NCBI GenBank assembly: GCA_015488555.1
Contig: WFNO01000122.1
Span: 12,300 to 76,299 of the forward strand
Length of the DNA: 64,000 nucleotides
Reading direction: 5' to 3'
DNA from: Gammaproteobacteria bacterium
GTDB lineage: Bacteria > Pseudomonadota > Gammaproteobacteria > SZUA-140
Below are positions 1 to 64,000 of the stretch, in pieces. The notes under the pieces were generated by a model. The model did no database searches. It was not told where the DNA came from and saw only the letters and a program-made list of their open reading frames with translations. The stretch's first letter is position 1, and each line of letters opens with the position of its first letter. The translations under genes were made by a program, and so were the position numbers.

Positions 1-92
1 GCGCGCCGACGAAGGCTATGCCGCCTATGTGCCCCTCGATCAGTAGATGTCCGCCACCATCACAGCATCGCTCCACTAGCACTAGCAGCAGA

Positions 93-232
93 CTGTTGAA
101 ATTCTACCCACGCGGCGCGATCCGGTGTTGAAAATGGCCTCGAAATGCACATTCACTGTTTGTAAGCTGCGATGATTTCTCGACCATTTTCGCCTTGTCT
201 CGCACTCGCCTGAGCGAATTTCAATAGCCTGC
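93..232. repeat. MITE-like palindromic intergenic repeat, copy 1 of 3 (~140 bp, terminal inverted repeat TGTTGAAATTC)
   Basis: About 85-90% identical to 15400..15539 and 57048..57184. It starts ctgttgaaattc and ends gaatttcaa(t/c)a(g/a)cctg. Internal segments gaaaatgg and ccattttc are complementary, so it can form a long hairpin. Confidence 0.8.
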
Positions 233-335
233 CACAGGGCAGCTCGCCCCTGCTCAGCTCATACTCGACCGTCATGTATTCCACTGGACAGCCATCCTGA
301 ACGCAGGGCGCTGTTCAGCGGCTGTCAGCACCTCT

Positions 336-2864
336 TCAATGGATCTTGCGCCCGATCCCCCAGGGGGAACTACGCAACCAAGCCATGAGGTCCTGCACAG
401 ACAAAGGCTCGCTGAAATAATAGCCCTGAGCGGCGTCGCAATGGAGCCCCACCAGGAGCCGGTGGGTATTCTCGTCCTCCACCCCCTCTGCCACAACCTT
501 GAGCCCGATGTTGTGGGCCAGATCAATGGTGGAACGAACGATGACCGCATCGTTGTTGTCCACCGACATGCCGATAACGAAGGATTTATCGATCTTGATC
601 TCATCCACCGGCAACTGTTTCAGATAGGTCAAAGAGGAATAACCAGTGCCGAAATCGTCGATGGAGATGCGCACCCCCTGGGCGCTGAGCCGGTTGAGGA
701 TATCCAGGGCCCCTCCGGAGCCGGACATGATGGCTGTCTCCGTGATTTCGAGGCGCAGGCGCGCCGGATGGCCGGCCACCGCATCCATGATGCGGGCGAT
801 GTGCTCGGGAAAGTGTGCATCGTGAAGATTGTGCACGGAGAGATTGACGGCGATGCGCAGTTCGAGCCCCAGATCGAGCCATTCCTGGCTCTGCCGGGCA
901 GCTTCCTCCAAACCCCACAGGGTCAAGGGCCGGATGAGGCCGGTTTGCTCCGCCAAGGGAATGAAATCGTCCGGATACAGCATACCGTGCCGCGGATGAG
1001 GCCAGCGGGCCAAGGCCTCCACCCCCGTCACCCGCCCGCACTGCAGGTCCACCACCGGTTGATAATACAGCAATAAGTCTTTACGACTGATGGCCTCGTG
1101 GAGTTCGCGTTTGAGAGCCAGGTATTCCACGCTGTGTTGGTCCTGGGCGGTCTCGTACAGAGCGTAGCCATGACGCTTGCGCTTGGCGCTGTACATGGCC
1201 ACGTCGGCACAACGCAACAAAGTAGGGCCATCGCTACCGTGCAGAGGATAGAGAGCGATACCCACGCTGGCACCGAGGACAAAGGTCTGGCCCTCCAGCT
1301 CAATGGGTTGCTCCACTGCCTGGACGATCTTCTCTGCGATTCTTTCCGCCTGGGTCTGATCAGCAGTGGGCAGGAGGATGGCAAACTCATCACCGCCCAG
1401 CCGCGCCACGGTGTCGGAACCGCGTACCAGGGTGCGCATGCGCCGTGCCATCTCTTTGAGGATGAGATCCCCACAGTGGTGACCCAGAGTGTCGTTGATC
1501 TCCTTGAAGTGATCAAGATCCATCAACAACAGAGCCAAGGGCCTGTGGTTGCGCTGTGCCGCGCGGATGGCTTGATCCACGCGGTCTGCCAGCAAGGCCC
1601 GGTTGGGAAGACCGGTAAGCGCATCGTGCAGGGCCTGATACTCCAGGGCCTTGATCTGAGCCTTGAGTTCGGTGATGTCACGGATGATACCGATGAAACG
1701 GCGCGTCTGTCCCACCTGCATTTCGCTCAGGGCAATATCGATTGGAAATACCGTGCCGTCCTTACGCCGGCCTTCCGCCTCCCAACCAAATCGTGAAGGA
1801 CGCGATTCTTGCGCCTCCCGGTAACGACGCAGGTATTCATCGTACTCACTGCGATAGGGTTCAGGCATGAGCATTTTGACGTTGCGCCCTAGTAACTCCT
1901 CCTCGCGATAACCGAATAGGCGCGTCACAGCCAGGTTGATGGATTCGATGACGCCTTCTTCGTCAGTGGTGATGATGCCATCCGCCACGTTGTCCATCAC
2001 CGCTCGCACACGCACCTCGCTGCGAAACAGGCGTTGCTCCATGTCCTTGAACACTCGGCTTACCTGCCCCAGTTCGTCATTACGCTGTACCGGCAGGTCG
2101 GCACCGGCCTCTCCCTTGCCCAAACGGGTGAGTGCGTTTCGTAACTGGATGATGGGACGCACTACACTGAAGCGCAGCGCCAACCACAATACCAGTGCCA
2201 GGGTCAACACCAACACCACAGCAGCGGTCCACAGGTTGTATCGCATCGCCACGATCTGTTCCTGTACATCAGCCGTGGACAGACTCAGCTTGAGCACTCC
2301 GCGCCGGGGTGAAGGATCGTAACCGTGACAAGCCAGACAACGGACATCGCCCTCAATGGGCATGTAGAGCGTGATGGCCATGGCATCCTGTAGCAACCCA
2401 ACGTCGCCCTGCAAGGCTGTTTCGAAGGCCCGGTTGCGCGATTCCCGGCGGGGTGGCAGGATGGGTGCACGTTGAAAGAAATCACCGTTGCCATTCGCTG
2501 GGGGTAAGAGGTCATCCAAACGAGCGGCGGCTCCGGGGCGGGTGCGCAGATAGGCATTCACCGCCTGGACTGTCTCCAGATCCATAAAGGCCTCGGTACC
2601 GTCACGCCGCAGCACAGCGATGTCAAGCACCCCTTCCTCCCGCCGCATGCTGTCCAGCCACTTGCGCGCCAAAGTACCCTGGCCGCTGAGCATCAAGGTC
2701 CTCAAGCTGGCAAGCAGAGAACGGGCATGGACCTCGGCGTGGGCGACGCTTTCTTCTTGGAAAGAGCGGCTAAGCTGGCGTTCGATGAGCATGCCGGCCA
2801 CCAGCATCATCACGAACAGAACCACGGAGATCACGAAGGCGATGCGAGTTCCGAGGCTCTTCAT
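336..2864 (-). CDS. membrane sensor diguanylate cyclase/phosphodiesterase (HAMP-PAS-GGDEF-EAL)
   Basis: 853-aa ORF. N-terminal TM segments, a GGDEF motif (RLGGDEFAILL) and an EAL motif (EALARW). The ORF's first codon at 2897 is GTG; the ATG start at 2864 (MKSLGTRIAFVISVV) is preferred. Confidence 0.85.
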   Translation of the reverse strand: MKSLGTRIAFVISVVLFVMMLVAGMLIERQLSRSFQEESVAHAEVHARSLLASLRTLMLSGQGTLARKWLDSMRREEGVLDIAVLRRDGTEAFMDLETVQAVNAYLRTRPGAAARLDDLLPPANGNGDFFQRAPILPPRRESRNRAFETALQGDVGLLQDAMAITLYMPIEGDVRCLACHGYDPSPRRGVLKLSLSTADVQEQIVAMRYNLWTAAVVLVLTLALVLWLALRFSVVRPIIQLRNALTRLGKGEAGADLPVQRNDELGQVSRVFKDMEQRLFRSEVRVRAVMDNVADGIITTDEEGVIESINLAVTRLFGYREEELLGRNVKMLMPEPYRSEYDEYLRRYREAQESRPSRFGWEAEGRRKDGTVFPIDIALSEMQVGQTRRFIGIIRDITELKAQIKALEYQALHDALTGLPNRALLADRVDQAIRAAQRNHRPLALLLMDLDHFKEINDTLGHHCGDLILKEMARRMRTLVRGSDTVARLGGDEFAILLPTADQTQAERIAEKIVQAVEQPIELEGQTFVLGASVGIALYPLHGSDGPTLLRCADVAMYSAKRKRHGYALYETAQDQHSVEYLALKRELHEAISRKDLLLYYQPVVDLQCGRVTGVEALARWPHPRHGMLYPDDFIPLAEQTGLIRPLTLWGLEEAARQSQEWLDLGLELRIAVNLSVHNLHDAHFPEHIARIMDAVAGHPARLRLEITETAIMSGSGGALDILNRLSAQGVRISIDDFGTGYSSLTYLKQLPVDEIKIDKSFVIGMSVDNNDAVIVRSTIDLAHNIGLKVVAEGVEDENTHRLLVGLHCDAAQGYYFSEPLSVQDLMAWLRSSPWGIGRKIH

Positions 2865-3133
2865 GATGACAGCCCCGCGGACATGGCAGGCATGCACTCC
2901 TCTTTAATTTAGGTTGTTGTTCTTGTTGTCGCATGCAGTATAACAATACGCGAAAAGGGTACCAATACGAATCCGCGAACACACACATCTGAGATCAGGG
3001 ATCACGAGTCAATAGAGGATTATACATTTGGAGTCGATGAAAAGTGTCGCCCTCTAAAGCACAGCAGGTCACTCGGAACGGCAAGCGCTTGGGCTGCACA
3101 ACACCAATGCCCAGCGCTGCAGCTGGAACCGAC

Positions 3134-4516
3134 TCAGGAGGAAGGTGTCATAGCCACCAGATCGGCACCCGGCAGCCAACCACTTTGCCGACTGACCTCG
3201 CGAACGGCGGCACCCGAAATGCGTGCCACACCACCGAAGCTCCCCACCCAAAGCGTCCCGTCGGGAGCCTTGGCCAGAGAAAACACGTTGTCGGCGAATA
3301 ACCCGTCGGCGGCGGTCAGCACGGTGAAGCGCCGGCCGTCTTCCTCCACCCGGGCCAGGCCCTTACTGGTACCCGCCCATAGCATACCGTCGCGGTCGAT
3401 GTGGAGCATGAAGATGTGGTTGGAAGGCAGGCCGTCGGCAGTGGTGAAGTTGCGCCAGTTGCGGCCATCGAAACGAGCCAACCCCGCTCCCCAGGTCCCG
3501 CACCATACCACTCCCCGGTGATCCACCGCCAGGGAAATGATGTAATTGGGGTTGTAGGCCACATCGATGTCCTGCATACCCTGCTCCGCCTTCAGGCGTG
3601 CATGATGTTGAGAGGCTCGAGCCGGATCGTTGGTAGATTGGATGTCGTCCTTCACCAATTCATAGGGCGCACCGAGGCCATCGCTGTGCTGCCAGTTCTG
3701 CCACTGGCCATCCTGGTAACGGGCCAGACCTTCTTCGGTGGCAAACCACACGGCCCCGTCCGGTCCCACCTCTACACCATAGACCCAGGGATTGGGCAGA
3801 CCGCCACCAGTGCTCTCCATCGTGAAGGTCTCCCAGTGCTCGGGATCGTCGAGCCGAGCGCCTCGGACCCGGTTGACCCCCGACCAGGTAGCGATCCACA
3901 AATCCCCTTCCGGCGTCAGAGCCGTGTCGTAGACGAACTGGTCGGCCAGCCCCTGGGGAATGTTGTAGTTACGCCAGCGATCCGTGTCGGGATCGTAAAC
4001 CGAAAGTCCACCTCCATAGGTCCCCACCAGGATCCGCCCGCCCACCTTACCGAGGTGAAAGATGCCATTGGAGAGGATGCCATCAAGGCGGTTGTCAAAG
4101 ACCTTGTGGGTGTCGTTGCGCGTGTCGTAGCGAATGACACCACCAGAGGTGGCAATCCACGTGTAGTCGCCATCCAGCAGAATGGCCTTGACATTGCGAT
4201 TCCCTACTCGGAAATGGGTGAAGGGATGACTTTCCCGCGCGGCAGGCAGACCGCGATCGATGGTAGCCGGCGTTCCAGGCAAGCGGGTAGCGGAGACGGG
4301 GGGACCGTCCAGGGGTGGATGATCGGGCGGCATTTGAGCTTGTAACTGTGTTGGGGCTCCAGCAACGGATGGGGTCGACACGGCCTCACCGCCACCTTGG
4401 GAAGCCTGCGCCGGCAAGGCCTCACGTGCCTGGCGCACACCCAATTGGTAACTGCCCACCACCAGGCCCGTGATCACCAGAATCAACAAGGCCCATCCCG
4501 TATGGCCGAGCTTCAT
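3134..4516 (-). CDS. secreted two-component-regulator-propeller (Reg_prop) beta-propeller protein, no kinase domain
   Basis: Repeated motifs LWIATxxGVxRxD and VWFATEEGLARYQDGQW, typical of Reg_prop/Y_Y_Y sensor propellers. Internal ATG at 4516 follows a GGAGG RBS and precedes a signal/TM segment (MKLGHTGWALLILVITGLVVG). Confidence 0.7.
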   Translation of the reverse strand: MKLGHTGWALLILVITGLVVGSYQLGVRQAREALPAQASQGGGEAVSTPSVAGAPTQLQAQMPPDHPPLDGPPVSATRLPGTPATIDRGLPAARESHPFTHFRVGNRNVKAILLDGDYTWIATSGGVIRYDTRNDTHKVFDNRLDGILSNGIFHLGKVGGRILVGTYGGGLSVYDPDTDRWRNYNIPQGLADQFVYDTALTPEGDLWIATWSGVNRVRGARLDDPEHWETFTMESTGGGLPNPWVYGVEVGPDGAVWFATEEGLARYQDGQWQNWQHSDGLGAPYELVKDDIQSTNDPARASQHHARLKAEQGMQDIDVAYNPNYIISLAVDHRGVVWCGTWGAGLARFDGRNWRNFTTADGLPSNHIFMLHIDRDGMLWAGTSKGLARVEEDGRRFTVLTAADGLFADNVFSLAKAPDGTLWVGSFGGVARISGAAVREVSRQSGWLPGADLVAMTPSS

Positions 4517-4535
4517 CACCGATCCTCCCTCATGA

Positions 4536-5789
4536 TTATTGCGGCATGGGATTTGCCTGATTCGATCCCCCCTCCGCTGCCCGCTCAGCAGATGGGGAGG
4601 GTGCTTGGCCCAGGCGCGCCACTTCCCCACGCGTACCGATCCACACCTCGCCTGCGGGCGCCACAGCGATGGCATAGATATTCTCATCCAATAGGCCGTC
4701 GCGCTGTCCGTAGGTATGCCAGCTGCGACCATCGTAGCGCGACAACCCAGCATTGGTACCAAACCACAGCACCCCAGCCTCGTCTTGGGCGATGCTGTAG
4801 ACGATGTTGCCTGCCAACCCGTCTGCCCGTGTCAGGTTGCGCCAGCGGCGCCCGTCGAAATGGCTGACGCCGCCTCCCCAGGTGCCTGCCCACACGGTAT
4901 CATCCTGCGCCACCAGGATGCAAAACACATAATTGGGGTTGTAGGTAGGACGCCCCTGCGCGAGCACACTGAGATCGTGACGGGTACGGGTTCCCAAACC
5001 GGTATTGGAACTCAGCGGCAATCCTTCCTCGTTGGGAGCACCCAAACCGTCTTCATGGGTCCAGGCATGCCAACGCTGGCCATCGAACATGGACACACCT
5101 CCTTCGGTGGCGAACCACACCCGCCCATGGCGATCGACGTCCACGCCGTACACCCACTCGTTTACCAATTCGTCATAGTAGGTCTCGAAATGGGCCTGCT
5201 CCACATCCAAGCGGTTGGCCCCCGCCCACGTCCCGATCCACAGGATGCCCGGCTCGGCTTCAGCCAGGGCATAAACCCAATAATCGGCCAAGCCGTGCAT
5301 GGGAAAGAAGGTCCGCCACTGACCATCCTTGTAGCGAGACACCCCGCCACCATTGGTGCCGAACCACTTGTATCCCCGACTGTCCACCAGGATAGCGAAA
5401 ACGTACTCGTTGGCCAGCCCCTCCTTGCGAGTGAGCGTCCCTCGCAGTTCCCGAGTGGCCAGATCCACCTCGTGTACTCCCAGCGAGGTGCCCACCCACA
5501 GTGCTCCGCCTACGGGATCAACGGCCAGAGAACGCACATAGACTTGGTCGCCCACGCGGAAGGTCTCTAGGATGCGAGGGGGAGGTGGTACCGTCGGTGT
5601 CTGCACTGCCTCGTCGTCTTGGGTGGAGGTAGGCGCGGGGGTGGTTTGCCCGACATCGCTGCAGCCTACCAGCAATCCAGCGAGTATCGTCCAGACTAAT
5701 ATCGCCCAAGCCAGTATCAACCACCCGCGCAGCCAACAGGCTACCCGGCCGTGGCCACGGGTCCTGCACCCACGGGTCCTGCGCCTCAT
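4536..5789 (-). CDS. Reg_prop beta-propeller protein (paralog of the neighbour), probable lipoprotein
   Basis: Seven repeats of the xWxGTxxGxxRxDGxxW type. N-terminus MRRRTRG...LLVGCS looks like a lipobox. The ORF's 5807 start is TTG; ATG at 5789 chosen. Confidence 0.65.
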   Translation of the reverse strand: MRRRTRGCRTRGHGRVACWLRGWLILAWAILVWTILAGLLVGCSDVGQTTPAPTSTQDDEAVQTPTVPPPPRILETFRVGDQVYVRSLAVDPVGGALWVGTSLGVHEVDLATRELRGTLTRKEGLANEYVFAILVDSRGYKWFGTNGGGVSRYKDGQWRTFFPMHGLADYWVYALAEAEPGILWIGTWAGANRLDVEQAHFETYYDELVNEWVYGVDVDRHGRVWFATEGGVSMFDGQRWHAWTHEDGLGAPNEEGLPLSSNTGLGTRTRHDLSVLAQGRPTYNPNYVFCILVAQDDTVWAGTWGGGVSHFDGRRWRNLTRADGLAGNIVYSIAQDEAGVLWFGTNAGLSRYDGRSWHTYGQRDGLLDENIYAIAVAPAGEVWIGTRGEVARLGQAPSPSAERAAEGGSNQANPMPQ

Positions 5790-5822
5790 GCCCGCCCCTA
5801 CCACCAAAAGCTACTCAAGTAC

Positions 5823-6122
5823 TCAGCGCCGTAAAGTACGCAGATAGGCGATCACATCCAGCAGTTCTCGGTTCTGGAGTTGGGCACGGAAAGCAGGCAT
5901 CATACCTTTGCCATTACGCAACACTTCCACCAGCCGACTGTCGGGCTGCATCAGGCTCTCGCCACGTGAGAAGTCCGGTACCCCCGGCAACTGACCTTGG
6001 CCATGCGCACCATGACAATTCTGGCAGTGCTTGGCGTAGATGCGCTTGCCGTTGTCGATGTCCGCGGCCCAACTCCCGCCATTCCAGAACAGGATCAAAG
6101 CAATGATAGCGGCGAACCACAT
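5823..6122 (-). CDS. class I monohaem cytochrome c
   Basis: One CQNCH haem motif, distal Met, signal peptide MWFAAIIALILFWNGGSWA. Internal ATG at 6122. Confidence 0.75.
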   Translation of the reverse strand: MWFAAIIALILFWNGGSWAADIDNGKRIYAKHCQNCHGAHGQGQLPGVPDFSRGESLMQPDSRLVEVLRNGKGMMPAFRAQLQNRELLDVIAYLRTLRR

Positions 6123-6262
6123 TCTGATCTTCCCATTGCTGTTCTTGAGATCGGTGTTCACGTCTTTCCCCCCTCGGTATGCATTATGCGCCGCCTTGCA
6201 AACAAACGTCTGGCGTTCCATAGCCGGGACACCGCGCGTTCAGGCCACTATACAAAATGCCC

Positions 6263-6838
6263 CTACAAACGCGACAAGGCCTGCAGGTCTCCGGCCCAAG
6301 CTGCCTCCAGGGCCGCCACCACTTCCGGGCGGTCCCACTCCCGCTCTCCCAGTATACGACGTAACAGCTTGCCATGGGGATCGATGATGAACGTAATGGG
6401 ATAGGCTCGTACCTGCAAAATCTCGCGACTGATGCGCTGATCCTGGTCGATGTACTCGAAACGGGCATGGCGTACCGCGCGTTCGGCGAGGAATTCACGG
6501 GCGATGTCGATCTCGCTATCCACGGACAAGCCCAACACTGCGAATCGCTCGGGATCCAAACGAGCTGCCAGACGATCCAGACTAGGCAGCTCCGCCCGGC
6601 AGGGCGCACACCAAGTAGCCCAAAGATTGAGGATCACCAGCTTGCCGCGCCATTCACGTAGCGCCGTATGGCCGCCGTCGAAGCGCGGCAAGGCCAGCGC
6701 CGGAAAGGCACCGCCCTCCAATAGGCGATCGGGGGCAGCACGTTGTTCACAGGCAACCAGCACCAGCAGGGCCACCACCCCAACCAGCCACTTTCCCTCC
6801 CCATGCCCGATGCACTTTCGAAGATCTCCGGCACTCAT
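6263..6838 (-). CDS. TlpA/ResA-like periplasmic thioredoxin (thiol:disulfide oxidoreductase)
   Basis: WATWCAPCRAELPSL thioredoxin CxxC motif. N-terminal hydrophobic/lipobox-like LVLVAC. Start uncertain; 6838 ATG chosen. Confidence 0.7.
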   Translation of the reverse strand: MSAGDLRKCIGHGEGKWLVGVVALLVLVACEQRAAPDRLLEGGAFPALALPRFDGGHTALREWRGKLVILNLWATWCAPCRAELPSLDRLAARLDPERFAVLGLSVDSEIDIAREFLAERAVRHARFEYIDQDQRISREILQVRAYPITFIIDPHGKLLRRILGEREWDRPEVVAALEAAWAGDLQALSRL

Positions 6839-6925
6839 TTCGGCATTCTCGAAAAGATCCGGTATCCGACAATGTGCCGCGCAACACTCTAACCTATCAA
6901 CACGCCTATCCAATACGGAGGACGC

Positions 6926-8215
6926 TCAGGGAATCACCTCGTCTATGACCACGCGCGCAGTCTGCGCCGCACTCACCACACCACTGCTGCCCTGGAGATC
7001 GCCGCTGCGGGGAATGGCATCGCCACTGCGAGAGATGCGGGCCACCACTTCCACTTGCGAGAACTGTGACAGGCTCATAGCAGGATCGATGGCATCTCCA
7101 TCGTCCAGGGTGAAATCGAGGGGCAGGTCCTTGACCTGAGCGCGAATCACCGCCAAGGGCATGGACGACCCGCCGAGGGCACGGGCGAAGACATAGACCG
7201 TGTCCTGCGGCGCGACTCGCTCCGCCAGCGCGGGATCCAGGGTCACCACTCCACTCACTTGCTGCAAGCCCATAGTAGTAGAGATCGGCGCACCATCCAT
7301 TCCTGCGCCCGGTGCCTGAGTAATCGCGCCGGTCGCGTTCGCAGCATCCTCACCTTCGCGGGCCGCCAACAAGGCCTTGGCCTCGGCGATATTGCGCTCC
7401 ATGCTGCGCGCCGCTTGGGAATTCGGGGGCACCAAGGCATAGAGTCGCTGCCAATATTCCAGGGCTTCCGGAAAATCAGCCCGCTCGTAGGCAGCGGTAC
7501 CTGCCAGCCACAGGGCCTTTTGGTTGTTGGGATCTAATTCCAATGCCCTGCGAATCAATTCCATGGGCCGCCCCTCCAAGGTCTCGCCGCTGGCCATGGC
7601 CAGCGCGTCGGCATAATCGGCCAACAACTGAGCGTCACTGCCATCCAGGCTCACGGCCTTCTCCATGGCGCGCAGCGCCTCGTCGAAACGCTGGAGGGCG
7701 ATATACGAGCGCCCCAACATCTTCCAACCCTCGGCATCGTTGGGATTCTCTTCCAGACGCCGGGCCAGTTGCGCCACCATGCCCTCGATCTGGGCAGCGA
7801 TGTCCTGCTGCGACATCTGACCGATCTGCTCGCGCACCGCTTGTTCTATATCCAGGGCACGCGGATTACCGATATAGAAATACAAACCACCGGCAAAGAG
7901 CGGCAGGAACAAGCCCAACAGCCAGGCAGTCTTGCGAGCGCCAGCGGTGGTCGGTGCTACTGTCATCCGTTCTTGTTCCGACACGTCCTCCAAGAGCCGG
8001 CTCTCCAGCTCCAAGCGTCCAGCCTCGTATTGATCGCGAGAGATGACATCGTTCTCCAGGTCGCGCTCCAACTCCACCATCTGGTCCCGATAGACCTGGA
8101 TGTTGAGTGCCTGCCGTTGGGGAGTATCATCGCTGCGACGCTGCAGTAGGGGGGGAATCACGAACACTAGGGCCGCCACCACCAGCAACACAACCACCAC
8201 CACGAAAAACGTCAT
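6926..8215 (-). CDS. ccmI: cytochrome c-type biogenesis protein CcmI (CycH), TPR
   Basis: Classic CcmI N-terminus (TM helix then QRRSDD...QALNIQVYRDQMVELERDLENDVISRDQYEAGRLELE), then TPR repeats. Its ATG overlaps the ccmH stop (ATGA). Confidence 0.85.
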   Translation of the reverse strand: MTFFVVVVVLLVVAALVFVIPPLLQRRSDDTPQRQALNIQVYRDQMVELERDLENDVISRDQYEAGRLELESRLLEDVSEQERMTVAPTTAGARKTAWLLGLFLPLFAGGLYFYIGNPRALDIEQAVREQIGQMSQQDIAAQIEGMVAQLARRLEENPNDAEGWKMLGRSYIALQRFDEALRAMEKAVSLDGSDAQLLADYADALAMASGETLEGRPMELIRRALELDPNNQKALWLAGTAAYERADFPEALEYWQRLYALVPPNSQAARSMERNIAEAKALLAAREGEDAANATGAITQAPGAGMDGAPISTTMGLQQVSGVVTLDPALAERVAPQDTVYVFARALGGSSMPLAVIRAQVKDLPLDFTLDDGDAIDPAMSLSQFSQVEVVARISRSGDAIPRSGDLQGSSGVVSAAQTARVVIDEVIP

Positions 8216-8763
8216 ACTTTGTCTCCCTCGTCTGTGTGCCGAGTGTGCCCGCGACCAGGCTCACCACTACTGGAGTTGCCATCTATGCTCCCATCTTTGC
8301 CGGCAAGCAAGGCCTCCGCCCGGCGAACCTCCTCGGGAGAAAGGGCCTCCGCAGCGGCCACTTGGCGCCGGCGCTGCAGCGTGCGCACGAGAATAGCAGC
8401 GGCGATCAGCAACAATAGGAAGGGACCCACCCACAACAGGGCAGTGGTACCCTTTACCGGAGGGCGAAAGAGAATGAAGTCCCCGTAGCGCTGGACGAGG
8501 AAGTCCATGATTTCCTGATCGCTGCGTCCTTGCTCCATCAAGGTACGCATCACCTTGCGCACGTCTTTGGCAAAATCAGAATCAGATTCAGCAATGGCTT
8601 GTCCCTGGCACACCAGACACCGCAGCTCTTTGGAGAGAGCGGCCATACGAGCTTCGATGACGGGATCAGCCACCAACGGTTCGGCCTCTCCTGCCAGGGC
8701 ACCCGCGGGCAACCACGGCAGCGCCCACAAGGATATCAACAGGGGTAGAAACACAGCCCGCAC
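8212..8763 (-). CDS. ccmH: cytochrome c-type biogenesis protein CcmH
   Basis: LRCLVCQ (LRCxxC) CcmH motif plus a C-terminal TM. The long ORF has an implausible N-terminus. A GTG at 8763 is preceded by GAGGAA and starts a signal peptide (VRAVFLPLLISLWALPW). Confidence 0.75.
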   Translation of the reverse strand: MRAVFLPLLISLWALPWLPAGALAGEAEPLVADPVIEARMAALSKELRCLVCQGQAIAESDSDFAKDVRKVMRTLMEQGRSDQEIMDFLVQRYGDFILFRPPVKGTTALLWVGPFLLLLIAAAILVRTLQRRRQVAAAEALSPEEVRRAEALLAGKDGSIDGNSSSGEPGRGHTRHTDEGDKV

Positions 8764-8812
8764 GTTCCTCTGAAAAAACGCTGCCTTCCCTAATAAACTC
8801 ACGCAAACAAAC

Positions 8813-9349
8813 TCACGAGGCCTGCAGCTCCCGCACCAGCGGGAGAATCCTGTTTTGCAGGGCATCGGGGGTGATAGGGCCAATCTGCTTGTAGCGGATG
8901 ATACCCTGCTTGTCGATGACATAGGTCTCCGGCACGCCGTACACGCCATAATCGAAGCCCACCTTACCATCCACGTCGTAGGCGCTGGCGACGTATGGGT
9001 CACCCAGCTCCTGCAACCAGCGGATGGCGTCCTCGCGGTGGTCTTTGTAGTTGAGGCCGTAGATGGGCACGATGCCCTGGCGCGACAGCTCTACCAGCAG
9101 GGGGTGCTCCTGGCGGCAGGCCACGCACCAGGAGGCCCAGACGTTCAACAGCCATACCTGTCCCCGCAAGTCGCGAGAAGAAAATTGTGCTGCAGCGTTG
9201 TGCAGGCGAGGCAGAGTGAACTCCGGCGCCGGTTTACCGATCAGCGGCGAAGGCACTTCCTGGGGATTGAGGAACAGGCCCCGCCCTAGAAACACCACCA
9301 GCACCCCGAAAACCACCAGGGGTACGAGATAGCGCAATGGCCGTTTCAT
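8813..9349 (-). CDS. ccmG: thiol:disulfide interchange protein CcmG/DsbE
   Basis: WASWCVACRQEHP thioredoxin motif and GVYGVPETYVIDKQGIIRYKQIGPIT DsbE signature. Confidence 0.9.
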   Translation of the reverse strand: MKRPLRYLVPLVVFGVLVVFLGRGLFLNPQEVPSPLIGKPAPEFTLPRLHNAAAQFSSRDLRGQVWLLNVWASWCVACRQEHPLLVELSRQGIVPIYGLNYKDHREDAIRWLQELGDPYVASAYDVDGKVGFDYGVYGVPETYVIDKQGIIRYKQIGPITPDALQNRILPLVRELQAS

Positions 9350-11379
9350 GGCGCCGATCCACTCTCCCGTGCCAGAGCGGAATCGCTCACCGGCACTGTA
9401 TCACCCGCCTGCACATCCCCCTTTGTGCGCTGGCGCCGTTTGTCCTTCAGTGCCAAGCGATAGCGCCGATCACTGATGGCCAACAACCCTCCCAATGCCA
9501 TGATCGCGCAACCGCCCCAGATCCACACCACGAAGGGCTTGTAATAGATGCGCACGATCCAGGCGCCACCCGGCAAGGGCTCCCCCAGGGAGACGTAGAT
9601 ATCGCGGAACAAGTTGGTATGGATGGCAGCCTCGGTCATGGGCATAGTCTGTACCCGATAGACGCGCTTCTCGGGATGCAAGACCACCAATTCACGGCCA
9701 TCTTTGCGCACGCTGAAGTAACCACGCGTGGCCTGGTAATTGGGACCGGGCACGTCCACCACGCCGTCGAAGCGGAAACTGTACCCAGCAATGGTAGCGG
9801 TATCTCCCAAATCCATGCGCACGTCCTTCTCGATCTCGTAACCACGCACCAAGGTCACGCCGATGATGAAGACCGCCACACCCAGGTGAGCCACCTGCAT
9901 GCCGTAATAGCTGCGGCTAATTCCCGCCAGGGCTCCTCGCCCCAGCTCGAGGTTACGGCGGATACGGCGAGCGAACCCCGTGACCACGGTGGCGATGATC
10001 CAAACGGCCAACAATATCCCCAAACTCACCAGTGGCGACCACTCTCCCCCCCTTATGAGGGGCACCAACACGGCTACCACAGCAGCACTGGCAAAGGCCC
10101 AGCGCAGGCGAACCGCCAACTCCGGCAAGGCGGCCTTCTTCCAGCGGGCCAGCGGGCCTACTCCCATCAGGAACACTAGCGGCACCATGAGAGGTAGAAA
10201 CACCGCCTCGAAATACGGTGGGCCCACCGAGATCTTGCCCAACCCCAGGGCATCCAGCACCAGGGGGTAGAGCGTACCCAACAACACGCTACCGGCAGCG
10301 ACGACCAGCAACACGTTGTTGGCAAGCAGCATGGATTCCCGAGAGACGAGATCGAAATGCCCGCCCTTGCCCACCTGCTGGGCACGCAAGGCATAGAGGA
10401 ACAGAGAACTCCCCACCACTACCACCAGGAAGGCAAGGATGAACACGCCGCGCTCGGGATCGGTGGCAAATGCATGTACCGAGGTCAACACTCCGGAGCG
10501 CACCAGGAAGGTCCCCAGCAGGCTCAAGGAGAAAGTCATGATGGCCAGCAACACCGTCCAGTTCTTGAAACTGCCGCGTTTTTCAGTCACTGCCAGAGAA
10601 TGGATGAGTGCCGTACCCACCAGCCAGGGCATGAAAGAGGCATTCTCTACTGGATCCCAGAACCACCAGCCGCCCCAACCCAGTTCGTAATAGGCCCACC
10701 AACTGCCCAAGGCGATACCCAAGGTAAGAAACACCCAGGCCACCGTCGTCCAGGGTCGCGACCAGCGAGCCCAGGTGGCATCCAGCCGCCCCCCTAAAAG
10801 GGCCGCAATGGCAAAAGCGAAAGCCACCGAAAATCCCACGTATCCCATATAAAGCAAGGGAGGATGGATCACCAAGCCGGGATCCTGCAACAACGGATTG
10901 AGGTCACGGCCATCAGGCGCCGGCGGGATGAGGCGCTCGAAAGGATTGGAAGTGAGCAGCGTAAACAAGAGGAAACCCACGGTGATCCAACCCAGCACGC
11001 CGATTACCCGAGCCACCATCTCCAGAGGCAGCCTGCGGCTGAACACGCTCACCGCCAGAGTCCATCCTGCGAGCATGAGCACCCACAGCAACAAGGAACC
11101 TTCATGCCCACCCCACACCCCAGCAATGCGGTATTGCAGGGGCAAGGCCGAATTGGAATGGGTAGCGGTATAGAGCACTGAGAAATCGTTGGTGACAAAG
11201 GCGTAGGTGAGGCAGGCATACGCAATGGCCACAAACACAAACAGGCCCTGTGCCAATGGCCGGGCCGCAGCCATCCAGGCCACGTTGCCACGGGCCGCTC
11301 CCACCAGAGGCAGAACACCCTGCACCAGGGCCAGTCCAAGTGCCAGGATCAAGGCAAAATGTCCAATTTCCGGGATCAT
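9346..11379 (-). CDS. ccmF: cytochrome c haem lyase subunit CcmF
   Basis: 677 aa, polytopic. N-terminus [14 protein letters not shown] and a [12 protein letters not shown] tryptophan-rich motif. Confidence 0.92.
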
Positions 11380-11840
11380 GGCAAATCTCCTCCGGTAGCC
11401 GAATCAGCACCACTGCGCTGCTTGGCCTTTTCCAAGGCCTCCGCCACTTCCGGAGGCATGTAGGTTTCATCGTGTTTGGCCAGCACTTCCTCAGCGTGAA
11501 ATACCCCGTCCTCGCCCAGCTTGCCTTGGGCCACTACGCCCTGTCCTTCGCGGAACAGGTCGGGCAGAATACCGCTGTAGACCACGGGAATGGTCTCCAC
11601 GTTGTCCGTCACCCGGAAATGCACCGTGATGCCATCGGGCTGGCGCTGCACACTGCCCTCCTCTACCAGTCCACCGATACGAAAACTGCGTCCCACCGGA
11701 GCCTCGTTGGCCATCACTTCACTGGGACTGAAGAAAAAGACCAAATTACTGCGAAAGGCATTGAGCACCAGCGCCGCCGCCACGCCGATGCCGGCCACCC
11801 CCAGGACGATAAAAACGAGTCGCTTGTGTCTAGGCTTCAT
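11376..11840 (-). CDS. ccmE: haem chaperone CcmE
   Basis: [15 protein letters not shown] anchor, FRIGGLV, and a C-terminal haem-binding region; internal ATG at 11840. Confidence 0.9.
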
Positions 11841-12012
11841 GTTCCACCCTTCTTCCGGACCTCCGCTGAATTCGACCCAAGCGATGAAGAATAGTTCGCC
11901 GTCGCTGGCGCACACGCCAGACTTCCATCAACATCAACAACAAGGCCACGCCATAGGAACCCCATACATAGGCGCCATAACCGCCCATGGCCCAGAATTC
12001 CGACCAACTCAT
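11830..12012 (-). CDS. ccmD: haem exporter protein CcmD
   Basis: 60-aa [27 protein letters not shown]... single-TM peptide. ATGA overlap with the ccmC stop. Confidence 0.8.
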
Positions 12013-12761
12013 CGTCTTTCTTCCTCCAACACTTCCAAAACCCATTCGCTGTGACGTTCGCGCTCGAGAATAATACAGCGCACCCGCGCCAGGACCACGG
12101 CGATGGCGTACATCCAACACGCAAAGGTCATCACCAGCAGGGCTGCCAGCATGCTGTCTGCCATCGTGGGAGCCTTGTCGAAACTGATGGACGCTCCCTG
12201 GTGCAAGGTATTCCACCACTCGACGGAATAATAGATGATAGGCACGTTGACCACGCCTACGATGGCCAGCAGGCCACTGGCACGAGAGGCACGCCGCGGA
12301 TCGTCAATTGCCGCCTCCAAGGACATGTAACCGATATACAGAAACAATAGAATCAATTCAGAGGTGAGACGAGCGTCCCATACCCACCAAGTGCCCCACA
12401 TAGGCTTGCCCCATAGGGCTCCCGTCCACAGGGCGAGAAAGGTGAACAGCGCGCCGGTAGGGGCCAAAGCGCTGGCCATCATGGCCGACAGACGGGTGTT
12501 GAAAATCAGGCCCAACGCGGCATAACCAGCCATGACAACGTAGATGAACATGGACATCCAAGCGGCCGGCACATGGATGAACATGATGCGGTAGGCATCT
12601 CCCTGCTGGTAGTCAGGCGGCGCCACGAAGAAGCCCAGATAGAGCCCTGCCACCGTAGCCACCGCCGCCAGACCGGCAAACCATGGAATCATCCTGCCGG
12701 CCAATGGATAGAAAGTGGCTGGTGAAGAATACTTGAACCAGTTGATTCCAGTGGTACTCAT
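12009..12761 (-). CDS. ccmC: haem exporter protein CcmC
   Basis: WGKPMWGTWWVWDARLT W-rich motif and conserved His residues; internal ATG at 12761. Confidence 0.9.
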   Translation of the reverse strand: MSTTGINWFKYSSPATFYPLAGRMIPWFAGLAAVATVAGLYLGFFVAPPDYQQGDAYRIMFIHVPAAWMSMFIYVVMAGYAALGLIFNTRLSAMMASALAPTGALFTFLALWTGALWGKPMWGTWWVWDARLTSELILLFLYIGYMSLEAAIDDPRRASRASGLLAIVGVVNVPIIYYSVEWWNTLHQGASISFDKAPTMADSMLAALLVMTFACWMYAIAVVLARVRCIILERERHSEWVLEVLEEERR

Positions 12762-12825
12762 GACCCGCGCGCGTCCCTCGATTCCATAGCTTCGATTTCC
12801 ATTTCTGCTACAATTCCTCCCCGTT

Positions 12826-13494
12826 TCAATCCAGCGAGATTCGTAGTGCCGCGGCCGCCGCCAGGGGAGCGAAGCACAAGGCCAACACCGCGATGGCACC
12901 CAACAGTGACAGATGGGCCGTGGCCCCCAAACCACTTACCTGTGCCTCCACCGCGCCCGCACCGAAGATGAGCACGGGAATGTAAAGAGGTAGCACCAGC
13001 AGGGATACCAGCACACTGCCACCCCGCAACCCCAGAGTCAGGGCCGCCCCCACCGCGCCGATGAGGCTGATGGCCGGTGTCCCCAACAACAGGGTCCACC
13101 AAAGGGTCCATAAAGCCTCTCCTTCCAGGCCGAATTGCAAACCCAACAAAGGCGCCATCAACACCAATGGCAGGCCAGTCACCAACCAGTGGGCCAGCAC
13201 CTTGGCCGCTACCAGCAGGGACAAGGGCTGCGGCGCGAGCAGGATCTGCTCCAGGGTACCATCACTGTAGTCGTTGCCGAACAAACGCCCCAGGGCCAGC
13301 ATGGAGGCCAGGATGGCCGCCACCCATACCACGCCTGGCGCGATAACGCGTAAGGTCTCCATTTCGGGCCCTACCCCCAGGGGAAACAGGCTCACCACGA
13401 TCACGAAGAAAAACAAAGTCGTCAATACATCCGCCACCCGCCGCACGGCCAAGGTGAGGTCGCGCATCACCATGCTGCGCAGGGCAGCCCACAT
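12826..13494 (-). CDS. ccmB: haem exporter permease CcmB
   Basis: 222-aa six-TM ABC permease following ccmA (CcmB by position and topology). Confidence 0.88.
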   Translation of the reverse strand: MWAALRSMVMRDLTLAVRRVADVLTTLFFFVIVVSLFPLGVGPEMETLRVIAPGVVWVAAILASMLALGRLFGNDYSDGTLEQILLAPQPLSLLVAAKVLAHWLVTGLPLVLMAPLLGLQFGLEGEALWTLWWTLLLGTPAISLIGAVGAALTLGLRGGSVLVSLLVLPLYIPVLIFGAGAVEAQVSGLGATAHLSLLGAIAVLALCFAPLAAAAALRISLD

Positions 13495-13497
13495 TCC

Positions 13498-14130
13498 TCA
13501 ATCCCCCCAGCTTCCCATGGCGATGGTCTTGGCTACCGCAGCGGTGAGCATCACCTCCTGATGTGTAGTGAGCACCACCAGTCCACCCCCCCGCAGATGA
13601 TTCGCCAAGGTCTGTTCCAGGCCAGCCACTGCCTTTTTATCCAAGGCGGTGAAGGGCTCGTCCAGGATCCATATGCGCACCGGCGTCAAGTATAGCCGCG
13701 CCAATGCCACCCGCCGTTTCTGTCCCTGCGAAAGTACCTGTACGGGCAGGTCAGCACAATCCTCCAATCCCAGAGCGTCCAGCGCCTCCAGGGCCTGCCG
13801 CTCGGAGACGGGCCGCCCTTGCAAGGCCGAGGCCACGCGCAGGTTCTCCAAGGCGGTCAATTCGTCCTTCAATGCCGCAGCGTGTCCCAAGTACAACAGC
13901 TCGCGCCTGTAGTCCTCTCCCAGTTTGCGGATGGAGTGGCCCTCCCAGCGCACCTCCCCGGCCTCCGGCAGCACCAAGCCGCAGAGCATGCGCAGCAGCG
14001 TGGTCTTACCGCTGCCGTTGGGTCCGTGTACGTACAGCAGTTCGCCGGCCGCCAGCGAGAATGCCAGCCCCGTGAAGAGGCGTCGGTCACCGCGCACGGC
14101 CGCCAGGCCCACGGCCTCCAGCATCAGCAC
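13498..14130 (-). CDS. ccmA: haem ABC exporter ATPase CcmA
   Basis: Walker A GPNGSGKTTLLR, ABC signature, 210 aa, first gene of the ccm operon. Confidence 0.9.
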   Translation of the reverse strand: MLMLEAVGLAAVRGDRRLFTGLAFSLAAGELLYVHGPNGSGKTTLLRMLCGLVLPEAGEVRWEGHSIRKLGEDYRRELLYLGHAAALKDELTALENLRVASALQGRPVSERQALEALDALGLEDCADLPVQVLSQGQKRRVALARLYLTPVRIWILDEPFTALDKKAVAGLEQTLANHLRGGGLVVLTTHQEVMLTAAVAKTIAMGSWGD

Positions 14131-14401
14131 CGCTCCCGGGCGCCACGGTTACCGCACCCCGGCAGTGCGTATGTTACCATATCCACAGACTGATTATCTG
14201 GAAAGTGCTTGAAAATCAAAATCTCAAACAACGTGGGGGGGAGGGCGGCCTCATACCGGAGCGCGACTATCCCGACTTCTTCACCAACACAGAGAACGTT
14301 CCCGAAACAAATATATGAAGCTTGAGATGATACCCCACTTGGTTCAAGTCTGGCCAGTCCAGTACTGGATCCGGTACTCGATCCGGCATCGGGCGACACG
14401 C

Positions 14402-14434
14402 CAGGAGAAACCTACCCACAGGAGAAACCTACCC
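14402..14434 (+). repeat. tandem duplication of a 16-mer containing the RBS (caggagaaacctaccc x2) immediately upstream of the moxR ATG
   Basis: Direct reading: caggagaaacctaccc a caggagaaacctaccc taa ATG. Confidence 0.6.
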
Positions 14435-14437
14435 TAA

Positions 14438-15394
14438 ATGAGTAATGAAGCACTGGCCATGCTCCGGAACCGGCTCGCCGTTCGTATCCTGGGTCAGGAG
14501 GATCTCATCGAACGCCTGCTGGTAGGTCTTCTGGGCAGGGGACACCTCTTGCTGGAAGGCGTTCCAGGGCTGGCCAAGACCACCCTCGTACGGGCGCTGG
14601 CCGAGGGCCTGGCCCTGCGCTTCAAACGCATCCAGTTCACGCCGGACCTCATTCCCGGTGACATCACCGGTAGCGAGATCTTCCTGCCCCAGGAGGGCCG
14701 CTTTCGCTTCGCAGAGGGCCCTCTGTTTCACGACATCGTACTGGCAGACGAAATCAACCGGGCGCCGCCCAAGGTGCAATCGGCTCTGCTCGAGGCCATG
14801 GAGGAACGCCAAGTGACGGTGGGAGACCGCACCCGCCCCCTCTCCCCGGTCTTCACCGTCATCGCCACCCAGAACCCCATCGAACAGGAAGGCACCTATC
14901 CCCTGCCGGAGGCCCAGCTGGACCGTTTCTTCATGAAACTGCACGTGGACTATCCCGACGAGGACACCGAATTGGCCATCCTCCGCCAGGAAGGCCGGCC
15001 GGGACTGGTGACCGATGCTGAATCGGATACCACACTGGACGCCGAAACCCTGATGGCGGCACGCGCCGAGGCCGCCGCGGTGTACATGGACGAAATGCTG
15101 GAGCGCTATGTGGTGGCCCTGGTGCAATGCAGCCGGCGGCCCGCTGAATGGGACGCGGAACTGGCGGAGTGGCTCACCCGCGGGGCCTCGCCCCGCGCCA
15201 CGCTGGCCCTGGCACTGGCCGCCCGTTGCCGCGCCTATCTGCGTGCGCGCGACTTCGTCACGCCGGAAGATATCCTGGCGGTGGCCGGCGACGTGCTCCA
15301 TCACCGCCTCGGTCTGAGCTTCGCCGCTCGCAGCGCCGGCGTCGACGGCCGCCAGGCGGTGGCCCGATTGCTGGAAGTGGTTCCCGCTCCCTGA
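14438..15394 (+). CDS. MoxR-family AAA+ ATPase
   Basis: EGVPGLAKTTLVRALAEGL Walker A and MoxR-type organisation. First gene of a Bat-like operon. Confidence 0.9.
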   Translation: MSNEALAMLRNRLAVRILGQEDLIERLLVGLLGRGHLLLEGVPGLAKTTLVRALAEGLALRFKRIQFTPDLIPGDITGSEIFLPQEGRFRFAEGPLFHDIVLADEINRAPPKVQSALLEAMEERQVTVGDRTRPLSPVFTVIATQNPIEQEGTYPLPEAQLDRFFMKLHVDYPDEDTELAILRQEGRPGLVTDAESDTTLDAETLMAARAEAAAVYMDEMLERYVVALVQCSRRPAEWDAELAEWLTRGASPRATLALALAARCRAYLRARDFVTPEDILAVAGDVLHHRLGLSFAARSAGVDGRQAVARLLEVVPAP

Positions 15395-15399
15395 CAAGG

Positions 15400-15539
15400 C
15401 TGTTGAGATTCTCCTCATGCGGCGCGATCCGGCGTTGAAAATGGCCTCGAAATGCTCTTTTGCAATAAACTTACGCTTTCTCGGCCATTTTCGCCTGGTC
15501 TCGCGCTCGCCCGAGCGAATTCCAAATTCCAACAGCCTG
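15400..15539. repeat. MITE-like palindromic repeat, copy 2 of 3, inserted between moxR and the DUF58 gene
   Basis: Aligns with 93..232 and 57048..57184. Carries a short internal insertion near its 3' end. Confidence 0.75.
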
Positions 15540-15546
15540 CTGAGCC

Positions 15547-16464
15547 ATGAAGACCTCGGCCGCCACTGATCCGCGCCGCGCGCCCCTGGTGGACACGGCC
15601 ACCCTGGAAGGGCTGCTGCTACAGGTACAGGCCCACTGGCAGGCGCAGCGCCGGAGCCATCGCTTCGCGCGCCCCTACGCCGGTCCCCTGCCCGCCCTGT
15701 TGCGCGGCCAGGGCCTGGAACTGCACGATCGCCGGCCCTATCAGGCGGGCGACGATCTGCGCCACCTGGACTGGCGGGCCATGGCCCGCAGCGGCCGCCC
15801 GCTCACCAAGGTCTATCTGGAAGAGGGCGGCCGGGAACTGTTCCTGCTGCTGGACCGCCGCGCCGGCATGCGATTCGGCAGCCGGCACGAACCGAAAGCA
15901 GCCTGCGCCGCCCGCACCGCAGCCATCCTCGCCTTCGCTGCCCTGTGCGCCGGCGAGCGGACCGGAGGGATGGTGGTGGAAGGCGAAGCGCGCCACTTCC
16001 CGGCCAGCGCCACCCTGGCCGGCCTCCATCCCCTGTTGCAAGCCGCCGCTGCACCCCTGCCGGAGCGGCCGCCGCCCCCCTGCGAGCTCGCGCACCTGTG
16101 GCCCCGAGTGGCCCAGCACTGTCAGCCGGGCGTGCAGCTGTGTCTGATCAGCGACTTCCGCCGACTCGAGGACTGGCCACAAGAGGCCCTGCAGGGCCTG
16201 GCCCGGCGCTGCGAGATCCACGCCTTTCAGATTTGCGACCGCGGCGAGGCCTCCCTGCCCAAGCGGGGCCGCTTGTGCCTGCACGACGAGCAAGGGCGGG
16301 AATACCTGGTGGACTGCCGAGACGCCGCCCTGCGCCGGGACTACGCCGCCGCCATCGAAGGCTGGCAACGGCGGCTGCAGGCCCGGTTGCACGCCGCTGG
16401 CATCCCCCTGACGGTGGTCTATAATCACCGGGACACCTTCCGGCAGTTGATTCAATCCCACTAG
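15547..16464 (+). CDS. DUF58 protein (MoxR partner, VWA-like)
   Basis: DLRHLDWRAMARSGRPLTKVYLEEGGRELFLLLDRRAGMRFG, the conserved DUF58 core. Confidence 0.8.
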   Translation: MKTSAATDPRRAPLVDTATLEGLLLQVQAHWQAQRRSHRFARPYAGPLPALLRGQGLELHDRRPYQAGDDLRHLDWRAMARSGRPLTKVYLEEGGRELFLLLDRRAGMRFGSRHEPKAACAARTAAILAFAALCAGERTGGMVVEGEARHFPASATLAGLHPLLQAAAAPLPERPPPPCELAHLWPRVAQHCQPGVQLCLISDFRRLEDWPQEALQGLARRCEIHAFQICDRGEASLPKRGRLCLHDEQGREYLVDCRDAALRRDYAAAIEGWQRRLQARLHAAGIPLTVVYNHRDTFRQLIQSH

Positions 16465-16486
16465 CAGGCCTGGCCCATCGCTGTTC

Positions 16487-17023
16487 ATGAACACCCTCGC
16501 CGATGCCGCACCCGCCTTGCCCCCAGAATGGCTCGCCCGGCTGGCGGACATCGAGCCGCCGCCGCCCGCAGGGCTGGCCTGGCTCTGGACCCTGATCGCC
16601 GTGCTGCTCCTGTCCGGCCTGCTGGGGGGGGTGTGGCTGCTGCGCTCGCGGCGCCGGGCCGGGGCGCCGGCCGATCATTCCCCTGCTCATCCGCTGCAGT
16701 CGGAGACGCCAGAGGATCTCCAAAACGAGGCCCTCCGGCGTCTGGACCGCCTGGAACACCGATGGCGCCAGGGCCACTGCTCCTCGCGGGAGGCGGCCTA
16801 TCACCTGGCCGCCATCCTGCGCCGCGGCGCCGCCATCCCGTCAGAACGGTCAGAAGCGTGGGCGTACCTGCAACGCCGGCTGGACGAATTGCGCTATCCA
16901 CGCCGTCCGGCAGGCGAACTGGAACCGGAGCTGTTCGCGCGGGCCCGGGCCTTCCTGGAACCGCGGGTGGAGGATGCGGCCCGCAGCCGCCGGGAACGGG
17001 AGGCGGAGCAACCGCCCGCCTGA
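16487..17023 (+). CDS. DUF4381-like single-TM protein of the Bat operon
   Basis: One TM helix (LAWLWTLIAVLLLSGLLGGVWLL), then a charged coiled region. Sits between the DUF58 and BatA genes. Confidence 0.55.
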   Translation: MNTLADAAPALPPEWLARLADIEPPPPAGLAWLWTLIAVLLLSGLLGGVWLLRSRRRAGAPADHSPAHPLQSETPEDLQNEALRRLDRLEHRWRQGHCSSREAAYHLAAILRRGAAIPSERSEAWAYLQRRLDELRYPRRPAGELEPELFARARAFLEPRVEDAARSRREREAEQPPA

Positions 17024-17035
17024 GGACGTGCCGCC

Positions 17036-18049
17036 GTGTGGATCCTCGACCAACCGTACTGGTTGTTCCTGTTCCCCCTCCCCCTGCTGCTCTGGTGGTT
17101 GCTGCACAGGCGCACCGGCAATGTGCGCGGGGCTTCCCTGTACCATCCCCACGCCGAACTGATCGCGGACCTGGCCGCCGCTCGCGGTGCCACCGTCCAT
17201 GGCAGGACGTCGCTCCTCCCGCTGTCCTATCTCCTGGCCAGCCTGCTGTTCCTCCTCGCCCTCGCCCGCCCGCAATGGCTGGACTTCGAGGCCCCCGAGG
17301 CACGCCAGGGACATGAGTTGATGGTGGCCTTGGACGTCTCGGGCTCCATGCGGGCTCTGGACTTCAGCGAGGCGGGTGAAACCGGCGCACCGACTGCCAG
17401 CCGGCTGGGCGTGGTCCGATCCGCCCTCGACGATTTCCTTGCCGGGCGCCGCCACGACCGCATCGGCCTGGTGCTCTTCGGCGACAGCGCCGCCCTCTAC
17501 GTCCCCCTCACCACCGATCACCAGCTCCTCCGGGAGCTGCTCGCCGAAGTGCGGCCCGGTATGCTGGGTGAACGGACCGCCCTGGGCGATGCCGTGGCCC
17601 TGGCCGTGGACCGCCTGCGCCGCCGGCCCGAACCGAGCCGTCTGTTGATCCTGTTCAGTGACGGCGCCCACACGGCCGGTGACATCACCCCGGAGGAGGC
17701 CCTGGACCTGGCACGCCGCCACGGCGTGCGCATCTTCACGGTGGCCGTGGGCCGCGCGGAGAAAGTGCTCTTCCCGCGCGGCCCCGTGCTCGCGCCGGAA
17801 GTGACCGTGCTGCCGCCGGACACCGCGCTGCTCCAGCGCCTGGCGCGCGAGAGCGGCGGGCACTTCTATCGGGCCGAGTCGGCGTCGGACATGCAGCGCA
17901 TCCTGGACGATCTGAACGCCCGCGCCCCCACCGTGATCCGCGACCCGGAACGGGCGGTGCGCCACCAATGGTTCTTCCTGCCCGTGTTGGCCGGGCTCGC
18001 CCTCCTGCTCGCCGCCCGCTATCGGCTACAGTGGAGGACCGCGCCGTGA
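17036..18049 (+). CDS. VWA domain membrane protein (BatA-like)
   Basis: N-terminal TM, then MVALDVSGSMRALDF, the VWA MIDAS DxSxS motif. Confidence 0.85.
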   Translation: MWILDQPYWLFLFPLPLLLWWLLHRRTGNVRGASLYHPHAELIADLAAARGATVHGRTSLLPLSYLLASLLFLLALARPQWLDFEAPEARQGHELMVALDVSGSMRALDFSEAGETGAPTASRLGVVRSALDDFLAGRRHDRIGLVLFGDSAALYVPLTTDHQLLRELLAEVRPGMLGERTALGDAVALAVDRLRRRPEPSRLLILFSDGAHTAGDITPEEALDLARRHGVRIFTVAVGRAEKVLFPRGPVLAPEVTVLPPDTALLQRLARESGGHFYRAESASDMQRILDDLNARAPTVIRDPERAVRHQWFFLPVLAGLALLLAARYRLQWRTAP

Positions 18050-18054
18050 GCGGT

Positions 18055-19881
18055 ATGGAAGCGGCCGCCTTCACTGGAACCCTCACCTGGTCCCAACCCT
18101 GGTGGCTGCTGCTCCTGCCCCTGCCCTGGTGGCTGTACCGCCACGCCCGCCGCCGGGCGCAGCGGGAGCTGCGCGCGCTGGCGGCGCCGGTTCTGTGGCC
18201 GCTGCTCGTCCACTCGGCGGCCGGCCGCGTCCAGGCCAGGATCTCGGCGGGGCTGTTCGCGGCGGCCTGGGTCCTGGCACTGGTGGCGGCCAGCGGCCCT
18301 CAGCTTAGCTCCGGTTCCGACCCCGCGCAGGCGGCACCGGGACTGGCCGTGGACGTGGCGCTGGTGGTGGACGTCTCTCCCTCCATGGCGGCGCGGGACC
18401 TGCCACCTTCCCGCCTGCAGCGGGCGAAATTCGAGTTGCGCGACTTCATCACCGATGCGCGCGGCCTGCGCCTGTCCCTGGTGGCCTTCTCGGCCCAGGC
18501 CTATCGACTCCTGCCCCTCACCGGGGACCTGGACACCGTGGCCTATTTCGTGGACGCCCTGGACAGCGGCCTCACCCGCCGCCACGGCTCCAATCTCACC
18601 ATGGCCCTGGAACTGGCCGCCCGCACCCTGGAACGCAGCCCGCCGGACAGCCGCGCCATCCTGGTGCTGAGCGACGGCGAGGCCATGGATCCCGCCGCCG
18701 TGCGGGCGGCCGGCGAACGCCTGGGACGCAGGGGCATACCCGTGCTCGCCCTGGGTATAGGCACGCGGGCGGGAGCGCCGGTACGCGACCCCCTGGGGCG
18801 TTTCCTGTCCCGGGAGAAAGGCCCGGTGATCTCCCGCCTCGACGCCGATCTCCTGGAGGCATTGGCCCGCGCCAGCGGCGGGCGCTATGTCTCCCTCGCC
18901 GACGACGACCGAGACTGGGATGCTGTTTGGGAGGCTCTGGCGGCCTTGCGTCCTGCCCTGCGCCCGGGTACGGGACCGCTTCCTCAAGACCAGCCTCTCT
19001 ATGCCTATTTCCTGGTACCGGCCCTGATCCTCTTCCTGCTCCACCTCCTGGTCCCCATGCTCATCCCCAAGAGGACCGCCGACCGGATGCCAGGGTCTTC
19101 CTCCCGCGTAACCGCCGGCCCTTCGCCGGCACAGGGAAGAGGCCTGCCGCGAGCGGCAGTGACGGCTTCGGCCCTGGCCTGTGCGGCGCTGCTCCTGCCC
19201 GCCAGCCTCACGGCCCAGGCGCCGCTGCCAGTCGCGAGTGAGGAAGCGCTGCCGCTTCCCTCGCGCAAGGCCCCGCCCTTCCCCCTGCAGTCCTTTCACG
19301 CCTATCTGGGCGAGCGTGCCCTGCGGCGTGGAGACGCCTTGGGCGCGGCCCGCCACTATGCCCGCGCCGGCGGCTACGCGGGCGCCCTGGGCCTAGGGAC
19401 GGCGGCCTACCGCCTGGGCCACCTGGCACGCGCCCGCGAGGCCTTTGCAGCCGCCCTGGAATGGGCAGTCGACGATGCACAGCGGGCCCGGGCCGCCTAC
19501 GACCTGGGCACCACATTGTTGCGCGCAGGAGAGTGGGGGGCGGCCCGGGAGGCCCTGGAAGCGGCCCTGCGCTGGCAGCCCCAGCACAAGGGCGCCTGGC
19601 GCAATCTGCAGCTCCTCTCCGAACTCCGCCTGGGGGGCGACCCGCAGGAAGGAGAGGATGCGGAAAGCCCGGAGGACCAGGGGACCTTGCCGGGCGGAGC
19701 GGATACGAACGCAACGGGCAGCGGCGGCCAGCGGGGTGGGCCAGCCTCACCGCTCTGGCCCGGCCGCGGCCGGCAGTCCATGCCTGCCGCAGCGGGCGAT
19801 GCGGGCCCCCTGCTGCTGCGCCTGCGCATGGAGGCCCAGGAAGCCGCCCTGGAGGCCCTGCCGGTGGAGCGCCCATGGTGA
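18055..19881 (+). CDS. VWA + TPR protein (BatB/BatC-like)
   Basis: VALVVDVSPSMAARDL MIDAS motif and C-terminal TPR-like helices. Internal ATG at 18055 follows the BatA stop. Confidence 0.8.
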   Translation: MEAAAFTGTLTWSQPWWLLLLPLPWWLYRHARRRAQRELRALAAPVLWPLLVHSAAGRVQARISAGLFAAAWVLALVAASGPQLSSGSDPAQAAPGLAVDVALVVDVSPSMAARDLPPSRLQRAKFELRDFITDARGLRLSLVAFSAQAYRLLPLTGDLDTVAYFVDALDSGLTRRHGSNLTMALELAARTLERSPPDSRAILVLSDGEAMDPAAVRAAGERLGRRGIPVLALGIGTRAGAPVRDPLGRFLSREKGPVISRLDADLLEALARASGGRYVSLADDDRDWDAVWEALAALRPALRPGTGPLPQDQPLYAYFLVPALILFLLHLLVPMLIPKRTADRMPGSSSRVTAGPSPAQGRGLPRAAVTASALACAALLLPASLTAQAPLPVASEEALPLPSRKAPPFPLQSFHAYLGERALRRGDALGAARHYARAGGYAGALGLGTAAYRLGHLARAREAFAAALEWAVDDAQRARAAYDLGTTLLRAGEWGAAREALEAALRWQPQHKGAWRNLQLLSELRLGGDPQEGEDAESPEDQGTLPGGADTNATGSGGQRGGPASPLWPGRGRQSMPAAAGDAGPLLLRLRMEAQEAALEALPVERPW

Positions 19882-21647
19882 ACCGCCGTCGTTTCGGCCG
19901 GTACGGCCTGCGGCCCGATCTCCGGTGTCTTCTCTCCCTGACCCTGCTGGCCCTCGCCGCCCTGGTCCAGGATCCCACTCGGGAACTGGCGGCGGCCACC
20001 CTCACGGCCGAGGTGGACCGCCGCCAGCTCTACGTCCACGAGCCCCTGCTGTTCACGCTGAGGCTCACCGACAGCGACACGCGCCTGCGGGCCGAAGGGC
20101 TGGACCCCAACGTGGATCTGAGCCGGCTCACCCGCGACTTCGAGCTGGGCGTGCCCCGCAGCAGCCACCGTTACAACATCCATCGCAACCGCGGCCGTTC
20201 CACCTCGGAACTCCAGGTGCTGTTGTTTCCCAAGCGCGAAGGGGAGCTGGAGATTCCCGCCTTCACCGTGGAGGGATTGCACACGGCCCCCATTCCCATC
20301 CGGGTACTGCCCGCTCCCCCAGATCCCGCTCCCGAGGTCTTCGCCCGCAGCGGCGCCACCAAACGTACAGTATGGGTGGGGGAGCGGACCGTGGCCTACC
20401 TGGATCTCTATTACCGGGTGGCGCTGCGCAATGCCCGTCTGGGCGGATCTCTGGACACGGAACCCAAACGCCTGCGCCTGCGCCCGCTGCCGGACGAGGA
20501 ACGCCGCGAGACCCATGCCGGCTTGGAATACCGGGTCACGCGCACGGCCTGGAGCATCACCCCGGTGACCGCGCAACCCATCACCCTCCTGTTCCCGGAC
20601 GTGTGGGTGGAAACGGAAGCCGGGAAAAAGATCCGCCTGCCGTTCACGGACGACCGCCTCGAGGTGCGGCCGCTGCCCCCCGGCATTCCGCCGGACTTGC
20701 TGGTGGGACGCCCGCGCCTGAGCCAGGCCCTCTCCTCCGGCACCGCCACGGTCCACACCCCTCTGACATGGACCATCACCCTGGAAGCGGCGGTGGATCT
20801 GCTGGCCCTGCCCGAAAGCCTGGCGCTGGCCGAGACCCCGGGGATCAAACTCTACAGCAACCGCCCACAGCGACAATGGCGCCCTTCTCCCGACCCGGAA
20901 ACCGGCACGCCCCTGGCCACCGCTCGCTATGACATCACCGTCATTCCCCTGCGCGCAGGCGAGCTGGCCCTGCCAGCTCCCGTCATCCCCTACTTCGACC
21001 CCCAGACCCGGCGCCTGGAACGGGCTACCCTGCCTCCCCTCACGCTAACCGTGGCCGCCCCCTCCACACCCGCCGTGCCGCCAGACGCCGTGGAGGAGGA
21101 AAGGACACCGGATAACCTGGCCCAAGATCGAGACGGGAAAGGAACGGAAGAACGGGGCGGAGACACAACGGAAGACCGGAGAGACGAACTGTGGGCTGGA
21201 TTGGCAGCGCTCTTCGCACTGCTGTGGTTGGCCACCCTGTGGCTGTGGTGGCGGGCGCGCCGACAGCGCCCATCCCATGGAGCCGGCGACCCGACGCCCC
21301 CCTGGAACACCGACCCCCACCCCGCGGGCGATGGATCACCCTATGCGCGGCGCCTGTGCGTCGCCCTCGGTTCCTCCACCCTGGAAACCGGGCTGCAGCG
21401 CTGGGAGGCCCGTCACGGTCCCGATCCCGCTCTACGACGGCTGGTCGCCCAGGTCCAGTCCTTCCATTACGGCCCTCGCAAGGAGGAGATGGATGCAACC
21501 GCCATCGAGGCCGGCTTGCAGGATCTGGAACGCCGGATCCAAAACCGCACGGAAAAAGAGACGAGACATCCTGCCAGCGAAGAAGCGGCATCCGATCCCT
21601 GGCGGCCGGATCATTTCGGCCGCCGAGCATCTCCCCCTAGGGACTGA
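19875..21647 (+). CDS. BatD-like oxygen-tolerance family protein
   Basis: ATG at 19875 overlaps the previous stop (ATGGTGA). Signal peptide, a large periplasmic beta-rich domain, and a C-terminal TM (LWAGLAALFALLWLATLWLWW). Confidence 0.65.
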   Translation: MVNRRRFGRYGLRPDLRCLLSLTLLALAALVQDPTRELAAATLTAEVDRRQLYVHEPLLFTLRLTDSDTRLRAEGLDPNVDLSRLTRDFELGVPRSSHRYNIHRNRGRSTSELQVLLFPKREGELEIPAFTVEGLHTAPIPIRVLPAPPDPAPEVFARSGATKRTVWVGERTVAYLDLYYRVALRNARLGGSLDTEPKRLRLRPLPDEERRETHAGLEYRVTRTAWSITPVTAQPITLLFPDVWVETEAGKKIRLPFTDDRLEVRPLPPGIPPDLLVGRPRLSQALSSGTATVHTPLTWTITLEAAVDLLALPESLALAETPGIKLYSNRPQRQWRPSPDPETGTPLATARYDITVIPLRAGELALPAPVIPYFDPQTRRLERATLPPLTLTVAAPSTPAVPPDAVEEERTPDNLAQDRDGKGTEERGGDTTEDRRDELWAGLAALFALLWLATLWLWWRARRQRPSHGAGDPTPPWNTDPHPAGDGSPYARRLCVALGSSTLETGLQRWEARHGPDPALRRLVAQVQSFHYGPRKEEMDATAIEAGLQDLERRIQNRTEKETRHPASEEAASDPWRPDHFGRRASPPRD

Positions 21648-21693
21648 GGAAAGGCCACCTCAGCAGGTATTCACGCGAAAACGGCAAAGCGGT

Positions 21694-22437
21694 TCAGCCG
21701 TCCAAATCTTCGTCACGGGCCTTTTTCCCCCGGCCGGAAGAGGAAGACGAAGAGGGCGGACGGTCTGCCTGCCTTGGATTGGGCCTGGGATTGGCCGTTG
21801 ACAGGGGTTTATCCACGAAACCGTGTTCCACGGCATAGCAGATGAGTTCAGCAAAGTTTTTCATGCCCATCTTCTCGAGAATGCGGTTGCGATGGGTGCT
21901 GATGGTCTTCTCGCTCAAGGACAGGCGCTTGCTGATCTCGGCGTTGCGCAGTCCGGAAGCCAACAAGCAAAAGATCTGAAATTCCCGGTCGCTGAGTCGC
22001 TCGTGCGGGGCCAGTTCCTCTTCCTCCTGGAAACTGCGCGCCAGTTTTTGAGCCACGGAGAGGGTGATATATTTCTCACCGCGCCCCACCTGTTGCAAGG
22101 CCTGCAGCAATTCTTCGGTCTTGCACCCCTTGGTAAGATAGCCTGCGGCGCCTGCCTTCAAGGCGCGCAGGGCATACTGGTCCTCGCTGTGCATGCTCAG
22201 CACCAGCACCGCCACCTCAGGCCAACGGCGCTTGATCTCCTGCAACACTTCCAGACCGTTCATGCCAGGCAAGGTGAGATCCAATAACACCACGTCCCAG
22301 TGGTTCCGTTCCAGACTGCGCAGGACTTCGGGACCGCTGGCGGCTTCACCCACAACCTCGAATGTGGAATAATCGGTGAGGATTTGGCGCAGACCGGTAC
22401 GCACGATGGCATGATCGTCTGCAATGAGAATATTCAT
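21694..22437 (-). CDS. NarL/FixJ (LuxR)-family response regulator
   Basis: Receiver domain (MNILIADDH...LDLTLPGMNG), LuxR HTH (EISKRLSLSEKTISTHRNRILEKM), and an unusual Pro/Ser-rich C-terminal tail. Confidence 0.88.
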   Translation of the reverse strand: MNILIADDHAIVRTGLRQILTDYSTFEVVGEAASGPEVLRSLERNHWDVVLLDLTLPGMNGLEVLQEIKRRWPEVAVLVLSMHSEDQYALRALKAGAAGYLTKGCKTEELLQALQQVGRGEKYITLSVAQKLARSFQEEEELAPHERLSDREFQIFCLLASGLRNAEISKRLSLSEKTISTHRNRILEKMGMKNFAELICYAVEHGFVDKPLSTANPRPNPRQADRPPSSSSSSGRGKKARDEDLDG

Positions 22438-22662
22438 CGGCGCACCGACCTCGCACTCTTTCCGTAGTTGGACAATCTCCCTTTCCCTTGCGGAACGTCG
22501 CCAGCAGGATGCGGGGAATCACAAGGGAATTGAGCAGTGTAGCCTAGCTTTCCGGAAAGAGATATCGGATTTTGGCCAATAGTTGTAGGCGAAATCCTAC
22601 TTTATATTCTGCTGCCACCGCCCTTTCTCGTTCCTGGCCTCACCTCCTTTCTCGGGCTTCCG

Positions 22663-23370
22663 TCAGGGTCGAGGTGAGACTTTTCCGTTTGGTGTCGCCT
22701 CGACCGCAGCCCTGAGTAGCAGAAAATCCAGCACCGCCATCATCTCACCCACATTGCGCACCATGCCAGGATCCACGCGATAGCGCCCCTCTACAATGAT
22801 GGTGGGCGCCCCTCGGATCCCGTAGCGTCGACTCATGATGCGGGCTTGGCGCACTTTGCGGGCGGTGAACGAACTGCGCATAGCGGTACGAAAGGCTTGG
22901 GGATCAACGCCCTGTTCAATGAGAAAATCGGCCAGGGCTTGCTCGTCGTCCAGGCGCCGATGTTGGCGGTGAATGGCGGTATAGAGGTCGTCGTGTATGT
23001 CATCCAGCACTCCCAGGGCCTGAGCTGCATAGAAAACCTGGGCAAAGAAAGTCATATCCTCGTTGGTGATAGCAGGCATACGCCGGTAATGGATGACTGC
23101 CTGATTGCGCTCCCGCCATCGCCGCAGTTGAGGCTGGATGGCCAAACAGGTGCGGCATCCGAACCAGAGCAATTCCACCACTTCCACGCGTTCTCCTCCG
23201 CGAGTGGGCTGAGGAGGGGTCACCAGCTGATAGTGCACCCCAGCCATAAAGCCACTTTGGGATCCACTGCGAAGATCGCCGGTCGCAGCGGCGCCCGTCT
23301 GCGACCACAGCAAGAGGAAGAAAGTCAGGAGCAGGAGGTTTCCGCCGGACGGGGTCAAACTTCCTTGCAT
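22663..23370 (-). CDS. DsbA-family periplasmic thiol:disulfide oxidoreductase (atypical CRTC active site)
   Basis: Signal peptide. WFGCRTC CxxC in a DsbA-like frame, ending ...YGIRGAPTIIVEGRYRV. GGAGG RBS. Confidence 0.7.
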   Translation of the reverse strand: MQGSLTPSGGNLLLLTFFLLLWSQTGAAATGDLRSGSQSGFMAGVHYQLVTPPQPTRGGERVEVVELLWFGCRTCLAIQPQLRRWRERNQAVIHYRRMPAITNEDMTFFAQVFYAAQALGVLDDIHDDLYTAIHRQHRRLDDEQALADFLIEQGVDPQAFRTAMRSSFTARKVRQARIMSRRYGIRGAPTIIVEGRYRVDPGMVRNVGEMMAVLDFLLLRAAVEATPNGKVSPRP

Positions 23371-23417
23371 GCCCCCCCTCCCCTGTCTCGTACCGTCACC
23401 ACAGCGGCCGGGGCAGT

Positions 23418-24131
23418 CTAGTGCAGTGATTGAACAGGCAGTTCCCGCTGGTCGGCAGCCGGAGCATCACGTGAGGGACTGTTACGCTCTTCCCAACGCT
23501 GTCCCTGTTCCGCCAGCCATTGTGCCTCTTCCGGTGGCCGCGGACCACGTTGTAGGCGATCCTCCCATTCCCATAGCGCGGCTCGAGCCCGCCGCACGTA
23601 GGGATCCCCGGGTGGTGCCAGATGGATGTAGGTGCGCATGGCCCCCAAGGCAGCCGGCAGATCGCCCTGGGCCTCGAACACCTCTGCCAGCCCCCAATAG
23701 GCATTACCCTTGTAAGGATCCAACTCGATGGCGTTGCGAAAAAAGGCTTCCGCCTCCTGGTAGCGCTGCAGGCCAAGCAATGCAAAGCCCATGTTGACAT
23801 GCGCATCGGTGAGCCGGGGCGAGAGGGCCAACACGCGGTGCAATGCAGTGGCGGCATATTCATAACGACCCGCGTGCAACATCATTACTGCCTGCTGAAA
23901 ACGCAGACGAATCTCGGCCATGCGCGGATCTTGGATCTCGTCGGCATCCATACCGCCTTCCAGCCTGCTCTCGGCGTTGACCTCCTGCCAGAGACCTTCG
24001 GGCATACGGCTGGACCACAAGGGGCTGTAATCCAACTTCATAGCCCCCGCAAGCATGCCAGTAGCCACGAGCATGACGGTCACCATGACCAAAGACAGGG
24101 CCGCCACGGTACGCTCGGGTAGCGCACTCAT
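23418..24131 (-). CDS. membrane-anchored TPR-repeat protein
   Basis: N-terminal TM, then TPR-like helices (AIELDPYKGNAYWGLAEVFEAQGDLPAAL). Its ATG overlaps the ccsA-like stop (ATGA). Confidence 0.7.
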   Translation of the reverse strand: MSALPERTVAALSLVMVTVMLVATGMLAGAMKLDYSPLWSSRMPEGLWQEVNAESRLEGGMDADEIQDPRMAEIRLRFQQAVMMLHAGRYEYAATALHRVLALSPRLTDAHVNMGFALLGLQRYQEAEAFFRNAIELDPYKGNAYWGLAEVFEAQGDLPAALGAMRTYIHLAPPGDPYVRRARAALWEWEDRLQRGPRPPEEAQWLAEQGQRWEERNSPSRDAPAADQRELPVQSLH

Positions 24132-25000
24132 CAGATCACCCCCTTGTGGGCTGCCTCACTGTAGAAAGGCGTGCCGAAATAAGTCAAAAAAGCAAAGACG
24201 AAGATGCCGATAATGGCCAACGCTCCCACGTGTATTGGAATGCGATAGCTGAGGCGGGCATGCAAGGCCGCCCCCAGGAACAACCAGTTGAGAAAGGATG
24301 AGGTCTCCAGTGCATCCCAGGCCCAGTAGCGGCCCCAGGCGTCCTGAGCCCATACGGCACCCGCGATGAGCATCAAACTGTCGAAGATAAGCGCCAACAA
24401 CATGAAACGCCAAGCCATATGGTCCAGCACCTTGTCCGGTGGCAAGTGACGGAAGAAAGGCGCCACCCTGGGAATACGCCTCAAGAGAATGACACCGGCC
24501 AACCCCGAGCCTATCAGGCAAAAGGCCAGAAAGAATTTGCCGAACCCCACGTGCGCCCAAAGCCATTCGTTGTAGTAGGTAGGGGGATAGTGACTGTCCG
24601 AAGGCTCCAAGAGTAACACCCAGGTGCCCAGCACCCAGAGCATGGGCAACACCACCACCGCCGTAGGACGCAGCACCGGCAGACGCCAGTAGGCGACAGC
24701 ATATATCAATCCCAGGCTGAACAACTGACTGATAAGCAATTCGAAGAGGTTGACGAAGGGTCCATGACCGAGGCGTAACCAGCGCTCTGCCAGGGACGCA
24801 GTAAGCAAGATCACCCCACCGGTAAGTAGGGCCAGGACCAAGGACTCGTGGCTGCGGTTCACGGCTGCCCCAGCATCCCCCCCGCGGGTGCGAACGAGGC
24901 CGTAGAAAGCAGACAAGGTCGCCAGTGCATAGGCCACCAGTCCCGTATAGAGCCAGGGAAGTTCAGTAAAAACCGTTGCTTCGCTCATTTCGTTCATCAT
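24131..25000 (-). CDS. System II cytochrome c biogenesis protein CcsA/ResC-like (haem-handling W-rich membrane protein)
   Basis: WAQDAWGRYWAWDALE tryptophan-rich motif, flanking His residues, multi-TM. The ORF's N-terminal extension is rejected. ATG at 25000 overlaps the ResB-like stop. Confidence 0.85.
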   Translation of the reverse strand: MMNEMSEATVFTELPWLYTGLVAYALATLSAFYGLVRTRGGDAGAAVNRSHESLVLALLTGGVILLTASLAERWLRLGHGPFVNLFELLISQLFSLGLIYAVAYWRLPVLRPTAVVVLPMLWVLGTWVLLLEPSDSHYPPTYYNEWLWAHVGFGKFFLAFCLIGSGLAGVILLRRIPRVAPFFRHLPPDKVLDHMAWRFMLLALIFDSLMLIAGAVWAQDAWGRYWAWDALETSSFLNWLFLGAALHARLSYRIPIHVGALAIIGIFVFAFLTYFGTPFYSEAAHKGVI

Positions 25001-26034
25001 AGCTTGCCTCCGCCCCATGGTGCCGTTTCCAGTTCCGGTTCCGCGCCCTTGCGTGAGACTTCCCCGGCCTGGGGCCAGGGATGAGTGGCAAACTTGTTCC
25101 AGAAATAGGCCGCCAAACCCAGCACCCCAATGACGGCCGTGAGGAACAGCCACTGGAGAGTGGGGTCGTAGAACAGTTTGTACCCCATCCAACTGCTCAA
25201 GCCCTCGTAACGCAGCACGCCACCTGGTAGAGCCGTTGCCTGCCCCGGTAGCAATTCCTCTCGCTGTTCTCCACTGCGTAACACCAATATTCCGTGTGCC
25301 TTGCTTGGATCCAGGGTCCAAGCTTGATCCGCCTTGAGACCGGTCTCCAATTGCAACCAGAACTTGACCTCCTCCCCACCGGGAGGAGTCCACCGATTGG
25401 CCTGGCGAAAGTCGAACAGGGGATAGGAAGGCATGTGGATGGTGCCGGTCACCGGCTCTCCAGTTTCCGGGATCCAGGTAAGCACCGCAGCAAAACCTTT
25501 ATTGAATGTGGTATAAAAACGATAGCCCTCCAGTACTAGAGGTGTGTCGTCCCCCACCACGCGTCGTTCCCATCCACCCTGACCGTCAGGCACCAGCACG
25601 TGACTACGGGTGGGTCCGCGCATCATGCCTGGTCCATAATCCACCGTGAAAGGCCCCTGCACGAAGACCACCTTCTCCAACTCGCCACGATGCCAGGGGC
25701 CTTTGCGCACGTTCATGAGTTCGGCCGGATCGAAAGTACTGCCTTCCACCATCTCGATATGCGCCTCCATGTGGGTGAGGCGACCAATGGCAGCCAATAT
25801 CACAATTCCCAACAAGGAAAGATGAAAGATCAAGAGTCCAGGACGGCGGTTGATCCGGGCATTGCTCATCACCGCCGCCAGCAGATTGACGGCCAGCAAG
25901 GCCATGGGAGCCACCAACGCCCAGACGGGGGTATCCACGGGATTGTCGTAGCTGAGGGCGGCCCCCACGGCCAGCAGGGCCATGCCCAGCAAGGTGAAAC
26001 GGGTGGAGGAAAGGCGCCTCAACAAAGCGGTCAT
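24997..26034 (-). CDS. ResB/CcsB-like cytochrome c biogenesis protein (short form)
   Basis: ResB-like N-terminus (LRRLSSTRFTLLGMALLAVGAALS), TM His (LIFHLSLLGIVIL), a periplasmic domain and a C-terminal TM. Lies immediately upstream of the ccsA-like gene. Confidence 0.7.
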   Translation of the reverse strand: MTALLRRLSSTRFTLLGMALLAVGAALSYDNPVDTPVWALVAPMALLAVNLLAAVMSNARINRRPGLLIFHLSLLGIVILAAIGRLTHMEAHIEMVEGSTFDPAELMNVRKGPWHRGELEKVVFVQGPFTVDYGPGMMRGPTRSHVLVPDGQGGWERRVVGDDTPLVLEGYRFYTTFNKGFAAVLTWIPETGEPVTGTIHMPSYPLFDFRQANRWTPPGGEEVKFWLQLETGLKADQAWTLDPSKAHGILVLRSGEQREELLPGQATALPGGVLRYEGLSSWMGYKLFYDPTLQWLFLTAVIGVLGLAAYFWNKFATHPWPQAGEVSRKGAEPELETAPWGGGKL

Positions 26035-28715
26035 GGTGGATTCACACAGGCTTCGGAACTACCCAACATCCAGGTGGCACCATTGAAACCATTGCCGGGT
26101 GCCCCAGCCGAACCGCAATTGGCCTGGGTCCATTCCCCGCTGCGGGCGAACTTGCGCACCTTGAGCACAGCACCGTTGTAATACGGACCATTGTAATAAC
26201 GCGCAGTGGTGTGATTGCGCACTTGCCGGCTGCTGGCATCCCCTGCTCCGGCTGGTTCACCAGCGAGCAGCGGCGCTTCCAACCCCACGTCGTTGAGATT
26301 GGCCAGGAACACTTTGTTCTTCCACCCATGGGGAATGGCGATGTGACAGAAGGTACAGCTGAAATCAGTCACCCTGCCGGCATGCCCCACGTGCAGATTG
26401 ATGTTCCTAAAATCAAGGCAGCCGACATTCACTCCAATGTTGGTGCTGAACCCGCTACTCAGCACAGAGGCATCAGGAAACGAGGCATCACCACGGCCAT
26501 ATTGATCGTATTCGTGGCATTTGAAACAGAGATGATTGAACGGTCCCGGGGGACGCGCCTCACCAGTCTTGTCGTCCCAGTCGCCCTTGAGCAAGAAGTT
26601 GTGGTCAGAACCGTGTGGCCCCCAGGGGTAACCGTTCTCGTCATTGGGCACCACTGTCTCCGGCGCGGTGGATGAGCCGTGACAGTCGGTACAATACATG
26701 GTCTGAGTACCCACCGCGACATTGAAGGGCGAAAGCCAGTCATCGGCATTCGCCTTGCGCACCTGGGGCGTGCGCCCGGTGGGTTTGACCACTGGATGCC
26801 AGGAGCGGTGATTGTCCGTCACCCAGTTCACACAATTGCCGTCCTTGTCCCGATAGGCCGGTACCGTACCGCCCGTCTCCACCGTGGAATCCGGCTCATT
26901 GGGATCGATGAGCATGGTACATTCGCCCACGCTGCCAGCGAAAGCTCCCGTCGGCGTAACAGGCGTGCCTTCTCCCATGTGGTCGTCGGGCGACTGGAAT
27001 TCCATGGCCTGGTTGGTGTACTGGAAGAGGGCGTTGGTACCTGGCGGCGTACCACCCACAAAGGAACCCAGCATGGGCGGTTGATCATAGGTGTAGTTGG
27101 AATGGCACTTGAAACAGAGTTGGTACTCGCGGGTGAGATAGGGTGCGCTGACATCGGTGCTGCCGCCCGTACCGGGATCGCCGCGTTTCACCTCGAAAGT
27201 CACCGGCTCGCTGCCGAATTCGGTGGAACCGTAGACAGGCTCCACGCCCCAGATGCCCCGCAATACCCCGGAAGCCAGATTGGTATGCGGCACGCCATCT
27301 TCGTGCAGATGGGTACCGGCGGGATCGGGCACGGTACTGTCCGCGTTGAACAGGCGGTTACGCGTCACCCGATGGGGATTGTGGCAATCGGTGCACTCGA
27401 CATGGCGATTGTTGAGATTGCCCTTACCCAAGTTCTCCGGCGCCTCGATGAAATCCTGCCCCCGCCGGTCTCCTTGGGTTGCCGTGCTGCCCGTACCGAT
27501 GCTGTGCACCTCGGTACCTGCGGGCTGATCCGAGCTGGCGATTGGCATTCGCCGCGCCATGGTGGTGAAATCGGTCTTAATGTCCGGCACCTCGAAAGAG
27601 AAATTAGTACTGGGATTGACCTGCCCCTGCAGTGTGTTGCCGTCGGCGGAATGGCAGGCATAACATACTTCTTCCACCGCTGGATTGCCGCCCTGTTTAT
27701 AGCGGGCGCCGTCCGCCGTGGTGAACACGGGGCCATCGGTACCCTCTCTGAGTAAGCGCCTTGCTCCCTGAACTGTGTGGGGATCGTGGCAGTTGAGACA
27801 AGCAGCCTGCCAAACGCGCAGATCACGGGGAAATTCGCGGAGATCGGCAGCGGCATCCGTATAACGTTCGTCGGCCACGGCGGGATGGGCGTGCGCCGAC
27901 CCCACCCAGCCGTCTTTATCGTGACAGGCCAGACAAATGATGTCGTTGTCACGATCGAAACGCCCATCCACCGGCTCTTGTTTCTGGAAGCGGTTGACGC
28001 GCAGGAACTTGATGTTCTCTCCGGGCACATCGGAACGCAGGTGCGGATCATGACATGTGATACATTCCACCTTGCCATCCTCCAAAGGCAGATAATCTCC
28101 CTGCGGAGCGGCCGGCGGGCTGCCACGGGTGCGCTCGTTGATGTGGGCCACCACTGCCGGATCGAACAATTCTCCATCCCGAGCCGCCTGACTGCTGTCA
28201 TAGGTAAAAGAAATAGGATGGTCGTTGCTCAGATCCACTCCCAGGCGACGCGTAAAGCCAGTGGTTTCCCCCAACCCTTCGGGAATGGTGCCATCGGCCT
28301 TGGTGCCGGTGAAGGGAATGTTGGGATTCTCGATACGATTGAGCACGTTGACCGCGCCCAGGGCAATGGTGCCGTCATGACAGGACAGGCACAGTTTGGA
28401 TTTTCCGCCTGGCTGCCCCAGATCCGTGGCATCCAGCGATGTAGAACTGAAGGGAATATAGGTGGCGGAAGACAGCTGGCGGTTCCACAGGGGTGCCGCC
28501 TGTTCCGGTGTGGCACCGTGGGGAGTGTGGCAAAAGGCACAGATCTGGGATTCACTGCTGGCGTGGGCCTGGCGTTCAACCCCTTGAGGAACGACGGTGG
28601 CGGAGAAATTGTGCTTGGTATTGCTGATGTCGGAGATGATGTCCGCCCAGACCACCCCAGGCCACGGCAACAACATCCACACTAAGCCCACCGCCAACAC
28701 CCACGGACGCTTCAT
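26031..28715 (-). CDS. secreted undecahaem c-type cytochrome (~895 aa) with an N-terminal doubled-CXXCH module
   Basis: Eleven CxxCH motifs counted (CAFCH, CLSCH, CITCH, CLACH, CLNCH, CYACH, CTDCH, CFKCH, CTDCH, CFKCH, CTFCH). Signal peptide MKRPWVLAVGLVWMLLPWPGVVWA. The N-terminus NTKHNFS...CAFCHTPHG...PLWN...CLSCHDGT is paralogous to the start of 37730..38566. Confidence 0.88.
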   Translation of the reverse strand: MKRPWVLAVGLVWMLLPWPGVVWADIISDISNTKHNFSATVVPQGVERQAHASSESQICAFCHTPHGATPEQAAPLWNRQLSSATYIPFSSTSLDATDLGQPGGKSKLCLSCHDGTIALGAVNVLNRIENPNIPFTGTKADGTIPEGLGETTGFTRRLGVDLSNDHPISFTYDSSQAARDGELFDPAVVAHINERTRGSPPAAPQGDYLPLEDGKVECITCHDPHLRSDVPGENIKFLRVNRFQKQEPVDGRFDRDNDIICLACHDKDGWVGSAHAHPAVADERYTDAAADLREFPRDLRVWQAACLNCHDPHTVQGARRLLREGTDGPVFTTADGARYKQGGNPAVEEVCYACHSADGNTLQGQVNPSTNFSFEVPDIKTDFTTMARRMPIASSDQPAGTEVHSIGTGSTATQGDRRGQDFIEAPENLGKGNLNNRHVECTDCHNPHRVTRNRLFNADSTVPDPAGTHLHEDGVPHTNLASGVLRGIWGVEPVYGSTEFGSEPVTFEVKRGDPGTGGSTDVSAPYLTREYQLCFKCHSNYTYDQPPMLGSFVGGTPPGTNALFQYTNQAMEFQSPDDHMGEGTPVTPTGAFAGSVGECTMLIDPNEPDSTVETGGTVPAYRDKDGNCVNWVTDNHRSWHPVVKPTGRTPQVRKANADDWLSPFNVAVGTQTMYCTDCHGSSTAPETVVPNDENGYPWGPHGSDHNFLLKGDWDDKTGEARPPGPFNHLCFKCHEYDQYGRGDASFPDASVLSSGFSTNIGVNVGCLDFRNINLHVGHAGRVTDFSCTFCHIAIPHGWKNKVFLANLNDVGLEAPLLAGEPAGAGDASSRQVRNHTTARYYNGPYYNGAVLKVRKFARSGEWTQANCGSAGAPGNGFNGATWMLGSSEACVNPP

Positions 28716-29794
28716 GATTCCCCCCAGTCCCTCAAGTACTCGAATATCATCACGCGACCGTTGAAGGCATCGGCCACATAGACCCACCCGCGGTGGTCGG
28801 TCCACACACCCGCAGGCAGATAAAACTGCCCAATGCCATTACCCGTCCCGCCGATCGGCAGCAGGAACTCCCCTTTCTCATTGAATATTAACAGATGATC
28901 GTAATAGGATTCCACCACGTACAGATTGCGGTCCTGATCAACGGCCACGCCCTTGGGACGCGGCAGATCGCCAAGATAGAGCCCGCGGCGACCTACACTA
29001 CGCACGAAACGCCCCTCACGATCGAAGACTTGCACCCGGGAATTGAGAGTGTCTGTCACATAGAGTCTTCCGTCGGCGAAGGTCAAGTAAGTAGGAGCAT
29101 TGAATTCTCCCGGCCCATGTCCTCGCCGCCCCCAAGTAGCCACCAAAACACCGTCCCGGTCGAAGACCTTCACGTCGTGGGCCTTGCTGTCCGCCACGTA
29201 GATGAGTCCACTCACCGGATCGCGGGCCACGCCCACGGGACGCTGCAGAACGCCTTCCCCCATGCTGCCCTGGGGCTTGCCCTGCTCGTTCAAGATCACC
29301 ACGCGCCGCAGGTCCGCGTCTGCGACAAGTATGTATCCCGGCTCACCCGCCGTCACACCCAAAGGCGTGAGAAAATGCAAATTTGCTCCGGCCTCCTCCC
29401 AGATCTGCAGACCGTCTTTCGGATCGAAGACGTATACCGCTGCTCGGCTCACATCACTGACATAGATCCGCCCACGCGCATCGGTATACCCCCCCTGCGG
29501 GCGCTGCAGGACACGCGGGCTATGCGGTCCTGTAGCCAAGCCCACCAGCCAAGCCAATACCTTGCGACCGACAGCGGTCCGTTGGCCACGGTAATTTTCC
29601 TCGCCGGTCAATTGTCCCATGTAGCGATAGCGAGGGCGCTCAGGTGGCGGTGGCCACACCGGCGGGGCATCGTCCAGCTCATCAAATCGCAAAGCAGAAC
29701 TGGGGCCGCCGGCACACCCTCCGGCCAATATCAGGACCACCACCATGAAACCGGCAGCCACACCCCGCGTCAGAGAGGCAAGACGGCAAGACAT
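28712..29794 (-). CDS. NHL-repeat six-bladed beta-propeller lipoprotein
   Basis: Lipobox LAGGC. Repeated blades of the form G-F-x-x-P-x-G-V-A-V-D-x-x-x-x-L/I-Y-V-x-D, with an NHL/N(S)R-V-Q-V-F motif recognisable in at least one blade. ATG overlaps the upstream stop (ATGA). Confidence 0.8.
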   Translation of the reverse strand: MSCRLASLTRGVAAGFMVVVLILAGGCAGGPSSALRFDELDDAPPVWPPPPERPRYRYMGQLTGEENYRGQRTAVGRKVLAWLVGLATGPHSPRVLQRPQGGYTDARGRIYVSDVSRAAVYVFDPKDGLQIWEEAGANLHFLTPLGVTAGEPGYILVADADLRRVVILNEQGKPQGSMGEGVLQRPVGVARDPVSGLIYVADSKAHDVKVFDRDGVLVATWGRRGHGPGEFNAPTYLTFADGRLYVTDTLNSRVQVFDREGRFVRSVGRRGLYLGDLPRPKGVAVDQDRNLYVVESYYDHLLIFNEKGEFLLPIGGTGNGIGQFYLPAGVWTDHRGWVYVADAFNGRVMIFEYLRDWGES

Positions 29795-30807
29795 CACTGC
29801 ACGCGTGGCGTTTCCGCCCGTTCTAGATTTTGGCGTGTAGCCTCTAGAACCTGGATGCGACCATTCATGGCATCGGCCACGTAGAGCAGGCCACCTTCCA
29901 GCCAAAGATCGGCAACGCGCTTGAACTGTCCGGGCGCAGTTCCGGAACGTCCCACAGAAAAACGGTAATGAGTGCCCTCGAAGACCCGGATGGTGTCGGT
30001 GAGATAATCGCCGACATAGGCCCAGCCGCGGGCATCCACGACGATGGAAGTGGGAAAAATCACCGTATCCTTCTCGAAAGACGCGAGAGGACCGCCGTCA
30101 GGCGCTATCACCTGAACCCGGGATTCTCCATAACGTGTGGCCACATAATAGCCTTCCGGCCCTAGGGCGAAGGCAGTGACGCCACGAAAACGCCCCGGGC
30201 CTTCTCCGCGCTCTCCGATGGCACCGCTGAGCAACCCCGCCCGGTTGTAGACCAGCACGTCGTCGTTGAAACCATCTGCGATGTACAAGGTACTGGTGGC
30301 CTCGTCCACCACCACGGCCACCGGCCGCCCCAGGTTGATGCGGTCCTCATAGACACGAATCAGGCGGTCGTCGCGGTCGAAATACAAGACCCGGCCACCG
30401 TCGAAATCGGCTAGATAATAGGAAAGATCGGAAGCCACGTAGATATCGGACACCGTACCGCTTACCAAGCGGCGCAAATCCTGAAGGATACGCAATTCTC
30501 CGCGGTCCCGACGATAGAGCAACACCTGTTCCAGGCCTTCGTCCACGATGTACACCGCAGGCCCGCGAGCAGCTACGGCCACGGGGCGGACGAGCCGCAC
30601 ATATTCCAATCCCGTGAGCAGATTACCGCCTCGCATTCCACCATCGATCACTTCCCATACCACAGGCTGTGTGCCAAGGGCACTTCCCGCGGCATCTCCG
30701 GAAGCGGGCACGGAACCCGGCTTCATAGCGCCGCAGCCGGCGGCAAACAGGAAAGCCGCTACGGCGATCAGCGCAACAATCTCGTTTCGTTGGGAACAGA
30801 ATGACAT
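29794..30807 (-). CDS. NHL-repeat beta-propeller lipoprotein (paralog)
   Basis: Lipobox LFAAGC. Blades YIADGFNDDVLVYN and LYVADAMNGRIQVL. Start 30807 overlaps the upstream cytochrome by about 40 nt, so it is somewhat uncertain. Confidence 0.72.
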   Translation of the reverse strand: MSFCSQRNEIVALIAVAAFLFAAGCGAMKPGSVPASGDAAGSALGTQPVVWEVIDGGMRGGNLLTGLEYVRLVRPVAVAARGPAVYIVDEGLEQVLLYRRDRGELRILQDLRRLVSGTVSDIYVASDLSYYLADFDGGRVLYFDRDDRLIRVYEDRINLGRPVAVVVDEATSTLYIADGFNDDVLVYNRAGLLSGAIGERGEGPGRFRGVTAFALGPEGYYVATRYGESRVQVIAPDGGPLASFEKDTVIFPTSIVVDARGWAYVGDYLTDTIRVFEGTHYRFSVGRSGTAPGQFKRVADLWLEGGLLYVADAMNGRIQVLEATRQNLERAETPRVQ

Positions 30808-31415
30808 CGGCCGCAATTCATGGTGGGGGGAAAGGCCACGTTCCCGTGACAGACTCCGCAATACTCTCCCTGGATGATGGCAGACATGGAAACGGGATTG
30901 GCGCCCTTCTGGGGAATAAAGATGAGCGGATGGCAATTGGCACAGGTCAGCCACTCGGTGTGCTGGCGGTGCGGGAAACGCACGTGCGGCATGGAGGCGG
31001 TGTCCTTGAAAATGATATCGAAGTCCACTGGAAACATATCTCCCTCACCGTCCACGGACTTGCGGGGATCAATGAGCCCCATCTCCAGAGTCTTGACCCA
31101 GTCGATGATACCCTGGGAATCACGTGGAAAATTGGCCATGGCTTCGTAGGGTTGCTGCAACACCGCCACTGCCTCACTCGCAGGATCGTGAATGCCATCC
31201 TCAGCGATGGGCACGATGTCGCCTGTCAACTGAAAGTGCTTGCCGCGCGACCAGAACGGCTTAGCCACATCGGCCGGATTCTGCAAGAGCTGCGGGGTCT
31301 TGGCTGGCGTGGCGGCCATGGCTATCGGCCATACCGGAAGGAAAATGGCGAGACACACGGCCCACAAGAGCCTCAAACCGCCGCTCACTCGTTTTCCACT
31401 TTGGCACCCGTTCAT
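30768..31415 (-). CDS. periplasmic trihaem c-type cytochrome (family A)
   Basis: CANCH, CGVCH and CGRCH, signal peptide. Paralog of 33399..34064, sharing DGIHD...FPHRQHTEWL.C.NCHP.IFIPQKGAN...CGVCHG.VAFP. Confidence 0.8.
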   Translation of the reverse strand: MNGCQSGKRVSGGLRLLWAVCLAIFLPVWPIAMAATPAKTPQLLQNPADVAKPFWSRGKHFQLTGDIVPIAEDGIHDPASEAVAVLQQPYEAMANFPRDSQGIIDWVKTLEMGLIDPRKSVDGEGDMFPVDFDIIFKDTASMPHVRFPHRQHTEWLTCANCHPLIFIPQKGANPVSMSAIIQGEYCGVCHGNVAFPPTMNCGRCHSVPNETRLLR

Positions 31416-31548
31416 GGTTCTGCCCCCGTCTCCCGATCTCGTATCCCCATCCCGTTGCTCAATCTCGTCGCCAGATCCTTTCGCTGAACTCTTGGGTGCA
31501 GGGGGCGGGCAAACCGAAACAGAGGTTCGATACCCCCACCCGCTGGCG

Positions 31549-33279
31549 CTAGCGGACTCCCGCCAGACGCAAGGCTCGCTGAATGTGGGTCGTCGCCCCT
31601 TGCAGCATGAGTATGGCCGTCTTGTAATCCCCCTTCGCTGCGGTGGGCAAGGCCTGCGCCTTGATGCCTTTTGCCTTTTCCACGAAACGGTTCATCAACT
31701 CCACCGTCTGCGGTGAAGGACGCCGCTGTTCGATGGCCAGCGGAATCAGTTCCTCGTAACTCTCGTAACGCGCCAGCTCGTATTCGTACTCTTCCTTCGG
31801 CGTCTCAAAGACCAACTCATAAGACATAGTCTCCTCGTGGAGCATATCGGTCAAGGCATTGTTGAGGTCCTCCTGGGCCCGCGAGAGGACTTGCACGGCT
31901 TCGGCGTAATCACCCTCCTCGGCCAGGCGCCGGGCCTCGGTCTTGGCGGCCTCGATGCGTGCTACGTCCAATTGCGGAATCTCCTTGCGGTGGCGCTGCT
32001 TGCTCAGGCGCTGGTAATTGCGCTGGTAAGAGGCCTGAAAGGTCTCTACGCCTTGGAGTAATTCTTTGAAGCGCTCCTGCAAGGCAGCCTGATCACTCTC
32101 GGCAGGCACGCGCCGGGAGGCTTCGCTCATAAGACGCAGGGATTCGTCTACCAACGCCAGGGCCTGTTCGAAATGTTGCTCGTCGAAAGCCGCACGTGAG
32201 GCCTGCAGCTTGTCCCGGGCATCGCGTAGAAATCCTTGCGCCACGGTATTTCCGCTGCCCTCGATACGACGGGCAGCGCTGGATTGATTGACGAACAGCT
32301 CGGCAAAGGCCAGTTTCTGCTGCACCTGCCCTTTACTCACACGAGGACGGTCTTCAAGGGCCGGAGCGGCAGCGACAGCCGGGTGTGCAGGGGTCGCCGC
32401 CAGTTTCACCTTCACATGGTCCTCCTCTCCCTCATCGACGATGTGGATGACACCGCCCATGTTCTTGTGATTGCGACACTGGTAATACAATACGTCAGGC
32501 GCGGAAGCATCTGGCGTAAAGGTGACCACACCGTTGTAGGTGAAATTACCCTCCACCCCTTTGGAATAGGTAGCTGCCCCCCAGCCGGTCTCACTCCGAG
32601 AGAGATAGAAGTCGTGCTGGACGTTGGTGTTCACTTTGAACGTATAAGTCTTGCCGCGCACCAGGATCAGAGACTTTCCTTGCACACCATCGACGATAAA
32701 ACCATATTTGTCGCCCACCCCATAGTAGGGATGCGAGGGATCCTTCAACCCCAGCGTCACCTGAAACACAAAGGGATTGACGTCCTCCTTCTGCACCACG
32801 GGTGCTGGTTGCCGTCCAACAGGTGCCGATGCCACGTCGCGATCGGCAGCAAGGACGGATGGAGACTCCCCAGATATCGATTTTTCAGATGCTGATTCTT
32901 CCTGCTCCGCAGCCTCCGCGACAGCGGATTGTGCAGCGGCCACCTCAGGCTCGGTGGCCGCCGGCACACCCGAATCCGCCTCAGGAATCGCGCGCCCCTG
33001 TCCAAGAGGCTCGAACCGTGCAGATTCCGGGACTGGAGCAGCCTCGACCACCGGCTGGGATTCCAGAACCAACTCCCGCTCCGGCTCGGACTGTATTTGT
33101 TGCGATGCGGGAGCAGATATCGGTGCAGCCGCGGGCGCGACCGTCTCCGCAGGTGGCGCCTGGTCAACAGGCGCTGGCATCTCCTTGCGCGTAGCACAGG
33201 ACACCAGCGCCAGGCCAAGCACAAGAGCAAGTGCAGGCACGACCACGTGCAAGTCTTGGGCTGCACCCCGACTACGCAT
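31549..33279 (-). CDS. lipoprotein with Ala/Pro/Glu-rich linker, cupredoxin-like (amicyanin-type Cu site) domain and C-terminal alpha-helical domain
   Basis: Lipobox LALVSC. A disordered low-complexity region of about 150 aa. Candidate type-1 Cu ligands: H in NVQHDFY, and C, H, M in YYQCRNHKNMGGVIHIV (compare the amicyanin C-x-P-H-x-x-M motif). Coiled/helical C-terminal half. Start is 33279 or 33291. Confidence 0.6.
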   Translation of the reverse strand: MRSRGAAQDLHVVVPALALVLGLALVSCATRKEMPAPVDQAPPAETVAPAAAPISAPASQQIQSEPERELVLESQPVVEAAPVPESARFEPLGQGRAIPEADSGVPAATEPEVAAAQSAVAEAAEQEESASEKSISGESPSVLAADRDVASAPVGRQPAPVVQKEDVNPFVFQVTLGLKDPSHPYYGVGDKYGFIVDGVQGKSLILVRGKTYTFKVNTNVQHDFYLSRSETGWGAATYSKGVEGNFTYNGVVTFTPDASAPDVLYYQCRNHKNMGGVIHIVDEGEEDHVKVKLAATPAHPAVAAAPALEDRPRVSKGQVQQKLAFAELFVNQSSAARRIEGSGNTVAQGFLRDARDKLQASRAAFDEQHFEQALALVDESLRLMSEASRRVPAESDQAALQERFKELLQGVETFQASYQRNYQRLSKQRHRKEIPQLDVARIEAAKTEARRLAEEGDYAEAVQVLSRAQEDLNNALTDMLHEETMSYELVFETPKEEYEYELARYESYEELIPLAIEQRRPSPQTVELMNRFVEKAKGIKAQALPTAAKGDYKTAILMLQGATTHIQRALRLAGVR

Positions 33280-33398
33280 GATCACTCTCATTAGTATCGA
33301 ATGCTACTGCCGCAGCCCTACTGCTGTCTCAATCCATACCCACACGCCGCTCGGCCTTTTATTTTGATCAAGACAAACGATGATGTTGCTCCCCAGGT

Positions 33399-34064
33399 TT
33401 ATTTCCAAGGATTCTTCAACGTCGCCTCACTGAGTGGCGGTTGCCAATCCGCTGGCTTGGGCTTGGAGTGGCACTTCTTGCATGTCTTGGTTTCGATAGG
33501 GAAGGCCACCTTGCCATGACAAACACCACATTTCTGCCCCAGGAGAATGGCCGACATGTTGATCTGGTTGGCCCCCTTCTGGGGAATGAAGATAGCCGGA
33601 TGGCAATTGGAACAGAGCAGCCATTCCGTGTGCTGGCGATGCGGAAATACCACGTCGGGTACAGAAGCCTTGACCGGCCGTACGATGTCCAAATCCATCA
33701 CGAAAGGCTCGGCATTAGAATCGAGCAAGTCCCAGCGTGGCTTGATCAGCCCCTCATCCAGGGCCTTGACCCAATCTACGTGGTTGCCAAAACTAGTCCT
33801 GGGCAATCCCTCGTATGCCTCCAAAGGAGGCTGCAGATTGAAAGTGGCCTCGTTGGTGGTATCGTGGATACCGTCTTCCCACGGTGGCGCATTCGGGTTT
33901 TTGGGTTTCTTCAGATTGAGGTTGAAGGTGTTGGCCGCCGATACCTCTCCCATCATCAACAACCCCTGAATCGCGTTACCGGCTGCCGGTACCGAAGTAC
34001 TCCAAACGGCGGCGATCAGCAGCACAGCGCTGGAAACGATGACGAACCCGTTCTTCAAACTCAT
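33399..34064 (-). CDS. periplasmic trihaem c-type cytochrome (family A paralog)
   Basis: CSNCH, CGVCH and CKKCH. Signal peptide. GGGGAGAG RBS. Confidence 0.82.
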   Translation of the reverse strand: MSLKNGFVIVSSAVLLIAAVWSTSVPAAGNAIQGLLMMGEVSAANTFNLNLKKPKNPNAPPWEDGIHDTTNEATFNLQPPLEAYEGLPRTSFGNHVDWVKALDEGLIKPRWDLLDSNAEPFVMDLDIVRPVKASVPDVVFPHRQHTEWLLCSNCHPAIFIPQKGANQINMSAILLGQKCGVCHGKVAFPIETKTCKKCHSKPKPADWQPPLSEATLKNPWK

Positions 34065-34088
34065 GGCACTCTCCCCAATCTATCTTTC

Positions 34089-34535
34089 TTATTTGTTGTC
34101 GGCGGTCTTCTTGGCAGGCAGGGGCTTGTAGGCCGGTGCTACCAGACGTTGTAGAGTGCTGCCATGGAAATGGGTAGGGGTACCCGGAATGCCCGAATGG
34201 CACATGGCACAGTTCTCCACCGACCAGGCCACCTCACCGTTGTGGCAGGCACCACAGAACTTGCCGTCGATGATCTTGGCCATGGTGATCTGATTGCCAC
34301 CAGCCTTGAATTTAAATCCGAGATCGGCATGACACACCTTACAGCGGAAACGGATGCGATGGAACCAATGAGGGAAAACCGCTGGGCGCATACCGGCGGC
34401 ATCGGAATAGTTGTTGATGACGACGTCTCCGTACTCGGCCTTCGAAGGTTGGGCCACCCCTGCGAACAATAAGACCGCGAAGGCTCCCAAAACGAACGGT
34501 TTCCATGCCCCCCTGTGCTTGATCTTCAGTGCCAT
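34089..34535 (-). CDS. small trihaem cytochrome c (cytochrome c3/c7-like)
   Basis: CKVCH, CGACH and CAMCH within 148 aa. FPHWFH...IDGKFCGACHNG pattern. GAGGAGAGG RBS at an internal ATG. Confidence 0.82.
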   Translation of the reverse strand: MALKIKHRGAWKPFVLGAFAVLLFAGVAQPSKAEYGDVVINNYSDAAGMRPAVFPHWFHRIRFRCKVCHADLGFKFKAGGNQITMAKIIDGKFCGACHNGEVAWSVENCAMCHSGIPGTPTHFHGSTLQRLVAPAYKPLPAKKTADNK

Positions 34536-34725
34536 AGCAGATCCTCTCCTCACGCTTTGTTCTTATAGATTATGGCCTTACTCGCCACTGCAGGCGTCAT
34601 TATACCTCGAATCCCGCACGCTGCCCATGCGCAGCGGCCGCCCCCGGGTCCATGCCGCCGTGCCTGCGAACGGCCTGCCCCACGTTTCCTCCCGCCCGGC
34701 ATCACAAGCAGGATTTTACATGGGG

Positions 34726-36543
34726 TCAAAACAGGCGGTTCACCTGGAAATAGATCAGGCTGAAACTCTGGTCCTCTCCTCCTCCTCCGGTCAGATCGAA
34801 ATAGCGCCAGCTCATTCTCAACCGGGTCAAACCAATGGTGTAGTCCAGGCGGTTCTCCCATTCGAGACGATCCATGTTGCCCGACACGTCCGTGCGGGAG
34901 AGGCGCAGATCCGACAGGAAACGCAATCGCGGTACACCAAACACCGCACTGTGGGTGTAATTCAACTGCCCCGTTCCCGTTACTCTATCATTAACCCCCT
35001 GGCGGTTGAAGTCCTGGCTCACGTACTGGATGGTGAGATTACCTGTCAGATTGCTGAGCCGGTCGAGATAGCGGGTCCGCTGAATCTGGAAATTGACAAA
35101 CTGTTGATTGCCTTCCTGATCCCCGAAGGAACGGCCATCGGAGAGGGTCACTTGCAAAAAGCTGGTGGCCTCCGGGGAAGAAGCGTCCCAGGACAAACTG
35201 CCCGAATTGTCCAAGCGTTGCACCGAGGTCTCTACATCACCCATCTGTTCGTCACCGCTCACTGTCTGACTGAGGCTCAGGCGGATATTGGAACGCCGGC
35301 CGATCACCCACAGGCGCTGAATATCGTGCCCCAGTTTGAGCAGAAAGGATTGATCCTGGCGCTGTGGTGCGTCTCGCGCACTGGCCGTACCCTGGGTATA
35401 CCACTGATAGTTGAACCCAGACCAGAGAGGGCGAATGTCCGACTGATAGAGAGCGCCGGCGCGGCCCCTAGAAATGAAATCTGCACCGTCGCCGTTGTCA
35501 CTGCTGAGCACATCGACGTTGGCATCGAAACGCAGGTTGCGGGTGTACTGATAGAACATTCCACCAGTAGCGCTGAAATTGGTGAGTTCTACCTCGTTGC
35601 CCACCGTATCGGCCTGTAGCCCATAGAAGCGCACCCCTCCACTCAGGGTCAACGGCCGATCCAAGGGCCGCCAAAACACAAAGCTGGACAATTGCGTCAG
35701 ATCGGTGTCGCTGTCGGGTTGATTGGTACTATTGAGCGGCTGTTTCGATTCGTAATCGGAATTGTAGATGTTGAACATGGTATCCAGCCGCAAGGCACGG
35801 TTGGGAAAGTAGAAATGATCCACATTGAGAATGAAGGTATCGGTCTTCTGATCGATCACGGAGCGTTCGCTGCTCTGGATGCTGCTCTTGGCAATCAAGG
35901 TCTGCTTGGGCATTTTCAGATCCGCCTCCACACCGAACAGCTGGTCCCGGTAATTCTCTCCGCCCGGTTGCTGCTGCTCCCAATCGTTGCGGTCATAACG
36001 CAATTGGAAGCGGTGTCCCTTCTGAGTGTAGAAGGATTGCTTCAGCGATAGGCGACTGGTACGGAACTCGGTGCTGCCCAGGGTATTCAAGGGACTGGAG
36101 CGGGCCACCAGGTCCACCCGACTGTCGCTGGCCTGGTAGGTAAGCAGGAAAGGGGTGCGACTACGGGGCAGTATGCTCAGGTTGAGGTTACCCGTGAGGA
36201 TGGAAGACTCGTTGGAGCTACTTCCTTCGAACTCGGATTTGTCCCAAGTGAAGCGCAAACCGGTATCGGCAGTGGCCAGCCAGGGCCTGCCGAGATAACC
36301 TTTGAGATTGAGGCCCCCCTGTAACTGATTGCTGACGGTATCTTCCTGGCCGGTGTTGTCCAAGGCGCGAAAGGTATATCCGAGGTTGCCGGAAACATCG
36401 GTAAGGGCAAAGGCCCACGCGCACACGGACCAAGCCCACAGGCAGCAACCGCAAGCCAAGCGCAGCAACTCTACCCCCGCTTCCGAACCTCGAAATCGCT
36501 GACCATTGCCCCCGGCACAGACCCGCGGGCTGCTCCATCTCAT
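34726..36543 (-). CDS. large outer-membrane beta-barrel protein (~600 aa, MtrB/PioB-like size class), no haem motif
   Basis: Signal peptide ...AWAFA. Alternating amphipathic beta-strand pattern throughout. C-terminal ...YFQVNRLF with a terminal Phe, typical of OMPs. Confidence 0.7.
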   Translation of the reverse strand: MRWSSPRVCAGGNGQRFRGSEAGVELLRLACGCCLWAWSVCAWAFALTDVSGNLGYTFRALDNTGQEDTVSNQLQGGLNLKGYLGRPWLATADTGLRFTWDKSEFEGSSSNESSILTGNLNLSILPRSRTPFLLTYQASDSRVDLVARSSPLNTLGSTEFRTSRLSLKQSFYTQKGHRFQLRYDRNDWEQQQPGGENYRDQLFGVEADLKMPKQTLIAKSSIQSSERSVIDQKTDTFILNVDHFYFPNRALRLDTMFNIYNSDYESKQPLNSTNQPDSDTDLTQLSSFVFWRPLDRPLTLSGGVRFYGLQADTVGNEVELTNFSATGGMFYQYTRNLRFDANVDVLSSDNGDGADFISRGRAGALYQSDIRPLWSGFNYQWYTQGTASARDAPQRQDQSFLLKLGHDIQRLWVIGRRSNIRLSLSQTVSGDEQMGDVETSVQRLDNSGSLSWDASSPEATSFLQVTLSDGRSFGDQEGNQQFVNFQIQRTRYLDRLSNLTGNLTIQYVSQDFNRQGVNDRVTGTGQLNYTHSAVFGVPRLRFLSDLRLSRTDVSGNMDRLEWENRLDYTIGLTRLRMSWRYFDLTGGGGEDQSFSLIYFQVNRLF

Positions 36544-36558
36544 CGAATCACCTTATTG

Positions 36559-37623
36559 TTATTCGGCCCCGACTAGCAGAGCTTCATTGATCGTTATCGG
36601 TGTTTTCCTGCGCAATTCCTCCAGCAGGCTTTGCCAAGCCTGTGCCTTGCGCTCCTCACTCAGCATCAGGCGAGCCCTGGCCTCACTGCGTGCGAAATCG
36701 TTGAGTTGTGGTGGCGTGCGTGCCTCCAACCGAAACAAGGCATATCCCTGCAAGAGACGAATGGGGGCCGACACCTCTCCCGGAGCCAGCCCATCTACCA
36801 CCTCTTGAGCCTCGGTAGACAACATGCCGGCATGGACATAGCCCAGATCTCCTCCCCGAGCCGCCGACTCGTCAGAGGAATGCGCGCGTGCCAGCTCAGC
36901 GAACGAAGCCCCTTCCGCAAGTCGCGCCAATAGCTCCTCCGCCTTCTGCCGGGCCGCTTCCCATTCCTGCGGTGGCGCCCAAGGCGGTACACGCAACAGG
37001 ATCAACGACAGATGCAGGCGTTGGGGAGTGGTGAACCGTTCGGGATGGGCTTCGTAATAGGCACGCACGGCCGCCCGATCAGGCTCCGGCAAGTCTTCCA
37101 CCTCGTCTTTCAAACGCTGGATGCGACTTTGGGCTTCCAGTTCCTCCCGCAAAGCCTGCAGCAACTCTTCGCGCCGCTCCTCCCAGTGAGGCAAGCGGCG
37201 GTAACGCTCCTGTACCATTTCCAACTGCGCCTTCACCCAACCTCCGTCGGGTTCGATGCCCCGGCGTTGTGCCTCTTGCAGGAGCAGGCGTCGATCGACG
37301 AGGCGCTCGGCTACTTCGCGGCGAAAAGCCAGACGCTGGTCCTCCGGCACTTTGCCGTGATAGAAGCGCTGCCGATAGGCCGCATGCACATTGACCCGGA
37401 ATTCTTCGGCGCTGATGATCTCCTCCCCTACGGTGGCCAGAATCCCGTCGCCGTCAAGAGCGGCCTGGGGTGCGGCTCCCTCGGCGGGCACCACCCACAG
37501 CAAAGTGCCAAGCCAGCATCCGACCACCACCGACCACACCCATCGTCCGGTTCGGCCCCTCCAACGGTCCAGACGGCCCCAGGATACTCGGGCCGCCCAC
37601 GGGAGTTGCAGCCCCCCATTCAT
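36559..37623 (-). CDS. SurA/PpiD-like periplasmic chaperone with PpiC (parvulin) PPIase domain
   Basis: GGDLGYVHAGMLSTEAQEVVDGLAPGEVSAPIRLLQGYALFRLE parvulin core. Strong AGGAGG RBS at the internal ATG 37623. Confidence 0.8.
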   Translation of the reverse strand: MNGGLQLPWAARVSWGRLDRWRGRTGRWVWSVVVGCWLGTLLWVVPAEGAAPQAALDGDGILATVGEEIISAEEFRVNVHAAYRQRFYHGKVPEDQRLAFRREVAERLVDRRLLLQEAQRRGIEPDGGWVKAQLEMVQERYRRLPHWEERREELLQALREELEAQSRIQRLKDEVEDLPEPDRAAVRAYYEAHPERFTTPQRLHLSLILLRVPPWAPPQEWEAARQKAEELLARLAEGASFAELARAHSSDESAARGGDLGYVHAGMLSTEAQEVVDGLAPGEVSAPIRLLQGYALFRLEARTPPQLNDFARSEARARLMLSEERKAQAWQSLLEELRRKTPITINEALLVGAE

Positions 37624-37729
37624 GTCTGTCCTCCTCTTCGCACATCCCACCGCCCACAGCAGTCCCTTCTGCTCAGATCCGATTCAGATCCGCCCCGTAA
37701 CCGCTCCAGTATCAGTCCCGGATCTGCGC

Positions 37730-38566
37730 TCACTTGTTGTGGCAGGTCAGGCACACTGCACTACCACTGGGATCGATGCGAAGGAAAGTGGGATTGTAGT
37801 CCACGTGTGGATCGTGACAGGAGGCACATTCCACGTAGGGCTGCGGCTCACCGGCAAAAGCCCCTTTGGTCCCCACCCGGGTATAAAGTTTCATGTCAGT
37901 ACGCTCGAAGTCTGAGGTACTACCTTCTACCTGGGTGTTGACCCACCATATCCGGCGTGTGCCGACAATCTTGGTCTCGGCTGGATTGAAATCCTTGTCG
38001 CGGCCCGGTCCCTGGGGATTGGATTCGGAATAGCCCCCGCCTGCATACTGCACGCTGATGGGATGGTCATCGGTAAGATCCTTGCCCAGATTGGTGATCA
38101 CCGTCACTGGCCCGATGCGGCCGTTCACTGCGGCGGCCTGGCCACTCCACACGCCGCTGGAAAAGGCATAATTGTCTGCGCCAGAACCCGGTTCGTTGAT
38201 CATGGCATCCATGGCTTGGGTGCCATCGTGACAGGAGAGACAAGCGATGGACACCGAACCGATAGGCTCGATCTGGGCATCCAGGGTGGTACTCCCGCCC
38301 TGGTCGTAGGTCTGGAATCCCGTAGGATCCAGGTAGCGGTTCCATAGCGGCACCGCCGCCGAGGCATCTCCTCCATGGGGGGTATGGCAGAATACACAGA
38401 TCTCAGTGGTACCGCTGAAATTACTGGCGGCATTGACGCCCATGCTGCCGAGATTGTGTTTGGTGTTGGCAATCCCCGCTCGCACCTCCTGAGCAACCCC
38501 TGACAGCATGAGTGCCAAGATGAAGGCCAAGGCCGTCATCCACGTTGGCCTGGCGGCTGGCCGCAT
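37730..38566 (-). CDS. tetrahaem c-type cytochrome with doubled-CXXCH module (paralog of the N-terminus of the 11-haem protein)
   Basis: CVFCHTPHG, CLSCHDG, CASCHDPH and CLTCHNK. NTKHNLG...PLWN motif. Signal peptide MRPAARPTWMTALAFILALMLSGVAQEVRA. Confidence 0.8.
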   Translation of the reverse strand: MRPAARPTWMTALAFILALMLSGVAQEVRAGIANTKHNLGSMGVNAASNFSGTTEICVFCHTPHGGDASAAVPLWNRYLDPTGFQTYDQGGSTTLDAQIEPIGSVSIACLSCHDGTQAMDAMINEPGSGADNYAFSSGVWSGQAAAVNGRIGPVTVITNLGKDLTDDHPISVQYAGGGYSESNPQGPGRDKDFNPAETKIVGTRRIWWVNTQVEGSTSDFERTDMKLYTRVGTKGAFAGEPQPYVECASCHDPHVDYNPTFLRIDPSGSAVCLTCHNK

Positions 38567-38948
38567 CCATAGTGCTTCACCGACAAGTGAAAACGATCCG
38601 CACGACCACTGGGGCCAGAACCTTCCCGCTACCGCCGCGCTCCTCCCCATACTCACTCTGGAAACCCTCCCCGAATATCCAGTGTTGGGTGATGTCGTCC
38701 CGCACGGACAGGGCATCATTATACCCACATCAGGCTGCCGCATGAGCCATTGGTTGATCTCTCCCGACAACCCTACCGGCCGCCCATTCCCTGTCATCGT
38801 TGCAGTGAATCTAGTTATACACTCTACCACAAGCGCCGTAGCACGGAAAAACGCATCGCGCACAGGGATTTCCTTCAGCGTACCGCCAATACCATCGCAA
38901 CCATCGTGCTCCTCCTGCACGCGGGTGCTGCACGAGCGGTGCTGCGCG

Positions 38949-40103
38949 TCAGATGCCGCGCTCGAATCGGAAACGCAGGCCCAGAGACAACAGGCGCAGG
39001 TCTTCACCGGCGGCGGGCAGCAAGGGAGCGGGATCGTCGGCATCGGCCACCAGGCCGTAGGCCGCCCCTTTTTCGTTGCGCACCGCCACATAGCGGGCAT
39101 ACCAGGCCAGGCGGGGTGAGAGGGCATGATCGAAGCCCAGGGCGCCGAATACCGCGCCGCTGTCGGGCAGGCCGTCCAGGGCCTCCAGGTAGGCCCCGGC
39201 CAGGCGCCAGGTCACATTGCCCAGGACCTGATCGAGGGCCAGGTGATAGGCGCGGCGGCCCACCGTCCGGCCGCTCAGGCGGGCGCCGTTGGTGGCCTCT
39301 TCCAAGAACAGGTCCAGGCGTGTGCCCTGGCCGAAATCCCAGCCCAGGACCAGCTTGCGCGCGGCGGCATTGCGATGGTCCGCCGCGGCGAATACCGCCA
39401 GGTTGGATTCGTAGCGCTGGAGTCGCTCGTAGGCCAGGGCCAGATACAAAGGCCCCCGATCCAGGATCAAGGCGGCGCTCGAAGCCCGGCGATCCGGCCC
39501 GTAGGCAGGCGTGGCGGCCAGGAGCAGCTGGACACCCTTGAGACGCGGCGTCTCGTAGCTCACCAGATGCGGCAGGCGGTTACCGAAGACGGGCTCGCCG
39601 TTCAGATTGCCCATCACCGCGTGGATGTCCGCCCGGGTGTCGGCGAACCCATCCAGGCGGTCACCGGCGCGGCGATAGGGCGTGGCCTGGCGCCCCACCC
39701 GCAAGGTGCCCAGCCGATGGCGCAGGCCTGCATAGGCCTCGCGCCCGCTGCTCCAGCCGCCCTCATCCAGATCCAGGTAGACCTCGGCACGCCACAGCAG
39801 ATCCAGATGCTCGCGCACGCCTTCGCGCCCGCGAAAGCCCAGCCAGGACCGATTGCCGTTCACCGCCAGCGGCTCGTCCTCGTCGGGTCCGGGATAATCC
39901 CGGGTATTCAGGCCGTCCAGAGATACCAAGGCCTGGCCGTAGAGTGCCATTTCCGCAGCCCGGCCGGCCAGCGGCACGCTCAAGACACAGGCGGCCAGTA
40001 CCCATCCCAGCACCCATCCGAACAGCACCCGCCAGCCCATTCGGGGGCGTTCTCCGCCGGGCATGCGCGGGCGGAAACCGTACTCAACTCGACACCACTC
40101 CAT
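38949..40103 (-). CDS. outer-membrane porin-like beta-barrel protein
   Basis: AAGGAG RBS, signal peptide, alternating beta-pattern, ends LRFRFERGI. Family assignment (general porin versus phosphate-selective porin O/P) is uncertain. Confidence 0.55.
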   Translation of the reverse strand: MEWCRVEYGFRPRMPGGERPRMGWRVLFGWVLGWVLAACVLSVPLAGRAAEMALYGQALVSLDGLNTRDYPGPDEDEPLAVNGNRSWLGFRGREGVREHLDLLWRAEVYLDLDEGGWSSGREAYAGLRHRLGTLRVGRQATPYRRAGDRLDGFADTRADIHAVMGNLNGEPVFGNRLPHLVSYETPRLKGVQLLLAATPAYGPDRRASSAALILDRGPLYLALAYERLQRYESNLAVFAAADHRNAAARKLVLGWDFGQGTRLDLFLEEATNGARLSGRTVGRRAYHLALDQVLGNVTWRLAGAYLEALDGLPDSGAVFGALGFDHALSPRLAWYARYVAVRNEKGAAYGLVADADDPAPLLPAAGEDLRLLSLGLRFRFERGI

Positions 40104-40374
40104 CCAGCACTCCTTTTTTCACCTCGACCACCCCGTGGCCATCGTCCCTCGCCCTCCGGTCAATACCGTCTGGCACTCCAATCCCCCTGGCCGAGCGCCA
40201 GGTGGAAGACGAATTCATCGGGAGGACGGATTCTAGAAGCCCGCAATGTACCTTGAGTGCGCGCGCAAGGCAAAACGCATAAAAAAGCCGGGCCCGAAGG
40301 CCCGGCATATGTTCAGGGCTGGATACCCGAGGTCTCTGGAATAAAACCCGGAATCAAAACCCGGGAATCGGGCC

Positions 40375-41334
40375 TCAGGGCAGCTCGGTGATGAACTGCG
40401 CCAGGAACTGCGTGCCATCCAGGCCGCCACCACCATCGGCATCACGATCCTTGTACTCCAGAGCGATTTGCAGATTGCTGCCGGCCTGCCAGGCGCCATA
40501 CAAGGTGATCGTGCTGGGCTCCACACCGCCATCGTAGGACTCGGCCTCGTAACGGCCGCGCACGACCACACCGTTGCCGAAATCATAGCCACCCCAGATG
40601 TTCCAGACGGCATCCACGATCTCGGCCGCCGCCAGGTAGTCGAAGCCCACTTCACCGCCACCGCCGAGGTTGGTCCAGGTACCGTTGATGTCCCAGACGT
40701 TGCCGGCACCCCCTAAAAGCGGATTGTCGTTGTCCTGGGTCACGTAACCAAACTCCAGATCCAGGTCCTGCATGGGCGTGACGTTGAGCACCACGGCCAG
40801 GGAGTTCTCCTCGGCCACACCGCCGATGTCGTTCAGGTAGGCCACGGTGCCGGTGACCATACCGGAACTGCCGGACAGCGCCACACCCGCCAGGTTGTTG
40901 CCATAGAGCGCGGTCTGATCATCGAGGATCTCGAATACCATGGAATGGGTGATGAAGCGGATCTCGTTGACGTCCTCTTCCTCGGCGCTCATGGGGTTGT
41001 TGAACACGCCGCCGATGAGGCTGAGCTGTTCCGTGAGCCCCCAGGAGAAGAAGGCCTGCTCAATACGGGCCGAATCACCACCCAGGGCATCATTGACACC
41101 GTCCAAGGCCAGATTCACATCCAGGTCGAGACGCGCCGTCACGCCATCGGCGGGGCTGGCGATGAAGTCCACTTCCCCGTTGGCCGAGAAGGACTTTTCG
41201 CTTGTAGGGGCCTCGTCGTCGGTCACGGTGTAGAGAATCTCGGCGAAGCCGTCCACCTTCACATCGTCCGCCTGCGCAGCCAGGGGCGCGGCAAAGGCGC
41301 CGGCGACGGCCAGTGCGATCAGTCTTTTTTTCAT
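40375..41334 (-). CDS. acidic Asp/Gly-rich outer-membrane porin-like protein
   Basis: GGGAGAG RBS. Signal peptide MKKRLIALAVAGAFAAPLAAQA. Amphipathic strands and numerous D/G-rich loops. Confidence 0.55.
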   Translation of the reverse strand: MKKRLIALAVAGAFAAPLAAQADDVKVDGFAEILYTVTDDEAPTSEKSFSANGEVDFIASPADGVTARLDLDVNLALDGVNDALGGDSARIEQAFFSWGLTEQLSLIGGVFNNPMSAEEEDVNEIRFITHSMVFEILDDQTALYGNNLAGVALSGSSGMVTGTVAYLNDIGGVAEENSLAVVLNVTPMQDLDLEFGYVTQDNDNPLLGGAGNVWDINGTWTNLGGGGEVGFDYLAAAEIVDAVWNIWGGYDFGNGVVVRGRYEAESYDGGVEPSTITLYGAWQAGSNLQIALEYKDRDADGGGGLDGTQFLAQFITELP

Positions 41335-41457
41335 CGTTTTCACTCTCCCTTTGTTGTGGTGTTGGTTAACGTTAAGCAACAGCGCGTTTATAGCCCAGCC
41401 ATGGCAGATTTGCAACATTTTTTTCGAGACAAACCAGGATTTTGTGACTTGTGTATC

Positions 41458-41483
41458 ATTTGCGCAACAGTTGGCGTGCGCAA
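41458..41483. promoter_or_regulatory. palindromic candidate operator TTTGCGCA-N10-TGCGCAAA upstream of the porin gene
   Basis: Perfect 8-bp inverted half-sites about 125-150 bp upstream of the 41334 start. Confidence 0.25.
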
Positions 41484-41634
41484 AGGAGCGGCGCTGCGCC
41501 CACCGAAGGCGCAAAATCGAGCTGTTCGATGAATTGAGACAGAAAGGTGCGACCTGCAGCCGCAGGAATCCATGCAGAATTCAAAGGAACAGGGAAGTCT
41601 GCCTGTGAAACGGCCGAAGAGAGTGCTGGAAAAA

Positions 41635-41708
41635 TGGCTGGGGAACCAGGATTCGAACCTGGATTAACGGAGTCAGAGTCCGCTGTCCTGCCGTTAGACG
41701 ATTCCCCA
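41635..41708 (-). tRNA. tRNA-Gln (anticodon CUG)
   Basis: Reverse complement reads TGGGGAATCGTCTAACGGCAGGACAGCGGACTCTGACTCCGTTAATCCAGGTTCGAATCCTGGTTCCCCAGCCA. The acceptor stem pairs over 7 bp. Anticodon loop CTCTGAC with CTG at positions 34-36. T-loop GGTTCGAATCC. CCA is encoded. Confidence 0.85.
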
Positions 41709-41710
41709 AT

Positions 41711-41745
41711 CAGATATCAGATGTCAGATATCAGACATCAGATGT
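41711..41745. repeat. 5 tandem copies of heptamer CAGAYRT (cagatat cagatgt cagatat cagacat cagatgt) abutting the tRNA-Gln 5' end
   Basis: Read directly from the sequence. Confidence 0.7.
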
Positions 41746-41873
41746 TGTGAAAAGATACCGGATGGTGGGGCGGAATGACAAGTATCGGCCGCTCCATGAG
41801 GGGCGTGGGCCGGGGTGCGAGGAGGGGACGTAAAGCGAGACAACGCTCCGCTCACCCCTCGCTTTAACAGGCT

Positions 41874-42263
41874 TTAACGCTTCGAGTACTGCGGCCGCTT
41901 GCGGGCCTTGTGCAGGCCAACCTTCTTGCGCTCCACCTCGCGGGCGTCCCGGGTCAGGAAGCCGGCACGGCGCAGGGGCTGGCGCAGGCTCTCGTCGTAG
42001 GCCAGCAGGGCACGGGCGATGCCATGGCGGATGGCGCCGGCCTGCCCGCTGCTGCCGCCGCCGCGCACAGTGATGGTGAGATCCACGCGCTCTGCCATCT
42101 GTGCCGTCTCCAGGGGCTGGCGTACGATCATGCGCGCCGTCTCGCGGCCGAAATAGTCGTCCAATGGGCGGTTGTTGACCAGGATCCTGCCGCTGCCCGG
42201 CTTGAGGAAGACCCGTGCCGTGGCGCTCTTGCGGCGTCCCGTTGCCAAGATCTGGTTCGTCAT
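41874..42263 (-). CDS. rpsI: 30S ribosomal protein S9
   Basis: [16 protein letters not shown]...C-terminal [11 protein letters not shown]; internal ATG at 42263. Confidence 0.95.
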
Positions 42264-42289
42264 GACTGTACTCGCTCCGAATTCGAGAC

Positions 42290-42718
42290 TCAAAGATCCA
42301 GCGGCTTGGGCTGCTGGGCCGCGTGGGCGTGTTCCGGACCGGCGTAGACCCGCAATTTGCGGAACATGGCCCTGCCCAGGGGATTCTTGGGCAGCATGCC
42401 CTTTACCGCCAGTTCGATGACCCGCTCGGGTTTGCTGGCCAGCAGCTTTTCGAAGGTGATGGACTTGAGATTGCCGATGTAGCCCGTGTGCCGGTAATAG
42501 ATCTTGTCGGTGGCCTTGCGCCCCGTCACCCGCACCTTGGCGGCATTGATCACCACGATGTAGTCACCGGTGTCCACGTGCGGGGTGTACTCCGGCTTGT
42601 GCTTGCCGCGCAAGCGGCGGGCGATCTCGCTGGCCAGCCGGCCCAGGGTCTTGCCGCTGGCATCCACCAGGTACCACTCGCGTTTCACTTCATGCGGTTT
42701 GGCGCTGAACGTCTTCAT
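42290..42718 (-). CDS. rplM: 50S ribosomal protein L13
   Basis: [33 protein letters not shown]..., 142 aa. Confidence 0.95.
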
Positions 42719-42722
42719 TTGC

Positions 42723-42760
42723 TTTTCATCAGGGGGTTTTTATCAGGGGCTTTTCATCAG
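42723..42760. repeat. three tandem ~14-nt repeats (TTTTCATCAGGGGG / TTTTTATCAGGGGC / TTTTCATCAG) in the rplM 5' leader
   Basis: Read directly; lies immediately 5' of the rplM ATG on the coding strand. Confidence 0.6.
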
Positions 42761-42928
42761 ACTGCTGTCGTCACGCTCCACGGCAGTGCCAGTGGTGCCT
42801 GCCGGATCAAAGAGCGGAAATTCTACAGAATTCCCCCACCCGATACAAGCGGGCCCGCGAACCATACCTGCAAGACCCGGGCTGCCTGCCGGGCGCGCGC
42901 TGCCCGCGCTCGAAATCGAATGCGCCGC

Positions 42929-43234
42929 TCAAATCTTCAGGCGTTCCACCACCTCGCCTTCCATCAGGTGGCGCTCGACGATCTCGTCCACGTCCGACCG
43001 ATCCCGGTAGCTGTACCACACGCCTTCCGGATAGACTACCAGCACCGGCCCCTCGGCACAGCGGTTCATGCAGCCGGCGCTGTTGATGCGCACTCCGCCG
43101 GGCCGTGCCAGGCCCAAGGCCTTGACCCGATCCTTGGCGTGGGCGCGCATGTCCGCCGCGCCATGGTCCTGGCAACAGGGACGGCCGTCTTCCCGCTGAT
43201 TGGTGCAGAAAAACACGTGATGGCGGTAAAACAT
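42929..43234 (-). CDS. thioredoxin-like (2Fe-2S) ferredoxin domain protein
   Basis: HHVFFCTNQR...CC...AGCMNRCAEGPVLVVYPEGVWY, a four-Cys pattern of the 2Fe-2S thioredoxin-like ferredoxin fold. Confidence 0.7.
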   Translation of the reverse strand: MFYRHHVFFCTNQREDGRPCCQDHGAADMRAHAKDRVKALGLARPGGVRINSAGCMNRCAEGPVLVVYPEGVWYSYRDRSDVDEIVERHLMEGEVVERLKI

Positions 43235-43423
43235 GGCGCAAAGATACAAGAGCACGTGCTGAAAGGCCAGCCCTCCGGCTAGCAGGCTAGGGAGCCAACG
43301 CCTGCCCACTGTCTTTCACCCACGGAGTGCGGGCAAACCCCGCTGCGCGGATCTGCCAGAGCACGACAATCCCCGGCTTTGCGACCAGGAACCACACAAC
43401 CTCAGGAGAATCCGGATACTGGA

Positions 43424-44665
43424 ATGCTCACGAAGTTGATCGAGACCGAGGCCGATCACTGCGTCAAATGCGGCCTGTGCCTGCCCCACTGCCCCACCTA
43501 CGGCAAGACCCGGAACGAGGCCGATTCGCCGCGCGGGCGCATCGCCCTCCTGCAGGGGCTGACCCGCGGCCGGCTGCAGGATTCACCCGTCCTGCGCCGC
43601 CACCTGGAAGGATGCCTGCACTGCCGGGCCTGCGAACGGGTCTGTCCTTCCCGCGTCCGCTACGGGCTCCTGTTGGACGCCGGGCGGGCCGTGCTGGCCC
43701 GGCAGGAAGGTTCGGTCCCCGCTCCGCGCCCCTGGGACCCGATATGGGACCGAATCCCGCTCGCCCCGCGCCGCACGGCGGCCCTGCTGCGCCTGCTCCG
43801 CTACAGCGGCCTGCTGGCCCTGGCCCGGGGACTGGGGTTGCCCCGGCGCCTCGGCCTGGCGCGTGCATTCCGTTATCTCCCCGCCGTGCCGCGGCGCCGG
43901 CTCTGGCGCCGCCACTACCCGGCCCGGGGTCCGGAGCGTGGCACGGTGGCGTTGTTCACTGGTTGCGCCGGCTGGGTCTTCGAACAAGATGCACTGGCGG
44001 CGGCGATGAAACTGCTCAATGCCTGCGGCTATGTGGTACTGATCCCCCCGGCACAGGCATGTTGCGGGGCGCTGCACCTGCACCGCGGCGACCTGCCGCA
44101 GGCCCTGGCCCTGGCCCGCCGCAATGCGGCCTGTTTCAATGCCCTGGATGCAGACGCAGTGGTCCATCTCGCCACCGGTTGTGGCGCCACGCTGTCAGAA
44201 TACGGTCAACTGCAGCGCCTGGAATCCGGCCCCGGCGCAGCATTGCGGCTCCCGGTGGTGGAGATCTGCCGCTTCCTGGCCGCACAGGAATGGCCGGAGG
44301 CGGCCTTCTCGCCGCTGCCGGCGGAGGTGTGGATCCACGAACCCTGCAGCCAGCGCTACGTGCTGCGGGACCCGGAGGCACCCCGCGAGCTGCTCGCCCG
44401 CATCCCCCAGGTGGCGCTGCGGGAACTGCCCGACAACCACCTGTGCTGTGGCGGCGCGGGGGAATATCCCTTGCGCCAGCCCGAACTGGCGGATGCCTTG
44501 CTGGCGGACAAGACGGCGATCCTGCGGCGGCATCGCCCGCGCTGGCTGGTGACCAGCAACAGCGGCTGCCGGCTGCAACTGCAACGGGGAATTCGCGAGG
44601 CGCAACTGCCCACCCGCGTCCTGCACCCGGTAGAGCTGCTGGTGCGCCAGCTGACCGCCCGCTGA
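43424..44665 (+). CDS. GlcF-like (Fe-S) cluster-binding oxidoreductase subunit (two 4Fe-4S motifs plus CCG-type Cys-rich domains)
   Basis: CVKCGLCLPHCP and CLHCRACERVCP ferredoxin motifs, and a cysteine-rich C-terminal half. Confidence 0.7.
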   Translation: MLTKLIETEADHCVKCGLCLPHCPTYGKTRNEADSPRGRIALLQGLTRGRLQDSPVLRRHLEGCLHCRACERVCPSRVRYGLLLDAGRAVLARQEGSVPAPRPWDPIWDRIPLAPRRTAALLRLLRYSGLLALARGLGLPRRLGLARAFRYLPAVPRRRLWRRHYPARGPERGTVALFTGCAGWVFEQDALAAAMKLLNACGYVVLIPPAQACCGALHLHRGDLPQALALARRNAACFNALDADAVVHLATGCGATLSEYGQLQRLESGPGAALRLPVVEICRFLAAQEWPEAAFSPLPAEVWIHEPCSQRYVLRDPEAPRELLARIPQVALRELPDNHLCCGGAGEYPLRQPELADALLADKTAILRRHRPRWLVTSNSGCRLQLQRGIREAQLPTRVLHPVELLVRQLTAR

Positions 44666-44687
44666 GCGCTGAGCGCCGGGCGGCGAC

Positions 44688-45356
44688 TCAGATCCAGTAG
44701 GCAGTACGGGTCATGACCCGCGAGGTGATGTGCATGAGGATCTTGACCGGCCCCGGCAGGGGGGCGCCGCCGGCGTTCAAGGCCGTGGTGGCGTGATGGG
44801 CCTCGTCCACTTTCATCTGCTCCAGGATGGCCCGGCTCTTGTGGTCCTGCGCCGGCAGGCGCGCGAGATGATCCTCCAGATGGCGTACCACTTGGTGCTC
44901 GGTCTCGACGATGAAGCCCAGACTCCATTTGTCACCGATGGCCCCCGCCAGCGCGCCGATGGCCAGGGAACCCGCATACCAGAAGGGATTGAGCAGGCTC
45001 ACGCGGCTGTCCAGTTCGCGCAGGCGCCGCTCGCACCACACCAGATGGTCGTTCTCCTCCAGAGCCGCGCGTTCCATCTTGTCGCGCACCTCGGGCAGGC
45101 GGGCGGTGAGGGCCTGGCCCTGGTACAAGGCCTGGGCGGAGACCTCGCCGGCGTGATTGACACGCATCAGCCCCGCCACGTGGCGCCGCTCGGCAGGGCT
45201 GAGTTCCGGCTCCTCCAGCCCGGCGGCCGGATCGGCGCGTTCCGAGACCGGTGGCCGGCCGAACACGGTGTGCAGGGCATTGTCCGCGGTCATCACCAGC
45301 CGATCGAGGAAGTCGTACGACCGGGACGGCTGTGCCGCCTGTTCGGCGCCTGCCAC
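44688..45356 (-). CDS. coq7: demethoxyubiquinone hydroxylase Coq7 (di-iron)
   Basis: RVNHAGEVSAQALYQGQ... and EENDHLVWCERRL...VETEHQVVRHLEDHL di-iron E..H motifs. Confidence 0.85.
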   Translation of the reverse strand: MAGAEQAAQPSRSYDFLDRLVMTADNALHTVFGRPPVSERADPAAGLEEPELSPAERRHVAGLMRVNHAGEVSAQALYQGQALTARLPEVRDKMERAALEENDHLVWCERRLRELDSRVSLLNPFWYAGSLAIGALAGAIGDKWSLGFIVETEHQVVRHLEDHLARLPAQDHKSRAILEQMKVDEAHHATTALNAGGAPLPGPVKILMHITSRVMTRTAYWI

Positions 45357-45360
45357 GGTC

Positions 45361-46182
45361 TCACACCTTGCGCATGTTGCGGCCGTAGAAGATCTCGGCC
45401 ATCTCCCGTTGCAATTGCCGGGTCACTTCCTTGCGCTCCTTGTCGCTGAGATCCGCCTTGCCCATGCCGAACAAGTAATCATCCAGATCGAAGCTCTTGA
45501 GCAGCATCTTGGTGTGAAAGATGTTCTCCTGATAGATGTTCACATCGATCATCTGGTAACGCTCTTTGGTGTCCCGCGACAAGAAATTCTGAATGGAATT
45601 GATCTTATGGTCGATGAAGTGTTTCTTGCCGCGAACGTCACGGGTGAAGCCGCGCACGCGGTAATCCATGATCACGATATCCGATTCGAAGCTGTGGATC
45701 AGGTAGTTCAAAGCGCGCAGGGGCGACACTCGCCCGCAGGTGGAGACATCGATGTCCACCCGGAAGGTGCTGATGCCGTTGTCCGGATGGCTCTCCGGAT
45801 AGGTGTGTACCGTGAGATGGCTCTTGTCCAGATGGGCCACCACAGCATCGGGCAGGGGACCAGGAGCCTCAGCATTGTGAATCTCCTCCGCGATCAGGGG
45901 CTCCTCGGAGATCATCATGGTAACACTGGCCCCCTGCGGATCATAGTCCTGGTGGGCCACATTGAGGATGGTGGCGCCGATAATGTCGGCCACGTCGGTG
46001 AGAATCTGCTTGAGGCGCTCGGCGTTGTAGGCCTCGTCGATGTACTCGATGTACTCGCGCCGGTGCTCGGCCGTCTTGGCGTAACAGATGTCGTAGATAT
46101 TGAAGCTCAGCGTCTTGGTCAGATTATTGAACCCGTGCAGCTTGAGCTTACGCTGTTTCAATATCCCCCGGGACTGTCTCAT
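45361..46182 (-). CDS. speD: S-adenosylmethionine decarboxylase proenzyme (E. coli type)
   Basis: [26 protein letters not shown] and [18 protein letters not shown] closely match enterobacterial SpeD. GGGGAGA RBS at internal ATG 46182. Confidence 0.88.
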
Positions 46183-46243
46183 CGTTCGCTCGATCTCCCC
46201 CTGCACGGCACGAATGTCTACCTGGTACGATCCTCGTCCGATC

Positions 46244-46666
46244 TCAACCCGCACACTTGTGCGCAATTGGTTCATGATAAATCATTTGCACCGTGTTGCC
46301 AGCGGGATCCTGGCAATAGAAACTGCGGGCCCCATCGCGGTGGGTGCGCGGTGCGGCCTTCACGGGTACCCCGTGCGCCACCAGAAAATCGTGCCAAGCA
46401 TCCACCTCCTCGGGCGTCCGCAGGATAAAACCGATGTGATCCAGGCGCTGCCCGGCCGCCGCCGGCGGCGCTTCGGTCCGGTGCAGGGCCAGATTGTCAC
46501 AACCGGAAGTGAGATAGACGTTATCGGGATCCGGGCGCCATTCCACGCGCATGCCCAGCAATTCCACGTAGAAGCGCTCGCAGGCCTCCAGATCGCCCAC
46601 GTAGAGAGCCACGTGCCGGAGACCCGCTACCGGCGGGGGGGAAGCACGCCTGTCCTTTTCGATCAT
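46244..46666 (-). CDS. VOC/glyoxalase-family protein
   Basis: [24 protein letters not shown]...HIGFIL...[14 protein letters not shown]. Confidence 0.75.
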
Positions 46667-47082
46667 GTCTCCTCCCGGATCTCGAAATCGTGGTGAATCT
46701 CCACCGCCCGACCCAGCATGATGGAAGCCGAACAATATTTCTCGGCGCTGAGAGACACCGCCCGCGCCACCGCCGTCTCACTCAACCCCCGGCCCATGAC
46801 GACGAAATGCACGTGGATGTGCGTGAAAACCTTGGGCACAGTCTCGGCCCGCTGCGCCGTCAGCTCTACCACGCAATCGCGCACGGGTTGCCGCCCCTTG
46901 CGCAGGATCTGCACCACGTCGTAGGCTGTACAGCCGCCCAGCCCCAGCAACAGGAGTTCCATGGGACGCATGCCCAGGTTGCGCCCGCCCCCTTCCGGCG
47001 GGCCGTCGATCACCACTGCATGACCGCTGCCACTCTCACCCAGGAAGAGGGCCTGTTCCACCCATTTGACGCGTGCCTTCAT
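46663..47082 (-). CDS. OsmC/Ohr-family peroxiredoxin-like protein
   Basis: LGLGGCTAYDV...EKYCSASIML, the two conserved Cys regions. Confidence 0.8.
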   Translation of the reverse strand: MKARVKWVEQALFLGESGSGHAVVIDGPPEGGGRNLGMRPMELLLLGLGGCTAYDVVQILRKGRQPVRDCVVELTAQRAETVPKVFTHIHVHFVVMGRGLSETAVARAVSLSAEKYCSASIMLGRAVEIHHDFEIREET

Positions 47083-47356
47083 CAATCTCGCCCCGTTCGT
47101 GACCGGTTTCACAGAACGCCCCATCCGGCTTGCACCTGTGGGATCGCTCTGGTATGAGTGAAAACGGCCGGGGATTGTAGCGCATTCCGCGCCCCCGTGC
47201 AGCGTCCGTTCATGCCGGTATGATCAAGCGGGCAGGAGGCGCCTGTACCGGCAGGCCCCCGGCGACAGGGAATTCTGGCACGGATTTGGCTTGATTTCCT
47301 TCGACCGAAGATCCCACCGGGTCCCCGACCCGAGCATCCAGAGACGAGGCAGTCAC

Positions 47357-47992
47357 ATGGCATACACCAAGAAACAGGTCGTCAACCCCGTCATTGAACG
47401 CTTTTTGCAGCACTGCCACCGCCGGCGCTACCCCGCCAAGAGCATCATCATCTACGCCGGTGACGCTCCGGATTCCCTATATTACATCATCGAGGGCTCC
47501 GTCACGGTGCTCATCGAGGACGACGACGGTCACGAGATCGTGCTGGCCTATCTCAACGCCGGCGACTTCTTCGGTGAGATGGGCCTGTTCGAACAGGGGG
47601 CCAGCCGCAGCGCCTGGATCCGGGCCCGCACCCAATGCGAACTGGCGGAGATCCACTACGAGAAATTCCGCGAACTGGCCGCCCGCAACAGTGACATCTT
47701 GTTCGAACTGGCGGGACAGATGGCGGTGCGCCTGCGGCGCACCAGCAGCATGGTGGGCCGCCTGGCCTTCATGGACGTGGCCGGACGAGTGGCCCGCACC
47801 CTGCTGGATCTGTGCAAGGAACCCGATGCCATGACCCACCCGGACGGCATGCAGATCCGCATCACGCGCCAAGAACTGGCGCGCATCGTGGGCTGCTCGC
47901 GGGAAATGGTGGGACGCGTGCTGAAGAACATGGAAGCCCAGAACCTGATCTCGGCCCGAGGCAAGACCATCGTGGTCTTCGGGGCCCGCTGA
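47357..47992 (+). CDS. crp: cAMP receptor protein (CRP/Vfr)
   Basis: cNMP-binding domain (FGEMGLFE...RSAWIRART). [44 protein letters not shown] is near-identical in pattern to E. coli CRP. Confidence 0.92.
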
Positions 47993-48179
47993 CCGCAGGC
48001 GGCCGAGCCGTTTCCGCGGCCGCCGTCCTGTTGCTATCTGGACATTTCCGAACGGGGCCCTGCATGAAATTCCCGCGTGAAAGCCCAGACGGCCAACCCG
48101 ACACGATGATTCTGGCAACGCCTTGCCCGGATCGACAGGGTGTTGCTAACCTTGCTCGGATGCAACCCGTCCGTCTCTG

Positions 48180-49271
48180 GTGACTCGTTTGCCCCGGCCC
48201 CTCGCACTTCTCCCCTCCTTTCTCCGCGCCTGTGCCTGCCTGCCCGCCCTCCTGTCCCCGCCACTGGTAGTGGTACTGGTGGCCGTTGGTGCAGGACCTC
48301 CTGCCCAGGCCGCGGATCAAGAAACCAGCGGGGCGCCTCCTTGTCGCGGGCAGGCATGCGATACGCCGCCACCTCCCCGCCTGCTGGCGCTGATCGACAA
48401 GACCCATGCCGGCATCTCGCGCGGCCTGTCCTCGGCGGTCACCCGGGTGGACCGATTCTTCGCCACGGAGAACGTGTTCGAGGAAATCAATACCAGCTAT
48501 GCCCGGGTGCCCCTGGACATGATCCTGGAAGAGAACGGCGAATACGTGTTCAAGGCACGGATCAAGGGTAAGCTCGACCTGCCTCACGCCAAGCGCCGCT
48601 TCAAGTTGATCATCGAAAGCACCGTGGTGGAAGACCTCTCCGAGACCGCCCCGCTGGCCGAGACACCACCCCAGGCGCTGGTAGAGAACGACTATTTCCT
48701 GTCCCTGGAAGTACAGCTCAAGAAAACCGGTCGCTGGAAGATCCGCCCCGCCACCGGCGTCGAATTCCGCTGGCCACCCGACCTCTTCGGGCGCCTGCGG
48801 GCCATCCGTTATTTCGCGCTCGGGCGGCGCTGGCTGGGGCGCTTCTCGTCCACCGCCGTCTATCTCCTGGAAGCCGGTGCGGAAGTCGAGGCCAACCAGC
48901 AATTCAGTCGGGCCCTGCACAAAAACTTCCTGTTTCGCAGCCAGTCCAGCCTGAAATGGACACAGGAGAAGACCTATACCGAAGCGGCACAGACCTTTTC
49001 CGTCTATCAGCACCTCTCTCGCCAGGCCAATCTCGCCTATCACTTCGGCATCTTTGCCAACGACCAGGCCGGGCACTGGCAGGTCTCGCAACACCGCTTG
49101 TGGATGCGTTACCGGCGCCTGATGTACAAGGACTGGCTGTTCATGGACCTGATCCCGGAACTGCGCTTCCCGCACGGGGAAGACTACCGGCCCACCTACT
49201 ACCTCACCTTGCGTATCGAGCCCGTGTTCGGCACCGCCCTGCCCGTGGAGAAACTACGGCGCAGCAACTAG
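48180..49271 (+). CDS. secreted hypothetical protein (beta-rich, possibly outer-membrane)
   Basis: GTG start. Signal-like N-terminus ending AQAAD. No recognisable catalytic motif. Confidence 0.45.
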   Translation: MTRLPRPLALLPSFLRACACLPALLSPPLVVVLVAVGAGPPAQAADQETSGAPPCRGQACDTPPPPRLLALIDKTHAGISRGLSSAVTRVDRFFATENVFEEINTSYARVPLDMILEENGEYVFKARIKGKLDLPHAKRRFKLIIESTVVEDLSETAPLAETPPQALVENDYFLSLEVQLKKTGRWKIRPATGVEFRWPPDLFGRLRAIRYFALGRRWLGRFSSTAVYLLEAGAEVEANQQFSRALHKNFLFRSQSSLKWTQEKTYTEAAQTFSVYQHLSRQANLAYHFGIFANDQAGHWQVSQHRLWMRYRRLMYKDWLFMDLIPELRFPHGEDYRPTYYLTLRIEPVFGTALPVEKLRRSN

Positions 49272-49330
49272 CACCTATCTCGAAAATCCCCATAGCCGCA
49301 CGGAATTTCGAGACAGATTCTAGAACACCG

Positions 49331-50416
49331 TCAACCTCCATTTTCGCCCGCCGCTCGTGGCGGCACCACCCGCGGCCCCAGCATGACAGAGATCCAACGG
49401 GTATCTTCGTGGCTGTCCAGGGCGATCTTCACGGCGATAGTGAGGGGCACCGACAGCAGCATGCCCACCGGTCCCAACACCCAGCCCCAGAACACCAAGG
49501 AAAGAAACACCACCAAGGTGGAGAGCCCCAGTCCCTGGCCCATGTAGCGCGGCTCCAGGATGGTGCCCACCACGACGTTCACCACCACATAGCCCAAAAT
49601 CACCAGCAGGCTGCTGCCCACCCCCAACTGCACCAGGGCCAGCAACACCGCTGGCACAGCAGCGATAATGGATCCGATGTTGGGCACGAAATTGAGTAGA
49701 AAGGCCAAAGTCCCCCACAACAAGGGATAGTCCACCCCCAGCATCCATAGCCACGCTGCCACCAGGACACCCGTGGCCAGACTGGTGAGGGCCTTGATGC
49801 CCATGTAATGGTTGATCTTGTCCATGATCACCCGCAATCGTTGCAGCGAGGCCTCGGGTTCCCGGAAAGCCACCCGCCACTTGTCCGGCAGACTGGCCCC
49901 CTCCATGAGCAGAAAGATCACCGTGATCAAGATCAGGAAACCGTTGGTGAGTATGCTGCCCATGCCACTGATGATGCCGGTGACCATCTTCATGGCCCCC
50001 GCGGGATCGAAAAAATTGCTGCTGAAATCCGCTGGCAAAACGATTCCCTGCCGCTCCATCCACTGCAGGACGGCTAGGCCGCTGTCGTGCAGGCGCTCCT
50101 GATAGCGCGGCAGATTACGCATGAAGTCGTCCACCGAGCTGCCCACCAGCAAGGCCAGCAACAGGACGAAGACCAGGGAACCGCTCACCACCGCCAGCAA
50201 GGCCAGCACGTTGTGCACCCCCCGCTGGCGCAGCCAGTTGAGGGGCTGGGCGATGATGATGGCGATGAACAGCGCCAACAGAAAAGGCACCAACAATGGC
50301 GCCGCCGCCCGCATGCCGGCAATGATCACCACGATGGCGGCGCAAACAATCAACACTCGTTCCGCCGCTGGTAAGGAAGAACGTACAGTCATGTCTTTGT
50401 TACACCCTTGCTCCAT
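49331..50416 (-). CDS. AI-2E family transporter (PerM/YhhT-like)
   Basis: 8-TM profile and an AI-2E/UPF0118-type central region. Confidence 0.8.
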   Translation of the reverse strand: MEQGCNKDMTVRSSLPAAERVLIVCAAIVVIIAGMRAAAPLLVPFLLALFIAIIIAQPLNWLRQRGVHNVLALLAVVSGSLVFVLLLALLVGSSVDDFMRNLPRYQERLHDSGLAVLQWMERQGIVLPADFSSNFFDPAGAMKMVTGIISGMGSILTNGFLILITVIFLLMEGASLPDKWRVAFREPEASLQRLRVIMDKINHYMGIKALTSLATGVLVAAWLWMLGVDYPLLWGTLAFLLNFVPNIGSIIAAVPAVLLALVQLGVGSSLLVILGYVVVNVVVGTILEPRYMGQGLGLSTLVVFLSLVFWGWVLGPVGMLLSVPLTIAVKIALDSHEDTRWISVMLGPRVVPPRAAGENGG

Positions 50417-51457
50417 TCAGCGAAAACGCCGCCGCAGATTACGCAAGGAGAAATCATGATCGTCGATCCCGGCGTTCACCTCCGGCTCCTGGATCTGATA
50501 GTGCACGAAGACCTGCACGGGCTTTTTCTTGCGCCGCAGATCGAAGAGCCGTTCGATGCGGCTTTCCAACACCACGTCCAGGGAGGCCAACAACCACACC
50601 TCGTCGATCTGCTGCCACTTGTAGTCGGCCTTCTTCACCACGCGTCCCTTGGCGTCGTAATAATCCCGGTAGGTGAGCCGACAGGTTCCCCAGTCACCGG
50701 TGCGGACGTAATAGGAGAGATATTTGACATATCCCGGCTGCGGCAGGCGGGGACGGCTCTCCACTTCGTAAGTGATCTGCCCGTGGGCCTGGCGCACGTC
50801 CAGCAAGGTATGCGCATCTTCCTCCGGGCGGCGCAGGGACAGATCTTCATTGATGAGTCCCCAGTGCATGTTGTCCTGCTCCCCCAGGGACAGGCGGCGC
50901 ACCCGCTGCAGGCGCTTGCTGTAGACCCACTGTTCCGGCAGTTTCCCCGAGTCCCAGGTATAGGTGATGCGCAGGTAGTTGTTGTCCCGATACTCCGGCG
51001 GCGCGACCGCGAAGAGCATGAGCTTGTCCCATACGTCGTTGCGCCCCCGGTATTGCTTCCATAAATAGACGAATTCCAGTTTGCGGGTCACGCGCCCCTT
51101 CTGGTTGCGGATGGTGAACACGAGGCGGCCGCGCTGATCCGTCCCCCGCTCCTTGTAATAACAGCCTTCCAGGATCTGCGCGAGATCCGGCCGCACCGGC
51201 TCGGTGGATCGATCGCTGGATCGATCGGGGGAAGATTCCGAGAACGGCTCCACACCCTCGTCCCCGGGTGAGGAGGCGAGAAGCGGCATGGCAGATCGCT
51301 CCTCTTCTTTGTCCCGAGCCGGAGGAGAAGACTGCTCGGCAGTGCGGGCAGGCGCGGGCAGGAGCAGAGAGAACAATAGTGCGCAGAGGATGATGAACTC
51401 CTGAAGGGCACACCGGATCTCGCCCGCCCCTGCCCCCTGCCGCCGGACAACGATCAC
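50417..51457 (-). CDS. secreted hypothetical protein, possibly LolA-like/outer-membrane lipoprotein-sorting fold
   Basis: Signal peptide, an acidic low-complexity segment, then a beta-rich domain. Immediately upstream of and contiguous with the AI-2E transporter gene. Confidence 0.4.
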   Translation of the reverse strand: MIVVRRQGAGAGEIRCALQEFIILCALLFSLLLPAPARTAEQSSPPARDKEEERSAMPLLASSPGDEGVEPFSESSPDRSSDRSTEPVRPDLAQILEGCYYKERGTDQRGRLVFTIRNQKGRVTRKLEFVYLWKQYRGRNDVWDKLMLFAVAPPEYRDNNYLRITYTWDSGKLPEQWVYSKRLQRVRRLSLGEQDNMHWGLINEDLSLRRPEEDAHTLLDVRQAHGQITYEVESRPRLPQPGYVKYLSYYVRTGDWGTCRLTYRDYYDAKGRVVKKADYKWQQIDEVWLLASLDVVLESRIERLFDLRRKKKPVQVFVHYQIQEPEVNAGIDDHDFSLRNLRRRFR

Positions 51458-51466
51458 GAGACCGGT

Positions 51467-52324
51467 TCAGGCGAACAACTCGCGCAGCCGCGCGCCCGGA
51501 TCGGGGGCGCGCATGAAGGCCTCTCCCACCAGGAAGGCGTGCACCCCGTGCGCGCGCATACGCGCCACGTCCGCGCGGGTCAGGATGCCGCTCTCGGTCA
51601 CCACCAGGCGGCCCGGCGGAATGGCGGGCAGCAGCTCCAGGGTGGTCTCCAGGCGGGTCTCGAAACTGCGCAGGTCGCGGTTGTTGATGCCCAGCAGCAC
51701 ATCGGGCAGGGACAGCACCCGCTCCAGCTCGCCGCAGTCGTGGACCTCCACCAGCACGTCCAATCCCAGCTCGCGCGCCAGGCGGGCCAATTCCTGCAAG
51801 CGGGAATCGTCCAGGGCGGCGGCGATGAGCAGGATACAATCCGCACCCAGCCAGCACGCCTCGTAGACCTGATAGGGATGGACGATGAAGTCCTTGCGCA
51901 ATACCGGCAGGCGGCAGGCCTCCCGGGCCTGCCGGAGATGGCCGGCCTCTCCCTGAAAGAAATCCCGGTCGGTGAGCACGGACAGGCAGGTGGCACCGCC
52001 CCGTTCATAGGCCGCCGCCAGGGCGGCCGGATCGAACTGGGCCCGCAACAATCCCTTGCTGGGCGAGGCGCGTTTGATCTCGGCGATCACCGCCGGCCGG
52101 CCGGCCGCCAACGCGGTCTGCAAGGCGGTGGCGAAACCGCGCACCGGCGGTGCCTGGGAAAGTTCCGCGCGCAAACGGGCCAGCGGCCGTAGGCGCTGGC
52201 ACTCGGCCACCTCTTCGGCCTTGCGCCGCAGGATCTTCTGCAGGATGTCCGGAGGATGCGCCGCTGCCGCCGTCCCGGTGCCGCCGGAAGTGGAATCGGA
52301 AGTGGAACCGAAAGTGGATGTCAT
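51467..52324 (-). CDS. trpC: indole-3-glycerol phosphate synthase
   Basis: [13 protein letters not shown]...[12 protein letters not shown]...VLRKDFIV. Confidence 0.92.
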
Positions 52325-53358
52325 CGCGCCCCCTGTCGCCCGCCCAGCGCCCGGGTCAGATCCACCAAGGAGTGGAGCTTGTCGGCCGCCGCGCCGCTGG
52401 CCAGCACGTCCCGGGCCTGTTCCACGCCGCTGGCCAGGCTCTCCGCCACGCCGGCGGCATAGAGCGCGGCACCGGCATTGAGGGCCACCACATCGGCCGC
52501 CGGCCCCTCGTCCCCGGACAGGACCTGGCGCATGCGCTCCAGGCTCTGGGTCGCATCCGCCACCACCAGGTCCCGCAGATCCCCGCGCATCAGGCCGAAC
52601 TGTTCGGGCGTGATGGTGTAGCGGCGTACCTCACCGTCGCACAGTTCCGCCACCTGCGTGGGGGCGGCGATGCTGATCTCGTCCAGGCCGTCTTCGGCAT
52701 GCACCACCAGCACATGGCGACTGCCCAGGCGCTCCAGCACCCGGGCCAGGGGCTCCAGCCAGCGGTCGTCGAACACTCCGACCACTTGATGGGGCGCACC
52801 GGCCGGATTGGTGAGCGGCCCCAGCAGATTGAAGATGGTCCGCACGCCCATCTCGCGCCGGGGGCCGATGGCGTGTTTCATGGCCCCGTGGTGCAGGGGC
52901 GCGAACATGAAACCCACGCCCACTTCCTCGATGCAGCGGGCCACCTGTTCCGGGCCCAGCTCCAGACACACCCCGGCGGCCTCCAGGACGTCGGCGCTGC
53001 CGGACCTGCTGGAGACGGAACGGTTGCCGTGTTTGGCCACCCGGGCCCCGCCGGCCGCAGCCACGAAGGCGCTGGCGGTGGAGATGTTGAAGGTCTCCGC
53101 CCCGTCACCACCGGTACCACAGGTGTCCACCAGGCGTTCCACGGACAACCGCACCGGGGTGGCCAGTTCGCGCATGACGCGGGCGGCGGCGGCGATCTCC
53201 TCCACGGTCTCGCCCTTCATGCGCAGGCCCACTAGGAAACCGCCGATCTGGGCTGGGGTGGCCTCGCCGCCCATGATGGCCCGCATCACCTCGGTCATCT
53301 CTGCCGCCGTGAGGTCGCGGCCCTCGGTCACGGCCCGTATGGCTTGTTGGACGTTCAT
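52321..53358 (-). CDS. trpD: anthranilate phosphoribosyltransferase
   Basis: [36 protein letters not shown]. Confidence 0.93.
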
Positions 53359-53981
53359 GCGCGTTGCTCGGGAGTGTGCGGGCCTTTGCCCGTATCTTCC
53401 GCATTATACTCCAAAAAATTTCTCAGCAGCGCGTGCCCGTATTGGGTGAGGATGGACTCCGGATGGAACTGCACCCCCTCCACCGCCAGTGTGCGGTGGC
53501 GTACGCCCATGATCTCGTCCAGGCCGCCGTCCTCGCGTTCCGTCCAGGCGGTGATCTCCAGGCATTCCGGCAGACTGTCCTGCTCCAGCACCAGGGAATG
53601 ATAGCGGGTCGCCTCGAAGGGACTGGGCAGGCCGCGGAACACTCCCCGTCCCTGGTGATGGATGAGGGAGGTCTTGCCGTGCATCACCTGCCGCGCGCGC
53701 ACCACACGGCCGCCGAAGGCCTGGCCGATGCTCTGATGTCCCAGGCACACGCCGAGGATGGGCACGCGGCCGGCGAACTCGCGAATCACCGCCAGTGAGA
53801 TTCCCGCCTCGTTGGGAGTACAGGGCCCGGGCGAGATGACGATGTGACGCGGCGCCAGGGCATGGATGTCCGGCAGGTCGATACGGTCGTTGCGATAGAC
53901 CTGCACCTCCACCCCCAGCTCGCCCAGATACTGGACCAGGTTGTAGGTAAAAGAATCGTAATTGTCGATCATGAGGACCAT
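53355..53981 (-). CDS. trpG: anthranilate synthase component II / aminodeoxychorismate synthase glutamine amidotransferase
   Basis: [19 protein letters not shown]...[15 protein letters not shown]. Internal ATG at 53981, 12 nt after the trpE stop. Confidence 0.9.
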
Positions 53982-53992
53982 GGCCCGATCGC

Positions 53993-55537
53993 TCACCCCC
54001 CCGTGCCTCCGTTGCCAGTGCCGGCCCCGCCGCTGGACGGCGCCGGGACGGTGTCCAACTCGAGCCCGGCGGCGGCCAGGGCCGCGGCCCGGAACATGGC
54101 ACGCCCCTTGTTCAGGGTCTCTTCCCATTCCCGCGCCGGGATGGAATCGGCGACGATACCGGCGCCGGCCTGGATGTGGAGCCAGCCGTCCTTGATCACG
54201 GCGGTGCGGATGGCGATGGCGGTGTCCATGTTACCGTGCCAGCCCAGATAACCCACGGCCCCGGCGTAGATGCCCCGCCTGACGGGTTCCAGTTCATCGA
54301 TGATCTCCATGGCGCGGATCTTGGGGGCGCCGCTCACAGTGCCGGCCGGGAAGGTGGCGCGCAGCACGTCCATGGCACTGAGGCCGGACCGCAGGCGACC
54401 GGTCACGTTGGAGACGATGTGCATGACGTGGGAATAGCGCTCGATGACCATCTGCTCGGTCACGGCCACACTGCCCACTTCCGCCACCCGGCCCACGTCG
54501 TTGCGCCCCAGATCGATGAGCATGAGGTGTTCGGCGCGCTCCTTGGGGTCGGCCAGCAATTCCTCCTCCAGCCGCCGGTCCTCGGCCTCGTCGCGGCCGC
54601 GTGGGCGGGTGCCGGCGATGGGGCGGACGGTCACCAGACCGTGTTCCAGGTGTACCAGGATCTCGGGCGAAGAACCCACCACGTGGCAATCTCCCAGGTG
54701 CAGATAATACATGTAGGGAGAAGGGTTGAGGCCGCGCAGGGCGCGGTACAGATCCAGGGGCGGGGCGGTGAAGGGCAGGCTCATGCGTTGGGCGAGCACC
54801 ACCTGCATGACGTCTCCCGCGGCGATGTAGTCGCGGATACGCTCAACGGCCGCCTCGAAATCGGGACGGCTGAATCCAGAGACGAAGTCGGACTCGCGCA
54901 CCTGCACCCGGGCGGCGGGCGGCGGGGCTTGCAGGGGGCGGGTCAAGGCCTCTTGCAAGGCATCCAGGCGGCTGCAGGCCTGTTCCCAGCCTTGCGGGTT
55001 GCGGGCGTCGGCATGGACGATGAGATAGAGCCGACCGCGCAGGTTGTCGAACACCGCCACCTCCTCGGACAGCAACAGCAGGATGTCCGGCGTCTCCAGG
55101 GGGTCGAGCTTGTCCGCGGACGCCAGCCGCGGTTCGATGTAACGTATGGTGTCGTAGGCGAAATACCCCACCAGTCCGCCGGAGAAGCGCGGCAGTTCGG
55201 GATAGGCCGCTACCCGGAACCCCGCCAGCCACTCCTCGATCCAGGCCAGGGGATCATCGTGCCGGAGGCGTTCCACCACGACCCCGTCCCGCTCCAGCTC
55301 GATCCGCGGGCCGCGCACCCGCAACACGGTGCGGGACGACAGACCGATGATGGAATAACGGCCCCATTTCTCCCCGCCCTGGACGGACTCCAGCAGATAG
55401 GAATACGGCCCCCCGGCGAGCTTGAGATAGACGCTCAGGGGGGTGTCCAGATCTGCCAGCACCTCGCGCATCACCGGCACGTGGGTATACCCTTGGCGTA
55501 CCAGCTCCTCGAAATGCGCCCGCGCCGGCAGGACCAT
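53993..55537 (-). CDS. trpE: anthranilate synthase component I
   Basis: [14 protein letters not shown]... and the C-terminal chorismate-binding [19 protein letters not shown]. Confidence 0.92.
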
Positions 55538-55539
55538 CT

Positions 55540-56271
55540 CTATCCACCCCGTTCCGCGACCCAGTCCGCATCCGCTGCATCCCGGGGGGCCAGCAGATTC
55601 GGCAGTTGCGCCAGAGAATCGACGACCGCATCGGGCCGTGCCTCGCGGATGTCCTGGCCGTGGTTGTAACCATAGGGCACGCAGACTACGCGGAAACCGG
55701 CGGCGCGCGCCGCCTGCACGTCGTTGATGGAATCACCCACCATGAGGGCGTGTTGCGGCGCCACGCCGAAGAAGCAGGCCGCATGGAGCAAGGGCGCCGG
55801 ATCCGGTTTCTTGCGCGGCAGGGTGTCTCCGCTGACCACGAGGCGAAAATAGCGGTCCAGGCCCAGTTGCTCCAGCAGCGGCTCCGTGAAACGCGCCGGT
55901 TTGTTGGTGACACAGGCCAGGGGATAACCCGCCGCCTCCAGTGCCTTCAGGCCCGCCTCGACACCCGGGAAAGGGCGGCTGCGCCGACATACGTTTTCCT
56001 GATAGGCTTGCAGGAATATGGGGTAACCCCGCTGGAACAGTTCTTCGGGCGGCTCGCCCTCGTAACGCCCCACCAGGGCCCGGCGCACCAGGCGCTCGGC
56101 ACCGTTGCCGATCCACTCCCGCACCCGCGCTTCCGGATGCGGTGGCATACCCAAGGCCCGCAGCATCGCATTGACGGCATCCGCCAGGTCAGGCACCGTG
56201 TCCACCAGCGTGCCGTCCAGGTCGATGAGGATCATCTCCGGCGCAGGCAGCCGGACAGACCCCCGGTTCAT
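55540..56271 (-). CDS. gph: phosphoglycolate phosphatase (HAD)
   Basis: [14 protein letters not shown] motif I and [16 protein letters not shown] motif IV. Confidence 0.82.
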
Positions 56272-56948
56272 CCCGCAGGCACCTTGGCCAGCTCCGCTCG
56301 CATAGCGGCGATGGTGGCCCGATAGTCGTCGGTGCCGAAAATGGCGGAACCGGCCACGAAGGTATCGGCACCGGCCTCGGCGATGGCCTGGATGTTGTCG
56401 ACCTTGACCCCGCCGTCGATCTCCAGCCGGATGTCCAGACCGCTGTCGTCGATGAGACGGCGCGCCTCGCGCAGTTTGTCCAGCGCCGAAGGGATGAAAC
56501 TCTGGCCGCCGAAACCGGGGTTCACCGACATCAGCAACACCATGTCCACCTTGTCCATCACGTAGCGCAGATAATCCAGGGGAGTGGCCGGATTGAACAC
56601 CAGGCCGGACTTGCAGCCACAGTCGCGGATGAGCTGCAGGGTGCGGTCGATGTGCTCGCTGGCCTCGGGATGAAATGTGATATACGTGGCCCCAGCCTTG
56701 GCGAAGTCGGGAATGATACGATCCACTGGCTTGACCATGAGATGTACGTCGATGTCAGCCTCTACTCCGTGCTTGCGCAGGGCCTCGCACACCAACGGCC
56801 CGATGGTGAGATTGGGCACGTAATGGTTGTCCATGACATCGAAGTGGATGATGTCGGCGCCCGCTTCCAGCACGGCGTTCACCTCCTCTCCCAGGCGGGC
56901 GAAATCCGCGGACAGAATGGACGGCGCAATGAGATAGTCTTTCTTCAT
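56268..56948 (-). CDS. rpe: ribulose-phosphate 3-epimerase
   Basis: [17 protein letters not shown]...[16 protein letters not shown]...[14 protein letters not shown]. Confidence 0.93.
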
Positions 56949-57047
56949 GTCAGCCCCCAGCGTCACTTTGGCGTCACTTTCGAGTTCGAAAACAAGCGGA
57001 TAACTTTAACCTATCGGACAGCGCTTTGCACGGCCGCCCTTAACCGG

Positions 57048-57184
57048 CTGTTGAAATTCTACTCACGCGACGCGATCCGGTGTTAAAAATGGCCTCGAAA
57101 TGCTCATTTACCATTTGTAAACTGCGCTTTTTCAGCCATTTTCGCCTTGTCTCGCACTCGCCTGAGCGAATTTCAACAAGCCTG
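57048..57184. repeat. MITE-like palindromic repeat, copy 3 of 3, in the divergent rpe / hydrolase intergenic region
   Basis: Aligns to copies 1 and 2 with the same TGTTGAAATTC...GAATTTCAAC termini. Confidence 0.8.
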
Positions 57185-57219
57185 TCAAGCGGGGCGGGGT
57201 TCATGCCGACAAACGGGAC

Positions 57220-58110
57220 ATGAAGTCGCGCCCGTACGTCTTGTTGTTGCTGTCGGCTGCGGCGGCCGGTTCGCTGCCGGCCGCCGCAGCCACACCAGCG
57301 CCACCCGCCACGGATCCGGCACCTGCGGCGACTCCCTCTTCCGAACGGCCACCTGCAACCGCACCGGAAGAAGTACTGGCAAGGCTGCTCGCAGGCCGGC
57401 TGGCGCCCGGTACGGAACTGCTGTGGCTGGAAGGGGACGGCGGCCGTCATCTGGCGCTGCTACGCCCAGCCGCCCGCGCCCGGCCGCAGGGCAACGTCCT
57501 GCTGCTGCCCGGCCGCAGCGGACAGCCGGCCTGGCCCGAAGTCGTGAGACCTCTACTATGGACGTTGTCCCGTTACGGCTGGAACGTGCTGGCCCCCTAT
57601 CTGCCCCTGCCGCCGGACGATCCCGAGGACCGCGAGGATTGGTTACTGGACATCGAGCAGCGCCTGGACGCCGCCCGCACCCATCTCGCCGGCCTCAGGG
57701 CCGACGGCCCTCTGGTGGCTGTGGGTTACGAACACGGTGCGGCCATCGCCCAGCACTACGCGCAGCGCCGCCCCCAGGCCCTGCACGCTTTGGCCGCCAT
57801 CAGCCCCATGCCGCTGCTGGGCGAGGACCATCTGCCCCTGCCCGTTCTACCCCTACTGGACATGCACGGCACACTCGAGTTACCTCACATCCAGGCCTTG
57901 GTGGCAAAGCGCGCCTTGCATGCCCGGCGCCAGGGACGTTTCTCGCCGGGCGCCCATCCCTCTTATCGGCTGATCACCATCGCCGGTGCGGAACACGGGT
58001 ACCGAGGCTTCGAGGCCGAGCTGGGCAAGCGCCTGCTGGGCTGGCTGCGCAGTCAGACGGAAGCGAACGGACCCATCACGCACTCGCCGATCACAGATCC
58101 AGGGCCTTAA
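57220..58110 (+). CDS. secreted alpha/beta-hydrolase-fold protein (DUF3530-like)
   Basis: Signal peptide MKSRPYVLLLLSAAAAGSLPAAAA, a Pro/Ala-rich linker and a hydrolase-like core. Confidence 0.55.
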   Translation: MKSRPYVLLLLSAAAAGSLPAAAATPAPPATDPAPAATPSSERPPATAPEEVLARLLAGRLAPGTELLWLEGDGGRHLALLRPAARARPQGNVLLLPGRSGQPAWPEVVRPLLWTLSRYGWNVLAPYLPLPPDDPEDREDWLLDIEQRLDAARTHLAGLRADGPLVAVGYEHGAAIAQHYAQRRPQALHALAAISPMPLLGEDHLPLPVLPLLDMHGTLELPHIQALVAKRALHARRQGRFSPGAHPSYRLITIAGAEHGYRGFEAELGKRLLGWLRSQTEANGPITHSPITDPGP

Positions 58111-58192
58111 GTCCTGCGAAAACCTGTCCCCATCCCGAAAAAGACAGAGGGGCCATCAGGGCCCCTCCATCAGCTTGGTCAGCCTTTTTTCT

Positions 58193-59239
58193 TCAGGCTT
58201 CTTTCTCGATCAGATTGAAACGCAACAGGGTCTTTTTCACAGCCCACCAGCTCACCCCAAAGACCACCAGGGTAACCACGATGTCAAACATGGAAGTCAT
58301 GGGATAGTGGTAATACTGCGGATCGATAGAACCAGCGATCCAGGTATAACGCTCAATCCAGGTCCCCAGGACGATGGAAAAAGCCACCATCGTAATGATC
58401 ACCGGATTGTGGCGGTTGGGCGTGATCACCAGAGTACAGAAGGGGATGATGAACTTGAGTGTCAGGAAGGTCCACCACAACGGACCGAAACCTTCGTACA
58501 TCATGTTGTCAAAACGATACATCTCCTCGGGCAGGCGGCCATACCACATAATGAGATACTGGGTGAAGTAGAGATAGGTCCAGAGAATGGTCATAGCCAG
58601 CATGAACTGGGCCATGTAATTGAAAATGTAGTGCTGGAAAGGCTTGGTCAACCTGCCAGAGCGGTGAAGAAAAAATAAGAATATGGTGAAGGCAGCCAAA
58701 AACATATGGAAATTGCTCTGAAAATGATAGGCGGCATAGCTGGCACTGTGCCAATTGGGCGTCATGGTCATCTCGAAGTCCCAAGCCACCATGGAACCAT
58801 AGATGAAATAGGCGAAGGGAATCAGCAGAGCGATGTTACGAAACCGGCGCTGCACCACTGGCGATGAATCCACTTCGCTCAAGTACTGGTACTTGATAAA
58901 CAAGCCATAAAGCACCGCGACGATGATGAAACCAATAATCTGGCGCCAAACCAGAAAGGTGTAGTTATGCCAGCCGGGCAGGTGGTGCTCGCCTTCACCG
59001 GAATGGGCATCGGCCAGCCACTGGAAAGTGGCTTCACCATTGGCGAGCAGAATCAACAGCAGGACTCCAGCGATGGGAAACAAGACCGCAAAAGAGCAGG
59101 CCAGATGACGCACTTGAAAACGCCATTTGCCGTTGACCAGATGGAGTACGGACGAAAAGGTCACCCCTCCCAAGGCCAGATACAGGATGATCAGGAAATT
59201 CGTCGTCAATACCGACCAACTACCGAAATTTTCTTCCAT
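58193..59239 (-). CDS. actF: alternative complex III subunit ActF (NrfD-like membrane subunit)
   Basis: Polytopic NrfD/PsrC-like protein, last gene after actE. Confidence 0.75.
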   Translation of the reverse strand: MEENFGSWSVLTTNFLIILYLALGGVTFSSVLHLVNGKWRFQVRHLACSFAVLFPIAGVLLLILLANGEATFQWLADAHSGEGEHHLPGWHNYTFLVWRQIIGFIIVAVLYGLFIKYQYLSEVDSSPVVQRRFRNIALLIPFAYFIYGSMVAWDFEMTMTPNWHSASYAAYHFQSNFHMFLAAFTIFLFFLHRSGRLTKPFQHYIFNYMAQFMLAMTILWTYLYFTQYLIMWYGRLPEEMYRFDNMMYEGFGPLWWTFLTLKFIIPFCTLVITPNRHNPVIITMVAFSIVLGTWIERYTWIAGSIDPQYYHYPMTSMFDIVVTLVVFGVSWWAVKKTLLRFNLIEKEA

Positions 59240-59333
59240 TGTTTCCCTCGCTGCTCTTCAATTCTGGAGTTTCATGGCAATTCGCACGCGGTCACCTGAT
59301 AAACTTGTCCGCTTTCCCGTTTCGATGCCCGCA

Positions 59334-59891
59334 TCACTCCGTTGCCGAAGCAGTGCGGGTAGCCGCCTGCGCATCTTTCACTAGCCCGTGCTTGACATAG
59401 TTGACCACGTGCCAGCGCTCCTCCACTGTCAGGTCGTTGCCACCACGCAAGTCTTCTCGCCCAGTAGGTTTACCGTAGGCGGGCATGACGAAGCTACCAA
59501 AAGTGATGGTGCCAAAGATCCAACCCTCGGTCAGGGTTTCCTGCACGTAACTATCTACCAAGCTGATGGCACCAATCTTACTAGCCACGGGCGAATCGGC
59601 CTTGCCGGTCAAGCCGTGACAGGCCGCACAATAGATCTTGTACAACACGCGGCCTTTGTCCAGAGACTCGGCGCTCACAGGAATGGGATTTTTCAAGTCC
59701 CGGGATTCTTCGCGATTGGAAACGGGGGTGGGGACACCCATTACCGGGATGGAACGCGCTGGGAAGGGTGCCATCTCCCCTTCCTGGGGTTTGATACTGG
59801 GCTGGTTCATCATGTCTGTAGACCACGGCCAGGCCAGCGCCAAACTGGGCACCCCCAGGGCCAACAACAACGATATGCACAGTTTTTTCAT
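59334..59891 (-). CDS. actE: alternative complex III monohaem cytochrome c subunit ActE
   Basis: Single CAACH. WPWSTDMMNQPSIKPQE ActE-type N-terminus. Lipoprotein-like signal. Confidence 0.8.
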   Translation of the reverse strand: MKKLCISLLLALGVPSLALAWPWSTDMMNQPSIKPQEGEMAPFPARSIPVMGVPTPVSNREESRDLKNPIPVSAESLDKGRVLYKIYCAACHGLTGKADSPVASKIGAISLVDSYVQETLTEGWIFGTITFGSFVMPAYGKPTGREDLRGGNDLTVEERWHVVNYVKHGLVKDAQAATRTASATE

Positions 59892-60418
59892 TATTTGATA
59901 ACCTCTTCCCGGATTTCCAAGGCCTGATGCTCGTTGAACAGCTCCTTCAGGGGCTCGATGTACTTTTCTTCCACCTCGAGTTCGATCCCCACTTGGTCCA
60001 GGGTCACCTTTTCACTGTACAGGCTCTTGCGTCGGCGAAACAGGCGGGCCCCCAAAATGAACCCCACCAGGGTGAACAGCACACCGAACAAGATGAGCAT
60101 CTCGTAGACGAGCACGAAATTGGTGGGCAGCGGCACTACCGGTTTGCCCCCCTGTGGCTGTACCAGGAAAGTCGCCTGGGCTGAGGTCAGGAACAGAAAA
60201 CCAAAGGTCATACCGAACAATGCACCGACCAGGGTGAATTTGGGCACATGGCATGGGCGCTCGCCCAGCACTTCTTCGATCTCTGGGTGTTCGATGGGCG
60301 AGATCACCGTTACATCGTCTACGGACACTCCCGGCACCTTGTAGTGGCGGATGTCCGAGACAGCAGCAAAGGCCTCGTCAAAATTGCTGAACAACGCCAG
60401 TATACGACCCTTTCTCAT
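59891..60418 (-). CDS. actD: alternative complex III membrane subunit ActD (DUF3341)
   Basis: 175 aa, two TM helices, SNFDEAFAAV start typical of DUF3341. Confidence 0.75.
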   Translation of the reverse strand: MRKGRILALFSNFDEAFAAVSDIRHYKVPGVSVDDVTVISPIEHPEIEEVLGERPCHVPKFTLVGALFGMTFGFLFLTSAQATFLVQPQGGKPVVPLPTNFVLVYEMLILFGVLFTLVGFILGARLFRRRKSLYSEKVTLDQVGIELEVEEKYIEPLKELFNEHQALEIREEVIK

Positions 60419-60420
60419 AA

Positions 60421-61872
60421 CTACGCTCCCTCCAATCCAGGCGTTCCGGGTGATCCTTGGCCGCCTGCCTGCCCGCTAGCAGGCTGAGCGGTCGGTTTGG
60501 GATCGGTGGCTCGGCGGTGCATGACCGCAGCAATCTCCTTGTTGGCGATGTGACGCCGGTGAAAGATCATTTCCTTCACTTCATACATGGAGACCGACGG
60601 GATCACCTTGACGAAGATCAGGAACAACAGACCAAACCAGCCGAAGCTGCCCAAGACGATGAACCACTGTACCCAGTTGGCCCACATGACGTCGAATGCG
60701 AAGGGATGATAGGCCATAGACAGGGTGGGGGCTACGATCATCCAACGCTCTAACCACATGCCCACGTTGAGCAATATGGAGACCACGAACATAACGGGGA
60801 TATTGGTGCGCATTTTCTCGAAGGCCATGACGAAAGGCAGCACCGATCCCAGGATCAACATCGCCCAAAAATATGGCGAATACGGTCCTGTGAACTTGGC
60901 GATGAGCAGCTCCTTGGCCACCGCATCGTGACCGTACCACACGGAAGCGAACTCGATTAGGTTCAGGTAGGTCCAGACCATGGCGATGGCAAAAGTCAGC
61001 TTGCAGGTCTTGTCCAAGATGGGCAAGGTCATGTAGTCCTCGAAGCGGAAGAAATACCGCAAGAGGATGAACAGGGTGATAATCGCAGCACAGCCTGAAT
61101 ACAAGGCACCAGCCACGAAGTACGGCGGGAAAGTGGTCACGTGCCAGCCAGGCATGATGGACATGGCGAAATCCGAGGAGACGATGGAATGCACGGACAC
61201 CGCCAGCGGAATCAGAAAACAGGCCATGATGAGATAGGTCTTGCGGAAATTGCGCCATTGCCGGTCATCTCCACGCCAGCCCAGCGACAAGATGGTATAG
61301 AGCTTCTTGCGCCAGCCAGTGGCGCTGTCACGGCAGATGGCCAGATCGGGAATAGAACCGATGTACAGAAACAATGCTGAAGAAGTGAGATAGGTAAAGA
61401 TGGCGAAGGCGTCCCACACCAGCGGTGAGCGGAAGTTGGGCCAGATTCCGCGATCGCTGAAATAGGGCAACACCCAATACATGTTCCACAACCGTCCCAG
61501 ATGGATGACCGGGAACAGTCCTGCGGTCATCAAGGTGAAGGTGGTCATGGCTTCGGCGAAGCGATAGATGGGTTTACGCCAGTCAGCCTGGGTAATGTGG
61601 AGAATGGCCGACAACAGGGTGCCAGAATGGCTCATGCCAATCCAGAAGATGAAGGTAGCGATATAGAGATCCCACATGTGGGGCCAGTTGAGCTTGCCCA
61701 CGCCCATGCCCACACGGTACTGATAGATTTCAGCGATGATGGCCAGAGCCAGCAACAACAAACAGACCCCTACGGCCAGCCAGTAGCCCATACGAGGATT
61801 CTCCATGGAGCGGAGCACGTCCTCGTTGATCTTCGCCCATCGTATATCTTCGTTGATGTCTTTGCTCTGCAT
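60421..61872 (-). CDS. actC: alternative complex III quinol-oxidising membrane subunit ActC (NrfD/PsrC family)
   Basis: 483 aa, about 10 TM, NrfD-like. Confidence 0.8.
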   Translation of the reverse strand: MQSKDINEDIRWAKINEDVLRSMENPRMGYWLAVGVCLLLLALAIIAEIYQYRVGMGVGKLNWPHMWDLYIATFIFWIGMSHSGTLLSAILHITQADWRKPIYRFAEAMTTFTLMTAGLFPVIHLGRLWNMYWVLPYFSDRGIWPNFRSPLVWDAFAIFTYLTSSALFLYIGSIPDLAICRDSATGWRKKLYTILSLGWRGDDRQWRNFRKTYLIMACFLIPLAVSVHSIVSSDFAMSIMPGWHVTTFPPYFVAGALYSGCAAIITLFILLRYFFRFEDYMTLPILDKTCKLTFAIAMVWTYLNLIEFASVWYGHDAVAKELLIAKFTGPYSPYFWAMLILGSVLPFVMAFEKMRTNIPVMFVVSILLNVGMWLERWMIVAPTLSMAYHPFAFDVMWANWVQWFIVLGSFGWFGLLFLIFVKVIPSVSMYEVKEMIFHRRHIANKEIAAVMHRRATDPKPTAQPASGQAGGQGSPGTPGLEGA

Positions 61873-61937
61873 CTTCTATCCCAAAAATGTTCGAAGTTCA
61901 GGAATTGTTGTAGTGTCAAACCCCAGATCGTGGTGCT

Positions 61938-62810
61938 TTAGACCTCCCGCACCCGTTCCAGATACATCACGCAGGGTTCAGTGTTCAGCTTCTCGAATAC
62001 ACGATAGCCCCGCAGCTCCGGATTCTGTTTGGTCTGCTTGGTCTTACCCAGCTCCACTTGATGGGCGCGCCACAGATTGGCTACTTCAGTCTCGCCCACA
62101 CCCCCTCCCGGTGTATGTAAGGTGAGCAAATCGCCAAAGACAATAGCTCCCGTGGGACAAGTCTGGGCGCAGGCGGGCAGGAACTCCCCGTCCCGCACCT
62201 TACGATTCTCGCGCCGCGCCTTGTCCTTGGCGGCACGGATGCGCTGCACGCAGAAGGTACATTTTTCCATCACCCCCTTGTCACGCACGGTGAGGTCCGG
62301 ATTCAACTGCATGTGCAAGGGCTCCGGCCAGGAAGATTCGTAATAGGAGAAGAAGTTGAAAAATCGTAGGCGATAAGGGCAGTTATTGGAACAGTAGCGA
62401 GAACCGATGCAGCGGTTGTAGACCTGGGCGTTGAGCCCGTCCGGCGTATGGTAGGTGGCTGCCACCGGACATACGGGTTCGCAGGTGGCGGCATTGCAAT
62501 TCTGGCACATGAACGGGATGAAACTGGCCCCATGATGATTGAATTCCTGCACCCGATCTTCGCCCAGATCGGGCTCGTCCCAATAACGCTCGATACGCAT
62601 CCAATGCATAGCCTGGCCATCGTAGAATTTCTGTTCTCCCACCACCGCCAAGTTGTTCTCAGCATAGCAGGCCACAGCGCAGGCATTACAGCCGATACAC
62701 TTGTTGAGATCGACCGCCATACCCCACATGTGCTCGTAGTCATGGAAACCGCCTTCTTCGATGCCCTTGCGGTACCTGGACCAGTCCGTGAAAAGATTCT
62801 TCAGCGACAT
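61938..62810 (-). CDS. actB: ActB2-like 4Fe-4S ferredoxin-type iron-sulfur subunit of ACIII
   Basis: CIGCNACAVAC, CQNCNAATCEPVCP, CIGSRYCSNNCP and CTFCVQR cluster motifs. ATG overlaps the upstream stop (ATGA). Confidence 0.8.
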   Translation of the reverse strand: MSLKNLFTDWSRYRKGIEEGGFHDYEHMWGMAVDLNKCIGCNACAVACYAENNLAVVGEQKFYDGQAMHWMRIERYWDEPDLGEDRVQEFNHHGASFIPFMCQNCNAATCEPVCPVAATYHTPDGLNAQVYNRCIGSRYCSNNCPYRLRFFNFFSYYESSWPEPLHMQLNPDLTVRDKGVMEKCTFCVQRIRAAKDKARRENRKVRDGEFLPACAQTCPTGAIVFGDLLTLHTPGGGVGETEVANLWRAHQVELGKTKQTKQNPELRGYRVFEKLNTEPCVMYLERVREV

Positions 62811-64000
62811 CACGCGCCTCCTTCTGTACGCTCAAAGACATCCGCCGTCACAGTAGCGACAATCTTGCGACCCAGCTGAGACTCGCTGCCGCCCAACTTG
62901 ACGAACAGCTCCTTGCGCTCGGTGCGAGCCACTTGAACCGACGTGGCCACCGCGGCCAATTCCCCGGTCTTGGCGTCCGTCACCGGCTTGATAATCTTCA
63001 AGGGATTGACGCCGCGCCCTTTGGCATAGCGCCCATAGGCCTCATGCCCCTGGCCCATGGGCACGGCAATCGCATCGGGATGGATGCCTTTATATACATA
63101 GACGTTGGCCTCGATGGTTCCTTCCGGTGAGGTGATGCGCACGGCATCACCGGTCTTGACGCCCAGCTTGCGGGCGGTTCGGGGGTGCAATTCAGCCCAA
63201 GAGTTCCACACCACTTTGGTGATCTGATCCGGAGCCTCCTGTAACCAGGGAATGTTGGCATGACGCCCGTCCCACATACCCAAGCGAGCGGCAGGTATGA
63301 GGCGCAGACCGGACTCACCGCCACCCTGTGGCACCTCGATGTCGGCCACTTTGACAGTGAGTCGTCCCTCACCCACAGGCACCTTGACCACGCCCTTCTG
63401 CAAGGCAGCGACCCAGAAGTCCTCGTCCCCAGCTCCATTCTTGAGCACGCTCGGCAGGGCAGTGAAAGCGGCGCGCAGATAAGCGTAGTAATCCGCATAG
63501 TCTTGATAGCCGGGCGCCTGGTACATCTTGAGCAGGCTCAGAAGGATGTCCCCGAAACCGCGGGTCTCCGGATAGAGCGGCTCCATGAGTGGCTGCTGGA
63601 TGCTGATCACAGCCTCTGTACCCTGATAAGCTGGCACGTGGGTACCCCAATCTTCCAGCGGCGAGCGTAGCGGCAGGACTAGATCAGCCGCCAACGTGGT
63701 CTCATCCTGGAACATGGACAGGGCCACCTTGAACCCGACACCCTTCAGCTTGCCGGCCAGATCCAATCCCTTGGGCGCGGCATAGACGGGATTGGCCCCA
63801 CGGAAGAACACCACGTCATACCGCTGCTCCTCCAAGGCCCGTGCAAAGTCCAACAGGGCGCGACTGTCGCCACTGCGCGCCACCAGCTGGGGGAAGGGAA
63901 AGTCGCCAGCCGATTCGATAGTCTCGCCCACATTGCCCAGGATGACGTTGAGCAACATGATGGCCGAGACGATCTCGTAGCCCTGCTCGTGTCCTTCGGC
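62810..64000 (-). CDS. actB: ActB1-like molybdopterin-oxidoreductase-fold subunit of ACIII (C-terminal part; gene continues beyond window)
   Basis: C-terminal molybdopterin dinucleotide-binding-like domain (RITSPEGTIEANVYVYKGIHPDAIAVPMGQGH). The ORF is open to the window edge. Confidence 0.7.
   Translation of the reverse strand, partial: AEGHEQGYEIVSAIMLLNVILGNVGETIESAGDFPFPQLVARSGDSRALLDFARALEEQRYDVVFFRGANPVYAAPKGLDLAGKLKGVGFKVALSMFQDETTLAADLVLPLRSPLEDWGTHVPAYQGTEAVISIQQPLMEPLYPETRGFGDILLSLLKMYQAPGYQDYADYYAYLRAAFTALPSVLKNGAGDEDFWVAALQKGVVKVPVGEGRLTVKVADIEVPQGGGESGLRLIPAARLGMWDGRHANIPWLQEAPDQITKVVWNSWAELHPRTARKLGVKTGDAVRITSPEGTIEANVYVYKGIHPDAIAVPMGQGHEAYGRYAKGRGVNPLKIIKPVTDAKTGELAAVATSVQVARTERKELFVKLGGSESQLGRKIVATVTADVFERTEGGA

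Follow-up and report, generated by a model that had tools for sequence, protein, structure and literature searches.

The uet cluster (uetA-J, ccsBA, nrfG) has been described from Ca. Tenderia and other Proteobacteria (Eddie et al. 2022, bioRxiv 10.1101/2022.05.06.490989; mSphere 7:e00223-22), and its undecahaem cytochrome UetJ was reported in the preprint to have "no other conserved functional domains", with OmcE never mentioned. The family has also been described as OccP, from the occA-S cluster of Ca. Dechloromonas occultata (Szeinbaum et al. 2020, bioRxiv 10.1101/695007). OccP has 922 aa and was detected as protein; it was suggested to act as the terminal reductase of Mn(III), passing electrons outward, and occurs widely in Beta- and Gammaproteobacteria. 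OmcE is known from G. sulfurreducens (GSU0618, PDB 7TFS) and D. soudanensis (PDB 9YUQ), and its subunits are joined by a His of one ligating a haem of the next (PMC9473688; PMC12954529). The authors of the OmcE-bundle preprint asked what caps or tips such wires, and no candidate was found in omcE operons.

We analysed a 64,000-nucleotide stretch of DNA from a Gammaproteobacteria bacterium (GCA_015488555.1 WFNO01000122.1:12300-76299; the window), in which genes for a tetrahaem cytochrome, a PPIase, a barrel, two c7 cytochromes, a cupredoxin, a third c7 cytochrome, two NHL proteins, an undecahaem cytochrome, ResB, CcsA and a TPR protein follow each other in the published uet order (Table 1). This order was conserved in 41 of 58 informative loci. 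The undecahaem gene overlaps the stop of uetI with its start and the start of resB with its stop (ATGA in both cases), and an intact uetJ call is also carried by two public contigs. As the original prediction stated, it encodes an undecahaem protein of about 895 residues (894 and a stop) with additional cysteines outside the haem motifs; at least five had been noted, and there are five (599, 628, 766, 867 and 890). The CXXCH motifs start at residues 59, 109, 218, 261, 306, 351, 441, 534, 675, 730 and 787, leaving spacers of 45, 104, 38, 40, 40, 85, 88, 136, 50 and 52 aa and a tail of 103 aa. The domain searches proposed at the outset gave matches to Paired_CXXCH_1 (E = 1.3e-21, five stretches) and TIGR01905 (E = 2.3e-15), families that were matched by the N-termini of both the undecahaem and the tetrahaem protein.

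Table 1. Features of the uet locus in the window, in order of position.
Feature	Position	Strand	Basis
nrfG-like TPR protein	23418..24131	-	TPR families; conserved cluster position
ccsA-like System II haem lyase subunit	24131..25000	-	Cytochrom_C_asm E = 5e-24; Geobacter CcsA E = 1.4e-17
resB/ccsB-like System II cytochrome c synthesis protein	24997..26034	-	ResB E = 7e-13
uetJ/occP, undecahaem c-type cytochrome	26031..28715	-	894 aa + stop; 11 CXXCH; homologues; cluster position
UetJ C-terminal extension, residues 268-894 (haems 5-11; His275, "SAHA"; Cys867-Cys890 pair; hypervariable loop ~600-630)	26034..27914	-	homologue search, model, conservation
UetJ OmcE-type tetrahaem unit, residues 25-267 (haems 1-4; ends CH-D-K)	27915..28643	-	phmmer, profile, BLASTP, conservation
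UetJ Sec signal peptide, residues 1-24 (...VVWA|D)	28644..28715	-	read from sequence; cleavage site inferred
uetI, NHL beta-propeller, lipobox ...LAGGC	28712..29794	-	DUF5128 E = 9e-25; NHL E = 5e-21
uetH, NHL beta-propeller, lipobox ...FAAGC	29794..30807	-	NHL/DUF5128; lipobox read from sequence
uetG, c7-type trihaem cytochrome	30768..31319	-	Cytochrome_C7 E = 5e-12
uetF, large cupredoxin-like protein, loop YYQCRNHKNMGG	31549..33279	-	read from sequence
uetE, c7-type trihaem cytochrome	33399..34064	-	Cytochrome_C7 E = 2.1e-11
uetD, c7-type trihaem cytochrome	34089..34535	-	Cytochrome_C7 E = 1.5e-15; 3 CXXCH
uetC, putative outer-membrane beta-barrel, 605 aa, C-terminal ...NRLF	34726..36543	-	kept in 45 loci
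uetB, SurA/PpiC-type peptidyl-prolyl isomerase	36559..37623	-	Rotamase E = 1.5e-18; SurA_N_3; start by gene caller
uetA, OmcE-type tetrahaem cytochrome, 269 aa	37730..38539	-	phmmer, AF2/Foldseek; start by gene caller

Tenderiales UetJ likewise has 11 CXXCH, about 880-900 aa and a signal peptide, and its gene follows two NHL genes and is itself followed by ccsBA-nrfG. The window protein shares the haem count, is secreted, falls within the ~850-920 aa range of UetJ/OccP, resembles Tenderiales UetJ over its full length and holds the same position among uetA-J, ccsBA and nrfG. The proteins of two Ca. Tenderia sp. MAG loci, used here rather than the Ca. T. electrophaga reference sequence, were 59% identical to it over residues 5-873. 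OccP shares with it the character of an extracellular undecahaem cytochrome (about 100 kDa) whose cluster also holds genes for NHL repeat proteins, a PPIase and numerous c-type cytochromes. A Dechloromonas locus showed the same synteny as uet; the identity to the window protein in the OccP comparison was ~45%, the published OccP being matched by its description. Since the gene order equals the published one, the Tenderia proteins are 59% identical and the family matches the described OccP, the gene is almost certainly a UetJ/OccP orthologue, with an OmcE-type head as described below. Eleven CXXCH motifs were present in 117 of 120 close full-length homologues (54-100% identity) and in 72 of 83 distant representatives of the family.

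The OmcE-type head was recognized in single-sequence phmmer searches, which matched the first quarter of UetJ to 7TFS (E = 4.5e-18) and 9YUQ (E = 3.7e-14), and a UetJ family profile searched against PDB sequences matched the same entries at E = 2.3e-28 and 7.9e-22. The distal histidines 35, 66, 166 and 225 align with the invariant His28, His55, His159 and His245 of an alignment of UetA and OmcE, and all eight haem-ligating histidines of OmcE are at least 97% conserved among 197 UetJ-family members, distant ones included. Lys267 is invariant in the family, as is His275 just beyond it. In all 240 stand-alone UetA-like and OmcE-like proteins, the chain stops two residues past the fourth CXXCH, with Lys as the last residue in 239. 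UetJ retains this CH-x-K and then continues for 627 residues with seven further haems, and it is therefore not a plain OmcE-type subunit. Judged from sequence, residues 25-267 are a complete OmcE-family tetrahaem unit, to which the seven-haem extension is fused exactly at the terminus of a stand-alone subunit. UetJ/OccP itself is an already named 11-haem cytochrome of a cluster exchanging electrons with solids; the OmcE-type nature of its first quarter looks unreported, and a link of UetA or UetJ to OmcE is absent from both the text of the Uet preprint and the OmcE-bundle preprint.

The small cytochrome of the same cluster, UetA, has exactly eight histidines and terminates in ...CLTCHNK. It matched 9YUQ (E = 1.7e-25) and 7TFS (E = 2.4e-23) with phmmer, and 7TFS was the unique Foldseek match of its AlphaFold2 model (E = 2.5e-7; TM 0.53/0.68, the latter normalised to the target). 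By sequence, histidine pattern, C-terminus and predicted fold, UetA is thus a canonical stand-alone OmcE-type subunit. Its N-terminus had been predicted to be paralogous to that of the undecahaem protein, and BLASTP confirmed this (E = 4e-28, 31% identity). The shared part, originally put at about 100 residues with a doubled CXXCH, proved to be the whole small protein, about 265 residues with four haems: its residues 6-278, numbered from the start at 38566, aligned with UetJ residues 3-267, the four haem motifs and the four distal histidines being all in register. The gene caller moved that start to 38539. In a neighbour-joining tree of 100 sequences, the 40 UetJ N-modules, 30 UetA-like proteins and 30 OmcE-like proteins of Desulfuromonadia formed pure clades (40/40, 30/30 and 30/30), each roughly as far from the other two (32-34% identity). 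The pattern suggests a single ancient split and a fusion, and it argues against a recent date for the module duplication within the cluster that had been proposed.

That duplication was part of a reading in which the haem-free stretches and extra cysteines of UetJ form non-haem binding or catalytic domains. Long haem-free stretches do exist, with four spacers of 85-136 aa besides the tail; one of these, of 104 aa, lies inside the OmcE-type unit. The extension, for which 527 library matches were found, has no relative of known structure in a family-profile search of PDB sequences, and small beta regions were modelled at residues 490-510 and 597-630. The conserved candidate ligands of UetJ, 14 His and Met673, also outnumber the need of 11 haems by three to four. 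These features leave room for additional domains. However, searches of Pfam and NCBIfam and the family-profile search of PDB sequences revealed no domain in the haem-free stretches beyond the OmcE unit, and the AlphaFold2 model (pTM 0.69; pLDDT mostly 70-90 in the extension) gave only coil, short helices and the two small beta-hairpin regions. The stretches moreover contain invariant histidines (275, 313, 404, 438, 448, 469, 640, 701, 778 and 796), which together with Met673 are likely distal haem ligands. Both Cys867 and Cys890 were found in 193 of 197 family members, Cys599 and Cys628 form an optional pair that co-occurs, and Cys766 is lineage-specific and dispensable; the extra cysteines look like disulfides and not like a cofactor site. 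The least conserved insert (600-630; identity 0.18) varies more than a conserved active site would allow. Considering also that the shared unit is ancient and comprises four haems, we regard the reading of a recent duplication with non-haem domains as very unlikely.

The OmcE-type unit was present in each of the 83 representatives with 700 aa or more, and an extension without this head was never seen among them. We hypothesize, with about an even chance of being right, that UetJ/OccP uses its OmcE-type head to serve as the terminal adaptor of a UetA wire. In this scheme, ResB and CcsA would attach the haems in the periplasm, and UetA would assemble extracellularly, at the UetC barrel, into an OmcE-like wire or a short oligomer. 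The OmcE-type unit of UetJ would then dock at one end of the wire through the cross-subunit histidine-haem bond of the family, and the extension would take the place of the next subunit and add seven haems to the chain. On the cell side, UetJ could join the wire to the periplasmic c7 cytochromes through or at UetC; alternatively, it could be a distal tip contacting an electrode or mineral. Electrons may run inward, as has been suggested for Tenderia (cathode or Fe(II) oxidation), or outward, as has been suggested for D. occultata (Mn(III) reduction). If true, UetJ would be a possible missing end-piece of OmcE-type cytochrome wires.

The docking of UetJ on UetA is itself tentative, and we place it slightly short of even. 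In its favour, a separate uetA was found in fixed order in 46 of the 58 loci with enough upstream DNA (~80%). Four solitary UetJ-like genes with all signature residues had no uetA within 10 kb, so that a nearby uetA is not obligatory. The transcripts of uetA (logCPM 9.57) and uetJ (10.06) in Ca. Tenderia electrophaga stand at ~2.4:1 per kb; a long-wire subunit would be expected to exceed its cap by far more. The Geobacter octahaem cytochrome adjoining omcE also terminates in CH-N-K, so that this C-terminus is not exclusive to wire subunits. The last three observations count against docking, as do the pLDDT below 50 of the OmcE-type head in the AlphaFold2 model and the lack of detectable sequence homology between UetC and the Geobacter barrel. 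To our knowledge, no UetA filament has been observed so far.

The solitary genes and the nearly equal transcripts would fit a monomeric UetJ that conducts electrons across the outer membrane on its own, as a haem wire placed in or on UetC in the manner of MtrA/MtrC in MtrB, with the likeness to UetA reflecting shared ancestry of the first four haems only. This is the published Uet model, in which the preprint predicts a long bar, its haems spaced at less than 1 nm, and a porin-cytochrome arrangement. Eleven haems correspond to about the length of the outer-membrane-spanning decahaem MtrA (general knowledge; PMC9473688), and the conserved His and Met673 exceed what eleven haems need within the chain. 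On the other hand, OmcE-type units leave one His pointing outward and one haem open, and UetJ has kept all eight histidines; uetA accompanies uetJ in most informative loci; and UetJ scores well below the cut-offs for MtrA/DmsE (42.5 vs 192 bits) and MtrC/OmcA (9.4 vs 209 bits). We take the monomeric wire as a serious possibility that is probably wrong. Solitary genes could also function without UetA if UetJ polymerised with itself through its head, which retains every OmcE family signature, giving a "leaky" wire with seven-haem side branches and an effect comparable to OmcZ; a new wire family has been proposed in the literature for OmcE-like proteins that carry one more haem, exposed to solvent. 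Yet the extension starts at the very C-terminus that is free in all 240 stand-alone homologues, suggesting hindered head-to-tail packing on that side, the published and AlphaFold2 models both indicate an elongated single chain, and such a filament is not known. Self-polymerisation is thus highly improbable.

Unlike the published uet locus, the window has genes for DsbA and a LuxR-type regulator separating nrfG from the bat genes, as well as a porin gene ahead of uetA. UetC gave no family match in Pfam and is a 28-strand barrel according to the Uet preprint, which also labels UetF a cupredoxin (bioRxiv 10.1101/2022.05.06.490989); UetF gave only a weak At5g54830-like match here. From the orthologues, a role of UetJ in extracellular electron transfer has been proposed, outward for OccP and as electron uptake for Uet.

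UetA and residues 25-267 of UetJ share with OmcE four CXXCH, four distal His and the motifs NTKH, CHTPH, PLWNR, DHP and FLR, and UetA also shares the fold and the CH-x-K C-terminus. UetJ differs by its 627 additional residues and seven haems and is ~30% identical. The uet and Geobacter omcE clusters both contain resB/ccsA, c7 cytochromes and a large barrel gene adjoining the OmcE-type gene, gene kinds that agree with the described minimal omcE cluster (bioRxiv 10.1101/2025.10.22.684050). UetI and the NHL lipoprotein that adjoins omcE in G. sulfurreducens share 33% identity (E = 2e-53), and UetH matches the Geobacter NHL lipoprotein at E = 1e-12. The locus also has the components by which OmcE-type nanowire clusters are recognized (Petersen et al. 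2025), namely the UetC barrel, the UetH and UetI propellers with lipoboxes and the c7 cytochromes. It differs in that no glycosylation gene block follows, and the hosts are aerobic or microaerobic lithotrophs for uet and metal reducers for OmcE.

The outer-surface deca- and undecahaem cytochromes MtrC/OmcA/UndA and the periplasmic decahaems MtrA/DmsE/PioA likewise move electrons across the envelope in partnership with an outer-membrane barrel, and UetJ residues 215-316 gave a local Pfam match to MtrC/MtrF domain II/IV (43 bits). UetJ was rejected as a member of the former group by TIGR03507, by the absence of a lipobox from its signal peptide sequence and by a model with few strands and no beta-barrel domains, and as a decahaem of the latter group by TIGR03508. 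The analogy of chaperone-usher pilus tips and terminators has been raised for OmcE wires (Petersen et al. 2025). Their fold is unrelated, with donor-strand exchange instead of His-haem ligation; as in the role proposed for UetJ, they are variants of the major subunit from the same cluster that can attach to the polymer at just one side and thereby end or start it, and their assembly sits at an outer-membrane barrel.

Gene for gene, the cluster in the window is uetABCDEFGHIJ-ccsAB-nrfG, which was defined in Ca. Tenderia electrophaga and Tenderiales, with the undecahaem cytochrome as UetJ and the tetrahaem cytochrome as UetA (Eddie et al., bioRxiv 10.1101/2022.05.06.490989). The uet genes were later reported in some Gallionella and in Leptothrix. 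An earlier description of the UetJ family is OccP, a 922-aa extracellular undecahaem cytochrome encoded in occA-S of Ca. Dechloromonas occultata and found as protein in enrichments that reduce Mn(III) (bioRxiv 10.1101/695007). Electron flow has been proposed in both directions for this family (bioRxiv 10.1101/2022.05.06.490989; 10.1101/695007). UetJ from Ca. Tenderia sp. loci is 59% identical to the window protein, and a Dechloromonas locus with the same synteny encodes a UetJ-like protein that is ~45% identical. The object is not new, because the gene is one more orthologue of a named family in a named cluster.

All genes of the cluster are on the minus strand. In transcription order they encode a porin, the tetrahaem cytochrome UetA, a SurA/PpiC isomerase, a 605-aa protein (UetC, a putative outer-membrane barrel without a Pfam match, ending in Phe), two c7-type trihaem cytochromes, a 576-aa protein (UetF), a third c7 cytochrome, two NHL beta-propellers (UetH and UetI) and the undecahaem UetJ. 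Downstream follow ResB-like, CcsA-like, TPR and DsbA proteins and a LuxR-type response regulator, the last encoded directly after the dsbA gene. The uetJ gene has ATGA overlaps on both sides, its start with the stop of the second NHL gene and its stop with the start of the ResB gene. In UetF, a central short region with a C-x2-H-x2-M amicyanin-like copper loop (YYQCRNHKNMGG) is flanked by a long N-terminal part rich in Ala, Pro and Glu and by a C-terminal part that is also long and looks helical; no confident Pfam match was obtained. Since their signal peptides end in lipobox-like FAAGC and LAGGC, respectively, UetH and UetI are probably lipoproteins, in common with the propeller encoded next to Geobacter omcE; UetH was predicted to be cytoplasmic in the Uet preprint (Eddie et al., bioRxiv 10.1101/2022.05.06.490989).

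Features of the window discussed in the text, with their neighbours
Feature	Position	Strand	Remarks
HAMP-PAS-GGDEF-EAL protein	336-2897	-	window start
Two Reg_prop propeller proteins	3134-5807	-	window start
System I cytochrome c maturation set	6926-14130	-	~10 kb from ResB/CcsA of the uet cluster
CcmH/CycH-like	6926-8215	-	System I set
CcmF	9346-11379	-	System I set
CcmC-like	12009-12935	-	System I set
ABC ATPase	13498-14130	-	System I set
G+C-rich block	16000-21650		G+C 0.72-0.73 vs 0.59-0.61 around
LuxR-type response regulator	21694-22437	-	
uetJ	26031-28715	-	894 residues plus stop
UetJ residues ~600-630	~26826-26918	-	most variable stretch of the family
uetH, uetI	28712-30807	-	NHL propellers
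uetF	31549-33279	-	576 aa
uetA	37730-38539	-	269 aa
Porin	38949-40103	-	first in transcription order, before uetA
Alternative complex III-like genes	58193-63958	-	
c-type cytochrome	59334-59891	-	ACIII-like block
ActD	59891-60418	-	ACIII-like block
NrfD/ActC-like	60421-61872	-	ACIII-like block
4Fe-4S protein	61938-62813	-	ACIII-like block
Molybdopterin-binding domain protein	62810-63958	-	ACIII-like block

The System I set lies close to the System II ResB/CcsA genes, and thus both haem-attachment systems are found close together in this genome. Alternative complex III-like (ACIII-like) genes are present near the window end; in Tenderia, ACIII groups by expression with the undecahaem and trihaem genes. 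The G+C-rich block contains BatD-type and VWA/TPR-type (BatA/B-like) genes on the plus strand, convergent with the uet cluster, and long spurious ORFs on both strands.

UetJ has a hydrophobic N-terminus ending ...VVWA, followed by D. Its CXXCH motifs start at residues 59, 109, 218, 261, 306, 351, 441, 534, 675, 730 and 787, and five further cysteines are located at 599, 628, 766, 867 and 890, in agreement with the 11 motifs and extra cysteines of the original prediction. CX3-4CH and CXXCK variants were not found in the sequence. An identical protein is encoded on MAG contig JALUNY010000319.1 of GCA_027018575.1. The start of uetA was placed at 38539 and not at 38566, following an independent gene call on two public contigs with an identical protein. 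Pfam and NCBIfam searches matched UetJ to the two families named beforehand, Paired_CXXCH_1 (E=1.3e-21, five stretches) and TIGR01905 (E=2.3e-15), both of which are generic. Membership of MtrC/OmcA/UndA and MtrA/DmsE was rejected on curated cut-offs.

Pairwise alignment by BLASTP confirmed that UetJ and the small cytochrome UetA are paralogous (E=4e-28, 31% identity). The relationship had been understated in extent, as it was described for ~100 N-terminal residues and the alignment runs from residue 6 to 278 of the small cytochrome and from 3 to 267 of UetJ, with all four CXXCH paired; it had also been overstated in recency.

A search of PDB sequences with UetA and UetJ returned only two significant relatives: 7TFS, the OmcE nanowire of G. 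sulfurreducens, and 9YUQ, the OmcE bundle of D. soudanensis (Petersen et al. 2025). These were matched by UetA with E=2.4e-23 and 1.7e-25, by the single UetJ sequence with E=4.5e-18 and 3.7e-14, and by a UetJ family profile with E=2.3e-28 and 7.9e-22, respectively, the profile always through residues ~13-226. For the AlphaFold2 model of UetA (pLDDT 63), the OmcE filament was the sole significant PDB match by Foldseek (E=2.5e-7, probability 1.00, TM 0.53/0.68). Alignment of 94 UetA-like and OmcE-like proteins revealed as invariant, among others, the four CXXCH, the distal histidines (UetA His28, 55, 159 and 245), and the columns P64, W66, N67, F252, L253, R254 and the C-terminal Lys. UetA contains exactly eight histidines. 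The same eight are found in the OmcE-type tetrahaem unit of UetJ (the head, residues 25-267; proximal 63, 113, 222 and 265; distal 35, 66, 166 and 225), with a conservation of 97% or more for each, also in 77 distant UetJ representatives.

All retrieved UetA-like (120) and OmcE-like (120) proteins have four CXXCH and end two residues after the fourth (240/240), with Lys as the last residue in 239. UetJ keeps this CH-x-K (K267 is invariant) and then runs on ...GWVGSAHA..., with His275 conserved at 99%; judged by its sequence, it is thus a complete OmcE-type subunit with 627 residues and seven haems added at the otherwise universal C-terminus of the family. A search of 1.84 billion cluster representatives gave 527 relatives of this extension (residues 268-894) at E<=1e-3. 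It is not a mobile module occurring alone, because the head is present in all 83 relatives of at least 700 aa, and the shorter matches begin mid-protein and are fragments. Searches of PDB sequences with the extension (phmmer) and with the whole-protein family profile gave only OmcE matches, via the head. A tandem repeat of the OmcE unit was rejected, as BLAST and hhalign comparisons of head, middle and tail found no second OmcE-like tetrahaem unit; in an internal profile comparison only the short paired-CXXCH unit recurred (best probability 91% over 50 columns).

In a neighbor-joining tree of 40 UetJ heads, 30 UetA-like and 30 OmcE-like sequences, built without bootstraps and with sampling skewed to top matches, the three groups formed pure clades. 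Mean identity between them was 32-34%, and the midpoint root separated the UetJ heads from the other two. This argues against the recent module duplication inside the cluster that had been suggested.

According to the Uet preprint, UetJ has 'no other conserved functional domains', and OmcE is never mentioned there (bioRxiv 10.1101/2022.05.06.490989). The OmcE-bundle preprint reports Pseudomonadota homologues of OmcE whose genes neighbour those for barrels and propellers, and mentions neither Uet nor Tenderia nor any undecahaem (Petersen et al. 2025). We found no paper connecting Uet/Occ to OmcE and no cross-citation on this point in the literature searched, where the Uet paper was judged on its preprint; within this scope, the OmcE-family link of UetA and UetJ and the fusion at the exact C-terminus appear to be unreported.

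Additional non-haem domains, for which room had been noted in the haem-free stretches of UetJ, were not supported. No match to these stretches was obtained in Pfam, NCBIfam or PDB sequences. In the AlphaFold2 model (pLDDT 63.4, pTM 0.69; extension mostly 70-90, head below 50 and unreliable) they form coil and short helices, with small paired strands at 490-510 and 597-630, and Foldseek found no PDB neighbour for the model; OmcS, OmcE and OmcZ are likewise without structural neighbours according to their authors (PMC9473688). The stretches hold invariant non-motif histidines (275, 313, 404, 438, 448, 469, 640, 701, 778 and 796) and Met673, which are the expected suppliers of distal haem ligands. 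Including the four of the head, 14 His and one Met are candidate distal ligands, slightly more than the 11 haems require. Of 197 UetJ-family sequences, 193 have both Cys867 and Cys890, whereas Cys599 and Cys628 occur together in 53 and are both missing in 138. The latter pair lies at ~600-630. No other stretch of the family varies as much (mean identity 0.18), and this variability and the joint presence or absence of the two cysteines suggest an exposed loop. Cys766 was rejected as a His/Cys haem ligand or cofactor site, since only 30% of distant UetJ members have it.

The cluster is very widespread. A word-indexed protein search returned 120 full-length homologues (54-100% identity), 117 of them with 11 CXXCH. 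Scanning one genome per species revealed a relative in at least 568 species-level genomes, covering Gamma-, Beta- and Alphaproteobacteria, Magnetococcales, Nitrospirota, Nitrospinota and Myxococcota; two carriers, Sphaerotilus mobilis DSM 10617 and Hydrogenophaga sp. RWCD_12, are cultured. Among the loci fetched with 9 kb or more of upstream DNA, a separate UetA-like gene preceded the UetJ gene in 46/58, and UetA, UetC and UetI occurred together in 41/58, several of the other loci being simply cut by the 10-kb flank. In one locus (L039), the UetJ gene is preceded by another full-length copy, of 894 aa and 11 haems. UetJ-like genes occur without any of the partners in five loci (L027, L040, L043, L055 and L060), the last four of which have no other cytochrome gene within 10 kb. 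L047 is likewise among the solitary genes, and one Thiohalomonadales MAG has three solitary copies on different contigs. At L027 (4934-14846) the same cytochrome has other partners: two UetJ-like genes (10 and 11 CXXCH) stand in tandem, a gene for a ~735-aa protein with double 7-bladed Lactonase-type beta-propellers comes after each of them, and UetA, barrel and c7 genes are absent.

In OmcE and OmcS wires, a histidine of one subunit ligates a haem of the next, and only terminal haems are solvent-exposed (PMC9473688; PMC12954529). How such wires start, stop and connect to the cell was explicitly asked by the authors of the second OmcE structure, who predicted that a wire stopper would be OmcE-like with a ninth histidine, raised the question of an OmcE-like tip protein exposing more haems, and reported no candidate in omcE operons (Petersen et al. 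2025). UetJ fits this description unusually well, with a head containing the eight histidines, an invariant ninth His immediately behind it, seven more haems, and an operon shared with a plain subunit. As a tentative proposal, to which we give less than an even chance, UetJ/OccP proteins could be the missing end-pieces of OmcE-type nanowires, at base or tip. The OmcE-fold head would plug into the last UetA via the cross-subunit histidine-haem bond of the family, and the fused seven-haem extension would stand in for the next wire subunit. At the base, the extension would carry electrons through or at the UetC barrel to the periplasmic c7 cytochromes; at the tip, it would present haems to an electrode or mineral. 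The head end nearest the C-terminus, whichever of the donated His and the open haem lies there, would be continued by UetJ's own extension, and the opposite end would stay a normal OmcE-type face, needing a partner or fold-back of the N-terminal arm. UetJ would therefore attach to only one end of a UetA wire or oligomer.

The published alternative is that UetJ is a monomeric bar-shaped haem wire that operates together with the UetC barrel. All signature residues are retained in solitary UetJ-like genes that lack a UetA gene within 10 kb. In Tenderia transcripts, uetA had a logCPM of 9.57 (789 nt) and uetJ 10.06 (2646 nt), a ratio of only ~2.4 per kb, which is easier to reconcile with a short, fixed complex than with a long wire and its rare cap. 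The octahaem cytochrome beside Geobacter omcE also ends in CH-N-K, and the head is the unreliable part of the UetJ model. These points speak against the end-piece proposal, and the monomeric wire therefore stays a strong alternative.

The OmcE link and the exact-C-terminus fusion turn the explicit wire-end question into a testable proposal, and the two cultured carriers are available for such tests. Should UetA prove to be a wire subunit, with UetJ as its fused terminal unit, the start, stop and cell connection of OmcE-type wires could be tested directly, as could the use of cytochrome wires for electron uptake and the source of Tenderia biocathode conductivity. Were the end-piece reading right, OmcE-type wires would also serve electron uptake in lithotrophic, oxygen-respiring Proteobacteria, across at least 568 species-level genomes.

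The value of these results lies in linking the electron-uptake literature on Uet/Occ in iron-, cathode- and manganese-active Proteobacteria with the OmcE clusters of Geobacter relatives. The minimal omcE cluster comprises two multihaem cytochromes, two beta-propeller lipoproteins, OmcE and a large barrel (Petersen et al. 2025, bioRxiv 10.1101/2025.10.22.684050). In G. sulfurreducens (L083), the order is ppcA (c7), resB, ccsA, 9-haem and 8-haem cytochromes, an NHL lipoprotein, omcE, a 752-aa unannotated protein and glycosyltransferases. We do not claim homology of UetC and this 752-aa barrel, for which no significant similarity was found, even with an HMM of 45 UetC orthologues. The two cytochromes beside omcE (L083:6163-8282) have 9 and 8 CXXCH, and the octahaem (...CQMCHNK) shares the CH-x-K C-terminus of OmcE and UetA. 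The Geobacter propeller is 33% identical to UetI over 320 residues (E=2e-53) and also matches UetH (E=1e-12). In two more distant uet-like clusters (L085 and L086), an extra NHL propeller gene lies directly before the UetA-like gene, just as the propeller gene precedes omcE in Geobacter.

Follow-up and report, generated by a model that had tools for sequence, protein, structure and literature searches.

The closest described system is the 'undecahaem electron transfer' (uet) cluster, published as uetABCDEFGHIJ-ccsBA-nrfG for 'Candidatus Tenderia electrophaga' (Eddie et al., bioRxiv 10.1101/2022.05.06.490989) and known from Gallionella too (PMC10734462). The cluster has been proposed to serve some bacteria in electron exchange with electrodes or minerals, and the Uet pathway to bring electrons taken from a cathode or a mineral into bacteria that fix CO2. 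The Tenderia preprint describes UetC as a 28-strand barrel and already contains a structural or docking hypothesis for UetH and UetI (bioRxiv 10.1101/2022.05.06.490989).

A second system is the OmcE nanowire cluster of Geobacter sulfurreducens and Desulfuromonas (bioRxiv 10.1101/2025.10.22.684050; 7TFS, 9YUQ), which carries an NHL/beta-propeller lipoprotein. Minimal OmcE nanowire clusters always retain beta-propeller lipoproteins and a large beta-barrel, and the OmcE field has asked about a tip subunit, for which there is no candidate in the OmcE operons (bioRxiv 10.1101/2025.10.22.684050). For the osc (omcS-companion) operon of G. sulfurreducens, PMC13194489 describes a proposed use of a prolyl isomerase (OscH), secretion proteins (OscE/F/G) and a morphology factor (OscD); the physiological role of cytochrome filaments is debated (PMC11077965). 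A literature search for a direct link between Uet and OmcE gave only reviews that name both separately.

The window analysed here, by which we mean the whole stretch of 64,000 nucleotides, comes from a different, uncultured gammaproteobacterium, represented by MAG GCA_026997555.1. Its two NHL-repeat genes, uetH and uetI, are known genes of the uet cluster; because both proteins are already described in the published cluster, the case is a new example of a known system. The genes concerned are the following.

24131..26034, minus strand: ccsB/ccsA, dedicated System II cytochrome c maturation (Pfam ResB and Cytochrom_C_asm), ATGA-chained to uetJ
26031..28715, minus strand: uetJ, 11-haem cytochrome with 11 CXXCH and an OmcE-like N-terminal module
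28712..29794, minus strand: uetI, NHL-repeat six-bladed beta-propeller lipoprotein, 360 aa (Pfam, AlphaFold2, Foldseek)
29794..30807, minus strand: uetH, NHL-repeat six-bladed beta-propeller lipoprotein, 337 aa (ORF, Pfam, AlphaFold2, Foldseek)
30768..31415, minus strand: uetG, trihaem c7-type cytochrome (3 CXXCH, Pfam Cytochrome_C7, NCBIfam nanowire_3heme domain)
34726..36543, minus strand: uetC, large outer-membrane beta-barrel candidate of no Pfam family
37730..38539, minus strand: uetA, tetrahaem OmcE homologue with 4 CXXCH

The gene order in the window, A-B-C-D-E-F-G-H-I-J-ccsB-ccsA-nrfG(-dsbA), is the published uet order, and the same order was found again in about 80 fetched genome loci, Candidatus Tenderia MAGs included; the position of uetC is conserved in 68 loci. 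UetH and UetI lie between the third c7 trihaem cytochrome, UetG, and the undecahaem UetJ. The earlier note had placed the NHL genes between a trihaem and an 11-haem cytochrome, and the three CXXCH motifs of the upstream gene and the eleven of the downstream gene bear this out. The Tenderia cluster likewise runs tetrahaem, prolyl isomerase, beta-barrel, c7, c7, 'cupredoxin', c7, NHL, NHL, undecahaem, ccsB/ccsA (written ccsAB in the Tenderia paper) and TPR, and UetH and UetI are NHL beta-propellers in both organisms. The window differs in having dsbA and a LuxR-type regulator between nrfG and the bat genes. The Tenderia reference proteins named for orthology are ALP54629.1 and ALP54908.1; the comparison itself used three Candidatus Tenderia MAG loci (L049, L062, L081), which have H and I in synteny and a UetI about 56% identical to that of the window.

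Judged by comparison, the uetH and uetI ORFs are not due to chance, since an identical 360-aa UetI with the same start is on record, homologues reach E values of 1e-244 to 1e-120, and relatives of UetI are encoded in 342 species genomes. For UetH, a cut-off of E <= 1e-5 leaves 178 homologues. None of UetH, UetI, UetC and UetF is covered by an NCBIfam model, the sole matches there being sub-threshold ones to ScyF/ScyE, and UetC matches neither a Pfam nor an NCBIfam family.

Both proteins exceed the Pfam NHL gathering threshold of 20 bits (UetH 25.4, UetI 75.1), which is the outcome of the NHL scan that the earlier note had proposed, and they also match DUF5128 at 26.9 and 88.7 bits, respectively. 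The AlphaFold2 models (pLDDT 90.5 for UetH and 88.5 for UetI) each have six blades, with 24-27 strands in six groups (6 x 4 strands). The best Foldseek matches are Thin/TRIM NHL domains for UetH (E = 4e-16, about 20% identity) and Thin/TRIM2/3/71 NHL domains for UetI (E = 7e-21, 29-32% identity), with target-normalised TM-scores of 0.77-0.87 and E values of 1e-16 to 1e-21 over both proteins. The six blades read from the sequence by the earlier note are found again in the models, whose closest PDB matches are NHL domains. A motif count of both proteins found no CXXCH.

The same searches bear on whether the propellers could be metalloenzymes like SMP-30/gluconolactonase, PON or PAL. UetI matches Pfam SGL at 28.2 bits (cut-off 26.3) and Arylesterase weakly, and PAL is present among the structural matches of the two proteins. 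However, the SGL match is limited to residues 243-309 and contains no individually significant stretch, UetH has no SGL match, PAL ranks only 23rd and 46th in the two Foldseek searches, and enzymes rank many orders of magnitude below NHL scaffolds. The metal ligands in the tunnel of propeller enzymes are a His triad in PAL and Glu/Asn/Asn/Asp in SGL-type enzymes. Neither family has an invariant His; an invariant Glu is absent from UetH and is found in UetI only as E295, at a strand-B position of blade 5, and this residue and the invariant Asp/Asn residues occupy per-blade NHL signature positions.

Both N-termini consist of a basic region, a hydrophobic core and a lipobox Cys (Sec/SPII-type), as follows.

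30733..30807, minus strand: UetH signal peptide and lipobox (MSFCSQRNEIVALIAVAAFLFAAG then C25; ...LFAAG-C25), from orthologue conservation
29714..29794, minus strand: UetI signal peptide and lipobox (...FMVVVLILAGG then C27-A), from orthologue conservation
29594..29659, minus strand: UetI N-terminal motif VWPPPPERPRYRYMGQLTGEEN, residues 46-67, conserved, directly after the lipid anchor

In UetH, C25 and M1 are invariant among 31 orthologues, whose N-termini start MS.. or MP.., and in UetI, C27-A28 is kept in at least 90% of 32 orthologues. The lipobox of UetI among 79 loci is mostly L-[AS]-[GA]-C-A; the A-G-G-C of the window protein is uncommon, whereas most orthologues have L-[AS]-[GA]-C. 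These conserved cysteines, together with the two ORFs and the NHL scores, agree with the description in the earlier note of two NHL-repeat lipoproteins. Because neither protein has Asp at position +2, both would be sorted to the outer membrane, although the +2 rule is that of E. coli and may not hold here.

The two proteins differ in what follows the anchor. In UetH, the tether to the propeller is long (28-90 residues), variable, often acidic and disordered (pLDDT < 50). In UetI it is short, and the WPPxPExPR...G motif, with invariant residues W47, P48, P51, R55, Y56, G60, L62, G64 and N67, runs into a modelled beta-strand (residues 56-62) just before the propeller. Conservation is also much lower in UetH than in UetI (orthologues have a median identity of 43.5% and 55.7%, respectively, to the proteins of the window), and in some variant clusters UetH is undetected; the functions of the two proteins may therefore differ.

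The genes are closely packed. In the window, the overlaps are 40 nt for uetG-uetH, 1 nt for uetH-uetI, 4 nt each for uetI-uetJ, uetJ-ccsB and ccsB-ccsA, and 1 nt for ccsA-nrfG. The three junctions that involve uetH and uetI are as follows.

30768..30807, minus strand: 3' end of uetG and 5' end of uetH, out-of-frame 40-nt overlap (sequence)
29792..29796, minus strand: uetH stop and uetI start, TGATG, 1-nt overlap at base 29794 (sequence)
28712..28715, minus strand: uetI stop and uetJ start, ATGA, 4-nt overlap (sequence)

The overlap of about 40 nt with the preceding cytochrome ORF, which had cast doubt on the start of uetH, is exactly 40 nt long, and the uetH ATG falls on the Cys-His codons of the last CXXCH of UetG (cgA TGT CAT). 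This start-in-CXXCH arrangement, always with 40 nt, recurs in 52 of the 58 loci with H after G. In 55 of 58 loci, A is the third base of the Arg codon ahead of that Cys, compared with 11% of the other Arg codons of UetG, and the keeping of this rare codon indicates that the position of the uetH ATG is maintained. Since the overlap with an ATG inside the CXXCH of UetG is conserved, a uetH start at 30807 is strongly supported by comparison; the invariant M1 points to the same position.

The Tenderia paper reported UetH as cytoplasmic and seven-bladed, whereas the present analysis gives it six blades and a lipoprotein signal that is conserved. A start called too late may explain the difference in localisation. 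For example, at one locus (L004) the gene caller puts the UetH start just past the lipobox Cys. Truncated UetH starts, which drop the signal peptide, are likely an annotation artefact, and the conserved start corrects it.

Junction statistics across loci used lipobox detection anchored on the alignment. At the H/I junction (70 loci), the genes overlap by 4 or 1 nt in 22 loci, are separated by 1 to 4 nt in 16, and lie up to 25 nt apart in 20 more. At the I/J junction (79 loci), the overlap is 4 nt in 40 and 1 nt in 19, so that the uetJ start overlaps the uetI stop in 75%. No Shine-Dalgarno sequence is visible for uetH or uetI; GGGGGG precedes uetJ. The ATGA that the earlier note had assigned to the junction of the two NHL genes lies one junction further on, between uetI and the 11-haem gene uetJ; the two NHL genes meet at TGATG. 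Nevertheless, the translational coupling that it proposed is in keeping with the chain of overlapping genes, the junction statistics and the conserved start within CXXCH.

We regard it as fairly probable that UetH and UetI belong to an electron conduit across the outer membrane, in which they would be non-catalytic scaffolds anchored in that membrane; the role that we infer is most likely that of an outer-membrane-anchored scaffold for porin-cytochrome or nanowire assembly. The two proteins would be non-catalytic protein-binding platforms at the outer membrane and would keep the multihaem cytochromes, which are not lipidated, and/or an OmcE-like polymer of UetA aligned with the UetC beta-barrel. 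Among the cytochromes, the foremost partner would be UetJ, whose start overlaps the stop of UetI in 75% of loci. As such platforms, holding cytochromes or polymer at UetC, they would be structural or assembly subunits rather than redox or hydrolytic enzymes. Their best PDB neighbours are protein- or RNA-binding, non-enzymatic NHL scaffolds, and their synteny with the porin and the cytochromes is strict. The earlier note had suggested a structural or docking role rather than catalysis; this suggestion fits these neighbours, the marginal SGL match, the missing invariant His and the synteny, the role itself being what we infer from them.

A possible but rather unlikely alternative is that a predicted OmcE-type cytochrome polymer needs the propellers for its assembly or secretion and does not keep them as permanent subunits. 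They would act at the UetC barrel in the manner of usher or chaperone accessories, or like OscD, the filament-morphology factor of the OmcS system, and would guide how UetA is exported, polymerised or spaced, UetJ being a subunit at the base or tip. UetA is indeed an OmcE homologue (9YUQ, E = 2e-25; 7TFS, E = 3e-23), and in addition to its four CXXCH motifs the stretches with the other His of OmcE (NTKH, TPH, DHP, HxxH) align; UetJ opens with an OmcE-like module, its residues 26-231 matching the OmcE filament 7TFS (E = 4.5e-18). The conserved core of OmcE clusters, a propeller lipoprotein plus a large barrel, and the parallel with the osc operon (OscH to be compared with UetB, OscE/F/G for secretion, OscD for morphology) point the same way. 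However, uetI is coupled to uetJ tightly and stoichiometrically, which is more in keeping with a stable partner than with a chaperone needed in catalytic amounts.

A more speculative version, which we think improbable, treats the whole uet cluster as what proteobacteria have for electron uptake in place of the OmcE nanowire machine. UetA would polymerise like OmcE, and UetJ, in which seven more haems follow an OmcE-like module, would be the base or tip subunit. The lipoprotein UetI, whose ratio to UetJ would be fixed by the ATGA overlap, would anchor the wire in the membrane and use its WPPxPExPR arm to fasten it to the UetC barrel, and UetH on its long tether would act as another clamp, one that can be adjusted. 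On this view, the conserved overlap of 40 nt, in which a haem-binding motif contains the start of UetH, would hard-wire the stoichiometry.

Still less probable are surface-exposed adhesins or substrate binders that attach the cell or a cytochrome to mineral, electrode or exopolymer. An adhesin role was proposed earlier for the NHL protein Gmet_0556, the long variable tether of UetH could hold its propeller away from the membrane, and Bat/VWA attachment genes adjoin the uet cluster. However, no surface-export signal is known or detectable for UetH or UetI, the tether of UetI is short, and the strict gene order and the overlaps with cytochrome genes suggest protein partners.

That the propellers are metalloenzymes of the above kinds, unrelated to the cytochromes, is very improbable: HMMs (SGL being partial in UetI and absent from UetH, as a scan named in the earlier note now tells), conservation and structural neighbours give this reading no support, and the cytochrome linkage of the propellers is conserved across phyla. 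An unusual active site, or the binding of a small ligand or mineral on the propeller face, may still be compatible with the missing conserved His and Glu.

The scaffold role that we prefer is now experimentally approachable, given that UetH and UetI are lipoproteins, the start is conserved, UetI belongs to the OmcE-propeller family and at least one carrier is apparently cultured, namely Noviherbaspirillum sp. ST 5-3 (locus L085; complete genome, without a MAG label).

Compared with known systems, the eukaryotic TRIM-NHL domains (Thin, TRIM2/3/71, Brat) have the fold and repeat signature in common with UetH and UetI, but they are cytosolic RNA- or protein-binding parts of E3 ligases, with no lipoprotein and no cytochrome link. 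The osc operon, compared by description, is similar in its prolyl-isomerase chaperone (OscH/UetB), its outer-membrane secretion (OscEFG/UetC) and its propeller-like OscD, although its cytochrome is OmcS and that of uet belongs to the OmcE family. Shen et al. (2025, Cell Chem Biol) reportedly call OscE/F/G 'channel-like' and OscD 'beta-propeller-like', and are said to report that OscD binds haem, in contrast to UetH and UetI, which lack CXXCH.

The OmcE comparison contributes most of what is new here: in addition to the conserved 40-nt overlap, these are the homology of UetI to the NHL lipoprotein of OmcE clusters and the recognition of UetA and the N-terminal part of UetJ as OmcE homologues. 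The 361-aa NHL lipoprotein encoded next to omcE in G. sulfurreducens matches UetI with 33% identity (E = 2e-46) and UetH weakly (E = 7e-13). Both UetI and this protein have a lipobox, WPPxPExPR and six NHL blades, and W-P-P-x-P-E-x-P-R is invariant also in the OmcE-cluster NHL lipoproteins of Geobacter/Desulfuromonadales. The OmcE-cluster preprint mentions two propeller lipoproteins (bioRxiv 10.1101/2025.10.22.684050); only one NHL gene was seen in each of the three Geobacter-type loci fetched, and the 578-nt gap ahead of omcE has no open frame for a second. The 752-aa Geobacter barrel gave no BLASTP match to UetC. The context in common comprises an OmcE homologue, multihaem cytochromes, ResB/CcsA and a large beta-barrel. 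However, the Geobacter clusters have another gene order and, in place of the prolyl isomerase, the c7 triplet and the cupredoxin-like gene, they have glycosyltransferases; in Geobacter the electrons are proposed to leave the cell, and in the Uet system to enter it.

The two tandem NHL genes belong to a cluster that has already been named. When the window is compared with 'Candidatus Tenderia electrophaga' and its relatives, the uetABCDEFGHIJ-ccsAB-nrfG-bat module (uet, undecahaem electron transfer) is matched gene for gene, and the two genes are uetH and uetI; the earlier observation is right in substance, yet concerns a named system. The host of the window is an uncultured gammaproteobacterium represented by a MAG (GCA_026997555.1) and by ENA metagenome scaffolds, and the module is also present in some Gallionella (PMC10734462).

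Genes of the uet cluster and its neighbours, in window positions
37730-38539, minus strand: uetA, tetrahaem cytochrome
36559-37650, minus strand: uetB, PpiC/SurA-type prolyl isomerase
34726-36543, minus strand: uetC, 605 aa, no Pfam family; large barrel candidate
34089-34553, minus strand: uetD, c7 trihaem cytochrome
33399-34064, minus strand: uetE, c7 trihaem cytochrome
31549-33291, minus strand: uetF, 580-aa apparent lipoprotein
30768-31415, minus strand: uetG, third c7 trihaem cytochrome, three CXXCH
28712-30807, minus strand: uetH and uetI, the two NHL genes
26031-28715, minus strand: uetJ, undecahaem cytochrome, eleven CXXCH
24131-26034, minus strand: ccsB and ccsA, ResB and CcsA, System II maturation
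23418-24131, minus strand: nrfG, TPR protein
22663-23370, minus strand: dsbA, DsbA
21694-22437, minus strand: LuxR-type response regulator

The counts of the haem-binding motif CXXCH bear out the claim that the NHL pair sits between a trihaem and an 11-haem cytochrome. BatD/VWA genes come next on the opposite strand; this Bat-like set (DUF58/VWA/VWA-TPR/BatD, 15547-21647, plus strand) has a G+C content of 72-73%, compared with about 60% in the remaining window. UetF is an apparent lipoprotein (...LALVS-C-A) with a long Pro/Ala/Glu-rich linker and a C-terminal half that looks helical by eye; its middle domain, which is named 'cupredoxin' in the literature, matched no Pfam or NCBIfam family.

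Elsewhere in the window, the complete gene set for System I maturation of cytochrome c (6263-14130, minus strand), encoding an ABC ATPase (CcmA-like), CcmB, a CcmC-like protein, CcmE, CcmF, a thioredoxin-like CcmG, CcmH and CcmI/CycH, lies about 10 kb from the System II ccsBA of the cluster, and therefore the genome has both maturation systems close together. A HAMP-PAS-GGDEF-EAL protein (336-2897, minus strand) adjoins two minus-strand ORFs (3134-4762 and 4536-5807) that are rich in 'two-component regulator propeller' repeats; their overlap of about 230 nt could reflect a frameshift or a single long sensor gene. The region 58000-62000 is lower in G+C (53-55%), and within it lies an NrfD/polysulphide-reductase-like membrane protein (60421-61872).

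On the minus strand, the uetH ORF (29794-30954) yields 337 aa from the ATG at 30807 and the uetI ORF (28712-29905) yields 360 aa from the ATG at 29794; an identical 360-aa UetI with a matching start is recorded in the database. Each N-terminus runs from a basic region through a hydrophobic core to a Cys (MSFCSQRNEIVALIAVAAFLFAAG-C25 in UetH and MSCRLASLTRGVAAGFMVVVLILAGG-C27 in UetI), so that both proteins are lipoprotein-type precursors, in agreement with the lipoboxes noted earlier. Both also pass the Pfam NHL model, with 25.4 bits for UetH and 75.1 bits for UetI against a threshold of 20, and the DUF5128 '6-bladed beta-propeller' family is scored as well. AlphaFold2 models built from orthologue alignments (pLDDT 88.5 for UetI and 90.5 for UetH) contain six four-strand groups in each protein, as expected from the six blades proposed in the earlier note. 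Short strands precede the propeller at 56-62 in UetI and at 52-59 and 68-71 in UetH, and, judging from the strand list, these may contribute the fourth strand of blade 6. In a Foldseek search against the PDB, NHL domains rank first, namely those of Thin, TRIM2, TRIM3, TRIM71 and Brat, with best E values of 7e-21 (UetI) and 4e-16 (UetH); searching PDB sequences with a profile gives a consistent result. UetH and UetI are paralogues, about 34% identical across the C-terminal blades. At E <= 1e-5, UetI has 3,200 relatives among the candidates scored, the best 120 of which are all 54-86% identical, and UetH has 178 relatives in the database. Both are real, conserved NHL propellers.

A question had been raised about the overlap between uetH and the preceding cytochrome gene, and hence about the start at 30807. 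The overlap is exactly 40 nt in the window, and it is both real and conserved. The uetH ATG spans the last haem motif of UetG, C-G-R-C-H, encoded by TGC GGC CGA TGT CAT; in the shifted frame this reads ATG TCA T.., that is, Met-Ser, or Met-Pro where the Cys codon is TGC. This is why almost every UetH orthologue has MS or MP at its N-terminus, ahead of the basic stretch, the hydrophobic core and the Cys, which is invariant. Among the 58 loci in which uetH directly follows uetG, the ATG lies at precisely this motif position in 52, and because the UetG tail past the motif is always 10 residues, the overlap is constantly 40 nt. The A of the ATG comes from an Arg codon, which is CGA in 37 loci and AGA in 18 (55/58), compared with only 11% A-ending codons among the remaining 457 UetG Arg codons; since the loci are related, this bias is given as counts rather than as a formal probability. 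The use of two distinct A-ending Arg codons argues for selection keeping the uetH ATG. On this comparative evidence, the conserved start-in-CXXCH overlap fixes the predicted UetH start at 30807. Gene callers can miss the true start: in one locus fetched for comparison (L004, 8746-9993), the called UetH begins at 8824, right behind the lipobox Cys, and so drops the signal peptide that translation from the conserved ATG-in-CXXCH, at about 8746, includes. The description of Tenderia UetH as 'cytoplasmic' (bioRxiv 10.1101/2022.05.06.490989) may stem from a similarly miscalled start.

The translational coupling proposed for the two NHL genes holds as part of a longer chain, although the ATGA overlap had been placed one gene too early. 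Between the NHL genes, uetH ends ...CAG TGA and uetI starts on the A of this stop codon, which gives TGATG, with a single shared nucleotide at base 29794; ATGA itself occurs at the junction of uetI with the 11-haem gene (gaatcATGAag, 28712-28715). From 24131 to 31415 on the minus strand, seven consecutive genes form an unbroken chain of overlaps: uetG>uetH -40, uetH>uetI -1, uetI>uetJ -4, uetJ>ccsB -4, ccsB>ccsA -4 and ccsA>nrfG -1, the three -4 overlaps all being ATGA. A G-rich Shine-Dalgarno sequence precedes uetJ, and none is recognisable before uetH or uetI in the window. Across the loci, the uetI stop and the uetJ start are related by -4 nt in 40 and by -1 nt in 19 of the 79 compared, and the uetH stop and the uetI start by -4 or -1 nt in 22 and by +1 to +4 nt in 16 of 70. 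These overlaps make the cytochrome genes and the dedicated System II maturation genes look translationally linked, and the NHL-gene coupling would thus belong to a larger chained block that joins structural genes to their own haem-attachment system.

A search that took one genome per species found UetI relatives in 342 genomes, and in the best 80 loci from these the order A-B-C-D-E-F-G-H-I-J-ccsB-ccsA-nrfG is almost invariant. A second variant carries an extra (third) NHL gene, UetI-like, upstream of uetA and an extra (fourth) c7 gene between uetG and uetH. Its carriers are Betaproteobacteria (Sideroxyarcus, Rhodoferax and Noviherbaspirillum, one genome of which, NZ_CP176528.1, is complete and not marked as a MAG) and several other gammaproteobacterial or proteobacterial MAGs (loci L034, L037, L046, L056, L060, L066, L071, L074, L077, L084, L085 and others). 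In a related sub-form, for example in the Thioalkalispiraceae loci L042 and L073, uetH was not detected. Median identity to the window proteins is about 70% for the cytochromes UetA, D, E and G, 59% for UetJ, 56% for UetI and 38-44% for UetH, UetB, UetC and UetF. This ranking fits the view of UetI as a putative partner of UetJ that is under constraint; UetH, in the same view, would be a more adaptable element.

The docking role suggested in the earlier note is the same as the putative role already published for UetH and UetI (bioRxiv 10.1101/2022.05.06.490989), where these 'NHL repeat units' are proposed to mediate interactions between proteins. The genes of both are strictly linked, and translationally coupled, to those of multihaem cytochromes, to a large barrel candidate and to a dedicated Ccs system, and neither protein contains a CXXCH motif. 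Because neither has an Asp at +2 (the E. coli rule), they would be sorted to the outer membrane. There, they would act as non-catalytic binding platforms that place UetJ and/or a putative UetA polymer relative to UetC. The signal peptide of UetJ is of the ordinary kind, with no lipobox, and therefore a lipoprotein partner made at a fixed ratio with UetJ is a plausible membrane anchor. We hold this outer-membrane platform role to be probable, with moderate confidence. A closely related but doubtful alternative is that the two proteins are assembly or morphology factors for a filament resembling OmcE, a cytochrome 'nanowire' subunit; it parallels the proposal made for OscD, a companion protein of the OmcS system (PMC13194489). 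A role in surface adhesion seems improbable. That they are SGL/PAL-type enzymes is very hard to credit: PAL, the sole enzyme in the Foldseek list, ranks 23rd for UetI and 46th for UetH, the orthologue alignments contain no invariant His in either family and no invariant Glu in that of UetH, and the invariant Asp/Asn, together with E295, the single invariant Glu of UetI, are NHL signature positions, one per blade.

To the named system, this work adds the conserved start-in-CXXCH overlap that settles the UetH start, the lipoprotein-type, six-bladed nature of UetH, the orthology of UetI to the OmcE-cluster lipoprotein with its WPPxPExPR motif, and the OmcE-like module at the UetJ N-terminus. These additions are modest and are of interest to specialists in extracellular electron transfer.

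We found no explicit statement of a Uet-OmcE correspondence in the literature searched. UetA matches the OmcE filament subunits of Desulfuromonas soudanensis (cryo-EM 9YUQ, E = 2e-25) and Geobacter sulfurreducens (cryo-EM 7TFS, E = 3e-23), and in the alignment the four CXXCH motifs match up, as do the stretches NTKH, TPH, DHP and HxxH. OmcE has four further conserved haem-ligating His (bioRxiv 10.1101/2025.10.22.684050), which we read these stretches of UetA as carrying; judged by sequence, UetA is a clear homologue of filament-forming OmcE. OmcE-like sequence (E = 4.5e-18) also makes up the first ~230 residues of UetJ, which thus appears to be an OmcE module joined to seven extra haems. According to a 2025 preprint, every minimal OmcE cluster has, besides OmcE, a large beta-barrel and two each of multihaem cytochromes and beta-propeller lipoproteins, and such clusters are reported from five phyla including Pseudomonadota (bioRxiv 10.1101/2025.10.22.684050). 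In the omcE locus of G. sulfurreducens, ppcA, resB and ccsA come first; two multihaem cytochromes, an NHL lipoprotein of 361 aa, omcE and a barrel of 752 aa follow, and glycosyltransferases come after these. This order is repeated in two more loci. UetH, which has a disordered tether of variable length (28-90 residues), is a more divergent paralogue and resembles the Geobacter NHL lipoprotein only weakly (E = 7e-13). In contrast, UetI shares 33% identity with the Geobacter protein (E = 2e-46) and has in common with it a lipobox followed directly by an invariant W-P-P-x-P-E-x-P-R; therefore, UetI belongs to the OmcE-cluster propeller lipoprotein family.

Follow-up and report, generated by a model that had tools for sequence, protein, structure and literature searches.

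A predicted UetF orthologue of a gammaproteobacterial uet cluster: a lipoprotein combining a putative type-1 copper domain with a helical repeat module

The window analysed here is a stretch of 64,000 nucleotides of contig WFNO01000122.1 (assembly GCA_015488555.1, Gammaproteobacteria), and all positions are counted from its first letter. A minus-strand ORF with an ATG start (31549..33291) encodes a product of 580 amino acids, present as described in an earlier note on this DNA; the same protein in NCBI (P0130) is begun at the second Met and comprises 576 aa. The product is laid out as a lipobox ending in Cys32, a 138-residue tether, an eight-strand β-sandwich (residues ∼172–288) and a ten-helix domain (residues ∼318–580). 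In the AF2 model of the two domains (pTM 0.49) their arrangement relative to each other is uncertain. Multihaem cytochrome and porin/barrel genes lie near the ORF, and the features of the locus are listed in Table 1. Overlapping plus-strand ORFs (for example 32236–32895 and 32777–33367) were rejected as GC-rich shadow frames, since homologues back the minus-strand frame only. A six-frame HMM search returned no second helical or cupredoxin paralogue within the window, and a scan for promoters and terminators near uetE–F–G gave none above shuffled expectation.

Table 1. Positions of the uet genes and of the segments of the uetF product in the window.
Feature	Position	Strand	Basis
Whole uet module, uetABCDEFGHIJ-ccsBA	24131..39127	-	Pfam matches, haem motif counts, gene order
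uetA: 4 haems	within 24131..39127	-	
uetB: SurA-like PPIase	within 24131..39127	-	
uetC: 605-aa barrel, no Pfam match	within 24131..39127	-	
uetD/E, uetG: trihaem	within 24131..39127	-	
uetH/I: NHL propellers	within 24131..39127	-	
uetJ: 11 haems	within 24131..39127	-	
ccsB, ccsA	within 24131..39127	-	
UetE-like c7-type trihaem cytochrome, upstream neighbour	33399..34064	-	PF14522, TIGR04257, 3 CxxCH
Signal peptide with lipobox, residues 1–32, L-V-S-C, predicted lipidated Cys32	33196..33291	-	Sequence MRVIMRSRGAAQDLHVVVPALALVLGLALVSC
Low-complexity A/P/E-rich tether, residues 33–170	32782..33195	-	Composition, non-conservation
Predicted cupredoxin-fold domain, residues ∼172–288, candidate type-1 Cu ligands His226/Cys272/His275/Met278	32428..32778	-	AF2, Foldseek, conservation
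Inter-domain linker, residues ∼289–317	32341..32427	-	Low pLDDT (trimmed residues 140–150), variable in alignment
C-terminal helical module, residues ∼318–580, ten predicted helices	31552..32340	-	AF2, hhalign repeats
UetG-like c7-type trihaem cytochrome, downstream neighbour	30768..31415	-	PF14522, TIGR04257, 3 CxxCH

The gene order of the window is that of Figure 2A of bioRxiv 10.1101/2022.05.06.490989, and the haem counts (4, 3, 3, 3 and 11) also agree. Uet stands for undecahaem electron transfer; the module was proposed from bioinformatics and omics for extracellular electron uptake, its hosts being Tenderiales-like Gammaproteobacteria and some Gallionellaceae, and UetF was named in 2022 with the words ‘Cupredoxin UetF ... 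much larger than these proteins’ (bioRxiv 10.1101/2022.05.06.490989). The present product is likewise large, with the cupredoxin domain taking up only residues ∼172–288 of 580. The uet gene order recurs in the genome loci that were fetched, and a homologue was found between UetD/E and UetG in 74 of the 80, including those of the Ca. Tenderia sp. MAGs (L045, L049, L063 and L076). Homologues in Gallionellaceae/Nitrosomonadales MAGs (L018, L021 and others) have unrelated neighbourhoods, and a UetF-type protein is therefore not strictly tied to Uet. The gene at the UetF position of Ca. Tenderia electrophaga, Tel_16525, had earlier been called a TPR protein (mSystems 2017, PMC5371394). It is co-transcribed with trihaem cytochrome genes that were among the most highly expressed on the cathode, its peptides were detected and a role in aligning cytochromes was proposed for it (PMC5371394). 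Placement in a cytochrome/porin cluster had been put forward in the earlier note and is borne out by the flanking trihaem genes and the uet gene content; the cluster plausibly serves extracellular electron uptake. The statement that such a fusion had not been seen described has to be withdrawn, as the uet cluster is published and its slot is that of UetF; the observation is largely explained by the existing literature.

The N-terminal segment MRVIMRSRGAAQDLHVVVPALALVLGLALVSC consists of a basic n-region, then a hydrophobic core, then a lipobox of the pattern [LVI][ASTVI][GAS]C; its L-V-S-C32, placed after these two regions, conforms to the motif pattern of a bacterial lipoprotein. The lipobox was found in 79 of 121 family members, in which Asp never follows the Cys, that position being taken by A, G, S, V or L. 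By the E. coli +2 rule the lipoprotein would be sorted to the outer membrane. Residues 33–170 consist to 76% of A/P/E/S/V/Q and carry a net charge of −15; the tether is unconserved and 65 to 145 aa long (median 83) in the lipobox-bearing homologues. Its composition and non-conservation suggest disorder. The lipoprotein and the long low-complexity tether read from this DNA previously are thereby borne out. About 20 homologues that have no tether bear ordinary Sec signal peptides, which argues for a periplasmic location of UetF.

The β domain was predicted by AF2 as an eight-strand sandwich with a pLDDT of >90 (90.8 for the whole model). In a Foldseek search of the PDB its best matches were rusticyanin, plastocyanin and the cupredoxin domains of multicopper oxidases (probability 0.99–1.0). 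Rusticyanin stood at the top (E 7e-4, probability 1.0), plastocyanin gave a target-normalised TM of 0.5 and domains of CueO, laccase and nitrite reductase were also among the best matches. Almost all of the matches were cupredoxins, SufI also being among them; the support is modest, with E values of 1e-3 to 1e-2 and target-normalised TM values of 0.42–0.5. No classical cupredoxin model of Pfam (Copper-bind, Cupredoxin_1) or NCBIfam matched at E up to 1, and PDB profile searches using either the entire protein or just the β domain returned only spurious matches to an ENLYFQSGSH tag, and pseudoazurin at E 0.4. The cupredoxin assignment therefore rests on the predicted structure, in which the strands and the Foldseek matches agree with the Greek-key β-sandwich that had been postulated. 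The β domain is probably a cupredoxin with a putative type-1 copper site.

The candidate ligands are found in two segments, NVQHDFY with His226 and YYQCRNHKNMGGVIHIV with Cys272, His275 and Met278, Cys272 lying 46 residues past His226. The domain holds one Cys and one Met only, both of which are candidate ligands. In the DSSP string of the AF2 model His226 stands two residues ahead of strand 228–231 (strand 5), Cys272 closes strand 267–272 (strand 7) and His275 and Met278 are located in the strand 7–8 loop, ahead of strand 280–285; in this model the four residues occupy canonical type-1 copper ligand positions relative to strands 4/5, 7 and 8. All of the 120 close homologues keep C-x2-H-x2-M-G and the upstream His, the latter as HDF in 119 and as HDI in P0119. 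When distant multi-copy proteins were included, the Cys, the second His, the Met and the Gly were kept in 226 of 226 domain copies and the first His in every one of the 222 copies aligned in its column. The four candidates, whose non-conservation would have counted against the cupredoxin reading, are thus invariant in the 39-, 120- and 226-sequence sets, and the flanking positions 227, 273 and 274 vary. Judged from the alignments, the ligand pattern appears to be more than chance. Of the two spacings to which it had been likened, that of amicyanin (C-x2-H-x2-M) stands and that of pseudoazurin does not, the latter being C-x2-H-x4-M, as shown by its sequence CAPHVGMGM.

Two other uses of such a domain have to be weighed at this point. 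It might be a metal-free cupredoxin-like fold with a structural or adhesive function, its ligand-like residues being coincidental; many cupredoxin-fold domains (SufI, some EfeO Cup domains) carry no type-1 copper and the classical sequence models fail to match, but the invariance of the four positions through to distant architectures, set against the variable neighbouring positions, renders this reading extremely improbable. Alternatively, the site could handle copper instead of carrying electrons, sequestering or delivering Cu(I)/Cu(II) in the periplasm in the manner of CopI-type cupredoxins or cbb3-assembly chaperones. Cys/His/His/Met sites also bind Cu(I) tightly, MopE-type copper-binding motifs occur in some distant multi-copy relatives (P0183) and stand-alone homologues exist outside cytochrome clusters. 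The cluster, however, contains no copper-resistance or oxidase-assembly genes, the protein has no Met/His-rich copper-sponge segment, uetF keeps its place between trihaem cytochrome genes in nearly all of the loci counted above and the Tenderia gene is transcribed together with them (PMC5371394); copper handling is accordingly considered very unlikely.

The C-terminal helical domain proposed in the earlier note was recovered as ∼260 residues predicted to form ten helices with a pLDDT of ∼91; the AF2 values for the module are a pLDDT of 91.3 and a pTM of 0.47. It had been taken for a coiled/helical domain of unknown function, but is instead a module built from repeats that also occurs free-standing. 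It contains three hairpin repeats of ∼40 aa each. Repeats 2 and 3 were aligned by hhalign with a probability of 92% (E 7e-7), and repeat 1 with either of the others at 56–60%. The most conserved stretch outside the copper site falls within this module, which carries a conserved acidic signature, FETPKEEYEYELARYESYEELIPLAIEQ (residues 495–522), and an invariant Glu/Tyr-rich segment (E501, Y502, E505 and E513); the helical part has no conserved His or Cys. A structure search with the module gave no PDB fold match at E < 0.1, and its matches to YfdX and TPR models are marginal. Free-standing proteins consisting of the helical part only do occur: among 144 newly returned representatives, 67 were helical-only and 60 two-domain. 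A profile search gave about 5,300 hits. The family numbers hundreds to thousands of members, and Pfam has no model dedicated to it. New in this analysis is that the helical part, built from three hairpin repeats, forms a family that also stands free and has no solved structural relative.

An EfeO-like architecture was raised by a single Foldseek match of the two-domain model, 7wgu_B, which combines a cupredoxin with a helical M75 domain (E 2e-3). UetF would then be a periplasmic ferroxidase or iron trap of iron oxidisers, in which Fe(II) oxidised by the cupredoxin would be bound as Fe(III) by the helical domain, whose acidic sequence (EEYEYE...YEE) has ExxE-like motifs. The invariant Glu and Tyr residues would suit such a function, as would the presence of homologues in Gallionellaceae iron oxidisers. 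The alignment itself is poor (rmsd 27.9 Å, TM 0.16–0.18). A structure search with just the helical domain, taken to E 10, brought up neither EfeO nor any imelysin or M75 entry, and Pfam gave no M75 or imelysin match. The missing conserved His and Cys also speak against it, as do the neighbours, which are electron-transfer haem proteins and not EfeU/EfeB-type transport components. Iron handling is considered improbable, and the candidate was dropped on the failure of the helical domain alone to match M75 or imelysin.

A further new observation is that helical-only homologues take the UetF slot as tandem paralogue pairs in the Uet-like clusters L082, L085, L090 and L091. L090 and L091 are without a cupredoxin, and their UetE equivalent (5 CxxCH) has gained two cytochrome c domains of class I, which fits the cupredoxin as a swappable high-potential carrier. 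As L082 has neither the cupredoxin nor the extra cytochrome c domains, the swap argument is limited to two of the three clusters with a visible upstream gene. It is tentatively suggested that the helical module represents a widespread periplasmic scaffold family, constant in the UetF slot, which arranges the trihaem c7 cytochromes as a wire across the periplasm, and that the attached or adjacent carrier is modular, being a type-1 copper domain in Tenderiales-type clusters and a class-I cytochrome c on UetE elsewhere. A rival reading, less probable than the preferred one given below, makes the helical module the functional core, a periplasmic scaffold or spacer that lines up trihaem cytochromes with NHL propellers as a bridge. 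The cupredoxin would then be an accessory that could be dispensed with and not a necessary step of the electron path, its copper site perhaps serving regulation or redox sensing. The occupation of the slot by helical-only proteins in otherwise complete clusters (L082 and L090) is consistent with it, and so are the slight excess of helical-only over two-domain representatives, the position of the strongest conservation outside the copper site and the cytochrome-aligning role put forward for Tel_16525 in 2017 (PMC5371394). A dispensable cupredoxin is nevertheless rather unlikely: the copper ligands are as strictly kept as anything in UetF, which points to selection for a redox or metal function, and the additional cytochrome c domains adjoining the slots of two cupredoxin-less clusters suggest that a redox function needed replacing. 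This reading overlaps the preferred one, from which it differs just in which domain is essential.

The preferred reading, held with somewhat better than even confidence, is that the ORF encodes a UetF orthologue, predicted to be a tethered periplasmic copper relay of the Uet module. Following Sec export and lipidation of Cys32, the protein would be anchored in the inner leaflet of the outer membrane, as the +2 rule indicates, and the acidic Pro/Ala-rich tether of ∼138 residues would allow the folded part to range through the periplasm. The first folded domain would be the cupredoxin, in which His226, Cys272, His275 and Met278 may bind copper in a type-1 site with a short amicyanin-type loop. 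The three-repeat helical module would be the constant part of the UetF-slot proteins; because the gene neighbourhood is strict, this module most likely docks UetF to the co-transcribed trihaem c7 cytochromes UetD/E/G or to the NHL propellers. The most likely role of the protein would thus be that of a tethered periplasmic copper relay docked to trihaem cytochromes. The copper centre would act as a high-potential one-electron relay, taking electrons from the haem chain via the UetC/UetA/UetJ outer-membrane conduit and passing them to an acceptor in the inner membrane, for example a cbb3 oxidase, bc1 or ACIII. This last step is modelled by analogy on rusticyanin, which operates between Cyc2 and the oxidase and bc1 branches in Acidithiobacillus ferrooxidans. 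The analogy had been drawn before and is reasonable in a cluster plausibly used for electron uptake; rusticyanin also leads the list of structural matches.

Very few candidate routes are known by which neutrophilic bacteria may draw electrons from cathodes or from Fe(II) minerals, and Uet is among them. If UetF truly has a complete type-1 site on a lipid-anchored tether, its domain of ∼120 residues would be an easily expressed target for the first redox potential of the pathway, and a copper-dependent step would be suggested within an otherwise all-haem conduit. If the scaffold reading with a modular carrier were true, Uet would be the first porin–cytochrome conduit whose exit port can be exchanged between copper and haem. 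The stand-alone paralogue pairs in cupredoxin-less clusters shift attention to the helical module, which probably organises the trihaem cytochromes of the periplasm.

Among known families, the sole Pfam model that recognises the β domain of UetF is PF25489 (‘At5g54830-like domain’). It matches 31 of 39 homologues (best E 1.9e-8) and the window protein weakly (E 0.002), below the gathering threshold (18.5 versus 27 bits). Distant members keep H...C-x2-H-x2-M-G in every copy. The architectures of other members are unlike that of UetF, two to four tandem copies being combined with a DOMON domain, MopE motifs or SprB repeats. The name of PF25489 carries no cupredoxin or copper annotation.

YfdX (PF10938) is a periplasmic helical stress protein of enterobacteria. 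The hairpin repeats of UetF show weak sequence similarity to it, and both are periplasmic and all-helical. The model matches seven of 39 homologues with E values down to 1.6e-5, the helical-only P0220 passing narrowly over the gathering score; the window protein, at 12.2 bits (E 0.19), stays below the cutoff of 26.6. The PDB chain of YfdX (6uxt) matched the UetF profile at E 5, and YfdX was absent among the fold matches of the helical domain. To our knowledge, YfdX has no link to cytochromes. EfeO (7wgu) shares with UetF a periplasmic two-domain layout, in which a cupredoxin fold at the N-terminus is followed by an all-helical domain, but has another gene context and neither the lipid anchor nor the tether, whereas UetF has a lipobox and a tether.

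Amicyanin from Paracoccus denitrificans and methylotrophs has the ligands His53, Cys92, His95 and Met98. It shares with UetF the shortest known spacing, Cys-x2-His-x2-Met, with the first His ∼40–46 residues upstream; a sequence relationship was undetectable in PDB profile searches. Amicyanin is a single domain, and its partner is methylamine dehydrogenase with cytochrome c551i. Rusticyanin of A. ferrooxidans is a periplasmic type-1 copper protein that joins the outer-membrane Cyc2 to inner-membrane acceptors during extracellular electron uptake. It is the best structural match of the UetF β domain (1rcy, 1gy2 and 2cak) at ∼15% sequence identity, and its ligand loop is C-x4-H-x4-M versus C-x2-H-x2-M in UetF. 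Rusticyanin is a soluble single domain of an acidophile without lipid anchor, tether or helical module, whereas UetF is predicted to have all three.

The closest system is UetF of ‘Candidatus Tenderia electrophaga’ (ALP54627.1, Tel_16525), which is likewise described as a cupredoxin-domain protein far above single-domain size. Its published description gives neither ligands, lipobox, tether nor an analysis of the helical part. The window copy belongs to another gammaproteobacterial metagenome lineage; identity to the window protein is 59–69% in the closest genome loci and 45–48% for the homologues that four Ca. Tenderia sp. MAG loci carry at the UetF position. Both proteins occupy the same uetE/uetG slot of an otherwise identical uetA–J/ccsBA cluster.

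The genes around the minus-strand ORF 31549-33291 correspond gene for gene to the uetABCDEFGHIJ-ccsAB module of 'Candidatus Tenderia electrophaga' and its relatives, in which the sixth gene is named 'Cupredoxin UetF' (bioRxiv 10.1101/2022.05.06.490989). Later work reports Uet from genomes of Gallionella and Leptothrix as well (PMC10734462, PMC13386937). Past the ResB/CcsA end lie a TPR protein and Bat-like genes. UetD and UetE upstream and UetG downstream were found in the same order in 74 of 80 fetched genome loci bearing a homologue, four of the 74 being Ca. Tenderia sp. MAGs. Cluster content and gene order thus add the ORF to the UetF family as a new member. Gallionellaceae, Nitrosomonadales and related MAGs account for the six exceptions; the homologue lies amid unrelated genes in both that were inspected (L018 and L021). 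The Gallionellaceae and Nitrosomonadales copies lack a tether and start with an ordinary Sec signal. Genes for an amine oxidase, an EAL protein, a Ser/Thr kinase and an ornithine decarboxylase occur around the exceptional homologues, and no Uet genes lie nearby on the fetched contigs (L018 and L021; also L023, L033, L067 and L079).

Coordinates of the uet genes (all on the same strand, from the upstream, higher-coordinate end to the downstream end), of other window features and of genes in fetched loci
Feature	Sequence	Position	Strand	Basis
Four-haem cytochrome	window	37730-39127	-	domain hits, haem motifs
SurA-like PPIase	window	36559-37650	-	domain hits
605-aa protein, no Pfam match	window	34726-36543	-	
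c7-type trihaem cytochrome	window	34089-34553	-	domain hits, haem motifs
c7-type trihaem cytochrome	window	33399-34064	-	domain hits, haem motifs
UetF candidate	window	31549-33291	-	
c7-type trihaem cytochrome	window	30768-31415	-	domain hits, haem motifs
NHL propeller	window	29794-30954	-	domain hits
NHL propeller	window	28712-29905	-	domain hits
11-haem cytochrome	window	26031-28805	-	haem motifs
ResB/CcsA (System II)	window	24131-26034	-	domain hits
Porin_4-family gene	window	38949-40103	-	
System I maturation genes	window	6926-14130	-	
Bat-like genes (DUF58, VWA plus TPR, BatD)	window	15547-21647	+	
HAMP-PAS-GGDEF-EAL and two Reg_prop proteins	window	336-2897, 3134-5807	-	
NrfD-like, 4Fe-4S dicluster and molybdopterin-binding-domain proteins	window	60421-63958	-	
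Exceptional UetF homologue	L018	9908-11200		
Exceptional UetF homologue	L021	7187-8596		
UetE-equivalent	L090	6688-8004		
UetE-equivalent	L091	246-1559		
Helical-only pair	L082	6001-7921		
Helical-only pair	L085	494-2348		
Helical-only pair	L090	8001-9822		
Helical-only pair	L091	1556-3392		
Helical-only pair	L083	4482-6711		

The Porin_4-family gene lies directly upstream of uetA and is absent from the published cluster. The longest-ORF call for uetA runs into it and, at 465 aa against 273–291 for UetA equivalents elsewhere, probably overstates the length of the protein. Both cytochrome c maturation systems are present within 20 kb: System I comprises CcmA, B, C, F and H and a CycH/CcmI-like TPR protein, and System II is the ccsBA pair. 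The position of ccsBA directly 3' of uetJ, apart from the System I genes, suggests that the Uet cytochromes have a maturation route of their own. The Bat-like genes, encoded on the other strand from uet, occupy a stretch of GC content 0.65–0.73, markedly higher (0.72–0.73) than the rest of the window (∼0.60). The proteins at the left end, which include two-component regulator propellers (Reg_prop), may regulate a biofilm or electron-uptake lifestyle.

The ORF encodes 580 residues containing both motifs cited in the earlier note; an identical protein in the public annotation (P0130) has 576 residues and starts four codons later. Overlapping plus-strand ORFs had no homologue support and were taken as shadow frames (GC 58–60%). 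The N-terminus, MRVIMRSRGAAQDLHVVVPALALVLGLALVSC, is a three-part lipoprotein signal peptide ending in the lipobox L-V-S-C32. Residues 33–170 consist to 76% of A, P, E, S, V and Q (net charge −15), in agreement with the lipoprotein and low-complexity tether proposed earlier. A lipobox was present in 79 of 121 UetF family members, with a spacer of 65–145 residues (median 83) between the cysteine and the beta domain. The residue after the lipidated cysteine is A, G, S, V or L and never Asp, which under the E. coli rule would predict sorting to the outer membrane. Truncated gene calls explain many of the entries lacking a lipobox; about 20 represent genuine periplasmic proteins of the Sec type, and this would favour a periplasmic rather than a surface location.

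Pfam and NCBIfam scans gave no match to the classical cupredoxin models; the sole match of the beta domain was sub-threshold, to PF25489 ('At5g54830-like domain', E = 0.002). Nothing significant was returned when all solved structures were searched by sequence profile (best cupredoxin pseudoazurin, E = 0.4), so the domain is not recognizable as a cupredoxin at this level. The predicted structure does place it in that fold. An AlphaFold2 model of residues 165–580, calculated from an alignment of 120 homologues (mean pLDDT 90.8), contains eight strands (175–182, 196–200, 208–211, 216–221, 228–231, 253–258, 267–272 and 280–285), as expected for the beta-sandwich anticipated in the earlier note. 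The top Foldseek match in the PDB was rusticyanin (E = 7e-4, probability 1.0, target-normalised TM 0.42–0.45), followed by plastocyanins (TM ∼0.5) and then by cupredoxin domains of CueO, laccases, bilirubin oxidase and copper nitrite reductase.

In the model the candidate ligands His226, Cys272, His275 and Met278 occupy the positions used in type-1 copper proteins: His226 (46 residues before Cys272) directly precedes strand 5, strand 7 ends at Cys272, and the loop leading into strand 8 holds His275 and Met278. Amicyanin has the same C-x2-H-x2-M spacing. The likeness to amicyanin drawn in the earlier note therefore stands, but that to pseudoazurin, which reads CAPHVGMGM, does not. A word-indexed search yielded over 145 homologues, all of them without a name or labelled 'hypothetical'. 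An alignment of 39 sequences (identity 39–80%) shows no exchange at any of the four ligands, and C-x2-H-x2-M-G and the first histidine are each kept in 120 of 120 close homologues. When 1.84 billion cluster representatives were searched exhaustively with a profile, 5333, 1792 and 489 matched at E up to 1e-3, 1e-10 and 1e-30, respectively. Among 226 beta-domain copies drawn from all proteins collected, giant multi-copy proteins included, the cysteine, second histidine, methionine and following glycine were kept in all 226 and the first histidine in all 222 aligned at its position; the adjacent positions 227, 273 and 274 vary. His187, in the loop after strand 1, was kept in 204 of the 226. The only Cys and the only Met of the beta domain are both ligands. 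This pattern is hard to explain by anything but a selected metal site, which makes a metal-free fold extremely improbable; a cupredoxin fold with a type-1-like metal site is highly probable. Of the two grounds for refutation set out in the earlier note, a predicted fold other than a Greek-key beta-sandwich and ligands not conserved in homologues, neither applies. A function in copper handling is very improbable. The giant proteins (P0183, P0185, P0195, P0201, P0211, P0214, P0231 and P0271; 845–2872 aa) carry two to four tandem copies of this same cupredoxin subtype together with SprB repeats, MopE copper-binding motifs or a DOMON domain. As H...C-x2-H-x2-M-G is found in every copy, PF25489 appears to be an unannotated type-1-copper-like family.

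The helical part modelled alone (residues 312–580) has ten helices with a pLDDT of 91.3 but a pTM of 0.47, which suggests loosely packed sub-bundles. Foldseek found no solved structure at E below 0.1; the matches were designed bundles, vinculin and catenin heads and similar folds. EfeO-like iron handling, raised by one match of the two-domain model, is improbable, because the helical part alone matched no EfeO/M75 domain. Profile–profile self-comparison revealed three hairpin copies of about 40 residues (approximate consensus A-x2-L-x3-G-D-Y-x2-A-x3-L-x2-A-x6-AL; repeat 2 versus repeat 3, probability 92%, E = 7e-7; repeat 1 versus the others, 56–60%), which are mirrored by marginal YfdX and TPR matches in Pfam. 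The most conserved stretch is FETPKEEYEYELARYESYEELIPLAIEQ (residues 495–522).

The exhaustive search contributed 144 new representatives: 60 with both domains, 67 with the helical part only and 17 with the beta domain only. Genomic context was looked up for nine helical-only proteins. In four loci (L082, L085, L090 and L091) Sec-type proteins of about 300 residues lie between c7 trihaem genes of Uet-like clusters, precisely where UetF would be, and a diverged paralogue comes after each (E = 1e-35 to 1e-40, helical HMM). Three lipoprotein-tethered proteins (L083, L087 and L088) and a Sec-type one (L089) are encoded away from cytochrome clusters; the ninth contig (L086) was not long enough to display gene context. 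What stays constant in the slot is thus the helical module, to which the Tenderiales-type lineage has added the cupredoxin; a scaffold-first reading of UetF is possible, though doubtful. The adjacent diverged pairs hint at a heterodimer. An HMM search found no second helical paralogue in the window, where the UetF candidate is a single fused copy. L090 reads NHL propeller, four-haem cytochrome, PPIase, 638-aa barrel, c7 gene, five-haem protein, helical pair, two c7 genes, two NHL propellers, 11-haem cytochrome and ResB/CcsA. The UetE-equivalent ahead of the pair in L090 and L091 has five CxxCH motifs in two class-I cytochrome c domains and a c7 trihaem domain, an arrangement not found in L082. 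Such domains next door to a missing cupredoxin would fit, in these two clusters, a swappable high-potential carrier.

The earlier note had described the fusion as not previously seen; the family is already named and the cluster already described. Tel_16525, in the same slot of T. electrophaga, was described as a TPR-domain protein, is co-transcribed with three trihaem genes whose cathode expression was among the highest and was detected as peptides (PMC5371394). No mechanism has been assigned to UetF in the published literature. The present analysis adds to this modestly: it names the ligands and the loop type, describes the lipoprotein tether and how it is distributed, links the beta domain to PF25489-type domains, and finds the helical module to be an independent, uncharacterised family that stands alone in the UetF slot of other clusters.

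A lipobox, a low-complexity spacer, invariant His/Cys/His/Met, a repeat-built helical module and a strict trihaem cytochrome neighbourhood were observed, and the ligands lie at canonical positions of a predicted cupredoxin fold. [quoted passage not shown] As a whole, this tethered copper relay is rather probable. The NrfD-like, 4Fe-4S dicluster and molybdopterin-binding-domain proteins are encoded together (60.4–64 kb); such a complex resembles alternative complex III or a Psr-type quinone-interacting complex and may be an inner-membrane acceptor of imported electrons. The relay role proposed for UetF is the one that rusticyanin is thought to play in Acidithiobacillus.
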